Shown here piece after piece: positions 1-64,000 of a stretch of 64,000 nt of DNA. Position numbers and translations under genes: made by a program. The notes under the pieces were generated by a model. The model was not told the origin of the DNA. It saw only the letters and a program-made list of their open reading frames with translations, and did no database searches. The stretch's first letter is position 1. Each line of letters begins with the position of its first letter. The stretch covers positions 96,001-160,000 of the forward strand of contig JAVLKG010000001.1 of assembly GCA_032128875.1 (NCBI GenBank), read 5' to 3'. The stretch is from Candidatus Melainabacteria bacterium 17Bon1m (lineage in GTDB: Bacteria > Cyanobacteriota > Vampirovibrionia > Obscuribacterales > Obscuribacteraceae).

Positions 1-2
1 AT

Positions 3-887
3 GCCGGAGTCAATTTCTTCGACACTGCTGACATTTATTCGCGCGGTGCGTCGGAGGAAATTCTCGGTAAGGCGATCCAAGGAAAGCGTGACCGCTTGCT
101 GATTTCGACCAAAGCAACTTTCAGAATGGCCGATGGTCCAAACGATCTCGGCTCTTCGCGCCACCATTTGATCAAAGCTTGTGATGCGAGTTTGAAACGT
201 CTCGGAACTGATTACATCGATCTCTATCACATGCATGGATTCGATGCTCTGACGCCAGTCGAAGAGGTTTTATCCACTCTGGAAACACTTGTGCAAAGCG
301 GAAAAGTTCGATACATCGGATGTTCGAATTTCTCGGGATGGCATCTCATGAAGTCACTTGATGTGTCTGAGAAATATGGCTGGTCCAGATATGTTTCGCA
401 TCAAGCGTACTATTCGCTGATTGGCAGAGAGTTTGAGTGGGAGTTGATGCCCTTGGCACTTGATCAACAGGTCGGCACGATGGTTTGGAGTCCGCTAGGA
501 TGGGGGCGACTCACCGGCAAGATTCGCAGAAATGCGCCACTGCCGGAAGTTAGTCGTTTGCACAAAACCGCTGATTTCGGCCCACCCGTCAACAATGAAT
601 ATCTCTATGATGTGGTCGACGTGCTCGATGAGATTGCAAATGAAACCGGCAAGACAGTGCCGCAGATTGCTCTCAATTGGCTTTTGCAGAGACCGTCGGT
701 GGCAAACGTTGTAATTGGCGCACGTAACGAAGAACAGTTGAAGCAAAATCTCGGCGCTGTTGGTTGGAAATTGAGCGAGGACCAGATTGCGCGCCTGGAC
801 GCGGTGAGCGAGCCGACGCCAGCGTACCCATACTGGCACCAACGTCAATTCGTCGAGCGCAATCCGCTTCCGGTAGCAGTTAAATAA
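3..887 (+). CDS. Aldo/keto reductase (5'-truncated at window edge)
   Basis: Frame is open from position 3 (AGVNFFDTADIYSRGASEEILG...LISTK). AKR motifs DTADIY, SLKRLGTDYIDLY, GKVRYIGCSN, WSPLGWG. Confidence 0.92.
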   Translation, partial: AGVNFFDTADIYSRGASEEILGKAIQGKRDRLLISTKATFRMADGPNDLGSSRHHLIKACDASLKRLGTDYIDLYHMHGFDALTPVEEVLSTLETLVQSGKVRYIGCSNFSGWHLMKSLDVSEKYGWSRYVSHQAYYSLIGREFEWELMPLALDQQVGTMVWSPLGWGRLTGKIRRNAPLPEVSRLHKTADFGPPVNNEYLYDVVDVLDEIANETGKTVPQIALNWLLQRPSVANVVIGARNEEQLKQNLGAVGWKLSEDQIARLDAVSEPTPAYPYWHQRQFVERNPLPVAVK

Positions 888-921
888 CCCGACGAAACCA
901 TACGTTGGTCAAAAGTTACTG

Positions 922-945
922 GCTGCCACCAAATATGGTGGCAGC
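922..945. terminator. Hairpin downstream of the AKR gene, probable terminator
   Basis: GCTGCCACCA-AATA-TGGTGGCAGC, perfect 10-bp stem; U-tract is weak. Confidence 0.5.
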
Positions 946-1057
946 TTGTGTCAAGCGCTGGAAAGCGCCAGCCCGTGGGCTTCTGTTCGGAAACCCGCAG
1001 TAGTTGGCGCTTTTGAAATGCTTGACAAGGGTTTGGCGCCGTGGTTTAGTTGAAGAA

Positions 1058-1316
1058 TGCAAGTGAGACCTGCGTGGGTCGCTTAACCCTATATGCCGCC
1101 GCTATATCTGTTGCGGTGGGTCATTTTTGGTTCTCATTTGTACAGTAAAACTCAGCAGACAAAATCACGTATCACTCTCGGAGCTACTTGATGATCAAGA
1201 GTTTTTCAACCTTAAAACTTCGACTGGCCGAGGAAAGAGGGCCGCCTGTCTAGGTTTTAACCACCATCAAATAATTACATCGTAAGAGAGAGCAGCCGGA
1301 TCCAACTGCTCTCTCT
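1058..1316 (+). other. Candidate structured sRNA and/or 20-aa sORF (1191-1253) between convergent genes
   Basis: TTGACA(1022)-17 nt-TTTAGT(1045). Stems 1058-68/1132-42, 1212-20/1252-60 and 1285-95/1306-16. GGAG precedes ATG 1191, giving MIKSFSTLKLRLAEERGPPV*. Confidence 0.35.
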
Positions 1317-1417
1317 GCGTACTTTAAGGGCTTTTCTGCGATCCCTGGATTCATGCCGAGCTGTCATTGTGGAATCCCTTCTGGACTCCCTTGCAGACTC
1401 CTGACTCTTCGCTCAAC

Positions 1418-2440
1418 TTACTTACTAATCGGTTGCTCAATCTTGTGTTTGAAGACTTTTAGCAGAAAATAGAAAGACGGAAACAACAGCACCGCCCCGG
1501 ATGCGATCGCGCCGAGTAGAAGTGTTTGCGTCGAAGCGGCACCCTGTGCGTTGTTGATGGTCATTTCAGGGCGGATCATATAGGGGTACTGTGCAAGACC
1601 CCAGCCCCAGAGGATGAGCGTTACTTGCCCTGCAGCAAAAAATCTAGCAGGGTGAAACTTGCGTTGGAATAAAGCTATTAATGAGGAGATTGCGCAAACA
1701 GCGGTTGCGGCTTGCAGCAAAATGCTCCACGAACTGTTCGCTAGAGATTCTCTGAGTCCTGGCGCAGAACCTTCTGCAAGGACAAACACCAAGAGTGCAA
1801 GCATCGCGCAAGCCAACTGCGCTCCGACAGCACGCTTTTGAAAGTCAGTTCGCAATTCATCGGTGGGCGCATATACAGTCGAATAGACAGCCGCAAGAAA
1901 CGAGAATAAGGCGAGCGCGAATCCACCTACGGCAAAACAAAACGGAGTGCACCACGGGGCGATATATACCTCTGCGAATGTCTTACCTGTAATGTCAGCG
2001 GAGATTTTTCCTTGAGAAATTGCACCCACCGATATTCCAAGCAGAACCGGCGTAATCAGGCTTGCAACTGCGAATATGCGTCCCCAGCGCCTTTGTACGT
2101 GGTCTTTGTGGCTGTCGTATTTGCGGAAAGTGAAAGCGGTACCTCTGGCGATAATGCCCAAGAGCAGCAGCGTCAGTGGTACGTGCAAAGATATTGAAAG
2201 CAAAGAGAAGGCTGCAGGAAACGCAGAGAAAAGTATCACAACCACAAGTATGAGCCAGACGTGATTGGCTTCCCAAATCGGACCAATTGCACCTGCAATC
2301 AAGTCACGCTGCTCTTGAGCGCGTTTCCCAACCGCAAAAAGATCCCAGACGCCACCGCCATAATCGGCACCACCCATGAGGGCATAGAGATTGAGGGCGA
2401 TCATCATAACTATCGCCAAATAGAGAGCAGCATCAGGCAT
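1418..2440 (-). CDS. cydB: Cytochrome bd ubiquinol oxidase subunit II
   Basis: GGADYGGG and IGPIWEANHVWLI motifs; polytopic membrane protein overlapping the cydA stop. Confidence 0.95.
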   Translation of the reverse strand: MPDAALYLAIVMMIALNLYALMGGADYGGGVWDLFAVGKRAQEQRDLIAGAIGPIWEANHVWLILVVVILFSAFPAAFSLLSISLHVPLTLLLLGIIARGTAFTFRKYDSHKDHVQRRWGRIFAVASLITPVLLGISVGAISQGKISADITGKTFAEVYIAPWCTPFCFAVGGFALALFSFLAAVYSTVYAPTDELRTDFQKRAVGAQLACAMLALLVFVLAEGSAPGLRESLANSSWSILLQAATAVCAISSLIALFQRKFHPARFFAAGQVTLILWGWGLAQYPYMIRPEMTINNAQGAASTQTLLLGAIASGAVLLFPSFYFLLKVFKHKIEQPISK

Positions 2441-3752
2441 GATCGCTCTCCTTCACCGGATCTAGACTGTGAGAAAACTCTCTGAAGAGTAATGCAACGA
2501 CAATCACTGCCAGCGCTATATATACGAACAAGAATGTTGTGAAAGGCAGCCATAGCCCAGGCATAGGCGTGACAGCGTGGCTGGTCCTCAGCACCCCGTG
2601 TATTACCCAGGGCTGTCGACCAAGCTCAGTAACCATCCAGCCTGATTCAATTGCTAAAAGTCCCAGCGGACTGATGCAAACTAGCGTTTTGAGAAAAACA
2701 GTTGAATCCGGTAGTTTCTTTGTCTTCGCATACAACGCGCCTGCCCAGAGTGACACCAAGCCCATAATGACACCGCATGCAACCATGATCTGGAAGTTCA
2801 GATGAACAAGCAGCACCGGCGGCCAAACATCTCTCGGGAAATCGTTGAGACCTTTCACTTCTGCGTCCAATTCGTGAAACGCGAGTACGCTGAGCATCTT
2901 CGGTAATTCTATTGAAAAAGGCGTTTCCCTTTTGTCAACATCAGGTAGACCTCCGATACGAAGCGGTGCACCGCGCATGGTGTCGAATTGTCCTTCGAGC
3001 GCAGCCAACTTGATTGGTTGAGTATGCGCTACCATCTGCGCCAAGATGTCGCCGCTCAACGGCTCAGCGAGCGCCATTGTGCATCCCAAAGCCAGGCAAA
3101 TGCCCAGGGCGCGCCGGTGAAAAACATTCTGCTTATCGCGCAACAATAGAAATGCATGCACGCCTGCCGCCAACAATCCGATCGCTGCATATGCAGCAAT
3201 CAGCATGTGTAAAACCTGTGGGAATGCTGCTGGACTGGTCATCGCCATAATCGGATCAATCTCTGTCGCGACATTGCCGACAAGCTTGAATCCTACCGGC
3301 GCATTCATCCATGCATTAGCGATGACAACAAAAACCGCCGACAATGCACCGCTCAATGCGACTATGCATCCGGAAAGCAAGTGCATCGACTTGCTTACTT
3401 TATCCCAGCCGTACAGGTAAATCCCGAGAAAGATAGCTTCTGTGAAAAACGCATATCCTTCTAACGCAAAAGGCAGACCGATGATTGAGCCTGCCCATTT
3501 CATAAACTCCGGCCATAACAGCCCTAGTTCGAAAGAAAGTACCGTGCCTGATACCGCTCCCACGGCAAACAAAACAGCCGTGCCACGCGCCCAGCGTTTG
3601 GTAATCGATTTATAAATCTCGTCGCCGGTCTTCAGCCATAAAGCTTCGGCTATAACCATCATTAAGGGCAAGGCAATGCCTGCCACGGCAAAAATGATGT
3701 GGAATGCCAAAGAGAAGCCCATCTGGGCTCGCGCAAAAATCAGGTCACTCAC
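2433..3752 (-). CDS. cydA: Cytochrome bd ubiquinol oxidase subunit I (short Q-loop type)
   Basis: ARAQMGFSLAFHIIF, QPIKLAALEG and GWMVTELGRQPW motifs. Confidence 0.96.
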   Translation of the reverse strand: MSDLIFARAQMGFSLAFHIIFAVAGIALPLMMVIAEALWLKTGDEIYKSITKRWARGTAVLFAVGAVSGTVLSFELGLLWPEFMKWAGSIIGLPFALEGYAFFTEAIFLGIYLYGWDKVSKSMHLLSGCIVALSGALSAVFVVIANAWMNAPVGFKLVGNVATEIDPIMAMTSPAAFPQVLHMLIAAYAAIGLLAAGVHAFLLLRDKQNVFHRRALGICLALGCTMALAEPLSGDILAQMVAHTQPIKLAALEGQFDTMRGAPLRIGGLPDVDKRETPFSIELPKMLSVLAFHELDAEVKGLNDFPRDVWPPVLLVHLNFQIMVACGVIMGLVSLWAGALYAKTKKLPDSTVFLKTLVCISPLGLLAIESGWMVTELGRQPWVIHGVLRTSHAVTPMPGLWLPFTTFLFVYIALAVIVVALLFREFSHSLDPVKESDHA

Positions 3753-3925
3753 CCTTCGTCACCTCCTTTTTTTCAAGGAGACCTCATTGCGGGTTTGATC
3801 GTGTCAATAGTAGACCTAATTCAATCAGCAATGTTAAAAGGTTGCGAATGATGAATTGCAAAGCGAGCGCCGGAAGAGAAAAACTGAGAAGGACACACAG
3901 CGAAGGAAACTGGCGAATAATTGAA

Positions 3926-4882
3926 TCACTCTGAGCCGTCTATAGCGTGGCGAATTTCAGCAAGTGGTGCTCGGTCGTCGAATGCTACTGTTTCGCCTGA
4001 TTTGACGACTCCAAGTTTGCGCAAATAAGCCGGCACATCGATACTGACGGGCTGCTCACCCATTTTTGTATACAGCGGCTGTAAAACACTGATTCCAAGT
4101 CCTTTATCGCCCGCTTGCACTGCCTCTTCAGCGTCCCAATTCGAGGCTGCAGTTCCGCCCTGTTTTGCGATAGACCGTAAGGCGTCTTCCAGTCCGACGC
4201 GATTGTTGGTTCGTTGCCTGATCTCAACATCAGCAAGAAGGCAATAGAGCGCACCACCCCAATAAATGCGGTCGAAGTTGCGTGCTGAGCGCAAACCACC
4301 CTCTCCTTGGCGCGGCAAGCCTTTGGGAAGATTGGTCAGCAGGTCGCCCCAGACTTCTTCGGGGGAAAGATTGCCGATGCGCATTCTTCCAATTGGCTCT
4401 ACATAAGTTGCAATTCCTTCTGAGAGCCATCGTTTGTGGTGGCTCACAACGGGAAAGGCTAGATGCATCAGCTCATGTGTGAGAGTCCAGCTGCTTCTCA
4501 AATTGCGCCTGGTCGTGTTTTCTCCGATGTTGATCGTGACGACGCCGTAGTCCTCATCGTCATCATAGGTAGATGTGCCAAAGCCTATACCGTCATCGTC
4601 ACTCGGGACGAAATTTATCACGGTCTTGTGTATAGGAAAAGTACCGTAGTATGCCGTAACTGCTTTAGCTGCGTCGCGGACGTAAACGGCCAGATCGGCT
4701 TTACTGACTGAAAGTGGACCGTCTTCCACGTTAAAGAAGATTTGCGAGTTGCCCACGGTGATCATTTGCTGGGATTCTTTGCCGCTGCTTGATTCTGTTG
4801 GTTGCCCAGCAAACTGCGAAACAACCAACGCCAAGAAGAGCATCCCCGTCTGCAGATTTTGCGCCAATCTGGATGTTTTCAT
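3926..4882 (-). CDS. Secreted zinc metallopeptidase-like protein (gluzincin/M61-like)
   Basis: HELMH followed by WLSEGIATY. Start moved to ATG 4882, which gives a signal-peptide-like N-terminus. Confidence 0.7.
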   Translation of the reverse strand: MKTSRLAQNLQTGMLFLALVVSQFAGQPTESSSGKESQQMITVGNSQIFFNVEDGPLSVSKADLAVYVRDAAKAVTAYYGTFPIHKTVINFVPSDDDGIGFGTSTYDDDEDYGVVTINIGENTTRRNLRSSWTLTHELMHLAFPVVSHHKRWLSEGIATYVEPIGRMRIGNLSPEEVWGDLLTNLPKGLPRQGEGGLRSARNFDRIYWGGALYCLLADVEIRQRTNNRVGLEDALRSIAKQGGTAASNWDAEEAVQAGDKGLGISVLQPLYTKMGEQPVSIDVPAYLRKLGVVKSGETVAFDDRAPLAEIRHAIDGSE

Positions 4883-5037
4883 GCCAGCACTCGAGTGTTT
4901 TATGCAAGGAAAAATGACGGTCTGTTTGTCGCCAGGGTTCCTGTTGTTTTTACTATTGCATGAAAATAGCTTTCGCATGAAATTGCTGCCTCTGAATGAT
5001 TGGATTCGACTCAAGGGGTGCAATTGCTTGGGCTGTT

Positions 5038-6138
5038 TTAGCCTTGACGTTTTTCTAGCATGCGATAACGCGAGGTGTCACCTTCCGCTGATAGTTCTTT
5101 TCTTTGTCTCTCAAACAGATAGTGAGATACGGTCCACTCTGTGCCGTTTTTGTAGCCCCAGAGTTCTGCACATGCAAGAAAGAAAAGTTTCCAAAACGCC
5201 CACCACTGTTGAGCATTATCCGCTCCATAGGTTTGCGACATAATTTCCATCACTTCTTTGCGCTTGCCTTTCATCGTTTTCAACCAGGCTTCTGCCGTCT
5301 TCTGGTAATGGGTGCCGGGCACAGACCACTGTTCAACGATGCGAACGTCATCTTGGAAGTAGAGAAGCAAATCCTCAGAAGGCATTGTGCCTCCCTCGAA
5401 AAAATTACGTGTCAGCCAATCTGTCCCGTCGTTGTCTTCGTAGTGGTATGCGAAGTGTTTGTGAGTGAAGATATGAATAAACAATTTGCCGTCAGGTCGA
5501 AGCCAACGGCTGACTTTAGCTAGCATCGCTTGGTAGTTTTTCAAATGTTCGAACATTTCCACTGACACGATTCTGTCGAATTCGAGCTCGGTATCAAAAT
5601 TGGCAATATTCGCTGTGACTACGGTCACATTGCGTAGCCCACGTCTTTTCACTTCTGAGTCGATAAACTCTTTCTGAGTCGCTGAATTGGAAAGCGCGAC
5701 AATATTCGAATTTTTGAACTTCTCTGCCAAAAAAATTGATAACGAGCCCCAACCACAACCGAGATCCATCACTGTTTGTCCATCTCTCAAGTCGGCTCGT
5801 TGGCAATACTTTTCGAGCATGTTTATCTCAGCCTGCGCAAGGCTTTTTGTATCCTCCAGCCAAAGCGCAGAACTGTATTTCAGGCGTGGTCCTAAAACCA
5901 ACTGGAAAAAACTAGCCGGTACTTCGTAATGCTGTCGGTTGGCTGAATCCGTATGAATGGCGATGGGGCTGCGCTTCAATTCTTTGACGAAATCCATAAC
6001 AGCTTTCTTCTGCAACTCGGTAGTTGGCCTGGATTCAGTGCGCAGTTTTTGAGCCAGCATCTTTCGTATTCCAGCTCTGATAATCCACTCAGGTACTCTG
6101 TCTGTGGCTATTACCTTATACATCCAATCAGTCGACAT
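5038..6138 (-). CDS. SAM-dependent methyltransferase, cyclopropane-fatty-acyl synthase-like
   Basis: ANRQHYEVP, DLGCGWGS and SVEMFEH motifs. Confidence 0.9.
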   Translation of the reverse strand: MSTDWMYKVIATDRVPEWIIRAGIRKMLAQKLRTESRPTTELQKKAVMDFVKELKRSPIAIHTDSANRQHYEVPASFFQLVLGPRLKYSSALWLEDTKSLAQAEINMLEKYCQRADLRDGQTVMDLGCGWGSLSIFLAEKFKNSNIVALSNSATQKEFIDSEVKRRGLRNVTVVTANIANFDTELEFDRIVSVEMFEHLKNYQAMLAKVSRWLRPDGKLFIHIFTHKHFAYHYEDNDGTDWLTRNFFEGGTMPSEDLLLYFQDDVRIVEQWSVPGTHYQKTAEAWLKTMKGKRKEVMEIMSQTYGADNAQQWWAFWKLFFLACAELWGYKNGTEWTVSHYLFERQRKELSAEGDTSRYRMLEKRQG

Positions 6139-6156
6139 TGACCTTATCTCCTGTCA

Positions 6157-6960
6157 TTAACGGCTAGGCGATTTTTTAAACCAAGGAAAAAATGCACTCG
6201 TAGTTTGTTGATATTGGCGATATTCTTCGCCGCGAGATTTCAGCGATTGCTCTTCTGTGATTTTGATACCCGTCATCTTTGTCAGGAAAAACAGCATCAG
6301 CAGTGGACAGTAGACAGTGTAAGGACCGAGCGGAGCGGGTGATGCCAATACGAATATCCCAACCCAGACGACAAATTCGAAAAAATAATTGGGATGTCGG
6401 CTGTAATTCCAAAACCCCTGCGAGCAAACTTTGCCTTTATTTTCCGGTCGTAACTTAAATCTGCGTAGCTGCTCATCGGCTATAGATTCTCCGATTGTTC
6501 CTACCAGGCAAATCGCTGCACCAACAACTTCGACGATGCGAAGGTTCGAGTATCCATCTGAAGCTGCGACGAGGAATGGCGGTGACAAAATTGTGATTAA
6601 GGCACCCTGAAAGAGAAAGACCAAGTACATCATTATGTCCGCTCGTTCACCCCACTCGGTGCGCAACGCCGCGTAACGAGAGTCTTCATGGGGATGTTCT
6701 TTAGCAACGCGGCGAAAAAGGTGGTACGTGAGTCGAAAGCTCCAGGGTATGACGGCAGTCAGCAACAAAATTTTTCTTTCGGAAAAACCTTGAGAGGTCA
6801 TCGCGAAAGCAATTGAGATCAGACCAAAACTCGCAGCCCAGAATACATCAATGATGCCTGCGTTTTTGATTGCTTTGCTGAAGAAAAACAGCCCAGTCAG
6901 CGCCGTTGACACGACACCCAGCAGTATCAATTCCTTCATTGCTAGTTCTGCAAACGTCAT
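6157..6960 (-). CDS. DUF1295 / steroid 5-alpha-reductase-like membrane protein
   Basis: IDVFW, EDSRY and WNYSRHPNYFFE motifs. Confidence 0.88.
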   Translation of the reverse strand: MTFAELAMKELILLGVVSTALTGLFFFSKAIKNAGIIDVFWAASFGLISIAFAMTSQGFSERKILLLTAVIPWSFRLTYHLFRRVAKEHPHEDSRYAALRTEWGERADIMMYLVFLFQGALITILSPPFLVAASDGYSNLRIVEVVGAAICLVGTIGESIADEQLRRFKLRPENKGKVCSQGFWNYSRHPNYFFEFVVWVGIFVLASPAPLGPYTVYCPLLMLFFLTKMTGIKITEEQSLKSRGEEYRQYQQTTSAFFPWFKKSPSR

Positions 6961-6983
6961 TTCACACCAAGTGTAGGAAAACT

Positions 6984-8306
6984 CTAAATTCTCTGCTCAG
7001 CAATCGAAAGATTATTTGGTCTGGTATAAACTGCTTGAACTGCTGATATGTTTCGCATTGCAAAAGCAGCGCTGCAGTATTTGAAGTAATAGTTCCATTT
7101 GCGGATGAAGCGCTCATCAAATCCGAGGGCTCTCACGTCATCCTGTTTTTTGTTGAAATTCTCGTGCCAAATGTCTAAAGTTTTGGCATAACTCAGTCCA
7201 ATATCTTCAAGCTCAAATAGATTTAGAGAACCGGTTCTATTCAATGCTTCCGTTACTCTGCCTATAGATGGAAGCAGCGAACCAGGAAAGATGTATTTCT
7301 GTATGAAGTCCACGTTGTCCCGCAAAATCTTGTATCGACTGTCCGGGCAGGTAATCATCTGTAGACCCACCAATCCATGGGGTTTTAGAAGTCGATTGAT
7401 AGACGCGAAATACGTTTCCATAAATTTGTCGCCCACAGCTTCGATCATTTCAACCGAAGCGATCTTGTCGAAGATGCCTTCCATGTATCTGTAGTCGCAA
7501 AACTGAATTTCGATTTGAGATGAAAGTCCGGACTCTTCGATTTTTTCTTTGGCGTAAGCGAACTGTTGCTCCGAAATTGTAATTGTCGTTACACGACAGC
7601 CGTATTTCTTGGCTGCGTGGATTGCCAGTGTTCCCCACCCGCTGCCGATTTCGAGAAGATGGTCTGATGGCGTCAATTTCAATTTCTGGCACATCGAATC
7701 AATCTTTTCCATTTGTGCTTCTTCAAGAGGCATATCCGACCGCGTGAATTTTGCGCTCGAATATGTCATCGTTGGGTCGAGGAAAAGTGCAAATAGCTCA
7801 TTGCTCAAGTCGTAGTGCGCGCTGATGTTTTTCCTGCTACCTGTAATACTGTTATCTCTTAACAGGTGCGTCGCGCGGTTGAGCCAGCCGAGCGAATTCA
7901 TAAACATCTTCTTGCCCGCAGAGCCTTCAAAAACTGTTGAATCTTCAAGGTTCAAAATGAACCATGAAATTACCGATTTGATATCCGGAGTGTCCCAGTC
8001 CCCGTCCATGTACGACTCGGCGAAACCGATGTGACTGTATAGAAGACACTTATCGAAGAAATCATGGTTGTGAATAAATATCTGGGCCGAGACGTGCTTG
8101 TCCTCTTGGCCGATGGTCACTCTTAAACCATCCGCGCATTTAATCTCCATTCGCCCGCGGCGCATTTCCTTCAACGCGGAGAGCACCAAATCACGGCTGA
8201 GTTTTTGTCTTCCCTTTGGTGGTGCAATAACAGGGCGCTCCAGCGCACATTCACGGACTTGCTCAGATGTCGCTTGTGACGATTGAGATTTCGTGGCAGA
8301 ACTCAT
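6984..8306 (-). CDS. cfa: Cyclopropane-fatty-acyl-phospholipid synthase family methyltransferase
   Basis: NISAHYDLSNELF, LEIGSGWG, SVEMIEAVG and DFIQKYIFPG motifs. Confidence 0.92.
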   Translation of the reverse strand: MSSATKSQSSQATSEQVRECALERPVIAPPKGRQKLSRDLVLSALKEMRRGRMEIKCADGLRVTIGQEDKHVSAQIFIHNHDFFDKCLLYSHIGFAESYMDGDWDTPDIKSVISWFILNLEDSTVFEGSAGKKMFMNSLGWLNRATHLLRDNSITGSRKNISAHYDLSNELFALFLDPTMTYSSAKFTRSDMPLEEAQMEKIDSMCQKLKLTPSDHLLEIGSGWGTLAIHAAKKYGCRVTTITISEQQFAYAKEKIEESGLSSQIEIQFCDYRYMEGIFDKIASVEMIEAVGDKFMETYFASINRLLKPHGLVGLQMITCPDSRYKILRDNVDFIQKYIFPGSLLPSIGRVTEALNRTGSLNLFELEDIGLSYAKTLDIWHENFNKKQDDVRALGFDERFIRKWNYYFKYCSAAFAMRNISAVQAVYTRPNNLSIAEQRI

Positions 8307-9235
8307 TGGACTGCTCCTTTGTATGTATGTGCGGTCAATTTTTCATTTGCATCGGCAGACTCGTTAGTTTTATCTTTCAGTGAGCGATGAGGATTGAGTA
8401 AAGCGGTCTGAGCAGCGACTTTCTCTTCTTTCATAAAGAATGGTACTTTCTTCATCCACAACAGCAACGCATGAAAGTGGATAAGTCCGATGACACCAAA
8501 TGTGATGAATGGATATCTTAAGGAGCATAAAAGAAGATTGGTGTCGCTTAGCTCTAGTCTGCTGCCCTTGAGGCTGCTGACCAATGTTGTCGCACCAATC
8601 ATTAAAGGGTTAGGACCCGTATTTGAATTTCCCTGAATTTGAGCTGAACCAAATTTTGTATTGATGTGAATTTCGATTTGTTCGTCAGGGCTGCTGCATA
8701 TGAATTCAAAGTAGTCGTCCACCTGGCTGAAGGGTGAGACATAGAATTCTTTTGGCGCGGTCAGCCTGAAGGTCGCCTTTCCTGTCTTATCATCTGATGC
8801 TCGCGGTAGAAGAAAGGGTTTGCGCTCCAAGAATGTGTTTCCGACTTCTGCCACCGCTAGCAGTGGCTCGCCCGATTTGTCGTATACGAAGTAAATCGAT
8901 ACGGGGTTAAAAACATATCCCAAGAATCTTAAGTTTGTGAGAAGCAAAACGCGTCCGAGCTCTTGAGCGAAGCCCTTTTCCAACAGGAAAGCAGCGAGCT
9001 TTTCTTTAGTCGCTACGGGCGTTACGGCAAAGTGGTCTTCGTCATTAAGCTGGTAAATTGCACGCCTGTTTATTTTCGCAAGTTTTAATCGCCGATTGAT
9101 TTCTTCTGCTTCGTCGAGATCGACCATGAACATGAAGAGGCCATATTCAAAACTATGCCTTTTCGGTAGCAGCCGCTGGTGGCTTACATTTACTCGGTAA
9201 ATACAAGAATTAAGCGTGCTTGCATCCGTCAACAT
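8303..9235 (-). CDS. DUF1365 family protein
   Basis: HQRLLPKRHSF, GYVFNPVSIY, EVGNTF and KEFYVSPF motifs. Start set at ATG 9235, which overlaps the upstream stop (ATGTTGA). Confidence 0.88.
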   Translation of the reverse strand: MLTDASTLNSCIYRVNVSHQRLLPKRHSFEYGLFMFMVDLDEAEEINRRLKLAKINRRAIYQLNDEDHFAVTPVATKEKLAAFLLEKGFAQELGRVLLLTNLRFLGYVFNPVSIYFVYDKSGEPLLAVAEVGNTFLERKPFLLPRASDDKTGKATFRLTAPKEFYVSPFSQVDDYFEFICSSPDEQIEIHINTKFGSAQIQGNSNTGPNPLMIGATTLVSSLKGSRLELSDTNLLLCSLRYPFITFGVIGLIHFHALLLWMKKVPFFMKEEKVAAQTALLNPHRSLKDKTNESADANEKLTAHTYKGAVQ

Positions 9236-10503
9236 ACCGGTGCTACCTCTCTTTTGAGCTGGCGGCATAGAGTGAGTGCAGATGTGAATGCATCTTCGTG
9301 AAAGCCGTATTTGAAGTAGCTGCCGCAGAATAAAAGCTGTTGACCTGGCTGATTGTTTAGTTCTTGCAGTCGGGCTTGTGCAGCAATCGAGTCGAGCGTA
9401 TAAGTAGGATGCTTGTACTTGATCTGTTTGATAATTTTGCTTGGGTCTATGATTGCATCTGAGTTCAATGAGACAAAATAATCGCGCTTCTGAGAAACAC
9501 CTTGCAGTCTGTTCATCCAATAGTGCGTTGTTGGTGGTGCATTGTCATCTACTGTTTTGCCGAATCGATAATTCCACGCCGCCCAACATCGCTTCGTTTT
9601 TGGCATAACTGATGTGTCTGAGTGTAGCGTTGCATCGTTGGTTTGATAGGAGAATTCCTTCAACAATTCAATTTCTAGTGCGGTAGGTCTGTCGATCAAT
9701 TCCAGAGATTCATCTGCATGAGAGGCTAGAATCACTTGATCGAAGAACTCTTTACCGTGCGGTGTTGTCACACATATTGAGCTGTTTGTTCGTTCGATTT
9801 GAAGGACCGGAGAGTTCAATCTGATGCGATCTGAGAATGGCGCAATCAGTTTTTTCACATACTCTCTCGACCCGTTTACCACCGTAAACCACTTAAGATG
9901 ACCATTCAGACCTGAGTTGAACCGGTGATTGTGAAAGAATCTCAGCAATGTGGAGACTGGAAACGATTTTGTCGCTGATGGCGGCATCGACCAGATTGCC
10001 GATGCCATCGGGACGAGGTACATGTCTAGCAAGACGTCGCCAAAGGTGCGGTAGCGGACGTATTCTGCTACTGTCAGAGCCTGGACGCTTTCGTTGCTAA
10101 CGTCTGCCTCTGCTTGTGTGTTAAACCGATTTAGATCGAGCATTAGTTTCCAAAAACGAGGAGAGACAAGATTTTTTCTCTGTCCAAAAACCTGATTGAT
10201 ACTAGAACCGCACCACTCGATGTTGTGCGCGTGACTTTGAACGCTTATCGACATGTCCGTAGGTTTTGTGTCTACATTTAGAGATTGGAACAATCTGGTC
10301 AGATTTGGATAGGTCTCATGGTTAAAGACCATGAAACCTGTGTCGATGGCGATAGTTTGTCCATCCTCATTGGCATCCACGGTGTTGGTATGTCCACCCA
10401 CGTAGGAATTCTTCTCGAAAATTGTCAGGTCATAATCCTTGTGCAGATTATGAGCGCAGCCGAGTCCGGCTATTCCAGTTCCTACAATGGCGAGACGCTT
10501 CAT
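9229..10503 (-). CDS. FAD-dependent oxidoreductase (amine-oxidase family, cfa-operon associated)
   Basis: GTGIAG Rossmann motif, GGHTNT, DTGFMVFN and GFHEDA. Confidence 0.9.
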   Translation of the reverse strand: MKRLAIVGTGIAGLGCAHNLHKDYDLTIFEKNSYVGGHTNTVDANEDGQTIAIDTGFMVFNHETYPNLTRLFQSLNVDTKPTDMSISVQSHAHNIEWCGSSINQVFGQRKNLVSPRFWKLMLDLNRFNTQAEADVSNESVQALTVAEYVRYRTFGDVLLDMYLVPMASAIWSMPPSATKSFPVSTLLRFFHNHRFNSGLNGHLKWFTVVNGSREYVKKLIAPFSDRIRLNSPVLQIERTNSSICVTTPHGKEFFDQVILASHADESLELIDRPTALEIELLKEFSYQTNDATLHSDTSVMPKTKRCWAAWNYRFGKTVDDNAPPTTHYWMNRLQGVSQKRDYFVSLNSDAIIDPSKIIKQIKYKHPTYTLDSIAAQARLQELNNQPGQQLLFCGSYFKYGFHEDAFTSALTLCRQLKREVAPVC

Positions 10504-11543
10504 ACAGCAATCTCCTGCTTGTCCGATTCAAATTCAGATGGTGGTGAAATTTTGTGTGGAGGTTGTTGTGCCTCTCGAGGGTGTTTGTGGAGATCAGTTA
10601 CCAGCCCGACTGCCTCCATCATGCGTAAGGCGTAGTATGTGACATCGATTTCCCACCAGAAAATACCTTGTCTAGCCGCTCCCGGAAATCGATGATGGTT
10701 GTTATGCCACCCTTCACCAAGGGTGATCAACGCTAGGGCTAGATTGTTTTTGCTTTCGTCGTCAGTTGCAAATCGTCTACTGCCAAAAATATGCCCTACA
10801 GAGTTTATGCAGCATGTCCCGTGAAACAGAACTACAGTGCTGACGAAGAATCCCCAGACTAATAGCTGCGGACCTGATGTTTGTAGCTGCGGACAGAATA
10901 TTTTGAGCATGTCGCCGACGATAAGAAGTGTGAGTGCTAAGAGAAATGGAGGCACCCAATCAAATCGATTGACGAGGACCAGTTCTGGGTATTTGGCTAG
11001 ATCAGGAATTGCGCTGTAGTCTGTGGGGATGTTCGCACTGGATGTTATCCATCCTATGTGTGACCAGAGAAAACCTTTTTGCACGGGAGAGTGCACATCA
11101 TTTTCTTTGTCCGATTCTCTGTGGTGGGTGCGGTGGTGTGCCGCCCACCATAATGGTCCGCGTTGTCCCGAGGTGGCTCCCCATACGGCGAAAACAAATT
11201 GCATAAATCGAGAAGTCGAGAATGAACGATGCGAGAAATAACGATGGTAAAAGCCGGTTATAGCAAACATCCGCAGCCAATAAAGACTGATTGCGACAAA
11301 CAAAGTGAAAATGCTCGGTTTGACCCAGAATGCCGCAAGACATGCAGCATGTAGTGCGATAAAAGGAATGCAGCGAGACGGCTCCACTGTTTTAGCTCTT
11401 GCACGAACAACTTCTGCGCCTTCTGCAAAGTAATCTGAGTCAAGGGATCGAATCAGGTTCGACAGAGAATTTCGCGCACGCGACAGCAAGTCGCTTCTTC
11501 CACAACTCACCGGCTTGATCTCCTGGGTATGAACTTCCACCAT
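10500..11543 (-). CDS. Membrane fatty-acid (delta-9 type) desaturase
   Basis: His boxes HRYFSH, HRTHH and HNNHH. Start uncertain (ATG 11543 or TTG 11597). Confidence 0.92.
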   Translation of the reverse strand: MVEVHTQEIKPVSCGRSDLLSRARNSLSNLIRSLDSDYFAEGAEVVRARAKTVEPSRCIPFIALHAACLAAFWVKPSIFTLFVAISLYWLRMFAITGFYHRYFSHRSFSTSRFMQFVFAVWGATSGQRGPLWWAAHHRTHHRESDKENDVHSPVQKGFLWSHIGWITSSANIPTDYSAIPDLAKYPELVLVNRFDWVPPFLLALTLLIVGDMLKIFCPQLQTSGPQLLVWGFFVSTVVLFHGTCCINSVGHIFGSRRFATDDESKNNLALALITLGEGWHNNHHRFPGAARQGIFWWEIDVTYYALRMMEAVGLVTDLHKHPREAQQPPHKISPPSEFESDKQEIAV

Positions 11544-11600
11544 TAGCGTAGTTTCCAACCGTGAACGAGCTGTGAACCGGCTGACCTCGCGGTTCAAAAT

Positions 11601-12548
11601 CTAAACAAGGGCTGTATTCAATGCTTGGGCCGGGGCCCAGAAGTTGCGAATTTTTTCGATCGCAAGTTCTTTTCCGCGTGCTTCTACTTCAATCCACCCG
11701 ACATCGGCAAAACAATCGGGCATTACATCGATGAAATCGCTGTGTCTGCGGTCGTGAAGCCCGGTTGTGCCGTTCGAAATATGGACTAGCTGCCAGTCTT
11801 CATTTGGGTGCCAGGTGCTTCGCGCTGCTTCCATTGCTTTTCTAATTCCTGGATCCGTGTAATCGAGGCATTTTTCCATGATCAGATGGTGATGAGCGTC
11901 AAAAATCATGCTCAGGCCAGTCTCGCAACAGATTGAAAGAATTGTGTTAGACGAATATGAAATTTCGTCGTTCTCCAGGGTCAGGCGGCTGCGAATAGTC
12001 TCGGGAAGCTCATTGATAGTGCGTTTTAGAATTTTCTCGTTGCCCCTTTTGCCGCCATGAATAATGATGGCGTTGTAAGCGCTTCTGGAAAGCCCCATCA
12101 TGTCGAAAATATCGGCATGCATCTGCAGCACCGTAATGCTATTGTCAATGACTTTCTGCGAGTCCGAGCTGAGCACGACAAACTGGTCTGGGTGCGCAAC
12201 GATACGTACGCCAAGACTTTCGGCGGTGCTGCCGATTTTTGAGAGTTGTTTTGCAAATGTCCGAAGTATTGTCAGTCCTTCAGGTGTGTCTGCGAAAGGG
12301 AAGATAGATGAAGGCATGCGATATAGCTTGATCTTGCGCTCTTGGCAGAAATGCAGTGCCTTCTCGAGCATCTGTAAGTTATCCGAGTAAATACTCGAAA
12401 TTACACGCGCTCGCTCCTCTTCACCTAAGGACAAATAGCGCGTTCTGGTTACGGTTCGATATCGAATCTCCTCACCGAACGAGATGCAGACCAGACCTAA
12501 TTCTGGGCGGCCTAATGGTTTTTCACCTTTTTGCACCTTTCTTGGCAT
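11601..12548 (-). CDS. uvsE: UV DNA damage endonuclease UvsE/UvdE
   Basis: LGLVC, HPDQFVVLSS, RLTLENDE, FDAHHH and EVEARGKE motifs. Confidence 0.92.
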   Translation of the reverse strand: MPRKVQKGEKPLGRPELGLVCISFGEEIRYRTVTRTRYLSLGEEERARVISSIYSDNLQMLEKALHFCQERKIKLYRMPSSIFPFADTPEGLTILRTFAKQLSKIGSTAESLGVRIVAHPDQFVVLSSDSQKVIDNSITVLQMHADIFDMMGLSRSAYNAIIIHGGKRGNEKILKRTINELPETIRSRLTLENDEISYSSNTILSICCETGLSMIFDAHHHLIMEKCLDYTDPGIRKAMEAARSTWHPNEDWQLVHISNGTTGLHDRRHSDFIDVMPDCFADVGWIEVEARGKELAIEKIRNFWAPAQALNTALV

Positions 12549-12650
12549 ACACGTACCATGTCACTTGTTTGAGCTTGACAAAAACAAGTGAACGTCAGGT
12601 GAACAGGCAGTGATAACATTGTGACCGCTTGGATCCTGAGAGGTCTTCTC

Positions 12651-13007
12651 ATGAAAGAAAAAATCACTGTCTACGAAAAACCGACCTGCAGTAAGTGCCG
12701 CGAGGTGGACAAAATATTGCGGGAAGCGGGAGCCGACTACGAGAAAATCAACTATTACGTTCAGCCGCTTTCTCAGACCAAACTGACTGAATTGCTCAAA
12801 AAGATGGGCATTCCAGCGCGCGACCTTTTGCGCACCAGCGAAGCAACATACAAGGAGTTAGGTCTCGCAAAGGCTGAATTAAGCGATAAAGAGATAGTCG
12901 CTTTGATGGTGAAACACCCCGAGCTCATTCAGCGACCAATTGTCGAACGGGGCGATAAGGCGGTTCTGGGGCGACCGGTGGAAAACATTCGCCCTCTGTT
13001 GAAATAG
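12651..13007 (+). CDS. ArsC/Spx family reductase-like protein
   Basis: YEKPTCSKCR and HPELIQRPIV motifs; GAGG upstream of ATG 12651. Confidence 0.88.
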   Translation: MKEKITVYEKPTCSKCREVDKILREAGADYEKINYYVQPLSQTKLTELLKKMGIPARDLLRTSEATYKELGLAKAELSDKEIVALMVKHPELIQRPIVERGDKAVLGRPVENIRPLLK

Positions 13008-13036
13008 TAGTTTGGATAAGATGCCGCGCCTATTGT

Positions 13037-13843
13037 CTAGTTGGTTGGCGTGACGATGCCTGCTTTGGCTTCCAGGTCTTGCTCTAGTTTGAATAGATTG
13101 AGTTGGGTTTCGAACGCTGACGGTGTCACGCGCACATCACCGTTGAACGGATCGTCGTATGATGCCAGCAAGAAGAGGTTTAAGCAAATCACCAGACTGA
13201 CCATAGAAACCATGATTATTTGAATTTTCAAGTTTTCTGCGGCGAAGAAATAAGTGAAGAGAATGGTTGCTGCTCCACCCAGGAAAAGCACTGCCCATAG
13301 TACTTTCGGCAGACCAGCGTGGAGTGCCTCGATGCGCATTCTGCGACTGTTGCCGAGACTTTCCATCGCGTCCAAAAGCGCAGTCTGAGTATTACTCTGT
13401 CTTTGAGTTGTTGGTTCGTATGTGGTACAGACGTTCCATAATTGTCTGTAGATGACCCACGCTTTCGGGCTATCTTTATGCAGCGCGAGCATAGCCCACT
13501 CGTCGTTAACTACTTCGTATGCGTACTTGTAGCAAAGATCGCGCAATCGATCGTGGTTTGCTTTTGGCAAGCCTTCGGCAAGGCGAAATACGTTAGCCAG
13601 AGAGGAGGCTTCTTGTTGTACGGTTTCTCTGGCTTCGCCGAAGCGCTGCATTGAATCTGCCACCATAAAACCGAGTAGCACAGCGAAGAGCATCGCGACA
13701 AACTGAGAATACGGGTCGGTGATATCGTGCTGTCCTTTAAGCTCAGGATGGTATTTATCGAGCCATCTTCTTGCGACGAGCAATCCGAGGACTGAAAATA
13801 TAACTACACCAAGTGTGATAAGCAGTCCTTGTACCAAAGTCAA
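13037..13843 (-). CDS. DUF4239-like membrane protein
   Basis: Several TM segments, FAVLLGF and a C-terminal DDPFNGDVRV motif. Confidence 0.7.
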   Translation of the reverse strand: MTLVQGLLITLGVVIFSVLGLLVARRWLDKYHPELKGQHDITDPYSQFVAMLFAVLLGFMVADSMQRFGEARETVQQEASSLANVFRLAEGLPKANHDRLRDLCYKYAYEVVNDEWAMLALHKDSPKAWVIYRQLWNVCTTYEPTTQRQSNTQTALLDAMESLGNSRRMRIEALHAGLPKVLWAVLFLGGAATILFTYFFAAENLKIQIIMVSMVSLVICLNLFLLASYDDPFNGDVRVTPSAFETQLNLFKLEQDLEAKAGIVTPTN

Positions 13844-13946
13844 GCTCCTATATTCTCCATTTCGAAATTACGCTAACACGCAGCGCGGAAGCACTTCAAT
13901 AGCAGTCCATTATCGCAAGGTTGTCGAAAGCTTGTGTGAGAGTTTA

Positions 13947-15119
13947 CTACTCTGTTTTGCTTTGACCCGGCTCGCTGGATACTAAAATCTCCAGGGTCAG
14001 CTTGGCGCCTTTTCCTTGTTGAGAATCAAACCAAACTCTGGCTGGATAGATGCACGCGATCAATTCGGAGCGCTCACGAATGATACTGGAGCCGCTGCCG
14101 CCTGCGCGCGTGCGCGGCGCTGGTTTTTCCGTGTCATACCCGACGCCGTTGTCGGCGATGGTCATGGTAAAGACCTTTTGGATAAGCTCAATGGACAGCG
14201 TCACTTCAGATGCTGACGCGTGTTTGGCTATGTTGTTAAAACATTCCTGCGCGATCCGATAGATGTGGAGTGAAACCTCCTGCGGAAAGTCGGGAAGCAC
14301 CGGCGGGCATACAAAATTAGTCCTGCAGCCTACTCTGGTGGAAAGGCTACTGCAAAGCTCTTCGATCATCGGGCGTAAGCCGCAGTCTTTCAGATCTCGC
14401 GGCGACAACTCCTGGCATACATCGCGCAATCTCTTGGCAATCTCGTCGAGCACTGAAACTGCTTCCTCTGTTGACAATGGTTTGCCGCCAGAAACAGATC
14501 TTCTAAGCAGCATTACATTGCCAAGAACTACATCATGCAGATCGCGGGCAAGATTATTTTGAATCGCTTCTTGCTGGTCGACGATTTTTTGTACAAGCGC
14601 ATGCTTTTCTGCAACCAGCGATCTGACTGTTCCGGCAAAGCTTTGCCCTCCTGCAATCAACCGCATCGGTTCGGGCATGTCATCGAAGTCATGTCGAGTG
14701 CGCCCGACGACGTCTTTGAATAATCCGCGCATCAGCGCATTCATTTCGTCGCCTGTGACGATCACGTCGTTTACCATCCAGGCGCCGGAGCCGCCATCAT
14801 GTACTCGCAGCGTGAGCTTTGCGCGCGATGGCAATTCGCTGCTCGGCAAATTCATCAATTCCGTTGCCGGCAAAATAAAAGCTTCAACAAGTCCCGCGCG
14901 ACCGCGCATACTGAGCGCCCATTGCGATGTTGCCACCACTAAGCGTTTGGGTGCGTTTTCCACACCGTCTGCAACGATAACACGCTGCGTCGTCATCTTG
15001 AGCAACTCGTCGTGCACTGTCGAGTTGTAGCGTTTGCCCAGAAGCGTGAAAAACTCTTGCAGAGAATTCAGCAGAACTTCTGAGGCTTCTTCGCGTTGTT
15101 TGTTTTCCAACTTGCTCAT
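13947..15119 (-). CDS. NarX/UhpB-type (HisKA_3) histidine kinase, no TM segments
   Basis: LARDLHD, YRIAQECFNNIAKHA and DNGVG motifs. Confidence 0.88.
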   Translation of the reverse strand: MSKLENKQREEASEVLLNSLQEFFTLLGKRYNSTVHDELLKMTTQRVIVADGVENAPKRLVVATSQWALSMRGRAGLVEAFILPATELMNLPSSELPSRAKLTLRVHDGGSGAWMVNDVIVTGDEMNALMRGLFKDVVGRTRHDFDDMPEPMRLIAGGQSFAGTVRSLVAEKHALVQKIVDQQEAIQNNLARDLHDVVLGNVMLLRRSVSGGKPLSTEEAVSVLDEIAKRLRDVCQELSPRDLKDCGLRPMIEELCSSLSTRVGCRTNFVCPPVLPDFPQEVSLHIYRIAQECFNNIAKHASASEVTLSIELIQKVFTMTIADNGVGYDTEKPAPRTRAGGSGSSIIRERSELIACIYPARVWFDSQQGKGAKLTLEILVSSEPGQSKTE

Positions 15120-15754
15120 GGTGCAGGATCCAGTTTGCCATACCCATTGTCTACAGCCCAGGCGATGAGCGCCTCCCTGCTTTCGACACCTAACTTGTCC
15201 AAGAGCGCATCAACTTGTTTGCGCACTGTTTCGGGTGATGTAAATCGCTTTTCGCCAATCTCTTGATACTTCATTCCGCGCGCCAATAGTGTGAGCAAGT
15301 GCTGTTCTGCACCGGTGACTTTGGGATGTTGAGTTTTGTCGAGTTCGGCAGAAATGACAGGTACATTGCCGGTCGCCACCTGCCTTATCGCGTCGGCGAC
15401 TTTAGCGATGGGCTCTGACTTTAAAAGATATCCGGATACGCCTGTTTGCAAAACGATCTGCAAAATTGCGGCGCGTGCATCACCGGAGAAAACAATTACG
15501 CGCGTGTCTTGTAGCGCGCAAAATGACTCGGTGAGCGACTTCGGACCTTCCGAGTCGGGCAAATGCAGATCGAGCAAGACTATATTGGGATGCAGATTTT
15601 TCGCGAGGTTCAATCCTTCTTCGCTGGTGGTGGCGATTCCAGCGACTTCAAAATCGGCTTCAGCAGAGAGTTCGCTGCGCAATCCTTTGAGCGTTGCTTC
15701 GTGATCTTCAACGAGCAGGATTTTGATTTTTGATTTGGTCTGCTTTTTTGTCAT
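15116..15754 (-). CDS. NarL/LuxR family response regulator
   Basis: ILLVEDH...LLDLHLP receiver domain plus C-terminal HTH; overlaps the kinase start. Confidence 0.92.
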   Translation of the reverse strand: MTKKQTKSKIKILLVEDHEATLKGLRSELSAEADFEVAGIATTSEEGLNLAKNLHPNIVLLDLHLPDSEGPKSLTESFCALQDTRVIVFSGDARAAILQIVLQTGVSGYLLKSEPIAKVADAIRQVATGNVPVISAELDKTQHPKVTGAEQHLLTLLARGMKYQEIGEKRFTSPETVRKQVDALLDKLGVESREALIAWAVDNGYGKLDPAP

Positions 15755-15869
15755 TGATCTTGTGAGACAAAGGTCTTGAGCGAACCTGCGTTATCCTGCA
15801 CGTTGCAAACTTCGGCGATCTCTCAAACGAGTTAACCGCTTATCAGTTTACGGTATTCCGGCAATAAGT

Positions 15870-16652
15870 CTACTTCGAGTCCGCTGTAGTCGGCACTTGT
15901 GCTTCGACTTCCTTGTATTCGACCGCGATAATGGTGACGTTGTCCGGCGCGTTTCTATCCAAAACCATCTTCAGCAGTTCGTCGCACGCTTCCTGAGGAA
16001 CCGTGTGATTGGCGACTGTCGGACCAAGCTCATCGGGCTTCACAACTTCGGAGAGTCCATCGGTGCAAAGGATGATCCAGTCTTTGTCTTGCAACTGCTT
16101 CGTCGAATAATCGACCTCGACATTCTCCTCGTGACCGAGGCATCTCGTGATCAAATTTCTGTACGGATTCACAGCGCATTGATCAAGCGTCAGCTGTCCG
16201 CGCAAGTGCATCTCCATAACCACCGAATGGTCGATGGTCAGAACATCAGCCTTGCCCTCGCGTACCAAAGTTGTTCTCGAATCGCCGGCGTGGGCGATGT
16301 GCAATAAGCCTTCCTCGCCAAATACCGCCATCACAATGGTCGTTCCCATCGTCTTTTTGTCGTCGCTAGCGTCGGCAGCTTGTTTTACTGATGTGTTCGC
16401 CTCTGCGACGGCACGCCGCATCCAGGCTTCAACCGCTTGCGGGTCGGATAAATTGGGTTTTTCGGAGAGCCAGAGTGTCTCGACTGTTTCCACCGCCAAC
16501 CGGCTGGCGAGTGCCCCACCGGTTTCGCCGCCGACGCCGTCGCAAACGACCAGGCAGCGTTCATCTTCGCTTATATAAAAATTGTCCTGGTTGTCTTTGC
16601 GCTTCAGTCCCACATCGGTAACGCCTGCGCTCTTCCAGGTCAAATTGACCAT
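15870..16652 (-). CDS. PP2C-family Ser/Thr protein phosphatase
   Basis: TDVGLKRKDNQD, VCDGVGG, MGTT, GDSR, LCTDGL and DNVT motifs. Confidence 0.94.
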   Translation of the reverse strand: MVNLTWKSAGVTDVGLKRKDNQDNFYISEDERCLVVCDGVGGETGGALASRLAVETVETLWLSEKPNLSDPQAVEAWMRRAVAEANTSVKQAADASDDKKTMGTTIVMAVFGEEGLLHIAHAGDSRTTLVREGKADVLTIDHSVVMEMHLRGQLTLDQCAVNPYRNLITRCLGHEENVEVDYSTKQLQDKDWIILCTDGLSEVVKPDELGPTVANHTVPQEACDELLKMVLDRNAPDNVTIIAVEYKEVEAQVPTTADSK

Positions 16653-16949
16653 AAAATCCTCTCTTGTCCCTTAATCGCCACAGCGGTTGTCATTCCGCTT
16701 TCTCGCCTTCCTATCATTCTATTGCCCAGCCCTCACATCCGTGTATTCCCGAAAACGGGTATTTCGTAGAAGCTAACTCTGTTTGGGTTTTCGGGTTTTC
16801 CAATGTCCGGAGCCCGATAAAATTTCCGGTCGGCAGGGCTTTGCCCACGTAAACAGTCTTGAATCCATGCAATGGGACGACCGGTGTGGCTTTGAAAGGT
16901 TCCAACCCCATTAATTGCCGTGGGACATTAACTAAATCGCCCGCCAGTT

Positions 16950-16978
16950 TTGACATTCGGGCGTTTTCGTGGCATACT
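16950..16978 (+). promoter_or_regulatory. sigma70-type promoter of the DEAD-box helicase
   Basis: TTGACA-17 nt-CATACT with extended TG. Confidence 0.6.
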
Positions 16979-17161
16979 GAGGTTAATCTTGGCAGGTGAG
17001 GTCTCCAGCGGCTCATAAATGTCATGACGGTAAATTAGCCCAGCGGGCTACGACGAACTCAAATTTAGAAGTTCATTCCTCAGCGCAATCGGCGCGGCTA
17101 TTGGAAACAGCTGGCAGTCAGCCACTGAAACAAGAAGTTTGAAGACAAAGGAAAACTGACA

Positions 17162-18331
17162 TTGCAGAAATTTGCGGAGCTTGGCTTGTCCAAGCCGGTT
17201 TTGGCTGCCCTGCAGGACGCAGGAATTAGCGAACCAACAACAATTCAAAGACGAACTATCGGCGTAATTCTGGACGGACACAATCTGCTTGCCTCTGCCG
17301 AAACAGGCTCTGGTAAGACCGCAGCGTTCGGGCTGCCGATTGTTGAGTGCTTGCAAGAACCAAGTGATAAGCCCCGGGCGCTAGTCTTAGTCCCGACGCG
17401 CGAACTGGCTGTGCAAGTAAGCTCACAGTTCAAACTATTCAGCAAGAATTTGAAATTAAAAGTAGTCACCTTATATGGTGGCGCAGGTATGGATCAGCAG
17501 TTGCGTTCGCTGCGTGGAAATGTCGACATTATTGTTGCAACCCCGGGCAGACTCAACGATTACCTCGAGCGCAAAGCTGTCGACTTGAGCAAAGTTGAAA
17601 TGTTGGTGCTCGATGAAGCCGACCGACTTCTTGATCTTGGTTTTATGCCTCAGGTTCGGCGGATTATTTCCAAGGTGAATAAAGAACGTCAGACTTTGAT
17701 GTTCTCTGCGACTATTGATGATCGTATAGCTAGGCTCAGTAACGAGTTTTCAGAAGACCCTGTGATCGTCAAAGTGAATACAGAACGCGTTGATGCTGCA
17801 ACAGTCGATCAACAGTTCGTTCATGTCACTGAGTTCAATAAAGACGCTCTACTGCTGAAACTGCTCAGCGATTTCGGCGCTGAAGCCGTGCTTGTATTTA
17901 CTCGCACTAAGCGCAAAGCCGGCTGGGTCAGCGATCGTTTGCAAGACGCAAAAGTCATTGCGGAAGAAATTCACGGTGATTTGTCTCAGTCGCAGCGTGA
18001 GCGAGCGCTGAAAAAATTTCGAACCGGTGAGATCGCAGTGCTTGTTGCTACCGATGTAGCCGCACGCGGACTGGACATTCCGACTATCAGTCACGTGGTC
18101 AATTATGATCTTCCTGACACACCTGAAGATTACGTCCACAGAATCGGACGTACCGGTCGCGCCGGCAAGTCTGGAACAGCTGTTTCCTTTATCTCGGAAG
18201 AGCAGCGTCACCTGGTGCGAGACATTGAGAAGGTGGTCGGAAGACAGTTTGAGTCGACCGGAACAAACGGTGCTCAACCGGAAGTGCGTAAAGTCCTTCC
18301 AGCACGCCGATTCCGCCGCGGACGCAGATAA
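17162..18331 (+). CDS. DEAD-box RNA helicase
   Basis: AETGSGKT, PTRELA, TPGRL, DEAD, SAT, ARGLD and HRIGRTGR motifs. Confidence 0.96.
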   Translation: MQKFAELGLSKPVLAALQDAGISEPTTIQRRTIGVILDGHNLLASAETGSGKTAAFGLPIVECLQEPSDKPRALVLVPTRELAVQVSSQFKLFSKNLKLKVVTLYGGAGMDQQLRSLRGNVDIIVATPGRLNDYLERKAVDLSKVEMLVLDEADRLLDLGFMPQVRRIISKVNKERQTLMFSATIDDRIARLSNEFSEDPVIVKVNTERVDAATVDQQFVHVTEFNKDALLLKLLSDFGAEAVLVFTRTKRKAGWVSDRLQDAKVIAEEIHGDLSQSQRERALKKFRTGEIAVLVATDVAARGLDIPTISHVVNYDLPDTPEDYVHRIGRTGRAGKSGTAVSFISEEQRHLVRDIEKVVGRQFESTGTNGAQPEVRKVLPARRFRRGRR

Positions 18332-18343
18332 TCTGGCTTTTCG

Positions 18344-19288
18344 TCATTTAACGGCTGCAGGTGCAGGCGCTGCGGATGCGCGTCTTTGCTCGTAAGCTTT
18401 TACATTGCAATACGCGATTTCCAGAATTGGAACCGTCACATTTTTCTCTTTCGCTTTGTCTATCAAATCGCCAATGATTTGATCGGCTTCTACGTTGTTG
18501 CCGCGTTCAACATCTCTGCACATTGATGCCGCAAGCGTCGACGCCGGGTCGGACAATCTTCCGCACATATTTTTGACGAAGCTATCCGGTGGATTGCATC
18601 CGTGTGCGCGCGCAACACTTACGCACTCTTCAAACAGTTTTGTAGCAATCTCTGGTCCGCCGGGTGAGCGAGCAACCTCACCAACATTGGCTCTCATCAG
18701 CGTTGTCAGCGCTGCAAGCGATGAAATCATTACCCACTTTTCCCAAATGTCGGCGATTATTGTCTCGCTTGCTTTCGATGTACAGTTTGCCGGCTCGAAC
18801 ATCTTTTCTATTGCACTAATGCGCTCGCTTGGCTTTCCATCGAGTTCTCCGAACTTTATGGTGTGCATGTCATTCAAATGCGCAATGTTTCCGTCTGCAT
18901 CCATTGTTGCTGCAATTATGCAAAAACCGCCGATGACGCGCTCTGCACCAAAACGAGATTTGAGTTCTTCAAAATGCCGCATTCCGTTGAGAAGCGGAAG
19001 TATTGCCGTTTTTTCTCCAACTGCCCCGCTAATTGCATCGAGTGCGCTTTGCAGATCATAGGCCTTGCAGGAGAGGATAATGAGGTCGAAAGGCTCCGTC
19101 GCCTTTTCGATGATCTTCAAATCCGTTAAAAGACTATCGCCATATTTGCTCTTAATCGACAATCCGCGCTGGCGTAAATCCTTTGCTCGCTGGGCGCGTA
19201 GAAGGAAAGTCACATCGGCTCCCGTCTCCAGTAGCCTGCCGCCGAAATAGCCGCCTGTTGCGCCAGCTCCCAGTACCAGGGTTCGCAT
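18344..19288 (-). CDS. panE: 2-dehydropantoate 2-reductase
   Basis: LGAGATGGYFG, LLNG, WEKW and SMCRD motifs; GAGGAG upstream of ATG 19288. Confidence 0.88.
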   Translation of the reverse strand: MRTLVLGAGATGGYFGGRLLETGADVTFLLRAQRAKDLRQRGLSIKSKYGDSLLTDLKIIEKATEPFDLIILSCKAYDLQSALDAISGAVGEKTAILPLLNGMRHFEELKSRFGAERVIGGFCIIAATMDADGNIAHLNDMHTIKFGELDGKPSERISAIEKMFEPANCTSKASETIIADIWEKWVMISSLAALTTLMRANVGEVARSPGGPEIATKLFEECVSVARAHGCNPPDSFVKNMCGRLSDPASTLAASMCRDVERGNNVEADQIIGDLIDKAKEKNVTVPILEIAYCNVKAYEQRRASAAPAPAAVK

Positions 19289-19549
19289 ACGTGTCTCCTC
19301 AATCGCCAATCCCACAAGTTTAGTACCCAAACAACAAAAAAGGACGGCTATATACCGCTTGAACGTATTCAATGCCAGAAATTGCGGACCTTTAGGCACT
19401 TTAAGTTTAACGCTGTGGTAACTTTCATGTTTATGCTCTATAAAGTAAAGGGATTTCCTTCGGCGACCCGGCGCCCGTGCTTGTCAAATGTCCGAAGCCA
19501 TTTCGGACAACGGTGACAGAGAGTTTCTTCGTGGAATCGTGGGTAACCA

Positions 19550-20632
19550 ATGAAGTTCTCAGACAATCTTTTATCAACCAGCACATACTTCAAACTTTTA
19601 GCCGAGTCTATTCCGAATTTCGTCTGGACAGCGGATTCTTCCGGCTACTGCGACTACTTCAATCAGCGCTGGTACAACTACACTGGCTGCAACGAGAGTG
19701 AGTCAACAGGCTGGGAGTGGCAAAAATGTATTCACGAAGACGACTTGCAACGTTGTCTGATGCGCTGGAAAGCAGCCATCGCCTCCGGCGAGGGGTATGA
19801 GACCGAGTACCGAATCCGGCGTCACGACGGTATTTACCGCTGGCACATCGGGCGAGCTCTGCCTGTCAAAGATGCAGAAGGCAATATAGTGAAGTGGTTT
19901 GGCACTTGCACAGACGTGCATACGCAAAAAACTCTCCTTGAAGAGCGCGAGACATTTGCTGCTGCGATAACGCATGATCTGAAATCACCGCTTGTTGGTT
20001 CCAATTTGATCTTGGAAGTTTTGCTTTCCGAGAAGATTGGAGGACTCAATGAGAAGCAGCTCGATTTGATTTCGCAGATTCTGGCGAGCAATCGAAATAT
20101 TCTCTCTCTCTTGCAATCACTTCTTGAATTTTATCGAGAAGATCAAAACTTGCAGAGTCTCTATATCGAGAGCTTGGATCTTGGAACCCTCGTTACAGAT
20201 TGTGTTAGCGATATTCAAGTGCAGGCTGAATCTCGCAATATAAAGCTCAGCGTAGAAAGCCTCGCTGAGCCTTGTACTGTCTCAATTGATGGTCTTGCAA
20301 TCAGGCGTGTTTTGCAGAACCTGTTAGACAATGCAATCAAGTTCACCGCAGATGGTGGCGAAATTAAGGTGCATTTGTCGTCCGACGCGCAATTTTTCAA
20401 GCTGGTAGTGGAGGATTTTGGTGCGGGCATTGAGAAAGATGTGCAATCCACACTCTTTCAGCCTTTCACGCAAGGTCCAACGGGGCGACGGTATACCCTT
20501 GGCTCGGGGCTTGGACTCTACTTGTGTAGGCAAATTGTCGAGGCTCATCAAGGCCGCATTACATGCGAAAGTGAGTTGGGAGTTGGTTCTAAGTTTATCG
20601 TTCTCTTGCCCTGCACGAAAAACGGTGTATAG
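19550..20632 (+). CDS. PAS/PAC sensor histidine kinase
   Basis: PAS_3 domain (IHEDDL, YRIRRHDGIYRW), THDLKSPL, NLLDNAIKF and GSGLGL. Confidence 0.92.
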   Translation: MKFSDNLLSTSTYFKLLAESIPNFVWTADSSGYCDYFNQRWYNYTGCNESESTGWEWQKCIHEDDLQRCLMRWKAAIASGEGYETEYRIRRHDGIYRWHIGRALPVKDAEGNIVKWFGTCTDVHTQKTLLEERETFAAAITHDLKSPLVGSNLILEVLLSEKIGGLNEKQLDLISQILASNRNILSLLQSLLEFYREDQNLQSLYIESLDLGTLVTDCVSDIQVQAESRNIKLSVESLAEPCTVSIDGLAIRRVLQNLLDNAIKFTADGGEIKVHLSSDAQFFKLVVEDFGAGIEKDVQSTLFQPFTQGPTGRRYTLGSGLGLYLCRQIVEAHQGRITCESELGVGSKFIVLLPCTKNGV

Positions 20633-20848
20633 ATTGTGACATTGAGACCTTATCTCTGTGCGGGATTCGCATTTTGAAAGGTAGAAGAAAAACTCGTGAT
20701 TTACACTGAAATTAGGCCGCAAGAAATTACCGCGTTATTCGAAGATGCTACCGCGTGAGCGTTTCGGGTGAGGTTAGTTTTTAGTTTCAAGCGTATAGTA
20801 GAGATAGCGGCAACTTTTGGGCAAGGTTTGTCCGCTTGAGGTATCCGT

Positions 20849-21217
20849 ATGGACAATGAGGAATCTCTCGCTGTAGAGATATCGCCAGAGGCGCAGAAGT
20901 TTCTGCGAAATCATATTCAGTCAGTCTGGCAACTTGAACTCATTCTCTTCATGAAAGAGAAGGGCAATGCTTTGTCCGTCACTGAGATTGCATCGAAGCT
21001 GTATTCGAATCCTCGTGTAATCGAAACCGCGCTTACGGATTTCGTTCGCGGTGGGATCATAAAAGAGAAAGAAAGCCAAAATGTCTACGCGTTCGATCCT
21101 GATTCTGTCGAAATGACGAATGCCATAGAACAAGCGGGAAAAGCGTACGCAAACAAAAGGCTGTCAGTTATCAACTTCATTTTTTCAAAAACTGACGGCG
21201 ATAAAAAACGCGCATGA
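20849..21217 (+). CDS. Hypothetical protein, possible winged HTH
   Basis: GAGG RBS; IQSVWQLELIL...SVTEIASKLY pattern. Confidence 0.65.
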   Translation: MDNEESLAVEISPEAQKFLRNHIQSVWQLELILFMKEKGNALSVTEIASKLYSNPRVIETALTDFVRGGIIKEKESQNVYAFDPDSVEMTNAIEQAGKAYANKRLSVINFIFSKTDGDKKRA

Positions 21218-21257
21218 CTACGTACATGGCGCTATTGAAGTGCCTGTTATTTGTCTG

Positions 21258-22025
21258 CTATTTGCCTGTTTTGTGAAACTCTAAATAGTATTGATATGGA
21301 AGAAACTCTTTGTCGTTGGAGAGTGAATAGCCTGACTCCTTAAGTTCTGCGATCACTTCGCTTTTATCTATGCGGTGATCCTTTGGCGGACCTACTGGAG
21401 ATTTTTCCGTGAAGTCTATGATAACGAGTCTGCCATCAGGTGTCAGCGATGACTGCAAGTCTTTGAAATATTGAACACGATCGTCGATGTGGTGGAACGT
21501 GTCGACTATCAACACGAGATTCACTTTCTCAGGTAATTCAGGCTTTGATGTTTTGATTTCGAACGGAACTACATTCTTGGTGTGTTGTCTCTTCGCTTCT
21601 TCAGCCAGAAATGTAAGCATATCTTTCTCGACGTCAGCCGCGTAGATTTTTGATTCTGGTTGCGCCTTTGCGATGCGGAAAGAGAAGTAGCCTGTTCCTG
21701 CTCCTATGTCTGCGACGATGTCTTTTGGCTGAACGTGCAAAGCTTCAACAACTTGGCTCGGCATCTGCCACTTGTCGCGCGCGGGATCATCGAATACTTT
21801 TACCCAGCGTTTTGCATCTTTGAATTCGCGATGGTATCCAGCCTCGTGCCCCTTCTTGTGATGCACGTGTTCTTTTTTTTCTTCCGGTGTTTTTTCTTTT
21901 AGATTTTCTGCTGCCGCCTCTGCTGCCGGCGCGCTATCGTGCGCTTGTGTTTCTTGCGCACCAAAACCAAATGAGGCAGAAATCGTTAGTGCCAATATGA
22001 GACTAAAAGGTTGAACTGATTTCAC
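21258..22025 (-). CDS. Class I SAM-dependent methyltransferase with signal peptide
   Basis: VADIGAGTGYF and DTFHHI motifs; hydrophobic N-terminus; His-rich linker. Confidence 0.88.
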   Translation of the reverse strand: MKSVQPFSLILALTISASFGFGAQETQAHDSAPAAEAAAENLKEKTPEEKKEHVHHKKGHEAGYHREFKDAKRWVKVFDDPARDKWQMPSQVVEALHVQPKDIVADIGAGTGYFSFRIAKAQPESKIYAADVEKDMLTFLAEEAKRQHTKNVVPFEIKTSKPELPEKVNLVLIVDTFHHIDDRVQYFKDLQSSLTPDGRLVIIDFTEKSPVGPPKDHRIDKSEVIAELKESGYSLSNDKEFLPYQYYLEFHKTGK

Positions 22026-22146
22026 CGTTTAACGCACCATTCCTTTTCAAAACTTTGGTCCTATTGTAAGCGAATAAAGTTGTACGCGACTAGCGGCACC
22101 AGGTAGGAGTTCTGATTCTGAGAAGCGCCAAGCGGTTGGATTTCAT

Positions 22147-22175
22147 TTGCGTCTCGGCTTGACTTCCATTAGAAT
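22147..22175 (+). promoter_or_regulatory. sigma70-type promoter upstream of the SEC-C gene
   Basis: TTGCGT-17 nt-TAGAAT. Confidence 0.55.
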
Positions 22176-22247
22176 GCGATTCTGTCGTTTCGCCAACCTG
22201 ATATGATGGTTTAACGACATCTCTCCCTTCATTGAGAGGATAGGACA

Positions 22248-22487
22248 ATGCAATACTTTAGAGCACAAACTAACTCCTTTTGAATCGTCCAGCAAGCGAA
22301 GACGCGGGTTCCCGTCTGAGTCACGGGTTAAGCGTGGACGACGTATTGTTCATGGTGATAAAGAACTTGTAGAGAAACTCGGTCGCAAGGACTTGTGTCC
22401 GTGCGGCTCAGGACGCCGGTTTCAAAGGCTGCTGCATGACTAGCGGCCGCTTTTGACGGCATCAATCGAGATCACTACTTTAGATAA
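22248..22487 (+). CDS. Small SEC-C zinc-knuckle protein (78 aa) requiring three +1 frameshifts; alternatively a pseudogene
   Basis: AGGA RBS. Joined reading is [78 protein letters not shown]. The SEC-C motif CPCGSGxxxKxCC is complete only across the second shift. Confidence 0.75.
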
Positions 22488-22503
22488 TCGCGTTCAGCGA
22501 AGC

Positions 22504-22527
22504 GTAGGGGCGGCATAAATGCCGCCC
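22504..22527 (+). repeat. GTAG-type REP-like palindrome
   Basis: GTAG-GGGCGGCA-TAAA-TGCCGCCC. Confidence 0.55.
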
Positions 22528-22585
22528 AGCTTTGCGAAGCGAAACTTTTTGAATCCCAACATTCGTTTTGTCAAAGGAGACAAAC

Positions 22586-24169
22586 ATGATTCCACATGCG
22601 GAAATAAGAGCGAAGCATGATCGCTCATGGTCCTTTAGGTTGTTGGACGCCCTCCTTCACAGTCGACCGGAAGAAGACATCGGAGAAATTATTGAAACAA
22701 TTGCCGCGCTAGACGATCCACGGCTGGTGCCGCCTATGGTGCGTCTTTTGGAGGATGCTTCACAGCCCGCGCATCTAAGAGAATTTGTCAGCGAAGTCCT
22801 TGGGCAAATGTGCACAGGATGTTCAGAAGCAGATAGGCGCAGATGGTGGAGTTCAGGAGATCGGATTTTGCGCAGGCATGCGATTATTGAAGCTCGCACC
22901 TCTGAAGCTGACATTCTCATTCCGATAGCAAGAGATCCCAGTCATGAATTCCATCTTGATGCAATCAATAGTTTACTGTTTGGATTTGAAGAACCGGAGC
23001 AGCAGCGACTTTCTATCCAGGCACTTTCTCATCCGAATCCCGGAGTACGTATGGCAGCAGCGAACAACCTCAAATGGGAAGAACCATTTGAAGCAGAAAG
23101 TGCACTTCTCGAAGCTATTTCTGACCCAGTGTTTGACGTGGCCGATCGAGCTCTGACTACCATCTCATGGTTTCGCAGTCAGAAAGTTTTGACAGGCTTG
23201 GCGGAGCTGCGGTACTGCGCAGCTGAGGACTTTCGCGAGGAGGTAGAGGGAGTTTTTGAATGCCATAAGCAGGAATTCGAAGACGCCCTGAGCGACCTTG
23301 AAGGAGAGTCCAAAGAGTTTTTTCTGACTTGGTTAAAGCCAATAGAAAATCTAGTTTCGCTTGAGTGTCCGCGAGTCAGCGAGCAATCTGTTGAGGAATT
23401 GTCCCAACTATCTACAGAGCCTTTACCGAAGGCAAATGCTCCTGAAATTCAACGACTTAGGTCTTCCGCATTGGAGATTATGCGCTTCTATGATGATGCG
23501 GATGGCTGCTGGATTGAAAAGCAATCTTGGAATTCACCTTTTAACTGGGAAGAAGTGGGTGTTTTTGACCGACAACGACTCGCTAGATACTTCCTAAATC
23601 ATACCGATCATCTCGTTAGAGAAATGGCTTGTACACCTCTATCTCTCTGGAATTTCGGTGAAGATCTTGAAGCCTTGCTCGAAGATAGATGCGGTGGAGT
23701 AAGAAAGGCGGCTGCGTTTGCGATGCGAAGAGTAACCCCAAGTCGCTTGATTGCACTTAGTCTCTGGAATCTCTATCAGAATGTAAACAGCACAGGCTAT
23801 TGCGCAACCGAAACGCTTGAATCCTACGTCGTACATGCGCCAGCCATAGGTTTAGAAGATACCTTGTTTGAAATTGCTCAAAGCGACAGACGGCAGAACA
23901 GAAGGTCTTCGGCAATTGCCCTGTTGTGCACTCTTTATGCTGATGTGCATTTGATAAAATTGCTTGGGCTGCTCGGCGAGCCGCCGTTGCTTACTTGGGC
24001 GATTCACGCGCAACTGATTGACTATTGCGCAGAAAAACGAATCTCTACGCCTTTCTTTGCTGACCTCTCGCAAGTTGATGATCTGAATTTGCAGCGGTCG
24101 CTAGCTGGGGCTGTTCCCCATCTCCAGCCCGTTATTCTCAAGGGGGTATCATATGCAGCGAAAACCTGA
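22586..24169 (+). CDS. HEAT-repeat protein
   Basis: Repeats such as ALSHPNPGVRMAAANNL and LLEDRCGGVRKAAAFAM; AAGGAG RBS before ATG 22586. Confidence 0.75.
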   Translation: MIPHAEIRAKHDRSWSFRLLDALLHSRPEEDIGEIIETIAALDDPRLVPPMVRLLEDASQPAHLREFVSEVLGQMCTGCSEADRRRWWSSGDRILRRHAIIEARTSEADILIPIARDPSHEFHLDAINSLLFGFEEPEQQRLSIQALSHPNPGVRMAAANNLKWEEPFEAESALLEAISDPVFDVADRALTTISWFRSQKVLTGLAELRYCAAEDFREEVEGVFECHKQEFEDALSDLEGESKEFFLTWLKPIENLVSLECPRVSEQSVEELSQLSTEPLPKANAPEIQRLRSSALEIMRFYDDADGCWIEKQSWNSPFNWEEVGVFDRQRLARYFLNHTDHLVREMACTPLSLWNFGEDLEALLEDRCGGVRKAAAFAMRRVTPSRLIALSLWNLYQNVNSTGYCATETLESYVVHAPAIGLEDTLFEIAQSDRRQNRRSSAIALLCTLYADVHLIKLLGLLGEPPLLTWAIHAQLIDYCAEKRISTPFFADLSQVDDLNLQRSLAGAVPHLQPVILKGVSYAAKT

Positions 24170-24186
24170 ACTCTGAAGGAAGCGCA

Positions 24187-24618
24187 ATGGCAACCGAGAA
24201 AATTGCTGAAGAAACTGCAAAGCAAGTAGCGGACTACATGCTCACGCATGATCGCGCCAGCCGGCATCTCGGCATAAAAATCGAGAGCGTCGACGAAGGT
24301 GTTGCTGTTTTGTCGATGACCGTCCGTGACGATATGCTCAACGGATTGGACATTTTGCATGGCGGCTTCACCTTCTCGCTGGCGGATTCGGCGTTTGCAT
24401 TCGCATGCAATTCTCGAAACAGAAAGACAGTTGCGCTTAACTGCACGATCAATTTTGTTGCCGCCGCAAAGGTTGGCGATGTCTTGACTGCGACTGCCCG
24501 CGAAGTATCGCTGAGCGGCAGAACCGGTGTTTATGATGTTTCTGTGAAAAACCAGAATGGGGAAATTGTCGCCGAGTTTCGTGGGACATCATATGGCACA
24601 AGCTCGAACGTGATTTAA
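24187..24618 (+). CDS. paaI: PaaI family (hotdog) thioesterase
   Basis: MLNGLDILHGGFTFSLADSAFAFACNS and GRTGVYDV motifs. Confidence 0.88.
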   Translation: MATEKIAEETAKQVADYMLTHDRASRHLGIKIESVDEGVAVLSMTVRDDMLNGLDILHGGFTFSLADSAFAFACNSRNRKTVALNCTINFVAAAKVGDVLTATAREVSLSGRTGVYDVSVKNQNGEIVAEFRGTSYGTSSNVI

Positions 24619-24856
24619 GCGTTCTTCTGCCAAGTGCTTCTTACATATATAGGATGCAGGCAACTTTCAAAAATAAATTCCTAGACTAGGCTTCTTCGGC
24701 ATAAAAATGCTCGGATGACACGCCTGGTGGGCCGTTTTGGCTTGTTTTTGGTTGAAATTGGACTGTGTAGTCTAATTGGCTGTGGTGTTTCGAGTTGGAC
24801 TAAAAGCCTTGCTGGTGCGTCGATGGCGGTCGTTTTGGCGCTTGCGAAATTAGGAG

Positions 24857-24885
24857 TTGACAAACTAGACTGGACTGGCTAGTAT
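24857..24885 (+). promoter_or_regulatory. sigma70 promoter with an overlapping palindromic operator (24865-24882)
   Basis: TTGACA-17 nt-TAGTAT; CTAGACTGGACTGGCTAG fills the spacer and overlaps the -10. Confidence 0.7.
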
Positions 24886-24913
24886 GAATGTATGCACCGG
24901 CGAGGTAATACCG

Positions 24914-25246
24914 ATGAACCAGACAGTACTCGACCCAGCCCACCAACAATCTGTTTGCCAGCAATCCAGCCCACGTTCATCGGTATCCTCGTGCGAGGCA
25001 CCTCCATCTTCCCAGAGATGCAGCTCAGCTACCCAGGCTAAAAAGACGTGTTCTAGTTCTTATTACACTCTTTCGTTTCTAATTCCATTTACTGCAGTCA
25101 CTTCGTACTATGCAATCGATTGCAACAACTGTATGGGTGTAGCGGTGCTGACCGGAGCCCTTGCCGGTGGCTGTGGTTATACCATCTACAAATTGACCAA
25201 ATTGGTCAGGCACTCACGTTTCTCAGGACATTCGCACAGCAGCTAG
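24914..25246 (+). CDS. Small Cys/Ser-rich membrane protein, hypothetical
   Basis: GAGGT RBS before ATG 24914, downstream of the promoter; two hydrophobic segments. Confidence 0.55.
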   Translation: MNQTVLDPAHQQSVCQQSSPRSSVSSCEAPPSSQRCSSATQAKKTCSSSYYTLSFLIPFTAVTSYYAIDCNNCMGVAVLTGALAGGCGYTIYKLTKLVRHSRFSGHSHSS

Positions 25247-25503
25247 ACAGAACAGTCTCCATGAGACAGCAGGTAGGCCAGTGGGTTCGCAGGGGTGCAA
25301 CGCACTGGTCTATTTGTCTCAAGGATTCTGCAGAGAGTAAGTTGTGGTGTGAAGTCTGTAAGTAAAAGTTGATCGATGCGACAGCAAGTTCGTGGTGACG
25401 ACCGCGAACTTGTTTTGTTTGTGAGTGCAACTGGAATCGGCGCGCATCGTTGAGACGCACAACGCTGCTGAGTTATTTTTGCTCCGCGTTTTTGCTTGAA
25501 AAA

Positions 25504-26163
25504 CTAACTCGACTGCTTGCCTTGCTCGCCTGCAAACAAAACCATGTCAACTATTGAATTGATGAGCCTTTCACGCGACATAGGCATCGCATGTTTTCCG
25601 TGCATTACTTCTTGCAAAATCACAAAATTGATTAGCGCGCCATGGATGATTCTTGCAGTTGCCTCTGGATCTGAAAACCTAACTTGCTCATTTGCGCGTA
25701 AATACGCAGCCAATTTCTCGATGCCTGGTTTTACCATGTGCGAAACATAGAGTTCGGACAATTCAGGGAAGCGCCCGGATTCGCCGATGATAAGCCGGAG
25801 AAGGGAAACGTACTCCCAGTCGTCCATGCGAGAAAGTGTTATGTGTGCGATTTTGCGAATGAAACTGCGAGCATCAAGCGCAAGAAGGTCGGCGGTCAAA
25901 CCTGCAGAGACAAAATGATCGAGCAATCGATCGATCAATGCGCTGAATAAACTATGTTTGTCTTTAAAATGGCTATAGACCGTCTGTTTTGCAACGCCTG
26001 CTTCTGCCGCGATTGCGTCCATGCTTGCGGAATAACCTTGAGCAAGAAAAACTCGCAACGCGCCTTCGAGAATTTTCTCTCTCTTTTCTGATAGTCGAGT
26101 TACGTTGTCTTTGCCTTCTTCTGGCGCTCGGCTATTGGAAGTAGGTGCTGGTCGGCTGTTCAA
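25504..26163 (-). CDS. TetR/AcrR family transcriptional regulator
   Basis: KREKILEGALRVF...SMDAIAAEAGVAKQTVYSHFKDK. Confidence 0.94.
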   Translation of the reverse strand: MNSRPAPTSNSRAPEEGKDNVTRLSEKREKILEGALRVFLAQGYSASMDAIAAEAGVAKQTVYSHFKDKHSLFSALIDRLLDHFVSAGLTADLLALDARSFIRKIAHITLSRMDDWEYVSLLRLIIGESGRFPELSELYVSHMVKPGIEKLAAYLRANEQVRFSDPEATARIIHGALINFVILQEVMHGKHAMPMSRERLINSIVDMVLFAGEQGKQSS

Positions 26164-26185
26164 ATCGGCTCCGCATTTTGAGAAG

Positions 26186-26203
26186 TCATACTGACTAGTC
26201 TAG
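26186..26203. promoter_or_regulatory. Putative TetR autoregulatory operator
   Basis: TCATACTGACTAGTCTAG, 12/16 match to the palindrome CTAGACTGnnCAGTCTAG, just upstream of tetR. Confidence 0.5.
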
Positions 26204-26268
26204 CATTTGCAAATGCAGTTGTGAAGAGCTTTTCGGTTGAATTCAGCTAATGAATTCAACCAGTTGGC

Positions 26269-28419
26269 CTACTTCCTTTTCATGCTCAGAGAGATGCGTT
26301 TTCTGTCCTTGTCCACTTGCATCACGACGACGCTAACTTGCTGGTTGACCTTCACGAATGTGGATGGATCTTTGATGAATTTGTCTGCTAATTCACTGAC
26401 GTGCACTAGTCCATCTTGGTGAACGCCGATATCGACAAACGCTCCGAAGGCTGTCACGTTGGTGACGATTCCGGGAAGGCGCATGCCCTCTCTTAGATCA
26501 TTAATGCTATGAATTCCGTCGGCAAACTTCACTGGCTCTAGCTGCGAGCGCGGGTCGCGCCCTGGCTTTTCCAATTCTTTGATGATGTCTTTCAGCGTCG
26601 GGAGCCCGACTTCTTTATCGACATACTTGTTGATCTCGACTTTTGCTGTATTTGATTCATTGTTGATGAGCGCCGCTACGCTAAACCCTGCATCTTTCGC
26701 CATGCGCTCTACGAGCTCATATCGCTCGGGGTGAACAGCGCTCGTGTCCAGTGGATTTTTTGCATCGCGAATGCGTAAGAAGCCAGCGCATTGCTCGAAT
26801 GCTTTTGGACCCAAGCGAGGAACTTTCTTCAGTTGCGCGCGACTGGCGAAGGCGCCGTTTTCGTCTCTGTATTTGACGATGTTGGCGGCGATCTGTGGAC
26901 CCAGTCCGCTTACATATGAAAGCAACTGTTTACTTGCCGTGTTTAACTCTACGCCTACGGCATTCACGCAACTAATGACTGTGTCGTCGAGGCTGCGCTG
27001 TAACGCTGTTTGATCAACATCGTGCTGATATTGCCCGACACCGATTGATTTTGGATCTATTTTGACGAGTTCCGCCAGAGGGTCCATCAGTCTGCGACCA
27101 ATCGAAACTGCGCCGCGCACGGTGATATCGTAGTCGCCAAATTCTTCACGTGCAATTTCAGATGCCGAGTAGATTGACGCTCCGCTTTCATTGACGACAA
27201 CGATAGGAATATTTGGCAAGCCCGCGTCTTTGTAGTTTATGCCGCGCAAAAATGACTCCGTCTCGCGGCTGGCAGTGCCATTGCCCAAAGCTATAGCTTC
27301 TATGCTGTGCTTCTTCAAAAGTTCGATTACTTTCTGTTCTGCTTTGGAGGCTTGCGATTGATTATTTCCTTCGAAGAGCGGATAGATCACATCGTGATGA
27401 AGCAAAGCACCCTGGCGATCTAGGCAAACAATCTTGCACCCTGTACGAAAGCCTGGGTCCACGGCAAGCACTGCCTTTTGCCCAAGTGGTGGCGCCATCA
27501 GCAGTTCACGAACATTTCGGACGAAGACATCAATTGCGCCCTCGTCCGCGCGTCCTTTCAAATTTGCTCTCAACTCTGTTTCCATCGCTGGAGCGAGTAG
27601 ACGTTTGTACGAATCCTGCGCAGCTAACCTGCACTGTTCCCAGCTACGGTTGCCGCCTTTGACGAATCGGCGCTCCAGCATTTGTAGAGCTTCTTCTTCG
27701 GGCGGGTTGATTTTGAGTTTGAGAAATCCTTCCGTCTCTCCGCGCAGCATCGCTAAAATTCTATGCGAAGGAATTGAAGTGACATTTTCTGTCCAGTCAA
27801 AATAGTCTTTAAACTTCGCACCTTCTGTCTCTTTCCCCTTGACCATTAGCGATGAGAAAGAACTTCGTGCAAACCAAAACTTGCGCATTTCTTTGCGCGC
27901 ATGTTCGTCTTCTGCAATCCATTCAGCAATAATATCTCGAGCGCCCGCTAATGCATCTTCAGCCGAGGCGACGCCCTTCTCTGCATCTATATAACGCGCA
28001 GCTTCGGTCGGTGGATCTTTTGGACTGCCTGCGAATAACTCCTTTGCGAGCGGCTCTAAGCCTTTTTCTCTTGCTGCAGATGCGCGTGTTTTCCGCTTTG
28101 GTCTGAATGGTAGATAAACGTCTTCCAGTTCTGTGAGCGTGACAGCCTTTTCAATTTTTGCTTTTAGCTCATCAGTCAGTAGGTTGCGCTCGGTTAGCGA
28201 CTCGAGGATTGACTGACGGCGTTTGTCGAGCTCTTCCAGTTGCGCTTGGCGGTCGCGAATTTGCGCGATCACGACCTCGTCCAAACTCCCAGTAACTTCT
28301 TTGCGGTAGCGAGCGATAAAGGGAATCGTCGCACCTTCTGACAGAAGAGCAAGGGTGGCGCGCACCTTTGCATTTTCGAGTTTTAGCTCTGCTGCAATTT
28401 TTTCTACGTAATCGCTCAT
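26269..28419 (-). CDS. tex: Tex family RNA-binding transcriptional accessory protein
   Basis: GATIPFIARYRKE, DPGFRTGCK, SIGVGQYQHD, HhH motifs and a C-terminal S1 domain. Confidence 0.96.
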   Translation of the reverse strand: MSDYVEKIAAELKLENAKVRATLALLSEGATIPFIARYRKEVTGSLDEVVIAQIRDRQAQLEELDKRRQSILESLTERNLLTDELKAKIEKAVTLTELEDVYLPFRPKRKTRASAAREKGLEPLAKELFAGSPKDPPTEAARYIDAEKGVASAEDALAGARDIIAEWIAEDEHARKEMRKFWFARSSFSSLMVKGKETEGAKFKDYFDWTENVTSIPSHRILAMLRGETEGFLKLKINPPEEEALQMLERRFVKGGNRSWEQCRLAAQDSYKRLLAPAMETELRANLKGRADEGAIDVFVRNVRELLMAPPLGQKAVLAVDPGFRTGCKIVCLDRQGALLHHDVIYPLFEGNNQSQASKAEQKVIELLKKHSIEAIALGNGTASRETESFLRGINYKDAGLPNIPIVVVNESGASIYSASEIAREEFGDYDITVRGAVSIGRRLMDPLAELVKIDPKSIGVGQYQHDVDQTALQRSLDDTVISCVNAVGVELNTASKQLLSYVSGLGPQIAANIVKYRDENGAFASRAQLKKVPRLGPKAFEQCAGFLRIRDAKNPLDTSAVHPERYELVERMAKDAGFSVAALINNESNTAKVEINKYVDKEVGLPTLKDIIKELEKPGRDPRSQLEPVKFADGIHSINDLREGMRLPGIVTNVTAFGAFVDIGVHQDGLVHVSELADKFIKDPSTFVKVNQQVSVVVMQVDKDRKRISLSMKRK

Positions 28420-28430
28420 GCGCTGCTGAA

Positions 28431-29060
28431 CTAAACCTCCGGTCGTACCATTACAAAACGCTCTTTGATTTCGCAGTATTCCATGCCTGCCAGACGTCCG
28501 ATTGGCTGCAGGACATTGATATCGACCCGTCCGTTTTTATAGACTGATTCGTGCAAGTGCGCGCACTGAACCCTTCCCAGAACTAAATTGCCGGCTCCCG
28601 GGTGTTCGCCAAATGAGATGACTTGATGCAATTTGCACTCGAAATTGATAAGAGACTCTTGGACGCGAGGTGGCGCGATATGTGTCGATGTAGCAGCCGT
28701 CAGTCCTGCTTTTTCAAACTCGTTGACGCCATGTGCATAGCTGCCGCTGCTTTGATTCATCTGCTCGGCGACTTGCTTGCTAACGATGTTTACGACGAAT
28801 TCTCCAGTGTCCTGGATGTTCTTTAGGGTGTCTTTCGGAATGCCCTTTTGGGTTCCCTCATAAACTTCAAGCTTGAGCGCGGGCGAAAAACACAATACGG
28901 GTGGATTCGAACTTGCAACTGTGAAAAAAGAGAATGGTGCGAGATTGGCAATGCCGTCTTTGCTCAGTGTGGAAACCCAGGCAATTGGACGAGGCAATAT
29001 ACTTCCGATCAGGATCTTGTAAAACGCATCTGGTGCCGCTTTGTCGAATTCAACTATCAT
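28431..29060 (-). CDS. Flavin reductase family protein
   Basis: PRPIAWVST, NLAPFSFF and KDTLKNI motifs. Confidence 0.9.
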   Translation of the reverse strand: MIVEFDKAAPDAFYKILIGSILPRPIAWVSTLSKDGIANLAPFSFFTVASSNPPVLCFSPALKLEVYEGTQKGIPKDTLKNIQDTGEFVVNIVSKQVAEQMNQSSGSYAHGVNEFEKAGLTAATSTHIAPPRVQESLINFECKLHQVISFGEHPGAGNLVLGRVQCAHLHESVYKNGRVDINVLQPIGRLAGMEYCEIKERFVMVRPEV

Positions 29061-29102
29061 TGGACTCCTGACTCTCCTCTCACATTTTCGGTTTTCAAAA
29101 AC

Positions 29103-29594
29103 CTAATTTTCCGACTTGCAGATATCACCCATGGTGGCATTGACGGCTTTGACGTAATCGTCCGGTGCAATCAAAATTTGTTTGCCACGAACGCCCGCCG
29201 AAATCGAAACGCGCTCGTATAAAGTAATCGTTTCGTCTACGAACACCGGGTATGGCTTCTTGCAAGCAAGCGCTGTAACACCGCCGCGAATGTATCCGGT
29301 GAGTGCTTCGACTTCCTTTAGCGGAACAACCTTTACATCAGAATTGCCGCTTAGTTTCGCTAGCGCTTTTAGGTCTAAGCTCATGCTTCCCGGTACGACG
29401 CCGAGGCACACTCCGGTTTTATCGCCGCGGGCTACGAGTGTTTTGAACACTTGATCAATCGGAAAATCTATTTTCTTCGCGACAGTTTCCGCAGTTAGAT
29501 CATCCGGATCCACTTCGTATTCTCTCAGCTCATAGCTTATTTTGAGATTGTCCAGCAAGCGAACAGCGTTTGTTTTCATTGGTGCCTTGCTCAC
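29103..29594 (-). CDS. ybaK: Cys-tRNA(Pro) deacylase YbaK/EbsC
   Basis: KTNAVRLLD, VFKTLV, TGYIRGGVT and SAGVRG motifs. Confidence 0.92.
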   Translation of the reverse strand: MSKAPMKTNAVRLLDNLKISYELREYEVDPDDLTAETVAKKIDFPIDQVFKTLVARGDKTGVCLGVVPGSMSLDLKALAKLSGNSDVKVVPLKEVEALTGYIRGGVTALACKKPYPVFVDETITLYERVSISAGVRGKQILIAPDDYVKAVNATMGDICKSEN

Positions 29595-30382
29595 TTCAGC
29601 GGTTGCTGAAAAAAACTTTCCAGGTCAGATTTGCTCATTCCGCCACCAACGTCAGCGAAGTACAAAGACGCCTTGTCGTTAGTCCTTCTGTAGTCTTTCG
29701 GCACGCTGAACGAAACCGTTGATGCAGGGATGGTTTTGATAGACGTCGTAAGCAATGCAATCTCCATGTGATTTCCCTCGCGCTGACTGACACTGATAGG
29801 AAAACCACATTTTGCCGGCACCAGGTAATGCTTGCTCCAGAATTCAACGACTGCTTGATCGCATGGTGCCTTTTGCAAGCAGATGAAATCAGCGACTTTT
29901 ACTTTTTGCCCCTTCACCATTTGATAGCCGAAGTAATGGTTGCAAGGCTGACCGTCTACAGTTAGTTTGTCTAAGAGCTCAACGGACGATATATCGATGG
30001 AGGGCAGTCCGCGCCTGTTCCACGTCAGCCAGCCTTTAGCAGTGTCGCGAAAATAAACCTTGTTTTCCGAATTAAGCATATTTACTTCGTCAGGCTTGTT
30101 CTTGTCCCAAATCGTGTATCCGAACTTTGCACGGACGTTGAGCCCATCCCCGACCTTCATTGAAAAGGGTCCGAAGGTTGCGCTTCTTCCTTGAATTGCG
30201 ATGGCAGTTTTTGCACTAGTCTGAGGCTTTTGCGCCTTAGTCTGCTTAGGCGCGGCGAAAGCTACGGCTGTGGAAACAAGACCCACAGCTACAGCGCCGA
30301 ATAGAGCTGCCTTTGTGCCAAACAAGACGTATGTTCTCTTGGAAACGCGCACAGATGCCGAGACATAAGTATAAATGCTCAA
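29591..30382 (-). CDS. Hypothetical exported protein
   Basis: Signal-peptide-like segment (AVAFA-AP); start uncertain. Confidence 0.65.
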   Translation of the reverse strand: MSIYTYVSASVRVSKRTYVLFGTKAALFGAVAVGLVSTAVAFAAPKQTKAQKPQTSAKTAIAIQGRSATFGPFSMKVGDGLNVRAKFGYTIWDKNKPDEVNMLNSENKVYFRDTAKGWLTWNRRGLPSIDISSVELLDKLTVDGQPCNHYFGYQMVKGQKVKVADFICLQKAPCDQAVVEFWSKHYLVPAKCGFPISVSQREGNHMEIALLTTSIKTIPASTVSFSVPKDYRRTNDKASLYFADVGGGMSKSDLESFFQQPLK

Positions 30383-30407
30383 TAGGCAAGATGAGGCGAA
30401 TTGTGAG

Positions 30408-31004
30408 TTATGAAACCGAAATCGAATAAAGTGTTTTGGGTTTGAAAAACTGCATCAGCGGCGCGCAGTGTTCGAGAACAGAGCCGTCTTCTAGGACTTC
30501 AAATGATGCTTTGCTCGGATGGGTGGGGAATTCTTTCCAGTCATATCCATGTCGCTTCCAGCCGTGTTCTTGCCAGGGAGCGTCCGGATTTTCTCGGCTT
30601 TTCTTTATGACAAGTTCTGGTGTGGCTGTGTCGGCGAGTGATGGGATTATGTCTTTGGTGACCGCCGTAATGGCGCAAACTAGCTCGCCCTGTTCGTCAT
30701 ACTTAAATCCGTGGGAGCGTCCCTGTCCGTCTGATTTAAACAACAAGCGCTCCTGTCCGTCTTGCAAAATGCCTTTGATAAGCATGCCGCCTCGGTCCAG
30801 GTCGCAAACCAAGATGGATGCAAAACAGCCGAGCTCCGTCTTTTGCTGCAAGTCCCAGGCGTATCGATTGAGTTCTGCAAAAGCAGTTGTGTAGCGATAT
30901 GCGATTGCTTGTTGCAACAGCAATTCATTCTGCCCATACATCGATTTCGTGGACCCGACAAGGCTTACTTCGTCGATGAATCCAGAATTTTGGTCTACGC
31001 TCAT
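30408..31004 (-). CDS. Hypothetical protein
   Basis: 198-aa ORF co-oriented with neighbours; GGAG upstream. Confidence 0.6.
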   Translation of the reverse strand: MSVDQNSGFIDEVSLVGSTKSMYGQNELLLQQAIAYRYTTAFAELNRYAWDLQQKTELGCFASILVCDLDRGGMLIKGILQDGQERLLFKSDGQGRSHGFKYDEQGELVCAITAVTKDIIPSLADTATPELVIKKSRENPDAPWQEHGWKRHGYDWKEFPTHPSKASFEVLEDGSVLEHCAPLMQFFKPKTLYSISVS

Positions 31005-31171
31005 GCTCGCATCGCTCCTGTTTTAGAGGCGCAAACTGTTGTGAATGATGGCTGCCAGATGTCTAGTAAATGCTTTTGGAGGCTAGCAGTATTCAAGCTT
31101 TGGATAATGACACGAGTGTGACAAGTCGTCGGGAGCTTGCCGCGTGTCGTTTTCAGCTTTCTGATCCAGTT

Positions 31172-31762
31172 TTACTCGCAGGTCTGACCGTGTTTTTTAA
31201 AGTAATCCTGGTGGTAGTCTTCCGCGTCATAGAATTTGCTTGCCGGCTCAATTGCCGTGACTATCGGCTTCGAAAACCGATGCGCGTCATTCAATTGTTT
31301 CTTCAGCTGCAGTGCTTCTTCCTTTTGCGATTCGTCAGTGTAGAACACTACCGATCGATACTGATCGCCGACATCGGGTCCTTGGCGATTCAATGTTGTT
31401 GGATCGTGATTTGCCCAAAATACTTGCAAGAGTTGTTTGAAAGTCGTCTTCTTCGGGTCGTACTCAACCTCAACGGTTTCAACATGTTTGGTCGTGTGAC
31501 TGCAGACTTGTTCGTAAGAAGGGTTTTTTATGGTGCCGCCGGAGTATCCGACTTTCGTTTTCACAACGCCCGGAGCTTTGCTAAAAATGTATTGTACTTT
31601 CCAAAAGCAACCGGCGCCGAAGTAGGCGGTTTTCAGTCCTGAGTTTGTGGAATTGGTTGCGGGTGGTGACTTTGCTTCGGCGATGTACGAGCAAACCAAC
31701 ATGCCTGCCGGTGCGAAAGCAACTACCGCTCCCGCGAGCAAAAGATTAACTATCTTGTTCAT
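31172..31762 (-). CDS. msrA: Peptide-methionine (S)-S-oxide reductase with signal peptide
   Basis: GAGCFW, PSYEQVC, QGPDVGDQYRS and AEDYHQDY motifs; start at ATG 31762. Confidence 0.94.
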   Translation of the reverse strand: MNKIVNLLLAGAVVAFAPAGMLVCSYIAEAKSPPATNSTNSGLKTAYFGAGCFWKVQYIFSKAPGVVKTKVGYSGGTIKNPSYEQVCSHTTKHVETVEVEYDPKKTTFKQLLQVFWANHDPTTLNRQGPDVGDQYRSVVFYTDESQKEEALQLKKQLNDAHRFSKPIVTAIEPASKFYDAEDYHQDYFKKHGQTCE

Positions 31763-31824
31763 TGCATCCCCTTTCAGCCCAATCTCAATATATCCGATCG
31801 TTAGGGGGTGTGCACGGTCAGGCC

Positions 31825-31849
31825 GGGCGATGCATGGCATCGCGCCTAC
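31825..31849 (-). repeat. GTAG-type REP-like palindrome
   Basis: Minus strand reads GTAG-GCGCGATGC-CAT-GCATCGCCC. Confidence 0.5.
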
Positions 31850-31850
31850 A

Positions 31851-31925
31851 CTTACTCTCCGAAACCGGCGTCGCGCTTACTGTCCCAAACCGGCGTCGCG
31901 CTTAATCTCCCAAATTGGCGCCGTT
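31851..31925. repeat. Three 25-bp tandem units at the topB 3' end
   Basis: cttactctccgaaaccggcgtcgcg / cttactgtcccaaaccggcgtcgcg / cttaatctcccaaattggcgccgtt. Confidence 0.75.
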
Positions 31926-34484
31926 TCCATTACCCGCGCCATTTCTATCATCATCGCCGTTTTTCTTCGCCGCTGCTTTTGCAGCGAGTTCTGCTGTGGA
32001 AACAGTGTTGTCGAACTCCAGACGCACCTTGAACTCTTCGTTTAACACTAGGCGCGCATTGTAGGTTCCATTGCCCGATTTCTTCTTAAAGCCCTGGATT
32101 ACTTCAGTGGTGCCCTTTTTTATTATCGATTTGATTTCTTCTTCGGAAAGTTCTTTGCCAAATGCTTCTTTCCAGATGGTGAATTTGCAGCCTTCTCTCC
32201 ATCTGCTGCAGCCGGCAGCTTTCTGATTTAGACGGACGGTGCCTTCTTTGCACTGCGGGCATGTTCCCAAACCGCCGCCGCCACCATTTTCGCCAGGTGT
32301 ACCTGCCATTATTTCTAGCCTGACCTTGAAGTCTTCGGTCAACACCAGGCGTGAATCATATTTGCCGCTGCCGTCTTTCTTCTTGAATCCTTTAATTTCC
32401 TTCGTGATTCGTTTTTCAACCAACTCTTTGATGTGAGTGTCTGTAATTTCCTTTCCGTAAATGTCACGCCAAATCGTGAAATTGCAACCGTCTTTCCATC
32501 GGTTGCAGCCGGCGCCTTTGGGGGTTTGTTTTACGAAACCGACTTTGCATTGTGGGCAAGTGCCGAAGCTCACTTCTCCTTCGCGCGGAACAGAAGGAAT
32601 CGACGCACTTTGACTTGCAACGTCAGGAAGCAGCCGTGACACAAATCCTGCAATATCACTCTCAAAAGAGTTGAGTTGCATTTTTCCGTCCTGCATATCT
32701 GCAAGACCTTGTTCCCAAGTCGCAGTTAGCGCCACGTCTTTCAAATCTTGGTGCACTTGCTGAATAAGTGCACGTCCCTTTTCGGTCGGCATCAAATATT
32801 TTTTCTGGCGCTCAATATAATTCGATTTCAAAAGGCGCTCGATAATTGCCGCGCGCGTAGCGGGAGTCCCCAAGCCCTTTTGCTTCATGTAAGACGCAAG
32901 ATCTTCGTCGTCAATTTCTTGTCCGGCGTTTTTCATCGCTGTTAGTAGGGTTCCATCATCGTAAGGTTTTGGAGCGCTAGTTTTGCCCTTCTTCAATTCC
33001 TCTTTCTGTTTTTCGACTTGCTGACCTTTATCGAGGGGCGGCAGTTGTTGCGCGTCTTCAGAGTTGTCTTTATCTCCGTCCGCTTTCTTCTTGCCTTTAC
33101 CTTTTCCACCTTCTTCGTCTTTTTCTTTCTTTGGTTCTAGCGCAGTCCAACCGGCTTCCTTGATGACAAAACCTTTGGCGCGGAATGAATGTTCGCCGAT
33201 GGTGAGAATAACGGTAGTCTCATCACGAACTTCCGCAGGCATGAAAATGCTTAAGAAGCGCAGTGCAACTAGCGAATAGATGTTGCGCTGCCGCTCAGGC
33301 AAGTTGGCTGACGGTGTGTTGTACGTTGGAATGATTGCGTGGTGATCGGTGAGTTTTGCATCGTCAACGTAGGCTTTGCTCAATTTGGGTTTGATCAGCG
33401 CGGTTGTGATTTTGCCCGGCACAATGCCCTCTTTTTCCATTGCGTCTTTAGCAACTTGAGAGGTCGTTGGCGATTTCAAAACCGTCGAGAGCACGCGCGG
33501 TAATTCTGCCACCATGTCTGTCGACAAGTGACGCGATTCTGTACGCGGATAAGATATGAGCTTATGCTCCTCATACAAGTTTTGTGCGATATCCAGTGTT
33601 TCTTGCGCTGTGTACCCAAATCTCTTGTTCGCTTCCTTTTGAAGTGTCAGCAAATCATAGAGAGCCGGTGGTTTGTTTTTCTTTTCTGTTGTGACAACAG
33701 ATTGAACAAGACCGTGTTTTTCCGGTTTGATGGTATCGACGATTTGTTGTGCTGCAGCTTGGTCGTGAAGCCTGGTTTGCGGCTCTTCCGTGGGGGTAAT
33801 GTAGCGAGCTAAAAATCCTGGTGCGAAACTAACGACAATCTCGAAGAATTGTTTTTCTTTGAAGCTCTCGATTGAAATTTGACGATCGACAATCAAGGCA
33901 AGCGTCGGAGTCTGAACCCGACCAATCGTGCACAACTGCCTGTTCATTGCAGTGTATGCTCGCGTGAAATTCAGCCCAACGACCCAATCCGCATGTGCGC
34001 GGGCAGTTGCAGAATGAGCGAGGTTGTCGAATTCGTCTGACGATTTTAAATTTGCAAGTCCGTCTTTAATCGCATCTGCGGTCAACGAACTTATCCAAAG
34101 GCGCTCCACTGGTTTGTTGCTGCCGGATAGTTTGTAAATCAAGCGGAAGATGTGTTCACCTTCACGCCCGGCGTCTGTTGCGCAAATGATTGAAGTGACC
34201 TTCGGATCTAAAAATAGATTTTTGATGGTGTTGAATTGCGAAACTGTTTTTTCGACGACCTTGTACTTCCACTGGTCGGGAATCATTGGCAATTGCGCCA
34301 TACGCCAAGGACCGCCCCAGGCTGGATTCATATCTTCCGGTTCGGCGATTGTGACCAGGTGCCCGTATGCGTAAGTGACGGCGTAGTCGTTGCCTTCGAA
34401 ATACCCATTTTTCTTTGTGTTGGCGCCCACGACGTTGGCAATGTCGCGCGCAACCGATGGTTTTTCAGCCAGTACGACCTTCAT
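31902..34484 (-). CDS. topB: DNA topoisomerase III with two C-terminal Zn-ribbon repeats
   Basis: LAEKPSVARDIA, ATDAGREGE, GRVQTPTL, catalytic SYPRT and GLGTPATRA; duplicated CPQCK...GCxRW..GCxFTIW. Confidence 0.94.
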   Translation of the reverse strand: MKVVLAEKPSVARDIANVVGANTKKNGYFEGNDYAVTYAYGHLVTIAEPEDMNPAWGGPWRMAQLPMIPDQWKYKVVEKTVSQFNTIKNLFLDPKVTSIICATDAGREGEHIFRLIYKLSGSNKPVERLWISSLTADAIKDGLANLKSSDEFDNLAHSATARAHADWVVGLNFTRAYTAMNRQLCTIGRVQTPTLALIVDRQISIESFKEKQFFEIVVSFAPGFLARYITPTEEPQTRLHDQAAAQQIVDTIKPEKHGLVQSVVTTEKKNKPPALYDLLTLQKEANKRFGYTAQETLDIAQNLYEEHKLISYPRTESRHLSTDMVAELPRVLSTVLKSPTTSQVAKDAMEKEGIVPGKITTALIKPKLSKAYVDDAKLTDHHAIIPTYNTPSANLPERQRNIYSLVALRFLSIFMPAEVRDETTVILTIGEHSFRAKGFVIKEAGWTALEPKKEKDEEGGKGKGKKKADGDKDNSEDAQQLPPLDKGQQVEKQKEELKKGKTSAPKPYDDGTLLTAMKNAGQEIDDEDLASYMKQKGLGTPATRAAIIERLLKSNYIERQKKYLMPTEKGRALIQQVHQDLKDVALTATWEQGLADMQDGKMQLNSFESDIAGFVSRLLPDVASQSASIPSVPREGEVSFGTCPQCKVGFVKQTPKGAGCNRWKDGCNFTIWRDIYGKEITDTHIKELVEKRITKEIKGFKKKDGSGKYDSRLVLTEDFKVRLEIMAGTPGENGGGGGLGTCPQCKEGTVRLNQKAAGCSRWREGCKFTIWKEAFGKELSEEEIKSIIKKGTTEVIQGFKKKSGNGTYNARLVLNEEFKVRLEFDNTVSTAELAAKAAAKKNGDDDRNGAGNGNGANLGD

Positions 34485-34723
34485 GATGCTTATCCTGCAA
34501 TGTTTGCGCCAGTCGCAAATCTTCAGTAGCTATTCTTAAACAAAACCGCGAAAAGGTAAACAATTCCGCGGACTTCTCTGTTTTAAATTTTGATCGGATG
34601 TATCTGCTCTTGCTCTTTGGGATATCTTGGCTGTATGGATGTGGAAACCGATTCCGTTTGAATGAGTTGCGTCTCAACAACGGCACCGGTTTGACACATC
34701 ATCAAAAGCGGGAAATCCTGAGC

Positions 34724-37042
34724 TTATTTAGCAGCTGTTTTACTGTCTATGCTTTCGAGCGTCCTTTTCGCTGAAGAAGCTACGAACATATTGTCGTCCT
34801 CGGACAGGACGGTTAACAGGCGCAGGGGGATGGCTGAATTTGTTGAGAGCGCAAGACGCACGTCGTCGCTTGAGTCTTTGGAGAGGAGCTCAAGGATTTC
34901 ATCTGGTGCGTTTGGATTTTCTCCTATGCTTGTCCGCACGTCGATACTGGAATCTGTTACCAGCTTGAGAAAAATCTCCAGCGGAAGGTTGGCATTCTCT
35001 GCGACGCGGCTGCGTACACGCTCACTGGGATCGTCGGAAAGTTTTTTCAGCGCAACCTCGGAAGTGTGTGGATTTCCCGCTAAAACAAGGCGGATATGCA
35101 ATTCTTCATTTGAACGAGGTTTGTTTTCCGTGCTCTCGTTTTTTTGCAGTTCGTGAATTGCATTTATAAGAGTCGACAGCTTTTCACCAGTAACAGGTTT
35201 TGCGATGTAATAGTTCATTTTGGATCGCAGTGCATCAAGAATATCTTCTTGTCTTTCCGACACAGTTAAGAGCACGACAGGAATACCTTTGAGAGTCGCA
35301 TCTTTGCTAAGCTCTGTCAGGACCTCGTGCCCATTCATGCGAGGCATATTTAAGTCCAGCAACATGATGTCCGGAAGTTTTGAGCCTGAACTCTTCAGTT
35401 CTCTTAAATACTCGAGTGCTTCGACACCATCATTTTTAACCGTGAGACTATATTGAAAATTTGAGTGTTTTAGTGCTTCTTGTGTCAGTCTTACATCCGA
35501 TGGCGTGTCTTCCACTAATAGAATTTCTATTGAATTTAGCATTTTCATTTTTCTGTTTCCCGCCTTTTTTGTTGCGGGCAAAGTAAACAAGAAAATTGCT
35601 CCTTGCCCAAGTTTTGAATCAACCCAAATGTTTCCACCGTGTGTGGTTACGATTTTTTTGCAGATTGCCAGCCCGACGCCTGCACCCGGATACTTTACCT
35701 TTCCGTTTAGGCGGGAGAACATATTGAAGATCTCGTCCGAATATTTGGGATCAATGCCAATGCCGTTGTCTTCAATTGAGAAGAGCCACTTGTTTGCAGA
35801 GGATTCCGCCCTAATGGAAATCTGAAGCGGTTCAACACCGCGATATTTGATAGAGTTACTCAAAAGATTTTGAAACAGTTGAATAACTTGCGTTCGCTCT
35901 ACTGCAACGTTTGGCAATGTTCCTACTTCAATATTCGCACAGGACTCAGCGAAAGACGCGCTGAGATTCTGCATTACCTCATCCAGAATCACATTGCAGT
36001 CCGAATCTGCATTTTGAATTGCATCTGTAGGAATTTGGGAATGAGCAAGCACTGACTTAATCAGAACTTGCATGCGTTTTACTCCATCCAAAATGTAGTC
36101 GATGAATTCTCTGCCGTCGTCATCTAATTTCCCGCTGCTATTGTCTCCAAGTAGTTGTGCAAAACCCTGTATTGTTCTTAGCGGCTCTTGCAAGTCATGA
36201 GCGGCAATCTTTGCAAATTGGTGCAGCTCCTCATTTCTTATAAGGAGTTTTCGAGTGCGTTCTTCAATCAGCGCTTCTAGAGCCTGACTCGACCTTTTCT
36301 GCTCTGAGATGTCCCGCACGAATGTGCATAGAATGAAGTGTGCATCTTCTTTGACTCGAAACATCGTAAGTTCAATTGGAAATTCCTTCCCATCTTTGTG
36401 TGTAGCAATAAGTTCCTTGCTGATTTTGAGAAGTTTTCCTTCGTGATTGGCGAGGAATGCTTCTATGTCTCGCAAATATTTTCGCCGCAAATGCTGAGGA
36501 AGAATGAATGAAAGGTTTTGCCCAAGTGCTTCTCTCTTGCCCCATCCAAATGTTTTTTCCGCCTGTGCATTCCAGTCCGTAATCAATCTTTTGGCGTCCA
36601 TTGATATAAAAGCATCATACGAATTTTCCAAAATAACCCTCAGTCGCTCTTCGCCATTGCGCAAAGCGACTTCATTTCTATTTCTCTCGACGGCGTATTG
36701 CAGACATCGAACAATGGAGTCGTCACTTGCAACACCTTTGAGAAGGCAATCCTGTGCCCCGTCTCTGACGAACTTGAGAGCTAATTCGTGATCTGCATCT
36801 GTAGTGAAAACAACTATCGGAATTCCCAAAGCATTTGCTTGGATGCGATAGAAGGACTCAACCCCGCATCCCTTATTTTCAGTAAATACGCTTAAGAGAA
36901 TCGCATCGACTCGTGTCTTGGCGAGCGCTAACAGCGCTTCTTCGACCGTTGGTGCCACGCTTACTTCAAAGTCATACATTTGCAGCATCGTGCAAAGCGC
37001 GCGCGCTTCTTCGAAGAGATCTTCCACTATGAGAATGTTCAT
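34724..37042 (-). CDS. Hybrid histidine kinase REC-PAS-HisKA-HATPase-REC-LRV repeats
   Basis: AHDLQEPLR, QNLLSNSIKY, GAGVGL, second receiver ILLVEDTPSD...LLDLNMP, and C-terminal LAGNPHT/DPSERVRSRVAEN repeats. Confidence 0.9.
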   Translation of the reverse strand: MNILIVEDLFEEARALCTMLQMYDFEVSVAPTVEEALLALAKTRVDAILLSVFTENKGCGVESFYRIQANALGIPIVVFTTDADHELALKFVRDGAQDCLLKGVASDDSIVRCLQYAVERNRNEVALRNGEERLRVILENSYDAFISMDAKRLITDWNAQAEKTFGWGKREALGQNLSFILPQHLRRKYLRDIEAFLANHEGKLLKISKELIATHKDGKEFPIELTMFRVKEDAHFILCTFVRDISEQKRSSQALEALIEERTRKLLIRNEELHQFAKIAAHDLQEPLRTIQGFAQLLGDNSSGKLDDDGREFIDYILDGVKRMQVLIKSVLAHSQIPTDAIQNADSDCNVILDEVMQNLSASFAESCANIEVGTLPNVAVERTQVIQLFQNLLSNSIKYRGVEPLQISIRAESSANKWLFSIEDNGIGIDPKYSDEIFNMFSRLNGKVKYPGAGVGLAICKKIVTTHGGNIWVDSKLGQGAIFLFTLPATKKAGNRKMKMLNSIEILLVEDTPSDVRLTQEALKHSNFQYSLTVKNDGVEALEYLRELKSSGSKLPDIMLLDLNMPRMNGHEVLTELSKDATLKGIPVVLLTVSERQEDILDALRSKMNYYIAKPVTGEKLSTLINAIHELQKNESTENKPRSNEELHIRLVLAGNPHTSEVALKKLSDDPSERVRSRVAENANLPLEIFLKLVTDSSIDVRTSIGENPNAPDEILELLSKDSSDDVRLALSTNSAIPLRLLTVLSEDDNMFVASSAKRTLESIDSKTAAK

Positions 37043-37538
37043 TTCCTGGCCCTAACTGACGCAGGCGCTTTCGGCTGGGATAGATACCAGTGAATCGTCC
37101 GAATTCTTGCGCACCAACCAAAAATGGTCAGCAGCAAACAAAGCTCGGGTACCCTATCGCTTCCTCTAAGCACCGAGGATCAAGGATTTCTAACCAGCGA
37201 GCATTCCTGACTGTGCGGCTGTAAAAGAATGTCGGCGGCAAATCCGAAGCCGCACGCATATCTTCATTGTGACACAAATCTACAACCTTGCCCAGGTGTC
37301 ACAGGCTCAAGTGTCCGATTGAAAACCTTTGCCAGTTGTTCGTTTCAGCCAGGCCGTTCGGTGTGGCGTTGACTGCCAGTCTGTGCTATTGTAGTTGTAT
37401 GACTACAAATTGTAATCGGTGGGCTGCATGGGCGTCCGGGTTTGGAAACACTGCCTGGCGAGCCGATTTCAGGTTTTGATTTTCGTCTGTGGCTGAAATC
37501 CAGCCTCCATCATCTATTTCATAAAGGCAGACGCGAGA

Positions 37539-38357
37539 ATGTTCGAGTTCCTGGCACTGTTTGTGCTCTTTTATATTTGGCACACGTTTGGTGTCACCAT
37601 TGGTTTGCATCGACTTCTTTCGCATCGTTCCTTTGCTTGCTCAAAGCCAGTTGAGTATTTTTTCGTTTTATCCGGATATCTGGCATTCGAAGGATCACCT
37701 ATGTGGTGGGCGACCATCCATCGTGCGCATCACAGGCATGATGATACAGAACTTGACCCACATTCACCGAAGTACGGTCTATTCAATGCTCACTTAGGTT
37801 GGTTGATGCGGCGTGGCTATCAGAGTCACATCGATCCGGCAGTGCATGCGAAAGACCTGATTAATGACCCTGTTTATCGTTTCCTCGAGCAAGGCGGCTC
37901 GTGGCACCGCGCGCATCTGCTCACAGTGGCAATCTGTTTGGGTTTTCGTCTTTTGATCCTTTTATTTTTTGGCTGGGTACCTGCACTGGCTAGTTTGCTT
38001 GCGGGTTTTGCTGTCTTTCAAGTTCCGCTTATGCTCAATGTTTTGTGCCATATTCCAAAGCTTGGATATAAAACATTTGCCACCAGGGATGATAGCGTCA
38101 ATATTTGGTGGGTTGCAGTACTCGCGTTGGGAGAGGGATGGCACAACAATCATCACGCCAGTCCGGGTTCGGCAAAGACTGGTTTGCTCTTACATGAGTT
38201 CGACCCGTCATGGCTTGTAATCTTGCTTATGAAGAAACTTGCACTAGTCAATCGAGTGAATGTCATAACTTCAGAGAAGCTGCGCCTAAAAATGCCCGTG
38301 CTCGCTTATGCCACTACCAGAAGTGGCAAGCGGCTTGTGCAAAATGTGTCGGAATAA
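37539..38357 (+). CDS. Membrane fatty-acid (delta-9 type) desaturase
   Basis: His boxes HRLLSH, HRAHH and HNNHH. Confidence 0.92.
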   Translation: MFEFLALFVLFYIWHTFGVTIGLHRLLSHRSFACSKPVEYFFVLSGYLAFEGSPMWWATIHRAHHRHDDTELDPHSPKYGLFNAHLGWLMRRGYQSHIDPAVHAKDLINDPVYRFLEQGGSWHRAHLLTVAICLGFRLLILLFFGWVPALASLLAGFAVFQVPLMLNVLCHIPKLGYKTFATRDDSVNIWWVAVLALGEGWHNNHHASPGSAKTGLLLHEFDPSWLVILLMKKLALVNRVNVITSEKLRLKMPVLAYATTRSGKRLVQNVSE

Positions 38358-38365
38358 ACTGCGAA

Positions 38366-38791
38366 TTATTTCGTGTCTGATTTGGCTTCGATTTCTTCAA
38401 GCGTTTTCTTTGCGGCACCGGCGACATACATGTTGTCGTCTTCAGCCAAAGCCTTCAACAGATGAAGCGGAATTGTTGATACGGCCGCAATCGCCAGGCG
38501 CACATCTTCGCTTTCGTCTTTTGCCAACTGTTCGAGAATGTCATCCGGAGCGCTGGGGTTTTCGCAAAGACTTTCGCGAACTTCAACGCTTTCATCTTTC
38601 GCCAGTCTTTTAAAAACGTCTTCCGGCAACCGGGGGTTGGCAGCCAGTCGGCTGCGCACCTTTTCACTCGGGTCGTCCGCCAGCTTCGCAAAAGCGGCAG
38701 GCGTTGTGTGCGGGTTGCCAGCCAATACTATTCTGACGTGAACTTCGTCAGTTGAGCGGACAGCGTCGTTCGCCGACTCCTTGTTATCCAA
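38366..38791 (-). CDS. Stand-alone LRV/HEAT-like repeat protein
   Basis: Repeats LAxDxSxxVRxxL; paralogous to the C-terminus of the 34724 kinase; GAGG RBS before TTG. Confidence 0.82.
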   Translation of the reverse strand: MDNKESANDAVRSTDEVHVRIVLAGNPHTTPAAFAKLADDPSEKVRSRLAANPRLPEDVFKRLAKDESVEVRESLCENPSAPDDILEQLAKDESEDVRLAIAAVSTIPLHLLKALAEDDNMYVAGAAKKTLEEIEAKSDTK

Positions 38792-38936
38792 GCCTCAAAC
38801 CCTCCAATATACGCAACTTTGCGGAATATATCCATTGTGACACACTGTGGAAATCTTGCCCAGTTGAGCCTACCGCGGGTTGGTAAGATAGTACCTATAT
38901 ATGGCGGTATGGCTTGACAAATGATTGATTAACTCG

Positions 38937-40928
38937 ATGGCGGAACTGGACAAAAAGTACTGCCCTTCTTGCTACCGGCAATTTGACGAGGATATTGTCA
39001 AATGCCCGTATGATCGCGCCGAACTGCGCGGGCGCCATAATGATCCGTTAATCGGCAATCTATTCGCCGAACGATACTTAATTGAGTCCGTATTGGGACT
39101 TGGCGGCATGAGCATTGTCTACAAAGCTCAGCATAGTCTGATGAATCGCACAGTCGCCATCAAAATGCTGCATCAAAAACTGAAAGACGATAGCATGGCG
39201 CTCGAACGCTTTAGACTCGAAGCGCAAGCAGCGAGTTCTTTAAACCATCAAAATGTAATAACTGTCTATGACTTTGGTATTTCTCCAACAGGCGAACCAT
39301 TTTTTGTGATGGACTGTCTGAATGGAGAGAGTCTGGAGAATATTATCGACAGAGACGGTCGCATCGAATTCCGGCGCGCGATCAACATATTCAAGCAAGT
39401 CTGCGATGGTCTCGAAGAAGCACACAGAAAGGGCATTGTGCATCGTGATTTGAAGCCTGCGAATGTAATTCTTATGCGTCGCGATGATGGCGGCGATCTC
39501 GTCAAGCTGGTGGATTTTGGAATTGCAAAACTGCTTCCACAAACAGGAAAGGTGCAGCAGCAGCTAACTCGTACCGGTGAAGTATTTGGCAGTCCGATTT
39601 ACATGAGCCCTGAGCAATGCCTTGGGCGTGAATTGGATACGCGCTCTGATATTTATGCACTCGGTTGCCTGATGTACGAAGCCGTTGCTGGTGAGCCGCC
39701 CTTTATTGGCGACAGCTTTTTAGAAACCATGAACATGCACGTGGACAACCATCCGAAACTCATCAGTGAAAAGGCGCCTGATTCTGAAGTGCCCGCTGAG
39801 TTGGAAGCAGCAATTCTTTGCTGCTTGCAGAAAGACCCAGATATTCGCTTTCAAACTGCCGGCGAGCTTAAGGAGGTTCTTTCCAGTGTTGCTTCAGCAT
39901 TAGGTGATGGAAGCACTGCAGCTGGTGGCACTGCCTCTAGGTCTGAAACGCACCCATATGGAAAAGGGAAGCAGAAGCGCGCTCCGGTTGAGATGATTGT
40001 TGTATCAATGGTGGCAAGCGTATTGCTGGTTATGGTTGCATTTGTGGCATTATGGCCTGGTGCTGCGGACGACAGAGGCGCACCACTCGATAAATTGCTC
40101 TGGTCAATTTACTTGTCTGAAGCAGAGGATGACGTTAAGAAGGGCAAGTACGAGAGTGCTGAAAGCAATTTTGCCAAGTCGGAGGAACGCTGCAAGAGGT
40201 TTGGAGATCGCAATCAGCGACTTCAAACAACTTTGCGGTCGAAAACAGTTCTATATGAAAAATGGGAAGGTCATGCTGAGGACTTGGAGAAGGTAAATAA
40301 TCAGATCGCAGCGATTGATACCGAACGCGTCAAGCAAGAGTATTTTGAGCTGATGAAGCTTATGGATACGTTCGAATCGAAGGAGCACTCGGCAGTCTCG
40401 CAAAGCAGCAAAATGCTGAAAGCTGAAGCGGAGATACCGAAATTTGTTTCTGTTTCGTCCAAACTTTACAGTAAAGGTTTGTGGTTGGAGCAAGAGGAAT
40501 TGCTCAAGCGATGTCTCGCGATTGAGAGAAAGCTTGTTGGCGACGACAATCTGATTATCGCGAAACTGGAGACTCGGTTGGCTGAGTGTTTCGTTGCGCA
40601 ACGAAAGTTTTTGCAAGTACGTCAGTTGTTATCGCACGCCCTAAGCGTCTTTGAAAAGCATAGTGGAGACGACCCGAGTTCTGCAGTCGCTGCTCTCAAC
40701 AAGCTTGGACAATTCGACCTGGATCGCAATGATTTCAAGCGCGCTGAGCCTGAGTTGGCTAGTGCTCTCAAGCGCGCCCGCAGATTGTCTAAAAAGGACA
40801 ATGTTCTTCTGCTGTGCCTGCGGAGCTACGCTGATCTATTACAGCTGACCGATCGTGTCCCAGCTGGCGATGTACTCGACAGAGAAGCAGATCTCTTAGA
40901 GAAGAAAATGCCAGTCGACGTACCGTAG
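38937..40928 (+). CDS. Pkn2-type Ser/Thr kinase with TM helix and TPR-like C-terminus
   Basis: LGLGGMS, VAIKML, HRDLKPAN, DFGIAK and YMSPEQ motifs; N-terminal CPSC..CPYD. Confidence 0.93.
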   Translation: MAELDKKYCPSCYRQFDEDIVKCPYDRAELRGRHNDPLIGNLFAERYLIESVLGLGGMSIVYKAQHSLMNRTVAIKMLHQKLKDDSMALERFRLEAQAASSLNHQNVITVYDFGISPTGEPFFVMDCLNGESLENIIDRDGRIEFRRAINIFKQVCDGLEEAHRKGIVHRDLKPANVILMRRDDGGDLVKLVDFGIAKLLPQTGKVQQQLTRTGEVFGSPIYMSPEQCLGRELDTRSDIYALGCLMYEAVAGEPPFIGDSFLETMNMHVDNHPKLISEKAPDSEVPAELEAAILCCLQKDPDIRFQTAGELKEVLSSVASALGDGSTAAGGTASRSETHPYGKGKQKRAPVEMIVVSMVASVLLVMVAFVALWPGAADDRGAPLDKLLWSIYLSEAEDDVKKGKYESAESNFAKSEERCKRFGDRNQRLQTTLRSKTVLYEKWEGHAEDLEKVNNQIAAIDTERVKQEYFELMKLMDTFESKEHSAVSQSSKMLKAEAEIPKFVSVSSKLYSKGLWLEQEELLKRCLAIERKLVGDDNLIIAKLETRLAECFVAQRKFLQVRQLLSHALSVFEKHSGDDPSSAVAALNKLGQFDLDRNDFKRAEPELASALKRARRLSKKDNVLLLCLRSYADLLQLTDRVPAGDVLDREADLLEKKMPVDVP

Positions 40929-40954
40929 CAGAGGTTTTTAATGTGACTTCCAGA

Positions 40955-41803
40955 ATGACAGAAAGAAAGTTCGGCTGCACCGGAAGAGATGTTGCCGTAG
41001 TTGGCCAGGGTACTTGGGAAATTGAAAGATCCGAACGAAAAGAGGCTGTAAAAGCCTTGCGCCAAGGGTTGGATCTTGGAATGACTCATATTGATACCGC
41101 GGAAATGTATGGTGCCGGAGAGTCGGAAGAAATCGTAAGCGAAGCAATTGCTGGGCGCCGCGATGAAGTTTTCCTGGTTTCCAAGGTTTTACCTAGCAAT
41201 GCATCGCGCAAAGGCACTATTGCAGCTTGTGAAAAGTCTTTAGCGCGTCTGAAAACAGACCGGCTTGACTGCTATCTTCTGCACTGGCGCGGACACTACA
41301 AGCTGGGCGACACCATCGAAGCATTCGAAGAATTGAAGCAAGCCGGAAAAATTCTTTCCTGGGGTGTCAGCAACTTCGATGAAGATGATTTGGACGAAGC
41401 TTTGGAAATTGCCGGTGAAGGAAAGATAGCGTGCAATCAAGTTCTTTATCACCTGAAAGAGCGCGCAATCGAACATGCTGTAATTCCATGGTGCGAAAAA
41501 CATAACGTAGCTGTCGTTGGTTATAGCCCGTTTGGTAGCAGGGGCGGATTTCCTGCCGCCAATTCTGCCGGGTTTAAAGCATTGACTGAAGTGGCGGAGG
41601 CGCGCTCTGCATCGGTACATCAGATTGCACTGGCATATCTCACCAGGCGACCGTCACTGTTCTCCATTCCAAAGGCCGCAAAAGCAGAACATTCTGCAGA
41701 CAATTCTGTCGCTGGAAATTTGAAGCTGACAAAAGAAGAAATCGATAAAATTGAAACGGCATTTCCGCTCGGCAAGCGTCCCAGTTCGCTGCCGATGATT
41801 TGA
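40955..41803 (+). CDS. Aldo/keto reductase
   Basis: GQGTW, IDTAEMY, YLLHW, GVSNF and YSPF motifs. Confidence 0.92.
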   Translation: MTERKFGCTGRDVAVVGQGTWEIERSERKEAVKALRQGLDLGMTHIDTAEMYGAGESEEIVSEAIAGRRDEVFLVSKVLPSNASRKGTIAACEKSLARLKTDRLDCYLLHWRGHYKLGDTIEAFEELKQAGKILSWGVSNFDEDDLDEALEIAGEGKIACNQVLYHLKERAIEHAVIPWCEKHNVAVVGYSPFGSRGGFPAANSAGFKALTEVAEARSASVHQIALAYLTRRPSLFSIPKAAKAEHSADNSVAGNLKLTKEEIDKIETAFPLGKRPSSLPMI

Positions 41804-41824
41804 AGCAATACAAAGGAAAACACC

Positions 41825-42814
41825 TTGGGCGTATTTGAATCTGTAGCTGACGCAATCGGCAACACTCCTATCGTAAAAATGAAGCGATTTGGCGCACAGC
41901 AAAATCACAATCACAATCTGTGGGCCAAGCTGGAATATCTCAATCCAGGCGGTTCCGTAAAAGATCGAATTGCGAAAAACATGATCGAGCAAGCGGAGCG
42001 CAAAGGTAAGCTGAAGCCCGGTGGTACCATTATCGAGGCTACAGCCGGCAACACTGGTATCGGTTTAGCAATGCTCGCCGCAATGCGCGGATACAAGCTC
42101 ATCACGATTGTTTCGCAGAAGGTGAGCCAGGATAAAGTAAAACTGTTGAGAACGCTCGGTGCGGAAATTGTAATTACTCCAACCGGCAAGAAGATGGGCG
42201 ATCCGGATCATTTTTTGAGTATCGCCAGGAGATTGACGGAGGAGCATGATGGTTGGTTCGTCGATCAATTCTACAATCCAGACAATGCGCAGGTTCATTA
42301 CGATGTGACTGGTCCTGAAATTTGGGAACAAACTGAGGGTGCGGTCGACGTGATTGTTGCAGGTGCAGGAACCGGCGGCACCTTATCTGGTGCCGGTCGA
42401 TTTTTGAAGGAGAAAAAACCTTCGGTCAAAGTCATTCTCGCCGATCCGGTGGGAAGTATTCTTGCGGATTTATACGATGAAGAGAAAACGACGCCAGCGC
42501 AATACATTGTTGAAGGAATTGGGCAGGATTTTTTGCCGGGCAATTTCCATAAAGCCGTTATTGATTTTGCGATTCGTGTCACTGACGAACAATCAGTTCA
42601 AGCGGCTTATGACTTGATGAAGTTTGAAGGGCTCTTTGGTGGAAGCTCATCTGGATGCATCGCAGCGGCTGCTGCAGCTTGCTGTGTGGATCTTGAAGGC
42701 ACTGGTAAAAATGTACTTGCGATTTTGCCAGATGGTGGAAGAGGTTATATGAGCACCATATATGATGACTCGTGGATCAAAGAGAAATTTCCGAACAAAA
42801 CGTTCGAGCGATAG
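41825..42814 (+). CDS. PLP-dependent cysteine synthase / cystathionine beta-synthase family
   Basis: KLEYLNPGGSVKDR, EATAGNTG, GAGTGGT and EGIG motifs. Confidence 0.92.
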   Translation: MGVFESVADAIGNTPIVKMKRFGAQQNHNHNLWAKLEYLNPGGSVKDRIAKNMIEQAERKGKLKPGGTIIEATAGNTGIGLAMLAAMRGYKLITIVSQKVSQDKVKLLRTLGAEIVITPTGKKMGDPDHFLSIARRLTEEHDGWFVDQFYNPDNAQVHYDVTGPEIWEQTEGAVDVIVAGAGTGGTLSGAGRFLKEKKPSVKVILADPVGSILADLYDEEKTTPAQYIVEGIGQDFLPGNFHKAVIDFAIRVTDEQSVQAAYDLMKFEGLFGGSSSGCIAAAAAACCVDLEGTGKNVLAILPDGGRGYMSTIYDDSWIKEKFPNKTFER

Positions 42815-42945
42815 TACGAGCGAAACATCTTTTTCTGCGCTTTTGATTTTGGACAAAGCACAATCTTTGCTTTAACTCCTTATATAGGGTGGCGGCAGCT
42901 TAAGCTCTATGACCGATATATGTGATTGGTCCCGTCTGGATATCT

Positions 42946-43320
42946 GATCGCCGCGACTTTAGTCTGGACAGTTGATCCGGCGCTTGTTAACAGAAAGTGC
43001 TTTGCGATCTCTATGTCTGAAGCGCATCTCTATAATGCCAAGAATGTGATCGTTAAATGATCTATGGGGTAGTTGATCGTATGCGCTGACGCGATAAACT
43101 AATTGCATAACCGGTGAGCACGTCACTTAAATGTTGAGTGCTTTGAGCCGAGGGGCATTTGTGGAAACTTCAGATCGGCGTCGATCGGAAACCGTAGCAA
43201 AAAGCCCGCACCACGTGAAGGACTGACTGAAGCGTGATGAAATACTGAGCTCTAATGCAAAGAGCAGTCAGGCAGTAGTAAGAATACCAGCGCAGAGCAA
43301 TCTGGCTGGTATTTTTATTT
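42946..43320 (+). repeat. ~370-bp dispersed unit, copy 1
   Basis: Collinear with the copies at 44638, 46276 and 56054; has one extra nucleotide relative to them. Confidence 0.97.
43107..43316 (+). ncRNA. Putative ~210-nt structured RNA, copy 1
   Basis: TTGATC(43073)-16 nt-TAAACT(43095) upstream; covarying stems; terminator 43283-43316. Confidence 0.72.
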
Positions 43321-43368
43321 GCGCCCAACGGACGGCGCGCAGCCTTCAGACTCCATTTCGAAATCGGC

Positions 43369-43515
43369 CGCAGCGCCGGACTCCAGACGGCTTTTTCTGG
43401 GAGCGCCAGCTTCCAGCCGGCTTTTCTGGGAGCGCCAGCTTCCAGCCGGCTTTTTCTGGGACCGTCGGCTTCCAGCCGGCTTTTCCTGGGAGCGCCGGCG
43501 GCTCGCCGGCTTTTC
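43369..43515 (+). repeat. Five tandem ~30-bp REP-like palindromes
   Basis: Consensus GGGAGCGCCRGCTTCCAGCCGGC-TTTT(T)CT. Confidence 0.88.
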
Positions 43516-43564
43516 TATAATGGAGAAGGAAACGCCTCTTTATTAGGCTGCCGGTCCACAATCT

Positions 43565-44599
43565 ATGTCGCTTCTCCTTCAGATTTCACTAGCGTTCGTT
43601 TTTCTTCTTTGGATACTTCCAATAATCCGAGGAGTTGAAATCTGTTTTCGCTCCATAACTCGTTTGTTAGGCGACTCCGCCGATCCCGATAGAGGTGCTC
43701 CTGCGCTCCTTGTCCCAAAGGAAGTTGAGCGCGATGTGCTTCGCCCTATCCCCTTCACTGATCATCGCTACCAGGAGCTCAGGAATGATGTGATTCGAGC
43801 TCGTGCATTGCTTAATCGTTCGCTGGATACTCAACTCGAACTTGAAGAACAGATTCGCGAACTGGAAGAAATCCCTCAGCATCAGGAAGCCGCAGTTACA
43901 GCAGATGCCATTGCAAGACTTCGGAAGGAAATCGATGAGCTTGCTCCACAGCACGACGCTCTGCGCGCTGAGCTGGCTGATAAGGAAAGCGCACTGCAGA
44001 AGGCTTATCCATTGAGACCGATGAGAGGCGCTGCTACAAAAACTGCATCTGCCGTCAAGAAAGAAAACCAAGCCCGTATTGCTAAGGCTGTTCAAACCAA
44101 AATTGACTTTGATGTCAAAAGACGCGAAGAATTTGCGAAAGAAACAAGGCATCGTGCTCAGATTCTTGCGCACATGCGCCTTGTCATTGACGCAGTTGAG
44201 AAACATGCAGTTGGTAAGAGGCGCATCGAAGAGTTGAAAGTCACGATGGAGACTTCGCACCGAGAGATTGAGACAATTAACGCTGTTCTCGCCGAGTGGG
44301 AGTCGAATGAAGATTTCCTATCAGAGAAGTTGGCGACCTTTGAAACCGGCAATGAAGCATTGCAGCGGAGAGTTGAAGAAGCCGCTCAGCGAGACGATCT
44401 CGAGGCTTTGGATGAGGCAGAGATGTTGCTGCTTGAACGTCAGGTTCAAGCCAGTAAGTTCAAGCTTTTGCTGGAAGACTCAATAAAGCAGGGGACCGAG
44501 TTGAAGGAATTGGGCAATAGATTCGAGAAAGTTCGCATTGCTATTTTGAAGAAGATTGTGGCAATTGAACCTAACTATCTCGATTTTAGGGTTGATTGA
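43565..44599 (+). CDS. Membrane-anchored coiled-coil protein, PspA/IM30-like
   Basis: N-terminal TM; YQELRNDVIRARALLNRSL...LRAELADKESALQKAY; paralogue of 45154. Confidence 0.72.
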   Translation: MSLLLQISLAFVFLLWILPIIRGVEICFRSITRLLGDSADPDRGAPALLVPKEVERDVLRPIPFTDHRYQELRNDVIRARALLNRSLDTQLELEEQIRELEEIPQHQEAAVTADAIARLRKEIDELAPQHDALRAELADKESALQKAYPLRPMRGAATKTASAVKKENQARIAKAVQTKIDFDVKRREEFAKETRHRAQILAHMRLVIDAVEKHAVGKRRIEELKVTMETSHREIETINAVLAEWESNEDFLSEKLATFETGNEALQRRVEEAAQRDDLEALDEAEMLLLERQVQASKFKLLLEDSIKQGTELKELGNRFEKVRIAILKKIVAIEPNYLDFRVD

Positions 44600-44637
44600 T
44601 ATCGTTGGACTGGTCACGATGCTGTGTTTTTATATCC

Positions 44638-45013
44638 GATCGCCGTGGCGGTAGCTGCGCTTGTTGATCCGGCGCTTGTTAACAGAATTCGAATTGCGAT
44701 CACTATGTCTAAAGCGCATCTCCAAAATGCCAAGAATGGGATCGTTAAATGTACTGTGGGGTAGTTGAACGTATTTGCAAACGCGATAAACTAATTGCAT
44801 GAACGGTGAGCACGTCACTTAAATGTTGAGTGCTTTGAGCCGAGGGGCTTTGCGGAAACACTAGATCGGCGTCGATCGGAAGCAGTAGCAAGAAGCCCGC
44901 ACCACGTGAAGGACTGACTGAAGCGTGATGAAATACTGAGCTCGGATGCAACGAGCAGTCAGACAGTAGTAAAAATACCAGCGCAGAGCAATCTGGCTGG
45001 TATTTTTGTTTTT
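44638..45013 (+). repeat. ~370-bp dispersed unit, copy 2
   Basis: Collinear with the other copies. Confidence 0.97.
44799..45007 (+). ncRNA. Putative ~210-nt structured RNA, copy 2
   Basis: TTGAAC(44765)-16 nt-TAAACT(44787); terminator 44974-45007. Confidence 0.72.
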
Positions 45014-45050
45014 GCTGATTTGCGCGGATGCGCTGCCCGAGAGAGTGGCC

Positions 45051-45107
45051 GGAGCGTCAGCTTCCAGCCGGCTTTTGCCTGGGAGCGCCGGCGGCTCGCC
45101 GGCTTTT
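45051..45107 (+). repeat. Two REP-like palindromes (same family as 43369)
   Basis: GGAGCGTCAGCTTCCAGCCGGC and GGGAGCGCCGGCGGCTCGCCGGC. Confidence 0.85.
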
Positions 45108-45153
45108 ATAATGGAGTCAGGAACGCCATTGTGAAGGTTGTCGGAGCCTCTGT

Positions 45154-46236
45154 ATGTCGCCACTCCTGGGAATCTCACTAGCGATAATTGTTTTGCTCTG
45201 GGTGATTCCGCTTGCTTGGGCGGTTTCAACTGGCATACGCGCACTACCTCGTTTGGTCGGGGAGTTGATTGATTTCTTCAGAGACTTTTCCAAGCTCAGG
45301 AAAATGTCTGAAGGCGAAAGACACCTCTTGCGCAAAGAGTTACAGCTGGAAGCCGACTATCAGAATCTTCAGGATGAACTGATCCGTATCCGAGCTCTTC
45401 TTGCACGTACAATCGCTTTCAAAAAAGAGCTACTTACAAATATTCAGTCATTGACCAACGAAATATTGGAGAGCGATGCAATTCGAAAGTGCTCAGACAA
45501 TGAGCACCTTTCTGCCCGTGAACGACTTAAAGCGCTTGAACGAGAAGCTGCTGAAGTTGAATTTAAGATTGCTTCTCTTCGTTTTGAGCTGGAAGAGAAA
45601 GAGCTAGGAGTAATGCGAGCTTATTCTAGAAAACAAGTTGTGATTGCCAAAGACAAAGCTGACAATGCTACCGAGAAGGCGCGCAAAATTCTCGACCTTG
45701 TGGAAGCACAACATGCTGAAAATCCGTTACTTAAAATGGAGTTGAAGGTTCGGGCTCGGGAGGCTTCGGCTGATGCAGGTCTTGGTTCTGCAGTTTCTCA
45801 ACAGGCTCTTTCAACCTTTGTTGAGGCAGTTTTTCGCTTGCACATTGAATCTATGCCCTTGGAAAACCTCCAGAAGCTGATTCAACCAATCAATGATGTT
45901 GTAGGAGAGGTCACATCACTTGTGCTGTACCGAGAAGCTATCGAAGAGGTTTTGTCAATGCAGATGAGGTCTTCGGAAGCCGATCTACAGTCTTGGAAGC
46001 ATAAGGCAGCTGAAGCTGCCGCAGAAGATAGACAGTTGCTCATTAAGCAAGCAGAGGTCAATCAGCTTGAGTGCGAAGTTCAGATCGCAAAACAAATCCG
46101 TCAGCTCAAAGAGGAAAGAAACAAATTGGCTGATCTCAGACTCCTTGAAATGAAACTCGCAAAACGAAAAGACGAGATTCTGATGAAGATCGCCGACCTT
46201 CAGGGTGGAGATATGGACTTTTCGCCTGGCGAATAG
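45154..46236 (+). CDS. Membrane-anchored PspA/IM30(Vipp1)-like protein
   Basis: N-terminal TM; YQNLQDELIRIRALLARTIA, RKQVVIAKDKADNA and LLKMELKVRAREASADA resemble PspA helices. Confidence 0.78.
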   Translation: MSPLLGISLAIIVLLWVIPLAWAVSTGIRALPRLVGELIDFFRDFSKLRKMSEGERHLLRKELQLEADYQNLQDELIRIRALLARTIAFKKELLTNIQSLTNEILESDAIRKCSDNEHLSARERLKALEREAAEVEFKIASLRFELEEKELGVMRAYSRKQVVIAKDKADNATEKARKILDLVEAQHAENPLLKMELKVRAREASADAGLGSAVSQQALSTFVEAVFRLHIESMPLENLQKLIQPINDVVGEVTSLVLYREAIEEVLSMQMRSSEADLQSWKHKAAEAAAEDRQLLIKQAEVNQLECEVQIAKQIRQLKEERNKLADLRLLEMKLAKRKDEILMKIADLQGGDMDFSPGE

Positions 46237-46275
46237 TGGTTGTGCACATGTGTGTTTCCCCTGTTCTAATAGTCT

Positions 46276-46649
46276 GATCGTTGTAGTGTTAGCTGTGTCT
46301 GTTGATCCGGCGCTTGTTAACAGAATTCGTTTCGCTATCGCTATGTCCGAAGCACATCTCGATAATGCCAAGAATGAGATCGTTAAATCATCTCTGGGGT
46401 AGTTGAACGTATTCGCAAAGGCGATAAACTAATTGCATAACCGGTGAGCACGTCACTTAAGTGTTGAGTGCTTTGAGCCGAGGGGCTTTGCGGAAACACT
46501 AGATCGGCGTCGATCGGAAACCGTAGCAAGAAGTCCGCAACACGTGAAGGACTGACTGAAGCGTGATGAAATACTGAGCTCGAATGCAACGAGCAGTCAG
46601 GCAGTAGTAAGAATACCAGCGCAGAGCAATCTGGCTGGTATTTTTGTTT
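46276..46649 (+). repeat. ~370-bp dispersed unit, copy 3
   Basis: Collinear with the other copies. Confidence 0.97.
46437..46645 (+). ncRNA. Putative ~210-nt structured RNA, copy 3
   Basis: TTGAAC(46403)-16 nt-TAAACT(46425); terminator 46612-46645. Confidence 0.72.
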
Positions 46650-46785
46650 GCTGTGGTCGCCTTAAGAAGAGTATACTCACGGCAATCAAGCAGTCTGCCT
46701 CTCACTTGACTTTGTTGGTGAATGGTTCAGCAATGTTTTCTCATTTTTTTGTCTTGCAGGGAACATTGGCGCGTCCATCGGCTCT

Positions 46786-49700
46786 TTGATTGAGGAAACT
46801 CTCTTCACTGACCGGTGGTGGATGAAGCAGGTATCGCTTCCAATTTTTGCTCTCTTAGAAGGTGGAAACAGGCAGGAATTCTCTGCTGAAGAGCTGCCTT
46901 TGCGGGCTGAGCTGTTCAGCGCCGACCAGATGGAGCAGCATGGCAGGACCCTTGCCGGACTTCATAAGGTTGAATTTGGGCGAGCGCCAGATCAGCTGTT
47001 GGCTCGCCTGGCAGAAAACGAGCAGGTTTTGACTTATGCCTGCAATATGCTCACAGAAGCCGTCAATGACAACAGACGCATTACCTCTGCCGGTGAATGG
47101 CTTCTAGACAATTTCTACCTGATCGAAGAGCAGATAAGAACAGCCAAGAGGCACTTACCGAAGGGCTATAGCCGGGAATTACCTCACCTGATCAGTGGTG
47201 TGTCAGTGGGATTTCCTCGGGTCTATGACATCGCGCTGACCAATGTTTCGCATGGCGATGGAAAGTTGGACCCGGATAGCCTCGATCGTTTCGTGGCTTC
47301 TTACCAGACTGTCACAGAGTTGAAGATTGGCGAACTGTGGGCTATCCCGATTATGTTGCGGTTGGCTCTCATTGAAAACTTGAGAAGAGTCGCAGTGCGA
47401 ATGGTTATTCATATGAATGAGCATTTGCAGGCTGGTATCTGGGCCGACAAAATGATCGATGTAGCGACCAGTGATCCCAAAAGTTTGATTCTCGTGATCG
47501 CAGATATGGCGCGCTCCAATCCACCGATGGTAAGCGCTTTCGTCTCGGAGTTAGCTCGAAAGCTGCAAGGGCAAAGTTCGTCTCTGGCTTTAGGGCTGAC
47601 ATGGATGGAACAGCGTTTGGCAGAAGCCAGCACCTCCATTGAACAAATGGTACAGGCTGAAGCGCAAATTCAAGCTGCTGACCAAGTTTCGATCAGCAAC
47701 AGCATTGGCTCGCTTCGCTTTCTGGGAGCCATGGACTGGCGGAAGTTTGTTGAAGGGCAAAGCGTCGTTGAAAAAACTCTTCTTGAAGATCCGTCTGGTG
47801 ACTACGGCAAGATGGATTTTTCCACTCGTGACGATTACCGACACGTTGTTGAAAAGCTGTCAAAGAAATGTCGGTTGTCCGAAAAAGAGATTGCGCTTGC
47901 TGCGGTACAACTGGCGAAGAGCAATAAAAATGGTGATGCGAGAAGTAAGCACGTCGGTTTCTATCTGATTGATAAGGGACTGCCGGAACTTGAGAAAACG
48001 GTCGCAGTCAGATTTTCTCTCTGGGATTTGTGCAGACAGTTTGGACGCAGATATTCGCTCATCTCCTATCTGGCTCCAATATTTCTTATTACTTTTGCAG
48101 TCACCGCTGCACTTGCATACGCTGCACATGCGCATGGTGAATCCAAACAGTTTGTCGCAATTACCGCCGTAGTTACATTCGTCAGTGCCAGTCAGTTAGC
48201 CGTATCCCTGGTGAATTGGCTGGCGACCCTTCTGATTCCATCCAAACCGCTTCCGAAGCTTGATTACTCCAAAGGAATTCCTCGCGAGGAACGAACTTTA
48301 GTAATCGTCCCCACGATGATCTCGAGCGTTAGCAATATTGAAGATCTCGTAGAAGCCCTCGAAGTTCGCTTTCTTGCCAACCGAGACGAGAACTTGAGCT
48401 ATGCCTTGCTGACGGACTTTCTCGATGCTGACTCCGAATCGTTACCGCAAGACGAACTCTTGGTGAAAACGATAACCAGCAAGATCAATGAATTGAATCA
48501 GAATTACAAGTCCGGTCCGCGCGATATCTTCTTTCTCTTTCATCGGCCTCGTTTATTCAATCCAGCCTCAAATGTTTGGATGGGCTATGAACGCAAGCGG
48601 GGAAAATTGTCCGCGCTGAATAGTGTTCTTCGTGGAGGCAGTGCAGATTGCTTTTCAACTATTGTCGGCGACTACAAGTCGCTGGTTGGCACCAAGTTTG
48701 TAATCACGTTAGACACCGATACACAGCTTCCGCGTGATGCCGCCCGGCAATTTGTCGGCGCGATGATGCATCCTCTGAATAGAGCGCATTTCGATGAAAA
48801 CAGAAAATTGGTAACCAGTGGATATGGGATTCTTCAACCTCGCGTTGGAGTTTGCCTGCCCGGCACAAGTCTGTCTCGCTATGCGGCTCTGCAGGGAAAT
48901 GATCCTGGTATAGATCCTTATACTCGGGCTGTTTCTGATGTATACCAGGATGTGTTCTATGAGGGCTCATTCATCGGTAAAGGTATTTACGATGTTGAGA
49001 TTTTTGAAAAAACGCTAAGTGATCGTTTCCCTGAAAACTGCATCCTAAGCCACGATTTGCTCGAAGGCTGTTACGTGCGTTCTGGACTTTTAAGCGACGT
49101 CCAACTTTACGAAGAGTATCCCTCCGGTTACAGTGCAGACGTCGCCAGGCGTCATCGCTGGATTCGTGGTGACTGGCAGATCATTTCATGGTTAGGCGGG
49201 GATGTTCCTGTTTTAGGAAAGAGAAGGCAAAAAAATCCAGTTTCCTTTCTATCGCAGTGGAAGATCTTTGACAATTTACGCCGAAGCCTTGTACCTTCAT
49301 CGCTAGTTACAATGTTGATTGTGGGCTGGGTTTCACCGTCACCATCTTGGATTTGGACTGCATCAGCCTTGGCGATCCTTTTCATTCCTTCAATCGTCTC
49401 TTCTTTGTTGGAGTTAGTACGTAAGCCTGAAGACGTTCTCTGGAATCAGCATATTGCAAGCGCTCTGAGTTCTTCTGCGCGCAATTTGGGGCAAGCGATG
49501 TTCAATCTCGCGTGTCTTCCGTACGAAGCAACATACAGTCTTGATGCCATCTTTCGAACTCTGTTTCGCATGACTGTGACGAAAAAACATTTACTGGCTT
49601 GGTATCCGTCGAGTGAAGCCAATCGCAAACAACGTCGAGATTTCGTGGGCATTTATTCCCAAATGTGTAGCGCACCCACAATTGCATTAGGTGTTCTTGC

Positions 49701-52700
49701 TTATGTGATTGCGCAAAAGCCATTAGATATTGTTGCTGTTGGACCGATAGTCTTGCTCTGGATGTTTTCGCCGGCGATTGCCTGGTGGTTGAGTCGTCCG
49801 CTAGCAGTTAGTGGTTCCAATCTGACTGACGAACAACGTATTTTTCTTCGCAAAATTGCTCGTAGGACATGGGCTTTTTTCGAGACATTTGTAACGGCTG
49901 AAGACCATTGGCTGCCACCTGATAACATGCAAGAGTTGCCTATACATGTGGTTGCACATCGCACGTCGCCAACCAACATGGGAATGTCTTTATTGGCCAA
50001 CCTCGCGGCTTACGATTTTGGCTTTATTCAGTCGGGCGAATTGGTTGAGCGCACGTACAGCACCCTGGTGACAATGCGTGCTCTAGATAGTTATAGAGGG
50101 CATCTCTATAACTGGTATGACACTATAACGCTTAAACCGCTCAAGCCCTTGTACGTGTCCACTGTAGACAGCGGCAATCTCGCTGGACACCTTATCACAC
50201 TGAAAGCTGGACTCTTGGAGCTGTTTGATGAGCCAGTAATCTCCGTGCAGGTCTTTTCTGGACTACAAGATACGCTTGACGTGCTCAAACAGACTGTCGG
50301 GGAGAAGATTGTTATCCCTGAATTAACCACATTTGATGACCTTCTCAAGACAGCGAAACTTGACCCTCCTACCACAGTCACTGGTCTTCATGAATGGTTC
50401 GAGCAACTTCAGAAATGCGCTGAAGAAATAACCATTCGCGTTGGCGAAACACCGGGCACGGAGATAAAGCATTGGGTGCAGGCTCTTAAACGTCAGGTGT
50501 CTGCTGCGTTGATGGAGCTGACTTTGTTGATTCCGTGGACGGCGTTGCCGGGCTTGAATACTGTGTCTGAGAGGATCCCGCAGATTGAACAGACTCCTAC
50601 TTTGCGAGAACTGTCAACAATATACGACAGCCTGTCTCCGATCATTCAGAAGAGTTGTACGTCTGACCGTCCAATGCAAGAGCTAAAATGCTTCGCCGAA
50701 TTGTTGGCGCTCCTTTCCGAAGCCAGTCGTCGCGCAAAGGAGCGCATCGGCATTATTAGTCAACTTGTGATGCATGTCGAAGAACTAGCCCAAATGGAAT
50801 ATGACTTTCTTTATGACAAAAGCAAAAGGTTGCTGGCGATCGGTTATAACGCCGATGAGAAAAGAGTGGATGCCAGCTACTACGATTTGCTCGCGTCCGA
50901 AGCGCGTTTGTGTAATTTCGTCGCGATCGCACAGGGGCAGTTGCCGCAGGAAAGCTGGTTTGCTCTGGGACGGTCGTTAACAACGGCGGGTGGCAAGCCC
51001 GTGTTGTTCTCCTGGTCTGGCTCCATGTTTGAATATTTAATGCCATTGCTGGTAATGCCAAACTATAAAAATACTCTGCTAGATCAAACATACCATGCGT
51101 CAATTGAGAGACAAATTGAATACGGTAATCAGCGAAATGTGCCATGGGGAATTTCCGAGTCAGGGTATTTCGCGGTTGATGCGCATCTCAACTACCAGTA
51201 TCGTGCCTTTGGTGTTCCCGGGTTAGGCTTAAAACGTGGATTGGCGCAAGATCTGGTTATTGCGCCATATGCGACGGTGCTGGCATTAATGGTGGTGCCT
51301 GATGAGGCCTGCGAAAATTTGGAGAGGTTGACGTCTGAAGGTTTCGCAGGATCATACGGATTTTATGAGGCTGTTGACTATACTGCCGCGCGAATTCCGC
51401 GCGGACACAGCAGAGCAATTATTCAATCGTATATGGCGCACCATCAGGGCATGAGCTTTCTCTCCCTTGCTTACACTCTGCTCGATCAACCTATGCAACG
51501 GCGCTTTGTGAGCGATCCATCATTTCAATCTACTCTACTTTTGCTGCAAGAGAGAATACCTAAGGCGACGGCGTTCCACTCGCAAACGGCAGAAACCGCA
51601 GAGGTGCGCTTCGGGTCCGCGGCTGATGAAGCGCCGGTCCGTTTCTTTAGCAGTCCTAATACGACAGTTCCCGAAATACAGCTACTATCCAACGGTCGAT
51701 ATCATGTGATGATGACGAACGCGGGCGGCGGCTACAGCCGCTGGAAAGACCTGGCTATAACCAGATGGCGTGAAGATACAACGCGCGACAACTGGGGAAC
51801 GTTTTGTTTTATTCGGGACGTATCAACCGGTGAATTCTGGTCGACAGCATATCAGCCAACTCTCAAGCAACCCGATAGATACGAAGCAATTTTCTCTGAG
51901 GCACGTGTCGAGTTCCGCAGGCGCGACTTTGATTTCGACACACATACCGAAATCGTCGTTTCTTCAGAGGACGATATTGAGTTGCGAAGAGTACGCATAA
52001 CAAATCGCTCCCGGTCACGCAAGACGATTGATGTGACGAGCTATGCTGAAGTTGTGCTTGCAAATCCTAATCATGATAATGCGCACCCTGCATTTAGTAA
52101 TTTATTTGTGCAAACGGAGCTTATCGATCAGGGTCATGCAATTCTCTGCAACCGCCGACCGCGATCTGCGAATGAGCATCAGCCGTGGATGTTCCATTTG
52201 ATGTCTGTTCATGGTGCCACCACAGGAGATGTGTCACGAGAGACAGATCGTGCGAAGTTTATTGGCCGTGGAAATTCACTCTCTAACCCTTCTGCTATGA
52301 ACACTCCGGGACTGCTATCGAATACCCAAGGTTCTGTACTTGATCCTGTCGTTTCGGTTCGTTATCAAATAGTTCTTGACCCTGAAAAGTCCGCGATAGT
52401 AGACATAGTTACCGGTGTTGCCGACACCAGAGAAACTTGCATTAGCTTGGTCGAGAAATATCAGGATAGAGGGCTTGCTGATCGTGTTTTTGATTTGGCC
52501 TGGACACACAGTCAGGTTGTGTTGCGTCAGTTGAACGCTAATGAAGCGGACGGTCAACTTTATGCTCGCTTGGCGAATTTAGTGGTCTATGCAAGCAGTA
52601 CACTGCGCGCCGACGCTTCCGTGATAATCAAAAATCGGCGTGGTCAGTCCGATTTGTGGGGATATGCAATATCCGGCGATTTGCCGATTGTTTTGCTGCA

Positions 52701-55533
52701 GATCCGTGACCCTAATAACATTGACCTTGTCAGACAAGTTGTACAAGCGCATGCGTACTGGCGTCTCAAGGGGCTTGCCGTTGATCTCGTTATTTGGAAT
52801 GAAGATAAAGCGGGATATCGACAGCTGATTCAAGACCAGATCATGGGCTTGATCGCTGGTGGCGTTGAGGCTAGTCTGATAGACAGGCCCGGTGGAATAT
52901 TTGTCCGTCAAATTGAACAAATTTCGATTGAAGATCGTATTTTGTTGCAAACGGTCGCCCGCGCAATTATCAAAGACAGCAATGGAACTCTCCCTGAGCA
53001 GCTTAATCGGCGCAGTGTGCGGGAAGTTCGGATGCCGGCTCTAACTCCTGTGCGCACGCATCAGGCTGAAAGCAAATCTAGTGTTGTTCCGCAAAGAAGT
53101 GATTTGATATTTTTCAATGGTTTGGGAGGCTTTACTTCTGACGGTCGAGAATATGTAATTAGCACTGCGCACGGTCACGTGACTCCGTTGCCTTGGGTAA
53201 ATGTGCTGGCTAATCAGTTCTTCGGCTCCGTTGTCTCCGAGAACGGACTTTCTTATACCTGGCTTGAAAATGCCCATGAATTCCGACTCACTCCTTGGCA
53301 CAACGATCCAATCACAGATGAGTCAGGAGAAGCATTTTATGTCCGCGACGAAGAGACCGGTCACTTCTGGTCACCAACCCCGATGCCTGTGCGCGGTGCT
53401 ACTCCGTACACAACACGTCACGGTTTCGGGTACAGTGTATTCGAGCACACCGAGGGCGGTATCACAACGGAATTGTGTGTGTTCGTTGTCCTTGATGCGC
53501 CAGTGAAGATATCTGCACTTAAGGTCCGCAACAATTCGGGGCGTGCAAGAAAATTGTCTGCAACAGCCTATTTCGAATGGGTATTCGGTGATCTGCAACC
53601 TAAGACCGTCATGCATGTTAGCACCGAGATTGATACAAAGACTGGAGCCCTGTTCGCGCGTAATCCATATAACAGAGAATTCGGAGACCGGATCGCTTTT
53701 GTAGACGTCGACGACATCATGCGTTCTGTAACCGGGGATCGAGCGGAATTTCTTGGGCGCAACGGAAGTTTGCGCAATCCCGCAGCAATGAGTAAGCAAA
53801 AACTGTCGGGTCGAGTTGGCGCTGCACTTGACCCTTGTGGTGCTGTGCAGGTTGCATTCGATCTTCAAGACGGTGAAGAGAGAGAGATTATTTTCCGGCT
53901 TGGTATCGGACGCGACGAAAGCGATGCCAATAATTTGATCAATCGCTTTCGCGGCAGCAAAGCCAGAAACGATTCATACGAAGCGCTTTGCCAGTATTGG
54001 AAACACACTCTGGGCGCACTCAACGTGCAGACACCCGATCCTGCATTAAACATGCTGGCAAATGGCTGGTTGCTATACCAGACGATTGCCTGCCGCCTGT
54101 GGGCTCGAAGCGGCTACTATCAGTCCGGTGGTGCTTTTGGTTTTAGAGATCAGCTTCAAGATGCTATGGCACTAGTGCACACAGAACCATTGCTTTTGCG
54201 AAAGCAATTGCTCTTATGCGCTTCGCGCCAGTTCGTGGAAGGCGATGTTCAGCACTGGTGGCACCCTCCAACAGGACGTGGTGTTCGTACGCGTATTTCG
54301 GACGATTACCTCTGGCTGCCCCTGGCTGCTTGTCGCTATGTAATGATGACCGGTGACACAGGTGTTCTCGACGAGCAAACGCATTTTCTTACCGGCCGCC
54401 CAGTCAATCCTCAAGACGATTCCTATTATGATTTGCCGGGGCGTTCGCAAGAAACAGCGAGCCTTTATGAACACTGCCAGAAAGCCATCCTGAATGGCTT
54501 GAAGTTTGGTGTTCATGGTTTGCCGTTGATGGGAACAGGCGATTGGAACGACGGTATGAATCTCGTCGGCGAACACGGGGAGGGCGAGAGTGTTTGGTTA
54601 GGTTTCTTCCTTCATGAGGTTTTGCGAAGATTTGTTCAATTGGCACGTCTTCGGAAAGACGAAGCATTTGCGAGTCGCTGTGAAGCGGAAGCCGCGCAGT
54701 TGAGGCAACACATTGCAAAAAGTGGATGGGATGGGGAATGGTATCGTCGCGCCTATTTTGATGACGGAACACCACTAGGTTCTTCCACAAACCCTGAATG
54801 CAAAATCGATTCTATTTCGCAAAGCTGGTCAATCCTGTCCGGCGCTGGAGAAATTGAACGTTCTAAGAAGGGCATGCAATCTGCGTATCAGCATCTAGTT
54901 CGCCACGAAAGTTCTTTGATTCAACTTCTTGATCCACCCTTTGATAAATCTGAGTTGAATCCTGGCTACATCAAAGGCTATGTTCCTGGTGTTAGAGAAA
55001 ACGGCGGACAGTACACCCATGCAGCAATTTGGTTGACAATGGCGTTTGCTGCACTTGGAGATAGCAAACGAGCCTGGCAGCTGTTCTCGATGATAAATCC
55101 GGTAAACCATGCGCTCGATCCCAACAGTATGCAGACCTACAAAGTAGAACCATATGTGGTGGCGGCGGACGTCTATGCTGTTTCGCCGCATACTGGGCGA
55201 GGTGGGTGGACTTGGTACACAGGTTCAGCAAGCTGGATGTATCGCCTGATTATCGAATCAATCTTAGGTATCCGCCTGCAAGTTGACCAGCTTCGCTTTC
55301 AACCCTGTTTGCCGGAAGAATGGCCTGAATTTAAAATCCACTACCGCTATCGCGAGACTGTTTATCACATAACAGTGATTCATAGAGCTGACAACGAAAA
55401 GCATCAGACGGTTACACTGAATGATGTAGTCCAACCTGATGGCGCGATAAAACTGGTCGACGATCGACGCGAGCATCTTGTTGTCGTGAGTGTTGGTCGC
55501 AGCTCGGAACGTACTTTTTCACCAACAGCCTGA
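46786..55533 (+). CDS. ndvB: Cyclic beta-1,2-glucan synthase (GT84 plus GH94 phosphorylase domains)
   Basis: EWLLDNFYLIEEQ, WMGYERKRGK, SHDLLEG, RRHRWIRGDWQ, YQSGGAFGFRDQLQD, GDWNDG and RENGGQYTH; 2915 aa; start may be ATG 46822. Confidence 0.95.
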   Translation: MIEETLFTDRWWMKQVSLPIFALLEGGNRQEFSAEELPLRAELFSADQMEQHGRTLAGLHKVEFGRAPDQLLARLAENEQVLTYACNMLTEAVNDNRRITSAGEWLLDNFYLIEEQIRTAKRHLPKGYSRELPHLISGVSVGFPRVYDIALTNVSHGDGKLDPDSLDRFVASYQTVTELKIGELWAIPIMLRLALIENLRRVAVRMVIHMNEHLQAGIWADKMIDVATSDPKSLILVIADMARSNPPMVSAFVSELARKLQGQSSSLALGLTWMEQRLAEASTSIEQMVQAEAQIQAADQVSISNSIGSLRFLGAMDWRKFVEGQSVVEKTLLEDPSGDYGKMDFSTRDDYRHVVEKLSKKCRLSEKEIALAAVQLAKSNKNGDARSKHVGFYLIDKGLPELEKTVAVRFSLWDLCRQFGRRYSLISYLAPIFLITFAVTAALAYAAHAHGESKQFVAITAVVTFVSASQLAVSLVNWLATLLIPSKPLPKLDYSKGIPREERTLVIVPTMISSVSNIEDLVEALEVRFLANRDENLSYALLTDFLDADSESLPQDELLVKTITSKINELNQNYKSGPRDIFFLFHRPRLFNPASNVWMGYERKRGKLSALNSVLRGGSADCFSTIVGDYKSLVGTKFVITLDTDTQLPRDAARQFVGAMMHPLNRAHFDENRKLVTSGYGILQPRVGVCLPGTSLSRYAALQGNDPGIDPYTRAVSDVYQDVFYEGSFIGKGIYDVEIFEKTLSDRFPENCILSHDLLEGCYVRSGLLSDVQLYEEYPSGYSADVARRHRWIRGDWQIISWLGGDVPVLGKRRQKNPVSFLSQWKIFDNLRRSLVPSSLVTMLIVGWVSPSPSWIWTASALAILFIPSIVSSLLELVRKPEDVLWNQHIASALSSSARNLGQAMFNLACLPYEATYSLDAIFRTLFRMTVTKKHLLAWYPSSEANRKQRRDFVGIYSQMCSAPTIALGVLAYVIAQKPLDIVAVGPIVLLWMFSPAIAWWLSRPLAVSGSNLTDEQRIFLRKIARRTWAFFETFVTAEDHWLPPDNMQELPIHVVAHRTSPTNMGMSLLANLAAYDFGFIQSGELVERTYSTLVTMRALDSYRGHLYNWYDTITLKPLKPLYVSTVDSGNLAGHLITLKAGLLELFDEPVISVQVFSGLQDTLDVLKQTVGEKIVIPELTTFDDLLKTAKLDPPTTVTGLHEWFEQLQKCAEEITIRVGETPGTEIKHWVQALKRQVSAALMELTLLIPWTALPGLNTVSERIPQIEQTPTLRELSTIYDSLSPIIQKSCTSDRPMQELKCFAELLALLSEASRRAKERIGIISQLVMHVEELAQMEYDFLYDKSKRLLAIGYNADEKRVDASYYDLLASEARLCNFVAIAQGQLPQESWFALGRSLTTAGGKPVLFSWSGSMFEYLMPLLVMPNYKNTLLDQTYHASIERQIEYGNQRNVPWGISESGYFAVDAHLNYQYRAFGVPGLGLKRGLAQDLVIAPYATVLALMVVPDEACENLERLTSEGFAGSYGFYEAVDYTAARIPRGHSRAIIQSYMAHHQGMSFLSLAYTLLDQPMQRRFVSDPSFQSTLLLLQERIPKATAFHSQTAETAEVRFGSAADEAPVRFFSSPNTTVPEIQLLSNGRYHVMMTNAGGGYSRWKDLAITRWREDTTRDNWGTFCFIRDVSTGEFWSTAYQPTLKQPDRYEAIFSEARVEFRRRDFDFDTHTEIVVSSEDDIELRRVRITNRSRSRKTIDVTSYAEVVLANPNHDNAHPAFSNLFVQTELIDQGHAILCNRRPRSANEHQPWMFHLMSVHGATTGDVSRETDRAKFIGRGNSLSNPSAMNTPGLLSNTQGSVLDPVVSVRYQIVLDPEKSAIVDIVTGVADTRETCISLVEKYQDRGLADRVFDLAWTHSQVVLRQLNANEADGQLYARLANLVVYASSTLRADASVIIKNRRGQSDLWGYAISGDLPIVLLQIRDPNNIDLVRQVVQAHAYWRLKGLAVDLVIWNEDKAGYRQLIQDQIMGLIAGGVEASLIDRPGGIFVRQIEQISIEDRILLQTVARAIIKDSNGTLPEQLNRRSVREVRMPALTPVRTHQAESKSSVVPQRSDLIFFNGLGGFTSDGREYVISTAHGHVTPLPWVNVLANQFFGSVVSENGLSYTWLENAHEFRLTPWHNDPITDESGEAFYVRDEETGHFWSPTPMPVRGATPYTTRHGFGYSVFEHTEGGITTELCVFVVLDAPVKISALKVRNNSGRARKLSATAYFEWVFGDLQPKTVMHVSTEIDTKTGALFARNPYNREFGDRIAFVDVDDIMRSVTGDRAEFLGRNGSLRNPAAMSKQKLSGRVGAALDPCGAVQVAFDLQDGEEREIIFRLGIGRDESDANNLINRFRGSKARNDSYEALCQYWKHTLGALNVQTPDPALNMLANGWLLYQTIACRLWARSGYYQSGGAFGFRDQLQDAMALVHTEPLLLRKQLLLCASRQFVEGDVQHWWHPPTGRGVRTRISDDYLWLPLAACRYVMMTGDTGVLDEQTHFLTGRPVNPQDDSYYDLPGRSQETASLYEHCQKAILNGLKFGVHGLPLMGTGDWNDGMNLVGEHGEGESVWLGFFLHEVLRRFVQLARLRKDEAFASRCEAEAAQLRQHIAKSGWDGEWYRRAYFDDGTPLGSSTNPECKIDSISQSWSILSGAGEIERSKKGMQSAYQHLVRHESSLIQLLDPPFDKSELNPGYIKGYVPGVRENGGQYTHAAIWLTMAFAALGDSKRAWQLFSMINPVNHALDPNSMQTYKVEPYVVAADVYAVSPHTGRGGWTWYTGSASWMYRLIIESILGIRLQVDQLRFQPCLPEEWPEFKIHYRYRETVYHITVIHRADNEKHQTVTLNDVVQPDGAIKLVDDRREHLVVVSVGRSSERTFSPTA

Positions 55534-55624
55534 TTTCACTGGTTGTTGCTGCCGTAGATCCGATTGAATCCGCTGTCGTTGGAGTTTCTTAGCATTCGCC
55601 GGACCTAGCTAGTAAGCGTAGATG

Positions 55625-55658
55625 AATACCGGCGCAGAGTACTCCGGCCGGTATTTTT
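55625..55658 (+). terminator. Intrinsic terminator after ndvB, homologous to the terminator of the repeated unit
   Basis: AATACCGGC-GCAGAGTACTCCG-GCCGGTATT-TTT. Confidence 0.8.
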
Positions 55659-55804
55659 GATCTAGCGTTCAATTCGGACTGCTTTGGCGCAGGCGCGCAC
55701 GGTCAGTCGCAAAACGATAAATGTAGGAAATGGATTTTTCGGCGTAAGAAAGGCCTCAGTGCAGCTGCAATAACGCTCTTTCTAGTGGCTTCGGATTGTC
55801 CAGA

Positions 55805-55888
55805 TTAATGCAAGAAGCCGAACAACCACAGAAGGGCAATAATGCCGGTCGGAACGCCGCAAATCCACAAAATGAATGCCTTACCCAT
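55805..55888 (-). CDS. 27-aa single-helix membrane microprotein
   Basis: MGKAFILWICGVPTGIIALLWLFGFLH*, with GGAG...AGGA upstream; below the ORF-track length cutoff. Confidence 0.7.
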   Translation of the reverse strand: MGKAFILWICGVPTGIIALLWLFGFLH

Positions 55889-56053
55889 GATCCTATTTAC
55901 TCCAATTTTGTCAGTGATTTTCCGTACACCAGCGAGACTGGGCGCCTGTGGGAAAAGTTCCTTCTGAAAACCGGGAACCCTGGGAAGTCAGGATGGGCGG
56001 GGTATAGCGGTATCAGTAGCGGGGTATATCTAATCGATCTCGCGAACGTATAC

Positions 56054-56431
56054 GATCGGCGCTTTTGCTGACTCGCCTGTTGATCCGGCGCTTGTTAACA
56101 CAACACGTGCTGCGATCGCTATGTCCAAAGCGCATCTCGATAATGCCAAGAATGGGATCGTTAAATCATCTATGGGGTAGTTGAACGTATTCGCAAACGC
56201 GATAAACTAATTGCATAACCGGTGAGCACATCACTTAAGTGTTGAGTGCTTTGAGCCGAGGGGCTTTGCGGAAACACTAGATCGGCGTCGATCGGAAACC
56301 GTAGCAAGAAGCCCGCACCACGTGAAGGACTGACTGAAGCGTGATGAAATACTGAGCTCATTTGCAATGAGCAGTCAGGCAGTAGTAAGAATGTCACCGC
56401 AGAGCAATCTGGGTGGCATTTTTGTTTGTTT
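56054..56431 (+). repeat. ~370-bp dispersed unit, copy 4
   Basis: Collinear with the other copies; terminator stem carries compensatory changes. Confidence 0.97.
56215..56423 (+). ncRNA. Putative ~210-nt structured RNA, copy 4
   Basis: TTGAAC(56181)-16 nt-TAAACT(56203); terminator 56390-56423. Confidence 0.72.
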
Positions 56432-56447
56432 GCTTTTGGGAGGCGTC

Positions 56448-57362
56448 ATGGAAGTTGGTGTAATCGGGCTCGGCAGTATGGGTTTCGCGATAGCTTCGCA
56501 CATTCTGGTGGCAGGGCACGAAGTTACTGTCTACAACCGCACCGAGGAGAAAGCACATCCTTTAATGGAAGATGGCGCAATGTTCTCGCATGATCCTGCC
56601 GGTGCTGCGCAGGGAGACGTGGTCATCACGATGCTATCCGACGATCACGCTGTCGAGAGTGTGGTGTTTGGAACAACAGACGCTTCAGGTGGCACTCAGA
56701 ATGAAGCGGTCGACGGATTGCTAATGCATCAAGCTCCGGATTGTATACATGTTTCGATGAGCACCATCGGCGTTCAGCTGGTGAAACGGCTCGAGCGTGA
56801 GTACGCTGCTAAAGGAAAGCAATTTATTTCCGCGCCTGTGATGGGGCGTCCAGATGTCGCTGAGCGCGGAGAATTAGTTGTTATGGCATCTGGAAGCAAA
56901 GCTGCAATTGAGAAGTGTCAACCTGTGTTTGATGTAATTGGCAGAATTACTCACGTGGTTGGTGACAGCCCTGTGCAAGCTGCAACGATAAAGCTTGCAG
57001 CAAATTTTATGCTTAGCTCGATGATAGAGACACTCGGCGAGGCTTTCGCACTCGTGCGTAAGAATGGAGCGGACCATCACAAGTTCTTAGACATCATGGC
57101 GAAGGATTTTTTCAAATCACCCATATATGAAAAATACGGAGCAATTATTGCGCACGAAAAATTTGGTGGTGGTGCGTTCACCGTGAAGTTGCAAGAAAAG
57201 GATACGCGTTTAGCAGTTGCTGCGGCGATTGAATCGCAAGTTCCGATGCCGCTGTTATTTGCAATTGAAAACGCTTTTCTCAGTTCTATCGGACAAGGTA
57301 AAGGCGATATGGACCCTTGTGCTATTGCGCAACTTGCCGCCGAGAATGCCGGTTTGCGTTGA
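56448..57362 (+). CDS. NAD(P)-dependent 3-hydroxyisobutyrate/6-phosphogluconate dehydrogenase family oxidoreductase
   Basis: GVIGLGSMG, YNRT, SAPVMG and KLAANF motifs; GGAGG RBS before ATG 56448. Confidence 0.9.
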   Translation: MEVGVIGLGSMGFAIASHILVAGHEVTVYNRTEEKAHPLMEDGAMFSHDPAGAAQGDVVITMLSDDHAVESVVFGTTDASGGTQNEAVDGLLMHQAPDCIHVSMSTIGVQLVKRLEREYAAKGKQFISAPVMGRPDVAERGELVVMASGSKAAIEKCQPVFDVIGRITHVVGDSPVQAATIKLAANFMLSSMIETLGEAFALVRKNGADHHKFLDIMAKDFFKSPIYEKYGAIIAHEKFGGGAFTVKLQEKDTRLAVAAAIESQVPMPLLFAIENAFLSSIGQGKGDMDPCAIAQLAAENAGLR

Positions 57363-57412
57363 TTGTTTTCTTTGAATGCCTTTGATGTTTTTCTTTCAAG
57401 TAAAATCGATTT

Positions 57413-57793
57413 ATGCCCGGACCTAAAACAATCACGTTGTACAGACCTGTTGGCGCTAAAGAGTTAGAGCTCATCGCTGAAGCTAAATATTTGGCGTTTC
57501 CTCCTCGTCTCTTCTTCCAGCCTATTTTTTATCCTGTAATGAATGAAGAGTATGCGACGCAAATCGCGCGCGACTGGAACACCAAAGATGAGGCGTCTGG
57601 ATACGTTGGTTATGTGACCAAGTTCGAAGTTAGCAGCGAATACCTATCCAAATTCGAAGTTCAAGTCGTTGGTGCCGCGGATGTGCACCAAGAATATTGG
57701 ATTCCAGCCGAAGACTTGGAGAGTTTCAACAAAAATATTGTCGGCAAAATCGAAGTGATTTCGACGTTTGTTGGAGATAAAGCTAAGCAGTAA
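57413..57793 (+). CDS. Conserved hypothetical protein
   Basis: TLYRPVG..EL...FPPRL..QPIFYPV..EEYA.QIARDWN pattern, recalled as a widespread family of unknown function. Confidence 0.75.
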   Translation: MPGPKTITLYRPVGAKELELIAEAKYLAFPPRLFFQPIFYPVMNEEYATQIARDWNTKDEASGYVGYVTKFEVSSEYLSKFEVQVVGAADVHQEYWIPAEDLESFNKNIVGKIEVISTFVGDKAKQ

Positions 57794-57799
57794 TGATGT

Positions 57800-59578
57800 T
57801 TATTTTGCTGCCTTTTGCTCAAAATAAGGATTGGGAAGAATAGGTGCTTTCTCTGTATTCTTATCAGCCTTTTGTGTGTCCATTTCTTTGACGAGCACTG
57901 ATGGTGCGACGATACTAAGCGCATCTCCTTGTGAAGCTGTAGGCAAAAGGATCGGATATGCAGTTGCATTATCGCCAACTGCAACGATGTCGCGCAGAGT
58001 ATTCAAACCTACCCCGTTAAACGGCGTAATACGCGCAAGTGTTTCTGCGCCGGTTTCGACATCGACTTGATATACCAACGAAGCCGGAAGTAAATTAAAG
58101 CCTGCGTGTTTGCGCATTGAGCCCATCATGCCCATGATGATCGATTTGGGATCAAGTACTGAGGTAAAAAGGTTTTGCACACGTCTCACAACGAGCACTG
58201 ATTTGAGACCTTCCTGTTTCCCGAGTTCGCGCAGTTTTTTGTACAAGTCATCTTTGCTCAATGTGGTTTCAGACGTTACAAACAAATTTGTAGTGGTTGC
58301 ATTCCCATAGCGGGAGTGACCGTTGCTTTCCTTCACGTATCGACTGGGCGTTCTTGTTGAGCAGAATGTTTTGAGAATGCCTTTGTCAATAAGTGTGAGC
58401 TTTTGAGGCTTTACACCTTCGTGATCTATATTCATGCCACCAAAAAGTTTTGTACCTTTAAATTCGGTCGCTGCCGGATCGTCTATCACAGACATAAATG
58501 TTGGCAAAACACGCTGCCCCACCTTCTCTTTGAGAGGATTTGTGCTGCCCATCATTGCTGCTATGCCGCCGCCCAGTGGTTCGGTGGGATTGCCAAAGTT
58601 TTGTCCAATTGTCTGAGAGAAGAAGTCTCCTGCCGCTTCGTTCTCAAAGAGAATAGGACCTTCGTAGTCTTCGAGAAGTGGTGCCTTAATAGAATCTGTC
58701 AGCCGATTCCCCATTGCGCGAAGCTTCTTTTCCATCTCGGCAACGCTTGGCAAATCTTCTTCTGTACGACCTACGAAAACTTCGCTGTCGCAAACCACCG
58801 TGCCATCGTCGGCGCGAGCTGATGCTGTAACCATCAGGACATACTCTGGTCTTGCCGAGAATGTCTTTGTTCCTTCGCTATTGACGAACCAGCGATTGAG
58901 GGTGTCCAATCCGAACATAACAAATGACTGATCAATTTTCGGGTAGTCCTTATACACAGCAGAGAGCTGCCTTACGATGTTGCTCCATTTTGCCTCGTCG
59001 CACTGCACACGGACTGGAGATTCGAATAATGTAGTTGATTTTTCCTTGGAGAAATCCGCAGGACGATCCTTCACATTATTCTGCTGTAAGAACGCTTTCT
59101 TTGCTTCCAGCTTCTCAATTGCGCCTTTGTATGCGTCATCTGTTTCACTCCAAATTGATTGACGCAAAACCTTATAGTCATCGTCGACGGTAATTTCCTC
59201 ACCGTGCGATAACCTGCCGCCCATCAGCATTCCAAACAGACCGCCGTCTGAAAATCTTGTGTTGTCCAGGTCGTAATCGCCTACCCTCAGTTCGACGTTC
59301 AGGTCTCTGTCATGCTCAATATTTTTTGTATCGATTGCTCCAAATGAGCCTGCAATTCTCACGAGATCTTTGTCTTTTACTGTGTATGAAATGAAATATG
59401 GTGCTTCGTGCCCCTTTATCTTGAGCTCTTTCATGGAGCGGTCCATTTCGTCTTTCATCGCTTTGAAAATGACGTCGTCCTGTGCCAGCGCGCTATTCGA
59501 AGGCGCAGAGCTCATATAGGTCGAAAGCAATATCGACAGGATTGTGACTGGAACAGTTTTTCTTTTGAAGTTTTTCAT
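57800..59578 (-). CDS. TldD/PmbA-related protein, non-catalytic (TldE-like), with signal peptide
   Basis: YEGPILFE, VIDDP, EGV and SNGHSR; no HExxxH motif; overlaps the partner's stop. Confidence 0.8.
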   Translation of the reverse strand: MKNFKRKTVPVTILSILLSTYMSSAPSNSALAQDDVIFKAMKDEMDRSMKELKIKGHEAPYFISYTVKDKDLVRIAGSFGAIDTKNIEHDRDLNVELRVGDYDLDNTRFSDGGLFGMLMGGRLSHGEEITVDDDYKVLRQSIWSETDDAYKGAIEKLEAKKAFLQQNNVKDRPADFSKEKSTTLFESPVRVQCDEAKWSNIVRQLSAVYKDYPKIDQSFVMFGLDTLNRWFVNSEGTKTFSARPEYVLMVTASARADDGTVVCDSEVFVGRTEEDLPSVAEMEKKLRAMGNRLTDSIKAPLLEDYEGPILFENEAAGDFFSQTIGQNFGNPTEPLGGGIAAMMGSTNPLKEKVGQRVLPTFMSVIDDPAATEFKGTKLFGGMNIDHEGVKPQKLTLIDKGILKTFCSTRTPSRYVKESNGHSRYGNATTTNLFVTSETTLSKDDLYKKLRELGKQEGLKSVLVVRRVQNLFTSVLDPKSIIMGMMGSMRKHAGFNLLPASLVYQVDVETGAETLARITPFNGVGLNTLRDIVAVGDNATAYPILLPTASQGDALSIVAPSVLVKEMDTQKADKNTEKAPILPNPYFEQKAAK

Positions 59579-61497
59579 TTCGCTGTTCCTTTCTCTGAAG
59601 TTTCGGCCTTGCTGTTATGATCGGGCTCTGACATCGGAGACGGCAGCAGCGGCGGCTTGTCCTGAGCTTTGTGCTGGCGCTCTACTTCTATTGTTCCAAC
59701 CAACAAGCTCGGCGATGTTGCCGATACCGGAACCCATCCAGACTCAGCTCCGCAAGTTCCGTTGAAGGTGTCGTCATCATCGGCACCACACATGATGCGT
59801 TCTAGAGATGCTAGAGGTGTTCCTACCAGATCTGCGCCGCGCATTAGCTGATCGGGTTTTCCATCAGGAAACACTTTCCAGACTCGCAATGGCAGGAGTT
59901 TATAAACTTGCGGCAAGACAGACTGAGTCATTGTGAAACCCCCGGCGATCTCATCGAAAATCAATCCGTAAGGCTTGCCTTGTTTTTTCACTTCTTCAAT
60001 TAGCATTTCGCGCAATTTTGGATATGGCACGCGTTTTGCACTGTCAATGATGAGATTGGCTTGCCGAGCTACTGGATCGCGACCTGGCGAGCAGCGACCG
60101 TGTCCATTGGATGTGGTGAAATCTTTAATTGGCGAACGTCCCATCAGAAAAGTTTTCAAAACGCCTTTATCAACTAAAGTAACTTTGGTGCCAGGAACGC
60201 CTTCGTCGTCAAACTTGTAATGACCGTTCAGCGCTTTGGCACCAAATCGAACACGTGTCGGGTCGTCGCTCACAGTGACGAATTCCGGCATGATTTGCTG
60301 CCCGACTTTCTTTGCAAATGTTCTGCCTTCATCTTCGCTCTTTTGTCTATGTCCTTCAATGCGATGTCCGAATGTTTCATGGAAGAAAACGCCTGATGCT
60401 TTTGCTTTCAAAATTGCTGGACCAACATATGGTTCTGCTACGGGTGCCGTGCGCAGCGCCACTAAATCTTTCGCCACATCACTCACGAGTTTTTCAAGAT
60501 GAGCTTCGTCAGGTACGTCAGCCAAGGTTGGTGCTTCAATGCCATCATAGAGCGCAAGCCGCATTCCGTCTGCAGCTACGGTCTTCGCAGTCGTGAAAAC
60601 TCGATACTGAATGCGCTCATCTTGTATCTCCGTGCCTTCGCTTGTGACAAGATAGCGTGTTGTTTTGGTGGCAGTGAACTCAACGTTTGCGTCTTCGATG
60701 CCTGGATATGATCGATAGATTTTCGATAAACGCCGGATACGATCTTCCCAGGTTTTTTTATCAACGTTGAGCGACTCACTCATTTTGAATTCTTTCTGCG
60801 GAGTTTCCAGCGAGAAGTCAGCAGAATTGTCTTCTTCCTCAACCTTCACGTCCTTGTTTGCGAGCACCATCATGTATTTCTTTTGAGCGGACTTGAACTC
60901 AGTATCTGTGAGGGCCCAAAGTGCCACGCGCAGAGCATCTTCGTTATCTTCCATCGGCGTAAATTTGAACATCGATCCGCCGCCGGAAAACATGCTACCG
61001 ATATCAAAGCCGCCGCCGCGAACGGGGTGGCTGCTATCACGCTCTGGCGAGCCGACGCGCAAGTCAATGTCTACTACTCGAGTCTTTTGAGGTCTGTTTG
61101 TACCAAGCAATCCTCCGAACGTGCCCTTGATATCAAGGGTTTCGGTGTCATAAATTCTGTAGGCTAGAAAGTAAAGGGGGGCGTTGCCGGCATTCTTCAG
61201 TTTGCTGAATGAACGGTCCAGCTCTTTGCGCATTGCGCGGAGAACGACACGGTTGTCAGCTTTGCCACCTGTCGAATGCGAATTTGAGGCCTTGAAATTC
61301 GTAGATTTGGCTTTCTGCGCCTTCTCTTGCGGCGCCTTGGCGGTCGGTTGCTTTTCTGCGGGCTGCTTGTCCGTCGCTTGTGAGTTTGGTTGCTTTGTTT
61401 GTTTTTGGGGGGCCCCGTAAGCTGCCAAACTCAACGAAATAGCTAATGTTGCTAGCGTCAAAGATAGGCTAGTGCGCGCGCGAAAGGTTCCGTTCAT
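59575..61497 (-). CDS. tldD: TldD family metalloprotease with signal peptide
   Basis: FFHETFGHRIEG, DDEG, SNGHGR and CGAESGWVPVS motifs. Confidence 0.85.
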   Translation of the reverse strand: MNGTFRARTSLSLTLATLAISLSLAAYGAPQKQTKQPNSQATDKQPAEKQPTAKAPQEKAQKAKSTNFKASNSHSTGGKADNRVVLRAMRKELDRSFSKLKNAGNAPLYFLAYRIYDTETLDIKGTFGGLLGTNRPQKTRVVDIDLRVGSPERDSSHPVRGGGFDIGSMFSGGGSMFKFTPMEDNEDALRVALWALTDTEFKSAQKKYMMVLANKDVKVEEEDNSADFSLETPQKEFKMSESLNVDKKTWEDRIRRLSKIYRSYPGIEDANVEFTATKTTRYLVTSEGTEIQDERIQYRVFTTAKTVAADGMRLALYDGIEAPTLADVPDEAHLEKLVSDVAKDLVALRTAPVAEPYVGPAILKAKASGVFFHETFGHRIEGHRQKSEDEGRTFAKKVGQQIMPEFVTVSDDPTRVRFGAKALNGHYKFDDEGVPGTKVTLVDKGVLKTFLMGRSPIKDFTTSNGHGRCSPGRDPVARQANLIIDSAKRVPYPKLREMLIEEVKKQGKPYGLIFDEIAGGFTMTQSVLPQVYKLLPLRVWKVFPDGKPDQLMRGADLVGTPLASLERIMCGADDDDTFNGTCGAESGWVPVSATSPSLLVGTIEVERQHKAQDKPPLLPSPMSEPDHNSKAETSEKGTAK

Positions 61498-61622
61498 TTA
61501 CGCCTCGGGTAGGTTCTATAAATGGTTACTACCACTAAAGACATAACGAAAAACCCTACTTGAATCTCTTTTCTCATGGTAGAAATGATGCGGAGTAGCT
61601 CTTGAGACAGTGGATTAGGGTA

Positions 61623-62768
61623 ATGGCGAGGACCGCAATAGTAATTGGCGCAGGTTTGGGCGGGCTTTCTGCGGCAATCGCACTAACTCAAGTCGGCTAC
61701 AAAGTCGATGTATACGAGCGATCGCAAGAATTGAAAGAGGTCGGCGCCGGCATCGTTCTCTACCCTAATGCGATAAATGCGCTTCGGAAGCTAGGAGTGT
61801 ACGACGCTGTTGCGGCAGCGGGTAGTTTTGGAAGGCACGGAAAGTATATGACCTCCAAAGGGGAAACCCTTGTGGAGATTGACTTGATGGATGTTGGATT
61901 GGACAAAGAATCAATTGCAATCCACCGCGCTGACTTACAACACGCTTTAGCTGACAAGTTTGGTCGCGAGAAAATCCATCTCGGTATGCCTTTGACGAGT
62001 TTTGAAGACAATGGAAGAGTTACGGCGCACTTTCCTAACGGATCATTTGCAACCGCTGACTTGCTTGTTGGCGCGGATGGACTGCATTCAGTTGTTCGTC
62101 GCCAGTATCTCAAAGACGGTGATCCGCAATATGCAAACTGTTTTGCGTGGCGCGGCGTGGTGACTGGTGAATTCGAAGGACTTCCCGACGAGAGTGGGTT
62201 GCTGATCTTTGGTGCTGGATTGCAGTTTGGTGCCATGCGCATTGGTCAAGGGCGCGTGTATTGGTTCGGCGCTGTTGCCGACAAGAAGGGCGCGCAGGGC
62301 AGAACGAGTAAGAAAGACGTACTCGAGCGATTTCAAAATTGGACCGCACCAGTCCCGCAGTTAATCAATGCGACTGCTCAAGAAGCGTTGCTTACTCACG
62401 ACCTCTACGATCGAAAGCCAACCTACAATTGGGGACATGGTGCGATTACATTACTCGGAGATGCCGCGCATCCGATGGTGCCTTACATGGGTCAGGGTGG
62501 CTGTCAGGCATTGGAGGATAGTATCGCCCTTGGTGCGTCTCTGAAAGAACCGCCTTCAATAGCGGCCGGTTTGCGCAAATACGAAAATCTTCGCAAACAG
62601 CGAACAGCGAATTTCGTTATTCAATCTCGCAGATCGATGAATGCTTCGATGACTAAGAATCCGGTCATCATCGCATTTCGCGATTTTATCTTCAGCAAAA
62701 TGCCAAGCAAAGTTCTACTGCAAAACCTGCACACTCTCAGCAGTTACGACCAGCTGGATTTAGATTAG
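61623..62768 (+). CDS. FAD-dependent monooxygenase
   Basis: GAGLGGL, VGADGLHS and LLGDAAHPMVP..GQGG..ALED motifs. Confidence 0.92.
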   Translation: MARTAIVIGAGLGGLSAAIALTQVGYKVDVYERSQELKEVGAGIVLYPNAINALRKLGVYDAVAAAGSFGRHGKYMTSKGETLVEIDLMDVGLDKESIAIHRADLQHALADKFGREKIHLGMPLTSFEDNGRVTAHFPNGSFATADLLVGADGLHSVVRRQYLKDGDPQYANCFAWRGVVTGEFEGLPDESGLLIFGAGLQFGAMRIGQGRVYWFGAVADKKGAQGRTSKKDVLERFQNWTAPVPQLINATAQEALLTHDLYDRKPTYNWGHGAITLLGDAAHPMVPYMGQGGCQALEDSIALGASLKEPPSIAAGLRKYENLRKQRTANFVIQSRRSMNASMTKNPVIIAFRDFIFSKMPSKVLLQNLHTLSSYDQLDLD

Positions 62769-64000
62769 GATTCAGCTAGAAATTTGCAAATATCAGCATA
62801 AACCTTCTTGCCGCCCCAGGTTGGGGGAGTCTTCACCCACTCACGTGCAGCACTCCGCACCTCTTCATTGTTAGGTAATTTTTGCAATAGGGTGAACATA
62901 AGGGTGCCGACTTCTAAATATTGTGTGTGCCACTTCCGGTAAAGCCGCTTTGTTTTGACAATTGTTAGTGCATTCGAAATGAGTTCTGGATCTGTTAGAT
63001 TGCTTAGTTGTGAAAGCGACCAAGCTATGTTCGATACATCCGAATGTTTTAGCGCTGTTTTGACTCTATTCAGGTCTTCTAACTTTTGCGTCATTTGGTA
63101 GATTTCAGTTGCAACAACTAATGCACCATTTCTAGTTGGCGTTTGGTCAAGCCAAAATCTCGTGATCTGCAACCATTGATCGTCGAAATCCATGTGCTCT
63201 ATTCCAATTAGTCTTGCAGTCTGCTCTGATAAATGAGAAACACCAGAAGCTTCTAAGGCAACTACTTTTGTGTGCCGTTTCCCGCTTCGTACTCCGAGTG
63301 ATTTTTCTTCAGTACGTTCGAAAGCCTTGATTACGCGATTTCTAATTTTGTGTTTTGGATGACTCTGCAACCAACTCTCTACCAGCTCCCTAGAAGACTC
63401 GGGAAGCGGATACCTGCTGGTTTCAAACAAGCGAATAAAAATTTCAAATCTTTGTTCTGTAATTTCTTTGGATTTCAACCAGTCCCACAGGTTGCCAGCG
63501 ACGTCATCGTTAACGAAAAACTTTCTGGTGTTTAAAAACAATTCCTTAGCGAGAGGAGTGTTGAAGTTGATTTCCATCCAATCGCAGATTATTTCGACGC
63601 CTCTAGGATACTGCTCAAGGAGCTCTTGCATAAATTCCAGTGGTCTTGCGTCTTTTGGGGCCTCGCTGAAGAACGCGTGGATTGAATCGATACTTCCTTC
63701 CAAATCTACTTGAGCAAGTGCTTCCAAAATAAAGCGTTTTTCCCAATCTCTTAGTGCCGAAGTCAGTTTCTGTTTGCCGACTGAAATTAATTGTTGGTCT
63801 GATGTATGTTCAATTAATGACTTCAGAAGAAAAACATTGAAATTAAGTTCGAGCGATTGTTTTGCATTCGCAATCAAGTCTGTCGTTTGGTCTATCTCTA
63901 GTAAAGCACTGATTGCTTGCTGCGAATCATAGTCGCTCAAGTCGCACTGTTCTACCCATTCCCTAGCATTCGGTATTAGCAATTCGTGTCTAAAGTCGCG
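62765..64000 (-). CDS. Hypothetical alpha-helical protein (5'-truncated at window edge)
   Basis: Frame stays open to position 64000; no recognised motif. Confidence 0.65.
   Translation of the reverse strand, partial: RDFRHELLIPNAREWVEQCDLSDYDSQQAISALLEIDQTTDLIANAKQSLELNFNVFLLKSLIEHTSDQQLISVGKQKLTSALRDWEKRFILEALAQVDLEGSIDSIHAFFSEAPKDARPLEFMQELLEQYPRGVEIICDWMEINFNTPLAKELFLNTRKFFVNDDVAGNLWDWLKSKEITEQRFEIFIRLFETSRYPLPESSRELVESWLQSHPKHKIRNRVIKAFERTEEKSLGVRSGKRHTKVVALEASGVSHLSEQTARLIGIEHMDFDDQWLQITRFWLDQTPTRNGALVVATEIYQMTQKLEDLNRVKTALKHSDVSNIAWSLSQLSNLTDPELISNALTIVKTKRLYRKWHTQYLEVGTLMFTLLQKLPNNEEVRSAAREWVKTPPTWGGKKVYADICKFLAES

Follow-up and report, generated by a model that had tools for sequence, protein, structure and literature searches.

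Recurrent UUU-pyrimidine frame breaks in a bacterial SEC-C knuckle gene point to an apparently undescribed multi-site programmed +1 recoding

To our knowledge, the bacterial examples of programmed +1 frameshifting are essentially limited to prfB and a small number of cases with a single site. Error-prone +1 shifting at UUU followed by a pyrimidine was reportedly observed in E. coli by Schwartz and Curran in 1997, and Fu and Parker are said to have seen UUU-pyrimidine +1 shifting at argI in the same organism in 1994. The accessible sections of a study of the Yersinia YopN-TyeA hybrid (PMC4914553) describe a single optional fusion, formed by a +1 shift where UUU is followed by U or C. In the portion of Atkins et al. 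(2016) available to us, UUU_U is found in a small minority of RF2 genes and is less efficient, high-level frameshifting normally needs stimulators, and multi-shift genes are known from Euplotes and mitochondria; neither zinc nor SecA is mentioned in that portion of the text. The SEC-C ligand motif is defined as CXCX8C[CH] in the accessible part of bioRxiv 10.1101/613315, where the SecA MBD is also reported to bind SecB and ribosomes, and iron in vivo.

The gene described here lies at 22248-22487 (+ strand) of the window, by which we mean the whole stretch of DNA analysed (64,000 nt). An initial annotation had read it as a SEC-C knuckle gene in which the frame must be shifted by +1 three times in succession, always at a UUU-Y Phe codon; the start codon and the TTT-TGA, TTT-CAA and TTT-TGA-C motifs that it named are all reproduced in the sequence, and its coordinates and frame readings hold to the base (Table 1). 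Following the leader, the main frame (Segment B) starts at GAA and runs through a very basic stretch to the TTT of site 2, beyond which, if unshifted, it would terminate at TAG 22441-43. No ATG, GTG or TTG start is present in this frame upstream of the Cys motif. When each in-frame TTT-Y is taken as one four-base step throughout, a single open product of 78 aa (P0001) is obtained. Since the broken-frame design recurs in relatives and in many phyla, we take it to be a real and apparently undescribed case of programmed recoding, in which one mRNA is probably decoded with three +1 ribosomal frameshifts to give a 78-residue knuckle protein.

Table 1. Features of the SEC-C gene in the window and of the tRNA arrays that enclose its homologues in Planctomycetes
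Feature	Sequence	Position	Strand	Basis
Promoter-like TTGCGT (22147-52), 17-nt spacer, TAGAAT (22170-75)	window	22147..22175	+	sequence; call of the initial annotation
Possible alternative -10-like TATGAT	window	22202..22207	+	suggested by TATAAT in the corresponding alignment columns of several relatives
Shine-Dalgarno GAGAGGA, 7 nt upstream of ATG	window	22234..22240	+	GAGG and ATG columns conserved in relatives
Segment A: 11-codon leader, ATG to Phe codon TTT	window	22248..22280	+	frame reading
Shift site 1: TTT-T, 0-frame next codon TGA (codon 11 = TTT 22278-80, TGA 22281-83)	window	22278..22283	+	
Segment B: 47 codons, E12-F58; basic N-terminal region and CPCGSGRRF half-knuckle	window	22282..22422	+	
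Shift site 2: TTT-C (TTT 22420-22), 0-frame next codon CAA	window	22420..22425	+	
Segment C: 10 codons, K59-F68, with the last two Cys ligands	window	22424..22453	+	
Shift site 3: TTT-T, TGA-C in 0 frame	window	22451..22457	+	
Segment D: 10 codons, D69-R78, and TAA stop (22485-87)	window	22455..22487	+	
GC-rich hairpin, repeated element, directly 3' of the gene	window	22496..22527	+	RNA fold and run contigs
Stieleria magnilauensis array, 33 tRNAs	L105	5792-10175		
Planctomycetaceae MAG array, 30 tRNAs	L122	3157-7702		
Third Planctomycete array (another MAG), 13 tRNAs	L125	7932-10655		

The gene resembles prfB (CUU_UGA_C) in that, with UGA in the A site (sites 1 and 3), a P-site tRNA would slip +1 to a cognate codon that overlaps the first, and the prfB gene of the host (G000:C7, ~10900-12041, L101) itself has a canonical CTT-TGA-C +1 site after codon 24. 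It differs from prfB in carrying three sites, and elsewhere up to four, in fewer than 80 codons, in using UUU as the slippery codon with no SD stimulator at the window sites, and in often having sense codons (CAA, CGA, CAG, CCG) in the A site; no autoregulatory logic is known for it. While the E. coli UUU-pyrimidine errors and YopN-TyeA obey the same rule (UUU, then U or C), the former are low-level and the latter is one optional fusion, whereas the SEC-C gene has several conserved sites without which its only functional product would not be made. Genes of Euplotes and mitochondria, according to the available part of the source, likewise have several +1 shifts each, often at a slippery codon followed by a stop and with no elaborate stimulators, but the setting there is genome-wide altered termination or organelle decoding, in contrast to a single family in ordinary bacteria in which the tetranucleotide is read normally elsewhere. 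The CXCX8CC knuckle with its conserved Ser is common to the SecA C-terminal MBD, YecA, YchJ and the SEC-C gene product, whereas a conserved basic region of 45 N-terminal residues and the DG..RD.YF tail distinguish the latter. The literature on SEC-C or UUU frameshifting and on GeneTack, as far as it was accessible, holds no description of a frameshifted SEC-C family, though the supplementary cluster lists of Antonov et al. (2013) might contain it, and multi-site UUU-Y programmed recoding of this family is apparently undescribed so far.

As predicted from the joined frames, the locus encodes a single, very basic protein of 78 residues whose metal-binding knuckle, CXCX8CC, is of the SecA type. 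The spacing of this motif (C50, C52, eight residues, C61 and C62, with Ser after CPCG) arises only after the shift at F58. Pfam SEC-C (PF02810) matches the unshifted piece over profile positions 1-14 of 19 (E 5.5e-5, 23.4 bits) and P0001 over positions 1-18 (E 2.5e-6, 27.7 bits against a cut-off of 20.4), and the PDB chains of YchJ-C (9l6b_C, E 1.7e-5) and the SecA MBD align to residues 43-62, across junction 2; the earlier claim that the second shift restores the Cys spacing is thus confirmed by both the completed profile match and the aligned chains. The first and third shifts, which the initial annotation had held to be weaker, are borne out by in-frame homologues and by the conserved C-terminus. 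P0001 matches 812 proteins of 55-137 residues from many phyla at E<=1e-3, including the in-frame homologue P0002 from a cyanobacterial MAG (75% identity over 69 residues with no gaps, E 3e-39), whose alignment extends from just before junction 1 to the last residue and so spans all three junctions. In-frame homologues read F-E at junction 1, a 16-sequence protein alignment has 26 invariant columns, and the C-terminus is conserved as DG..RD.YF followed by R[DE]-stop, while many annotated homologues stop exactly at ..GRF or ..GCF, the position of site 3.

The family to which P0001 belongs (KRRRGFPSE...CPCGSG...) is unnamed, sources using 'nucleic acid-binding protein' or 'SEC-C metal-binding domain-containing protein', and neither Pfam nor NCBIfam has a family for the basic N-terminal 45 residues or the DG..RD.YF tail. 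The YecA, YchJ and PBPRA1643 NCBIfam equivalogs were considered and rejected, the best reaching 28.7 bits against 140 (cut-offs of the YecA/YchJ-type models 120-158) and TIGR04102 19.6 bits against 68, with matches to the knuckle only. An AlphaFold model of the joined protein, built on a 47-sequence alignment, is of low confidence (pLDDT 51.2, pTM 0.31). Because SecA-type knuckles bind SecB and ribosomes according to the accessible part of 10.1101/613315, a ribosome-associated role of the predicted product is plausible but unproven.

Upstream of the gene, the promoter TTGCGT-17-TAGAAT of the initial annotation is partly upheld: the hexamers are present and the stretch is kept in most same-genus loci, whereas a consensus promoter scan called nothing. 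The ribosome-binding site assigned to ATG 22248 stands, the GAGAGGA element being both present and conserved. The sequence TCTCTC (22220-25) is able to pair with GAGAGG (22234-39) of this element, and relatives of the window locus have CCCTCC-type sequences at the same place; the pairing may constitute a candidate SD-sequestering hairpin. On the 3' side of the gene a terminator scan found nothing, and the 32-nt stretch 22496-22527 is the sole match of a second contig in each of four runs. In the 10 family loci aligned from ATG, the leader has a constant length of 11 codons and a variable peptide that always ends S-F. Segment A has no third-position bias among relatives (differences of 0.28, 0.25 and 0.22 at codon positions 1, 2 and 3), its conserved features being its length and the final S-F only. 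The leaders of L002, L004 and L005 contain a second in-frame TTT-T at codon 8, where a slip would also enter the main frame, so that these loci have two alternative entry points.

The same frame breaks are found in related genomes. A homologous locus is present in 12/60 relatives searched (8/12 same-genus genomes and four from other genera of the family), and 11 relatives retain the same shift sites. In the DNA alignment site 1 (CTCCTTTTGA) is identical across 13/13 family loci. Site 2 reads TTTCAA in nine of 12 family loci and TTTTAA in two, and is in frame in one (L010), while site 3 is TTTTGA in 11/12 and in frame in L011. A further site, TTT-TAG at the last Phe with AGR and a stop in the +1 frame, is used in 10/12 relatives; it is in frame in L001, in L004 and in the window. 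Such isolated in-frame exceptions fix the place of each frame change. In L005 (G007:C37, minus strand, ~1391-1690) a 31-nt tandem duplication extends from site 2 to site 3 with a TTT-Y site in each copy, and the frame is open only if the extra site is also shifted, four-base steps giving an 88-aa product in which the decapeptide KGCCISSGRF occurs twice. In L013 (G036:C6) the leader and site 1 are kept, a TAA follows alignment residue 39, and the sequence then diverges; this is probably a truncated or disrupted copy.

Contigs of four runs from three studies cover 22050-22650 without a gap and with at most one substitution. Two of these runs are RNA libraries, whose contigs, given lengths of 15-33 kb, may be of DNA origin and are no proof of transcription. 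Each of 20 genomes checked has a single full-length copy of the gene. That three sequencing errors were unlikely, as had been argued from the window, is now supported by four independent run assemblies without indels and 11 relatives with the same sites, and from these sequence comparisons sequencing error and a pseudogene are excluded.

The frame breaks extend far beyond the family. A scan using one genome per species gave at least 595 loci, the best 80 of which were taken for analysis, and P0001 was aligned to each locus by dynamic programming that allows frameshifts, initially with unconstrained shift positions and in a second round with a low-cost in-frame TTT-Y move. Ninety of 93 loci scored well, comprising 11 from the family (the window included) and 79 others (from the best 80 of at least 595); L029 is the same DNA as family locus L010, and L031 the same as L003. 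Carriers among the matches listed belong to Planctomycetota, Acidobacteriota, Gemmatimonadota, Verrucomicrobiota, Chloroflexota, Deinococcales, Clostridia, Actinomycetota and several proteobacterial classes, the cultured ones listed being Massilia pinisoli, Caulobacter sp. CCUG 60055, Stieleria magnilauensis and Acidobacteriaceae KBS 96. Among the 79 other-lineage loci (again from the best 80 of at least 595), a shift is required at site 2 or 3 in 67 and at some site in 76, site 3 of the window type being present in 48. For all 90 loci (including the best 80 of at least 595) the number of shifts per locus is 0 in three, 1 in 18, 2 in 47, 3 in 14 and 4 in eight. A TTT-Y shift is assigned at site 2 in 23 loci (64 in frame, 3 with another shift, 0 uncovered) and at site 3 in 57 (26 in frame, 7 with another shift, 0 uncovered); the corresponding counts of 27 at site 1 (36 in frame, 0 other, 27 uncovered) and 69 at site 4 (13 in frame, 0 other, 8 uncovered) depend in the wide set on a permissive alignment penalty and may be somewhat too high. 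The initial annotation had left it to be seen whether unrelated taxa keep the extra base at the same Phe codons; they do, in many phyla.

The sites follow a simple sequence rule. An in-frame TTT followed by T or C underlies 176/186 inferred shifts in the 90 loci (including the best 80 of at least 595), and most of the remaining ten also involve slippery arrangements: CTT-C or CTT-T in four Acidobacteria, AAA-A in L086 and a two-base case, TTTTC, in L092. The literal CTT-TGA of prfB occurs at site 3 in a few homologues, as CTT-TGA-T in L087 and as CTT-TGA-C in L069, where AGGAGG four bases upstream makes the site nearly a copy of the prfB cassette. The CTG-TGA variant of L100 contains no homopolymer and does not fit the slippery pattern. 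The fourth base alternates between T and C irrespective of whether a stop codon is created, so that the next 0-frame codon is a stop (TGA, TAA, TAG) or a sense codon (CGA, CAA, CAG, CCG) depending on the next amino acid. Within the same 90 loci (the best 80 of at least 595 included) C is preferred over T by 21:2 at site 2, and T over C by 50:7 at site 3 and 49:20 at site 4, while in-frame members use TTC over TTT by 56:7 at site 2 and 44:17 at site 1, with site 3 about even. Independent support for site 4 comes from 69/69 loci (including the best 80 of at least 595) with TTT-Y at the last Phe, where the +1 frame closes after 1-4 codons, its tail starting R or FR and being mostly R[DE]-stop, like that of in-frame members; the 0-frame reading meets an immediate stop in 39 loci and otherwise mostly gives unrelated read-through sequence. 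These patterns are those that would be expected of tRNA-Phe(GAA) leaving a wobble-paired UUU and re-pairing on UUY.

Coding constraint was measured as pairwise differences in the inferred frames, the wide set being drawn from the best 80 of at least 595 loci. In relatives the differences at codon positions 1, 2 and 3 are 0.105, 0.087 and 0.369 for Segment B, 0.160, 0.115 and 0.267 for Segment C, and 0.163, 0.071 and 0.381 for Segment D. In the wide set, position 3 reaches 0.58 in Segment B against 0.17-0.18 at positions 1 and 2, 0.55 against 0.26-0.30 in Segment C, and 0.51 against 0.20-0.27 in Segment D. The segments past each break evolve under codon-level constraint in their shifted frames. 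The frame breaks at the same codon across species with coding constraint on both sides, and UUU-U or UUU-C is found at all three window sites. Taken with the relatives, the many phyla and the in-frame homologues, the comparative evidence argues strongly for the three successive +1 shifts at UUU-Y Phe codons originally put forward.

In the proposed mechanism translation would start at AUG 22248, and at each site the peptidyl-tRNA-Phe (anticodon GAA) on P-site UUU would re-pair one base downstream, on UUU at sites 1 and 3 and on UUC at site 2 (G:U wobble to G:C), decoding resuming with GAA, AAA and GAC after sites 1, 2 and 3, respectively. A ribosome that failed to slip at site 1 would end at UGA 22281 with an 11-aa peptide, one that failed at site 2 would end at UAG 22441 with a product lacking two Cys ligands, and one that failed at site 3 would end at UGA 22454 with a product lacking the conserved tail. 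Because non-slipping ribosomes would terminate early, the output would be the product of three slip frequencies; such multiplied slips would keep basal expression low and make the response steep to changes in tRNA-Phe slippage. That such a gene might sense tRNA-Phe modification, RF2 level or ribosome stress, as the initial annotation suggested, is plausible.

Several observations sit badly with this mechanism in its simple form. At ordinary slip rates three successive shifts would yield almost no protein. No SD-like element at prfB-like spacing is present at the three window sites, GGAGG upstream of a site being found only in some homologues (L036, L047 and L069), and no stimulator common to all sites, SD-like or 3' structure, was found. 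The window mRNA folds better than shuffled sequences (z = -3.0). A conserved RNA structure was rejected as stimulator, the 13-bp hairpin that links sites 2 and 3 being confined to the family (RNAalifold energy of the region -15.8 kcal/mol for the family against -0.3 for 89 sequences). The A-site codon is UGA at sites 1 and 3 and CAA at site 2, and stops and sense codons interchange family-wide; since CAA is a sense codon in a genome with three tRNA-Gln(UUG) genes, no pause is obvious at site 2. In-frame TTT-Y is not avoided in the 2,442 long ORFs of the genome (8,923 instances), where TTT makes up 0.45 of the Phe codons before T, 0.52 before C, 0.30 before A and 0.49 before G. The family itself contains 30 in-frame TTT-Y codons at which normal triplet decoding is required, among them the TTT-C that encodes the invariant F21 in four loci. 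UUU-Y alone is therefore insufficient for efficient shifting, and either the efficiency is low, with the protein made in traces or under certain conditions only, or a signal has been overlooked.

The genomic neighbourhood of the gene was compared among loci. Within the genus a divergent methyltransferase gene lies upstream in 7/12 loci and a fast-evolving HEAT-repeat gene (27-34% identity) downstream in 6/12. The proposed control of this HEAT-repeat gene finds little support, as it is a neighbour in only half of the 12 family loci and is not among the Pfam families recurring beside the gene in 15 other-lineage loci. Around 15 diverse loci, 86 ORFs gave 114 Pfam families, none in more than three ORFs and hence no conserved protein-coding neighbour; one of the 114 is the Tpt1/KptA RNA 2'-phosphotransferase. 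tRNA genes lie within 600 nt in 12/80 loci (the best 80 of at least 595). In some Planctomycetes the gene is located inside tRNA arrays (Table 1), on the same strand, between tRNA-Arg(GCG) and tRNA-Cys(GCA). The arrays of L105 and L122 start with a G37 tRNA-Phe (loop CUGAAGA) and contain tRNA-Ile(UAU), and both genomes have a canonical A37 tRNA-Phe copy elsewhere. The window holds no tRNA gene. Its genome (G000) has a second tRNA(GAA) with G37 and the loop CUGAAGA (G000:C1:269233-269307, minus strand; L118/L119), with an 8-bp acceptor stem and a 6-bp anticodon stem containing an A.A mismatch, which is the last gene of a 10-tRNA array ~150 kb from the SEC-C gene and is conserved in 12/40 relatives searched (88-97% identity). 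A pattern search of limited sensitivity in 10 other genomes with the frameshifted gene gave 10 matches, none of them a tRNA, and since no G37 tRNA(GAA) was found in these carriers the link does not appear to be general. ARAGORN found no tRNA with a four-base anticodon among 68 G000 tRNAs; it reports a tRNA-like gene at G000:C3:1007950-1008023 with a two-base anticodon and a six-base loop, tRNA-?(Glu|Arg)(tc).

Several other readings of the locus have to be weighed. That the gene is a pseudogene or an assembly artefact, with a short upstream peptide or nothing made, deserves scarcely any credence: gene callers do annotate fragments only (e.g., P0029 and P0034) and one family locus is cut off after residue 39, but independent assemblies agree, the same indel positions recur in many phyla, codon-level constraint persists past the breaks, and 20/20 genomes checked retain one full-length copy. 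Correction might instead occur in the RNA, polymerase slippage or editing dropping one U per run (TTTT to UUU, TTTC to UUC), which would restore the frame, keep Phe everywhere and explain the pyrimidine at the fourth base. Known transcriptional slippage needs much longer homopolymers than the U runs of only 3-4 seen here. The available passages of Atkins et al. (2016) are consistent with slippage needing long homopolymers. The CTG-TGA site of L100 has no homopolymer to lose a base from, and the contigs of RNA libraries X2 and X3 match the genomic sequence with no gaps, although this is weak evidence against editing because rare variants are lost from contigs, which may also be of DNA origin. 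We consider correction of the transcript quite improbable, and the ribosome the likelier place of correction.

A dedicated shift-prone tRNA, with an expanded anticodon loop or in the form of the G37 tRNA(GAA) of the arrays, might read UUU-Y as four bases, and the G37 gene kept in the 10-tRNA array of G000 and 12/40 relatives, together with the G37 tRNA-Phe of the 30- and 33-tRNA Planctomycete arrays around the gene, would suit such a decoder. Yet G000 lacks a four-base anticodon among its 68 tRNAs, the limited-sensitivity pattern detected no G37 tRNA(GAA) in the 10 other genomes, and a general four-base reader would be harmful because in-frame TTT-Y is common in normal genes, so that we hold this reading to be very doubtful. 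Alternatively, the frameshifting may be real and act as a throttle only, holding a harmful basic protein at trace level with no sensing role. The lack of a stimulator and the variation from 0 to 4 sites among lineages, as expected of interchangeable dimmers, are in keeping with this, but a weak promoter or weak RBS would be simpler, the preference for C over T at site 2 (21 to 2) avoids UAA in the knuckle and suggests selection for productive shifting, and the position inside tRNA arrays points to a link with translation; such a throttle seems to us somewhat unlikely. Beyond three successive +1 shifts on one mRNA, our preferred reading, a bolder and rather improbable extension is that the gene belongs functionally to the tRNA and translation apparatus as a frameshift-gated, ultrasensitive gauge of the tRNA-Phe decoding state. 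Its output would rise with the third or fourth power of the UUU-Y +1 slip rate, the G37 tRNA-Phe of the arrays may be a natural shifty decoder, and the putative ribosome- or tRNA-binding knuckle would feed back on frame maintenance as RF2 does on termination.

Over many phyla this family keeps two to four obligatory +1 sites in 80 codons, using the simplest possible signal (UUU-Y) and often neither a stop codon nor a visible stimulator. This raises the questions of where the efficiency of the sites comes from and what repeatedly selects for them. Hundreds of these genes are mis-annotated as fragments, or missed, by gene callers. The family is a natural reporter of reading-frame fidelity and tRNA-Phe status, with a possible link between tRNA arrays and recoding.

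Follow-up and report, generated by a model that had tools for sequence, protein, structure and literature searches.

Repeated units and their neighbouring genes

The window, a stretch of 64,000 nucleotides from Candidatus Melainabacteria bacterium 17Bon1m (contig JAVLKG010000001.1, positions 96,001 to 160,000), contains four direct copies of a repeated unit, which begin at 42943, 44635, 46273 and 56051. All lie on the + strand, with 67-89% identity over 300 nt when compared with the reference copy. Aligned with one another, the four copies share about 350 conserved nt each. We identify them as members of the RNA family poplar-1, and they are listed under this name together with the genes that follow them.

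42973..43319, + strand: poplar-1 unit 1, with a distal box TGATCCGGCGCTTGTTAA from 42973, a GGGGTA box from 43066 and a -10 box TAAACT that ends at 43100
43106-43319, + strand: predicted RNA of unit 1, its start placed from the -10 box; Rfam core 43142-43282, terminator 43282-43319
43565..44599, + strand: gene after unit 1, 344 aa, hydrophobic near the N terminus and coiled-coil-like over a long region
44665..45010, + strand: poplar-1 unit 2; distal box 44665, GGGGTA box 44758, -10 box ending at 44792
44798-45010, + strand: predicted RNA of unit 2; Rfam core 44834-44973
45154..46236, + strand: gene after unit 2, 360 aa, with a weak, sub-threshold PspA/IM30 match
46303..46648, + strand: poplar-1 unit 3; distal box 46303, GGGGTA box 46396, -10 box ending at 46430
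46436-46648, + strand: predicted RNA of unit 3; Rfam core 46472-46611, terminator 46611-46648
46552-46557 and 46595-46600, + strand: pseudoknot strands of unit 3, CUGACU and AGUCAG
46786..55533, + strand: gene after unit 3, 2915 aa from a predicted start, cyclic beta-1,2-glucan synthase-like, with GT2-like, glucoamylase-like and GH94 domains
55625..55659, + strand: terminator after the glucan synthase-like gene, which resembles the poplar-1 terminator (model positions 173-207 only)
56081..56426, + strand: poplar-1 unit 4; distal box 56081, GGGGTA box 56174, -10 box ending at 56208
56214-56426, + strand: predicted RNA of unit 4; Rfam core 56250-56389
56448..57362, + strand: gene after unit 4, 304 aa, beta-hydroxyacid dehydrogenase-like (HIBADH / tartronate semialdehyde reductase family)

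The two proteins encoded after units 1 and 2 are paralogs (full-length identity 27%, E 2e-19). The 344-aa protein matches no Pfam or NCBIfam family, and a first scan of genome contigs with it as the query found no relative. The glucan synthase-like protein matches PF06165 (3.9e-173) and PF17167 (3e-125), while every NCBIfam score of the 304-aa protein lies under the curated cut-off. This last gene directly abuts its unit: a GGGAGG at 56438-56443 precedes an ATG at 56448, 22 nt past the end of the modelled RNA, and a second species of this genus has the same type of arrangement. Start prediction based on Shine-Dalgarno sequences was unreliable (13 of 38 genes gave no match) and was applied only to unit 4 and this counterpart. 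The gene after unit 4 may depend on read-through from the RNA.

The repeats are copies of poplar-1

All four repeats belong to the catalogued bacterial sRNA family poplar-1 (Rfam RF03041) and are therefore not new, an assignment that we regard as practically certain. In a cmscan search they matched RF03041 at 143.8, 148.7, 145.7 and 150.0 bits, which is 33-40 bits over its gathering score of 110.5 bits (E 2e-32 to 5e-34), and each match spans positions 1-141 of the 141-position model without truncation. The original prediction had taken the repeats for an unrecognised RNA family and had named an Rfam search as the check; these full-length matches refute it on that point. Unit 3 was also compared with Rfam at E values up to 10, and no family besides poplar-1 appeared, save for a chance snoRNA match. 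The window copies agree with the family in sequence and in secondary structure and nothing about them differs in kind; the transcript predicted here exceeds the 141-nt Rfam model at both ends. Rfam types the family as 'Gene; sRNA'.

The genome holds eight poplar-1 copies in total, including those of the window, and none was found in 14 control genomes. The family was reportedly first described only from metagenomic DNA (wood-chip metagenomes), and its original description is said to mention a tandem or clustered arrangement. Clustering is also seen here, with three copies inside 3.7 kb, and in the arrays of relatives, where the spacings are about 500-1400 nt. The main text of Weinberg 2017 does not contain the word 'poplar'. 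Our literature search returned poplar-1 by name, and no paper in it named RF03041 or tied Obscuribacter to non-coding RNA.

Extent and structure of the RNA

The transcript is predicted to be about 212 nt long and to end at its own intrinsic terminator. With our own covariance model, positions 1-212 were spanned by 46 of 46 untruncated matches and, separately, by 71 of 71 matches, 11 of which come from the distant family f2. Relative to the Rfam model, this adds a 5' hairpin of about 36 nt and a 3' terminator of about 37 nt. The base of the 5' hairpin pairs with GAGCCG, which is single-stranded in Rfam (model positions 1-2 and 6-9), and pair 7-51 of this new helix occurs both as C-G (59 rows) and as G-C (nine rows).

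The core is built of three stems and a symmetric internal loop, both strands of which are an invariant GGAAAC; a pseudoknot of 6-7 bp can join the loop of the second hairpin to the 3' bulge of the third stem. Of 99 distinct sequences, 95 can form six or more contiguous pseudoknot pairs, with eight or more compensatory versions among them, whereas shuffled loops did so in 44 of 1980 trials. Neither the pseudoknot nor the 5' helix is drawn in the structure line that cmscan gives for poplar-1. It is here that the fold departs from the original prediction, which had closed its third domain with a local CTGACT/AGTCAG helix: AGUCAG instead pairs with the loop of the hairpin before it, as the pseudoknot. 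Every other detail of the predicted four-copy, + strand unit that we examined holds in the alignment. The variable N:N' pair of that domain is indeed T:A in copy 1, A:T in copy 4 and G:C in the other two, and the terminator stem AATACCAGC/GCTGGTATT does become AATGTCACC/GGTGGCATT in copy 4. Between copies 3 and 4, 12 of 213 aligned positions differ; eight of the differences fall in stems, and every one of these keeps the pairing, exactly as had been counted.

Covariation across the family supports the claim that selection acts on the structure of the RNA and not on a protein. Paired cells make up 96.9% of the total in one alignment (A3) and 92.3% in another (A4, 71 instances), against 34-40% when the partners are slid (35-40% for A4), and double changes occur in 40 of 60 pairs (A3) and 48 of 60 (A4); the observed covariation values were reached in none of 500 shuffles, which puts the signal far above chance. 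Reading the + strand preserves many G-U pairs. A helix CUGA/UCAG was unsupported by covariation, and the UACU/AGUA pairing of Rfam was retained. The minimum free energy of unit 3 is -72.8 kcal/mol (z -3.2).

The terminator is strong, covaries, and lies outside the core; in consensus as well as single-sequence folds, core and terminator form together. In the alignments, the terminator arms have no further covarying partner that might serve as an antiterminator. Seven of the eight exact matches to the terminator apex CAGAGCAAUCUG in the genome lie inside poplar-1 units. We considered docking of this apex as a GNRA tetraloop and dropped the idea, since neither other genera nor f2 conserve the apex.

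A promoter region restricted to poplar-1 units

Upstream of the RNA lie a distal GCGCTTGTTAA box at about 130 nt, a TTAAATG box, a GGGGTA(C/G)TT element that covers the -35 region and, as the -10 box, TAnAcT; the previously noted TTGA(A/T)C-16 nt-TAAACT is present in all four window copies. The boxes are conserved across genera, and the spacers between them have diverged. The composite promoter motif occurs seven times in the 7.55 Mb genome, each time at a poplar-1 unit. Together with the terminator, these elements bear out the view of each copy as a promoter-RNA-terminator unit, and this promoter region would drive every copy. By sharing it, the copies would respond together to one regulator, and their number would raise the dose of the RNA.

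Distribution and genomic context

Poplar-1 was found in 37 of the 39 other genomes sampled from a single order, which is probably the Obscuribacterales; the two negative ones, G029 and G031, both belong to family f1. None was found in 171 other sampled genomes of the same class or phylum. The number of copies per genome ranges from one to 12, for about 190 instances overall. Water systems and sludge are common habitats of Obscuribacter-type bacteria.

In a comparison of three species, the copies that occupy syntenic sites group with one another, and searches of plasmid and phage collections gave no poplar-1 match. Among 43 viral-contig matches to 16-mers, 42 were not poplar-1 and the single real one lies on a contig of 2.6 kb. 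Because syntenic copies group across species and nothing convincing was found in plasmids or phages, the loci that the copies occupy are old and fixed, and the copies are not mobile.

We could assess what follows the unit in 77 flanked instances, in which genes of relatives were called with an ORF heuristic of our own and not with a gene finder. A co-oriented gene lies downstream in 38 cases, plus five with ORFs shorter than 150 aa; a convergent gene in 24, plus three short ORFs; another poplar-1 unit in six; and nothing in one. Co-orientation is therefore somewhat commoner than convergence (43 against 27). Among 10 sampled convergent ORFs, eight have Pfam domains, and these domains are unrelated to one another. 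Nor do the neighbour proteins as a whole share a common theme: 69 of 139 are singletons, and those that recur reflect synteny within a genus plus two families common to different genera.

Expression

According to one preprint, poplar-1 is among those RNAs that are enriched in the intracellular RNA of drinking-water communities. Four public runs labelled RNA-Seq (X1-X4) contained 93% of the words sampled. Their contigs are 40-150 kb long, have a flat, DNA-like depth of about 20-40, and break at the edges of the repeats; short contigs of the repeat core reach a depth of 564-744, for which copy number and the presence of relatives could account. We rejected these runs as evidence of transcription since they behave like DNA.

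Mode of action

On balance we favour an autonomous sRNA gene that has a promoter and a terminator of its own and produces a trans-acting RNA of about 212 nt recognised by a protein or a ligand. The two parts of this reading differ in strength. That poplar-1 is a free-standing, trans-acting gene is quite probable: convergent and tandem downstream contexts, and the lack of a shared theme among the neighbours, argue against an obligate 5' leader. That it acts by binding a protein or ligand is a more tentative proposal, drawn from the modelled fold. This is compact and pseudoknotted and has invariant nucleotides in loops and junctions, features that point to a protein or small ligand as the partner and away from long antisense pairing. 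The RNA would then act in trans as a folded binder of such a partner. At unit 4, read-through of the terminator could in addition couple the abutting, co-oriented gene to the poplar-1 promoter. Of the three possibilities raised in the original prediction (a new multicopy trans-acting sRNA family, a cis-acting attenuator or riboswitch, a non-autonomous mobile unit), the multicopy trans-acting sRNA fits best, although its novelty does not survive the match to a known family.

A trans-acting RNA might also work by base pairing, as an sRNA or sponge whose single-stranded segments, the GGAAAC strands, pair with mRNAs or with another sRNA in the way of Yfr2 and Yfr1. Multiple copies per genome, mostly unrelated neighbours and a dedicated promoter would all suit such an RNA, and the organisation resembles that of Yfr2-5 as described (multicopy, unfixed loci, a GGAAACA repeat and a conserved promoter element). 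We nevertheless consider it rather unlikely, as the invariant nucleotides are mostly placed in helices, the internal loop, junctions or the pseudoknot and not in an open seed. In this genome, the complement of the invariant 15-nt loop is confined to the antisense strand of the eight copies, and that of a 10-mer of the loop occurs at 13 further sites, about what our own arithmetic gives for chance; the loop, which is occupied by the pseudoknot, has no antisense target besides itself. Hfq was not detected in this genome (93% complete), and the Rfam search with unit 3 gave no secondary match besides the chance one to a snoRNA. CsrA was likewise sought as PF02599, with no matches in this genome, in a search whose control found PF02599 in three of 14 named genomes; CsrA and Hfq were both set aside as candidate partners on these grounds.

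A cis-acting leader, either a riboswitch or a protein-dependent attenuator, would have the core sense a signal and set terminator read-through into co-oriented genes, in sense, or convergent genes, in antisense. Its structural complexity is aptamer-like, a co-oriented ORF lies downstream of all four window copies and six of the eight in the genome, and the 22 nt between the terminator of unit 4 and the ribosome-binding site and start leave no room for a separate promoter. As a general rule it is contradicted by orientation, since 24-27 of the 77 instances face a convergent gene and six precede a complete unit with its own promoter. The genes downstream have unrelated functions, the earliest possible start of a co-oriented gene lies a median of 122 nt away, and the terminator is clear of the core, with a stem that covaries only with itself and no antiterminator segment in sight. 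We therefore hold this explanation to be improbable. Far more improbable still is a non-autonomous mobile or recombination-spread repeat, for which one could cite the eight genomic copies of a unit of about 350 nt that includes non-transcribed upstream DNA, and the one real copy on a contig from a viral collection. Conserved synteny and the plasmid and phage results contradict it, some neighbours are conserved even across genera, the upstream conservation takes the form of discrete promoter boxes separated by diverged spacers, and no terminal repeats were seen in the alignments.

Comparison with known systems

In organisation, poplar-1 resembles the Yfr2-5 family of photosynthetic Cyanobacteria. 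Published accounts of Yfr2-5 describe multicopy RNAs (two to nine copies for Yfr2) at unfixed loci, with a GGAAACA repeat and, in the promoter, a conserved element to which a GntR regulator binds; these RNAs bind Yfr1 and Yfr10. Poplar-1 shares the multiple copies, the unfixed loci, GGAAAC(A) present twice and a family-specific promoter element, and the host phyla are related. Its GGAAAC motifs, in contrast, are the two strands of the internal loop in the first core stem and not a hairpin loop, and the RNA is far larger, with several stems and a pseudoknot. The likeness noted here is one of organisation; at E up to 10, unit 3 matched no family besides poplar-1 and the chance snoRNA in a release, Rfam 15, that may lack a Yfr2 model.

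CsrB/CsrC and RsmX/Y/Z also come as several co-regulated copies with a conserved upstream promoter element and repeated GGA motifs, all of which have counterparts in poplar-1. Here, however, an internal loop and a pseudoknotted loop hold the GGA motifs, where those RNAs have an array of hairpin loops; the poplar-1 fold is compact and not modular, and the CsrA homologue that such sponges would bind was not detected in the genome. Transcription-terminating riboswitches likewise pair a conserved, pseudoknotted domain with an intrinsic terminator, and some poplar-1 copies directly precede a gene. They differ in that co-orientation is not obligatory for poplar-1 and no gene is associated with it in a conserved manner; its terminator is clear of the fold and each tandem copy has its own promoter.

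Significance

This work adds no new family, and its contribution is to make a known orphan RNA more tractable. Comparative genomics has yielded many structured RNAs that are orphans without a host biology; poplar-1, one of these, is now placed in a defined order. Its likely full transcript is defined, with a 5' helix and a pseudoknot that are missing from the Rfam structure line, and our analysis argues against a riboswitch-type role. The promoter architecture is exclusive to poplar-1 genes and could serve as bait for their regulator; the regulator of yfr2 was reportedly sought by DNA-affinity pull-down with its promoter (PMC6191309).

A broader, speculative possibility, which we consider unlikely as it stands, would make poplar-1 a global regulatory RNA specific to one lineage, the Obscuribacterales-like sister group of Cyanobacteria, which is not photosynthetic. 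As many as 12 co-regulated genes would then produce a compact, pseudoknotted RNA of about 212 nt that captures a protein or metabolite other than CsrA or Hfq, in a role like that of Yfr2, RsmZ or 6S, and a leaky terminator would wire adjacent genes, in sense or antisense, into the same regulon.

Identity of the repeats

A repeat search of the window returned four direct repeats, at 42943, 44635, 46273 and 56051, all on the + strand. When the four loci are aligned, about 350 nt of each copy prove conserved, in a stretch that starts approximately 130 nt upstream of a promoter-like pair, TTGA(A/T)C-16 nt-TAAACT, and ends in a hairpin and T-tract. At the gathering threshold, the whole window holds exactly four Rfam matches, all to poplar-1 (RF03041, 'Gene; sRNA'), each covering model positions 1-141, with scores of 143.8-150.0 bits where the cut-off is 110.5. 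When unit 3 was scanned permissively, no second Rfam family appeared besides one chance snoRNA match. There is strong support for the four repeats being a genuine structured RNA; they belong, however, to a known family, and the novelty claimed in the original prediction falls on its own terms, because all four copies match RF03041 above its cut-off. The structural details of that prediction were borne out by the alignment: in copies 1 to 4 the variable third-stem pair reads T:A, G:C, G:C and A:T in that order, copy 4 has an altered terminator stem, and between copies 3 and 4 there are 12 differences in 213 positions, of which eight fall in stems and all eight keep pairing. The genome (7.55 Mb, 35 contigs, 50% G+C, 93% complete) carries eight poplar-1 copies: besides the four in the window, contig 10 has two and contigs 2 and 4 have one apiece.

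Extent and structure of the RNA

All eight genomic copies share sequence beyond the 141-nt Rfam model, both upstream and downstream. We therefore built a covariance model on a 212-nt stretch that begins immediately downstream of the -10 box and reaches the T-tract, the transcription start being placed from the -10 box only. Among 56 matches in an initial set of relatives' loci, 46 were untruncated and all of these cover positions 1-212, the remaining ten being cut by locus ends or terminator-only fragments; in a second set, all 71 matches do so, including 11 from the more distant of the two families concerned (f2).

Covariation in two alignments, both fitted to our own model and so biased in its favour
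A3: 96.9% of cells paired (34-39% when slid); double changes in 40 of 60 pairs; 0 of 500 shuffles reach the observed value
A4 (71 instances): 92.3% of cells paired (35-40% when slid); double changes in 48 of 60 pairs; 0 of 500 shuffles reach the observed value

Despite this bias, pairing is far from the slid control, with many double changes. The frequent conserved G-U pairs in A4 identify the transcribed strand as +, and a single copy folds at -72.8 kcal/mol (z = -3.2), which none of 200 shuffles equalled.

The core consists of three stems, a symmetric internal loop with GGAAAC on both strands, invariant junction nucleotides and a pseudoknot. Three features are absent from the Rfam structure line: a 5' hairpin, the terminator and the pseudoknot. 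The CGGU at the base of the 5' hairpin pairs with GCCG of the 5' tail, 'unpaired' in the Rfam model, and this helix is closed by C-G in 59 rows of A4 and by G-C in nine. In the terminator, all 14 pairs show double changes (A4). The pseudoknot joins CUGACU, in the loop of the second core hairpin, to the complementary AGUCAG in the 3' bulge of the third stem. At least six contiguous pairs are possible in 95 of 99 distinct full-length sequences, in combinations that include CUGGCU/AGCCAG, CUAGCU/AGCUAG, UUUGGCU/AGCCAAA, UUUAACAG/UUGUUAAA and UCUGAU/AUCAGA; shuffled loops reached six pairs in 44 of 1980 trials. A local CUGA/UCAG helix of our own model lacks covariation and has many unpaired cells in A4, so the Rfam UACU/AGUA pairing combined with the pseudoknot appears to be the better reading.

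Promoter region

Across genera, the upstream region consists of discrete conserved boxes separated by diverged spacers.

Promoter boxes conserved across genera
GCGCTTGTTAA (distal box)
TTAAATG
tGGGGTA(C/G)TT
TAnAcT

The composite GGGGTA(C/G)T-19-25 nt-TAnAnT occurs seven times in the genome, each time in a poplar-1 unit, and the distal box occurs nine times, seven of them within units. In the eighth unit the promoter spacer carries an insertion of about 11 nt; at C10:81692-81760 (L007, on contig 10), as at a second locus, L015, the GGGGTA box lies ~11 nt farther from the -10 than in the other copies. As ~11 nt is one helical turn, this hints that the GGGGTA box may be a factor-binding site kept in phase rather than a -35 hexamer. 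We infer that a dedicated regulator may bind these boxes.

Genomic neighborhood

A cis-acting attenuator or riboswitch was one option of the original prediction, and all four window units do lie 5' of co-oriented genes.

Genes after the four units of the window
43565-44599, +, after unit 1: membrane-anchored coiled-coil protein
45154-46236, +, after unit 2: paralog of the preceding (27% identity, E 2e-19)
46786-55533, +, after unit 3: 2915 aa; GT2-like region, glucoamylase-like domain, GH94 supersandwich and catalytic domains
ATG at 56448, +, after unit 4: beta-hydroxyacid-dehydrogenase-like

In both paralogs a hydrophobic N-terminal segment precedes a long coiled-coil-like region; neither matched a Pfam or NCBIfam family, and one gave a weak, sub-threshold match to PspA/IM30. 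Each is preceded by its own unit, and units also flank their counterparts in two further species of the genus. The domain set of the 2915-aa protein is that of cyclic beta-1,2-glucan synthases, and a unit lies 5' of this gene in three species of the genus.

In wider flanks from good assemblies, where ORFs were called by a simple length-based heuristic, the downstream neighbor is a co-oriented ORF in 38 of 77 instances (plus five ORFs <150 aa), a convergent ORF in 24 (plus three short), another poplar-1 unit in six, and absent in one. In the window genome itself, the contig-2 copy faces a POT-family transporter gene in convergent orientation, and a UbiD-like gene lies divergent to it. Clear Pfam domains were found in eight of ten convergent ORFs checked, and these are mutually unrelated (POT transporter, methyltransferase, M23 peptidase, photolyase-related, AI-2E transporter, Ser/Thr kinase, Tad, alpha/beta hydrolase). 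Among 139 neighboring proteins, 69 are singletons and the recurrent ones reflect within-genus synteny; two neighbor families recur across genera, an upstream cysteine-synthase-like PALP enzyme and a divergent UbiD-like gene. In folds and alignments the core and the terminator do not overlap, and no third segment is seen to covary with the terminator. Together, the mixed downstream orientation, the unrelated neighbors and this separate terminator argue for poplar-1 being a free-standing RNA gene, and make a case against a riboswitch role. Unit 4 is an exception: GGGAGG and the ATG at 56448 come 22 nt after the modelled RNA end, an arrangement also present in one other species of the genus, and this gene may depend on read-through.

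Several other elements lie near the units. After unit 1 (43372-43514) come 4.8 tandem copies of a 30-nt sequence, consensus AGCGCCGGCTTCCAGCCGGCTTTTTCTGGG, and a shorter relative follows unit 2 (about 45040-45105). These repeats fold into hairpins rich in G+C with T-runs behind them, resembling stacked terminators; their core 13-mer occurs only seven times in the genome, at five places, and public-run assembly contigs join and break there. The terminator after the 2915-aa gene (55625-55659, GAATACCGGCGCAGAGTACTCCGGCCGGTATTTTTG) closely resembles that of poplar-1, matching model positions 173-207 only, and may be a unit remnant or a copied terminator; a similar terminator-only match occurs in a relative (L020). 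In convergent instances of relatives (e.g., L044, L055, L076), the stop codon of the downstream gene lies a median of 53.5 nt from the RNA end (12 of 24 within 60 nt), and the poplar-1 terminator may also end the opposing transcript. On contig 4 (L008), the copy has a tRNA gene upstream on the opposite strand (L008:639-710), and is followed by ~1.27 kb (C4:40940-42210) with only implausible ORFs and no Rfam match, then a dapB-like gene.

Distribution and history

Poplar-1 was matched in 38 of 61 genomes (60 relatives and the window genome), with one to 12 matches per genome. Leaving the window genome aside, it was found in 34 of 36 and three of three genomes of two families of the same order (f1 and f2), the f2 matches lying just under the Rfam cut-off (95.7-109 bits), and in none of 21 from other families of the class. 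The two negative f1 genomes (92% and 86% complete) were negative again on re-search, and an even sample of the phylum gave no match in 150 other genomes. For one poplar-1 neighbor gene, the closest named matches are Cyanobacteria bacterium SZAS LIN-3 (60% identity) and Candidatus Obscuribacterales bacterium (51%); a record with an 82%-identical version has two poplar-1 copies after the gene. The matches of this one gene tentatively assign the order to Obscuribacterales.

In a tree built on 23 copies, drawn from three species of the genus, syntenic copies cluster together. A single local clade holds the four copies of the window with their counterparts, a pattern that fits duplication in tandem of a module made up of the RNA and a gene. 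The unit matched none of 72,556 plasmid and 50,697 phage records; a core 16-mer matched 43 viral-collection contigs, of which the covariance model confirmed poplar-1 in only one, a 2.6-kb fragment. On these grounds we rejected the mobile unit that had also been proposed.

Expression and possible mode of action

Four public runs recorded as RNA-Seq (X1-X4) look like DNA or heavily DNA-contaminated libraries, because across window positions 42500-57500 their contigs, 40-150 kb long, have an almost even depth over genes and spacers. In drinking-water communities, poplar-1 is one of the RNAs that a preprint lists as enriched in intracellular RNA.

We propose that poplar-1 would act in trans, made from several co-regulated copies. 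Its modelled compact, pseudoknotted architecture is typical of RNAs recognized by shape by a protein or small molecule, and less so of seed-pairing sRNAs; a search of the window genome (93% complete) detected neither CsrA nor Hfq, and antisense targets of the invariant loop were not enriched in the genome. For these reasons we tentatively favor binding of a protein or ligand as the mode of action of this probably trans-acting RNA, and give that mode somewhat short of an even chance. The closest analogue in organization is the cyanobacterial Yfr2 family. The Yfr2 literature describes a multicopy RNA at unfixed loci with a GGAAACA repeat, a promoter element specific to the family to which a GntR regulator binds, and a role as sponge for Yfr1. 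To the known poplar-1 family, the present analysis would add a full transcript model, a 5' helix, a pseudoknot, a putative dedicated promoter, a probable host order and a case against a riboswitch.
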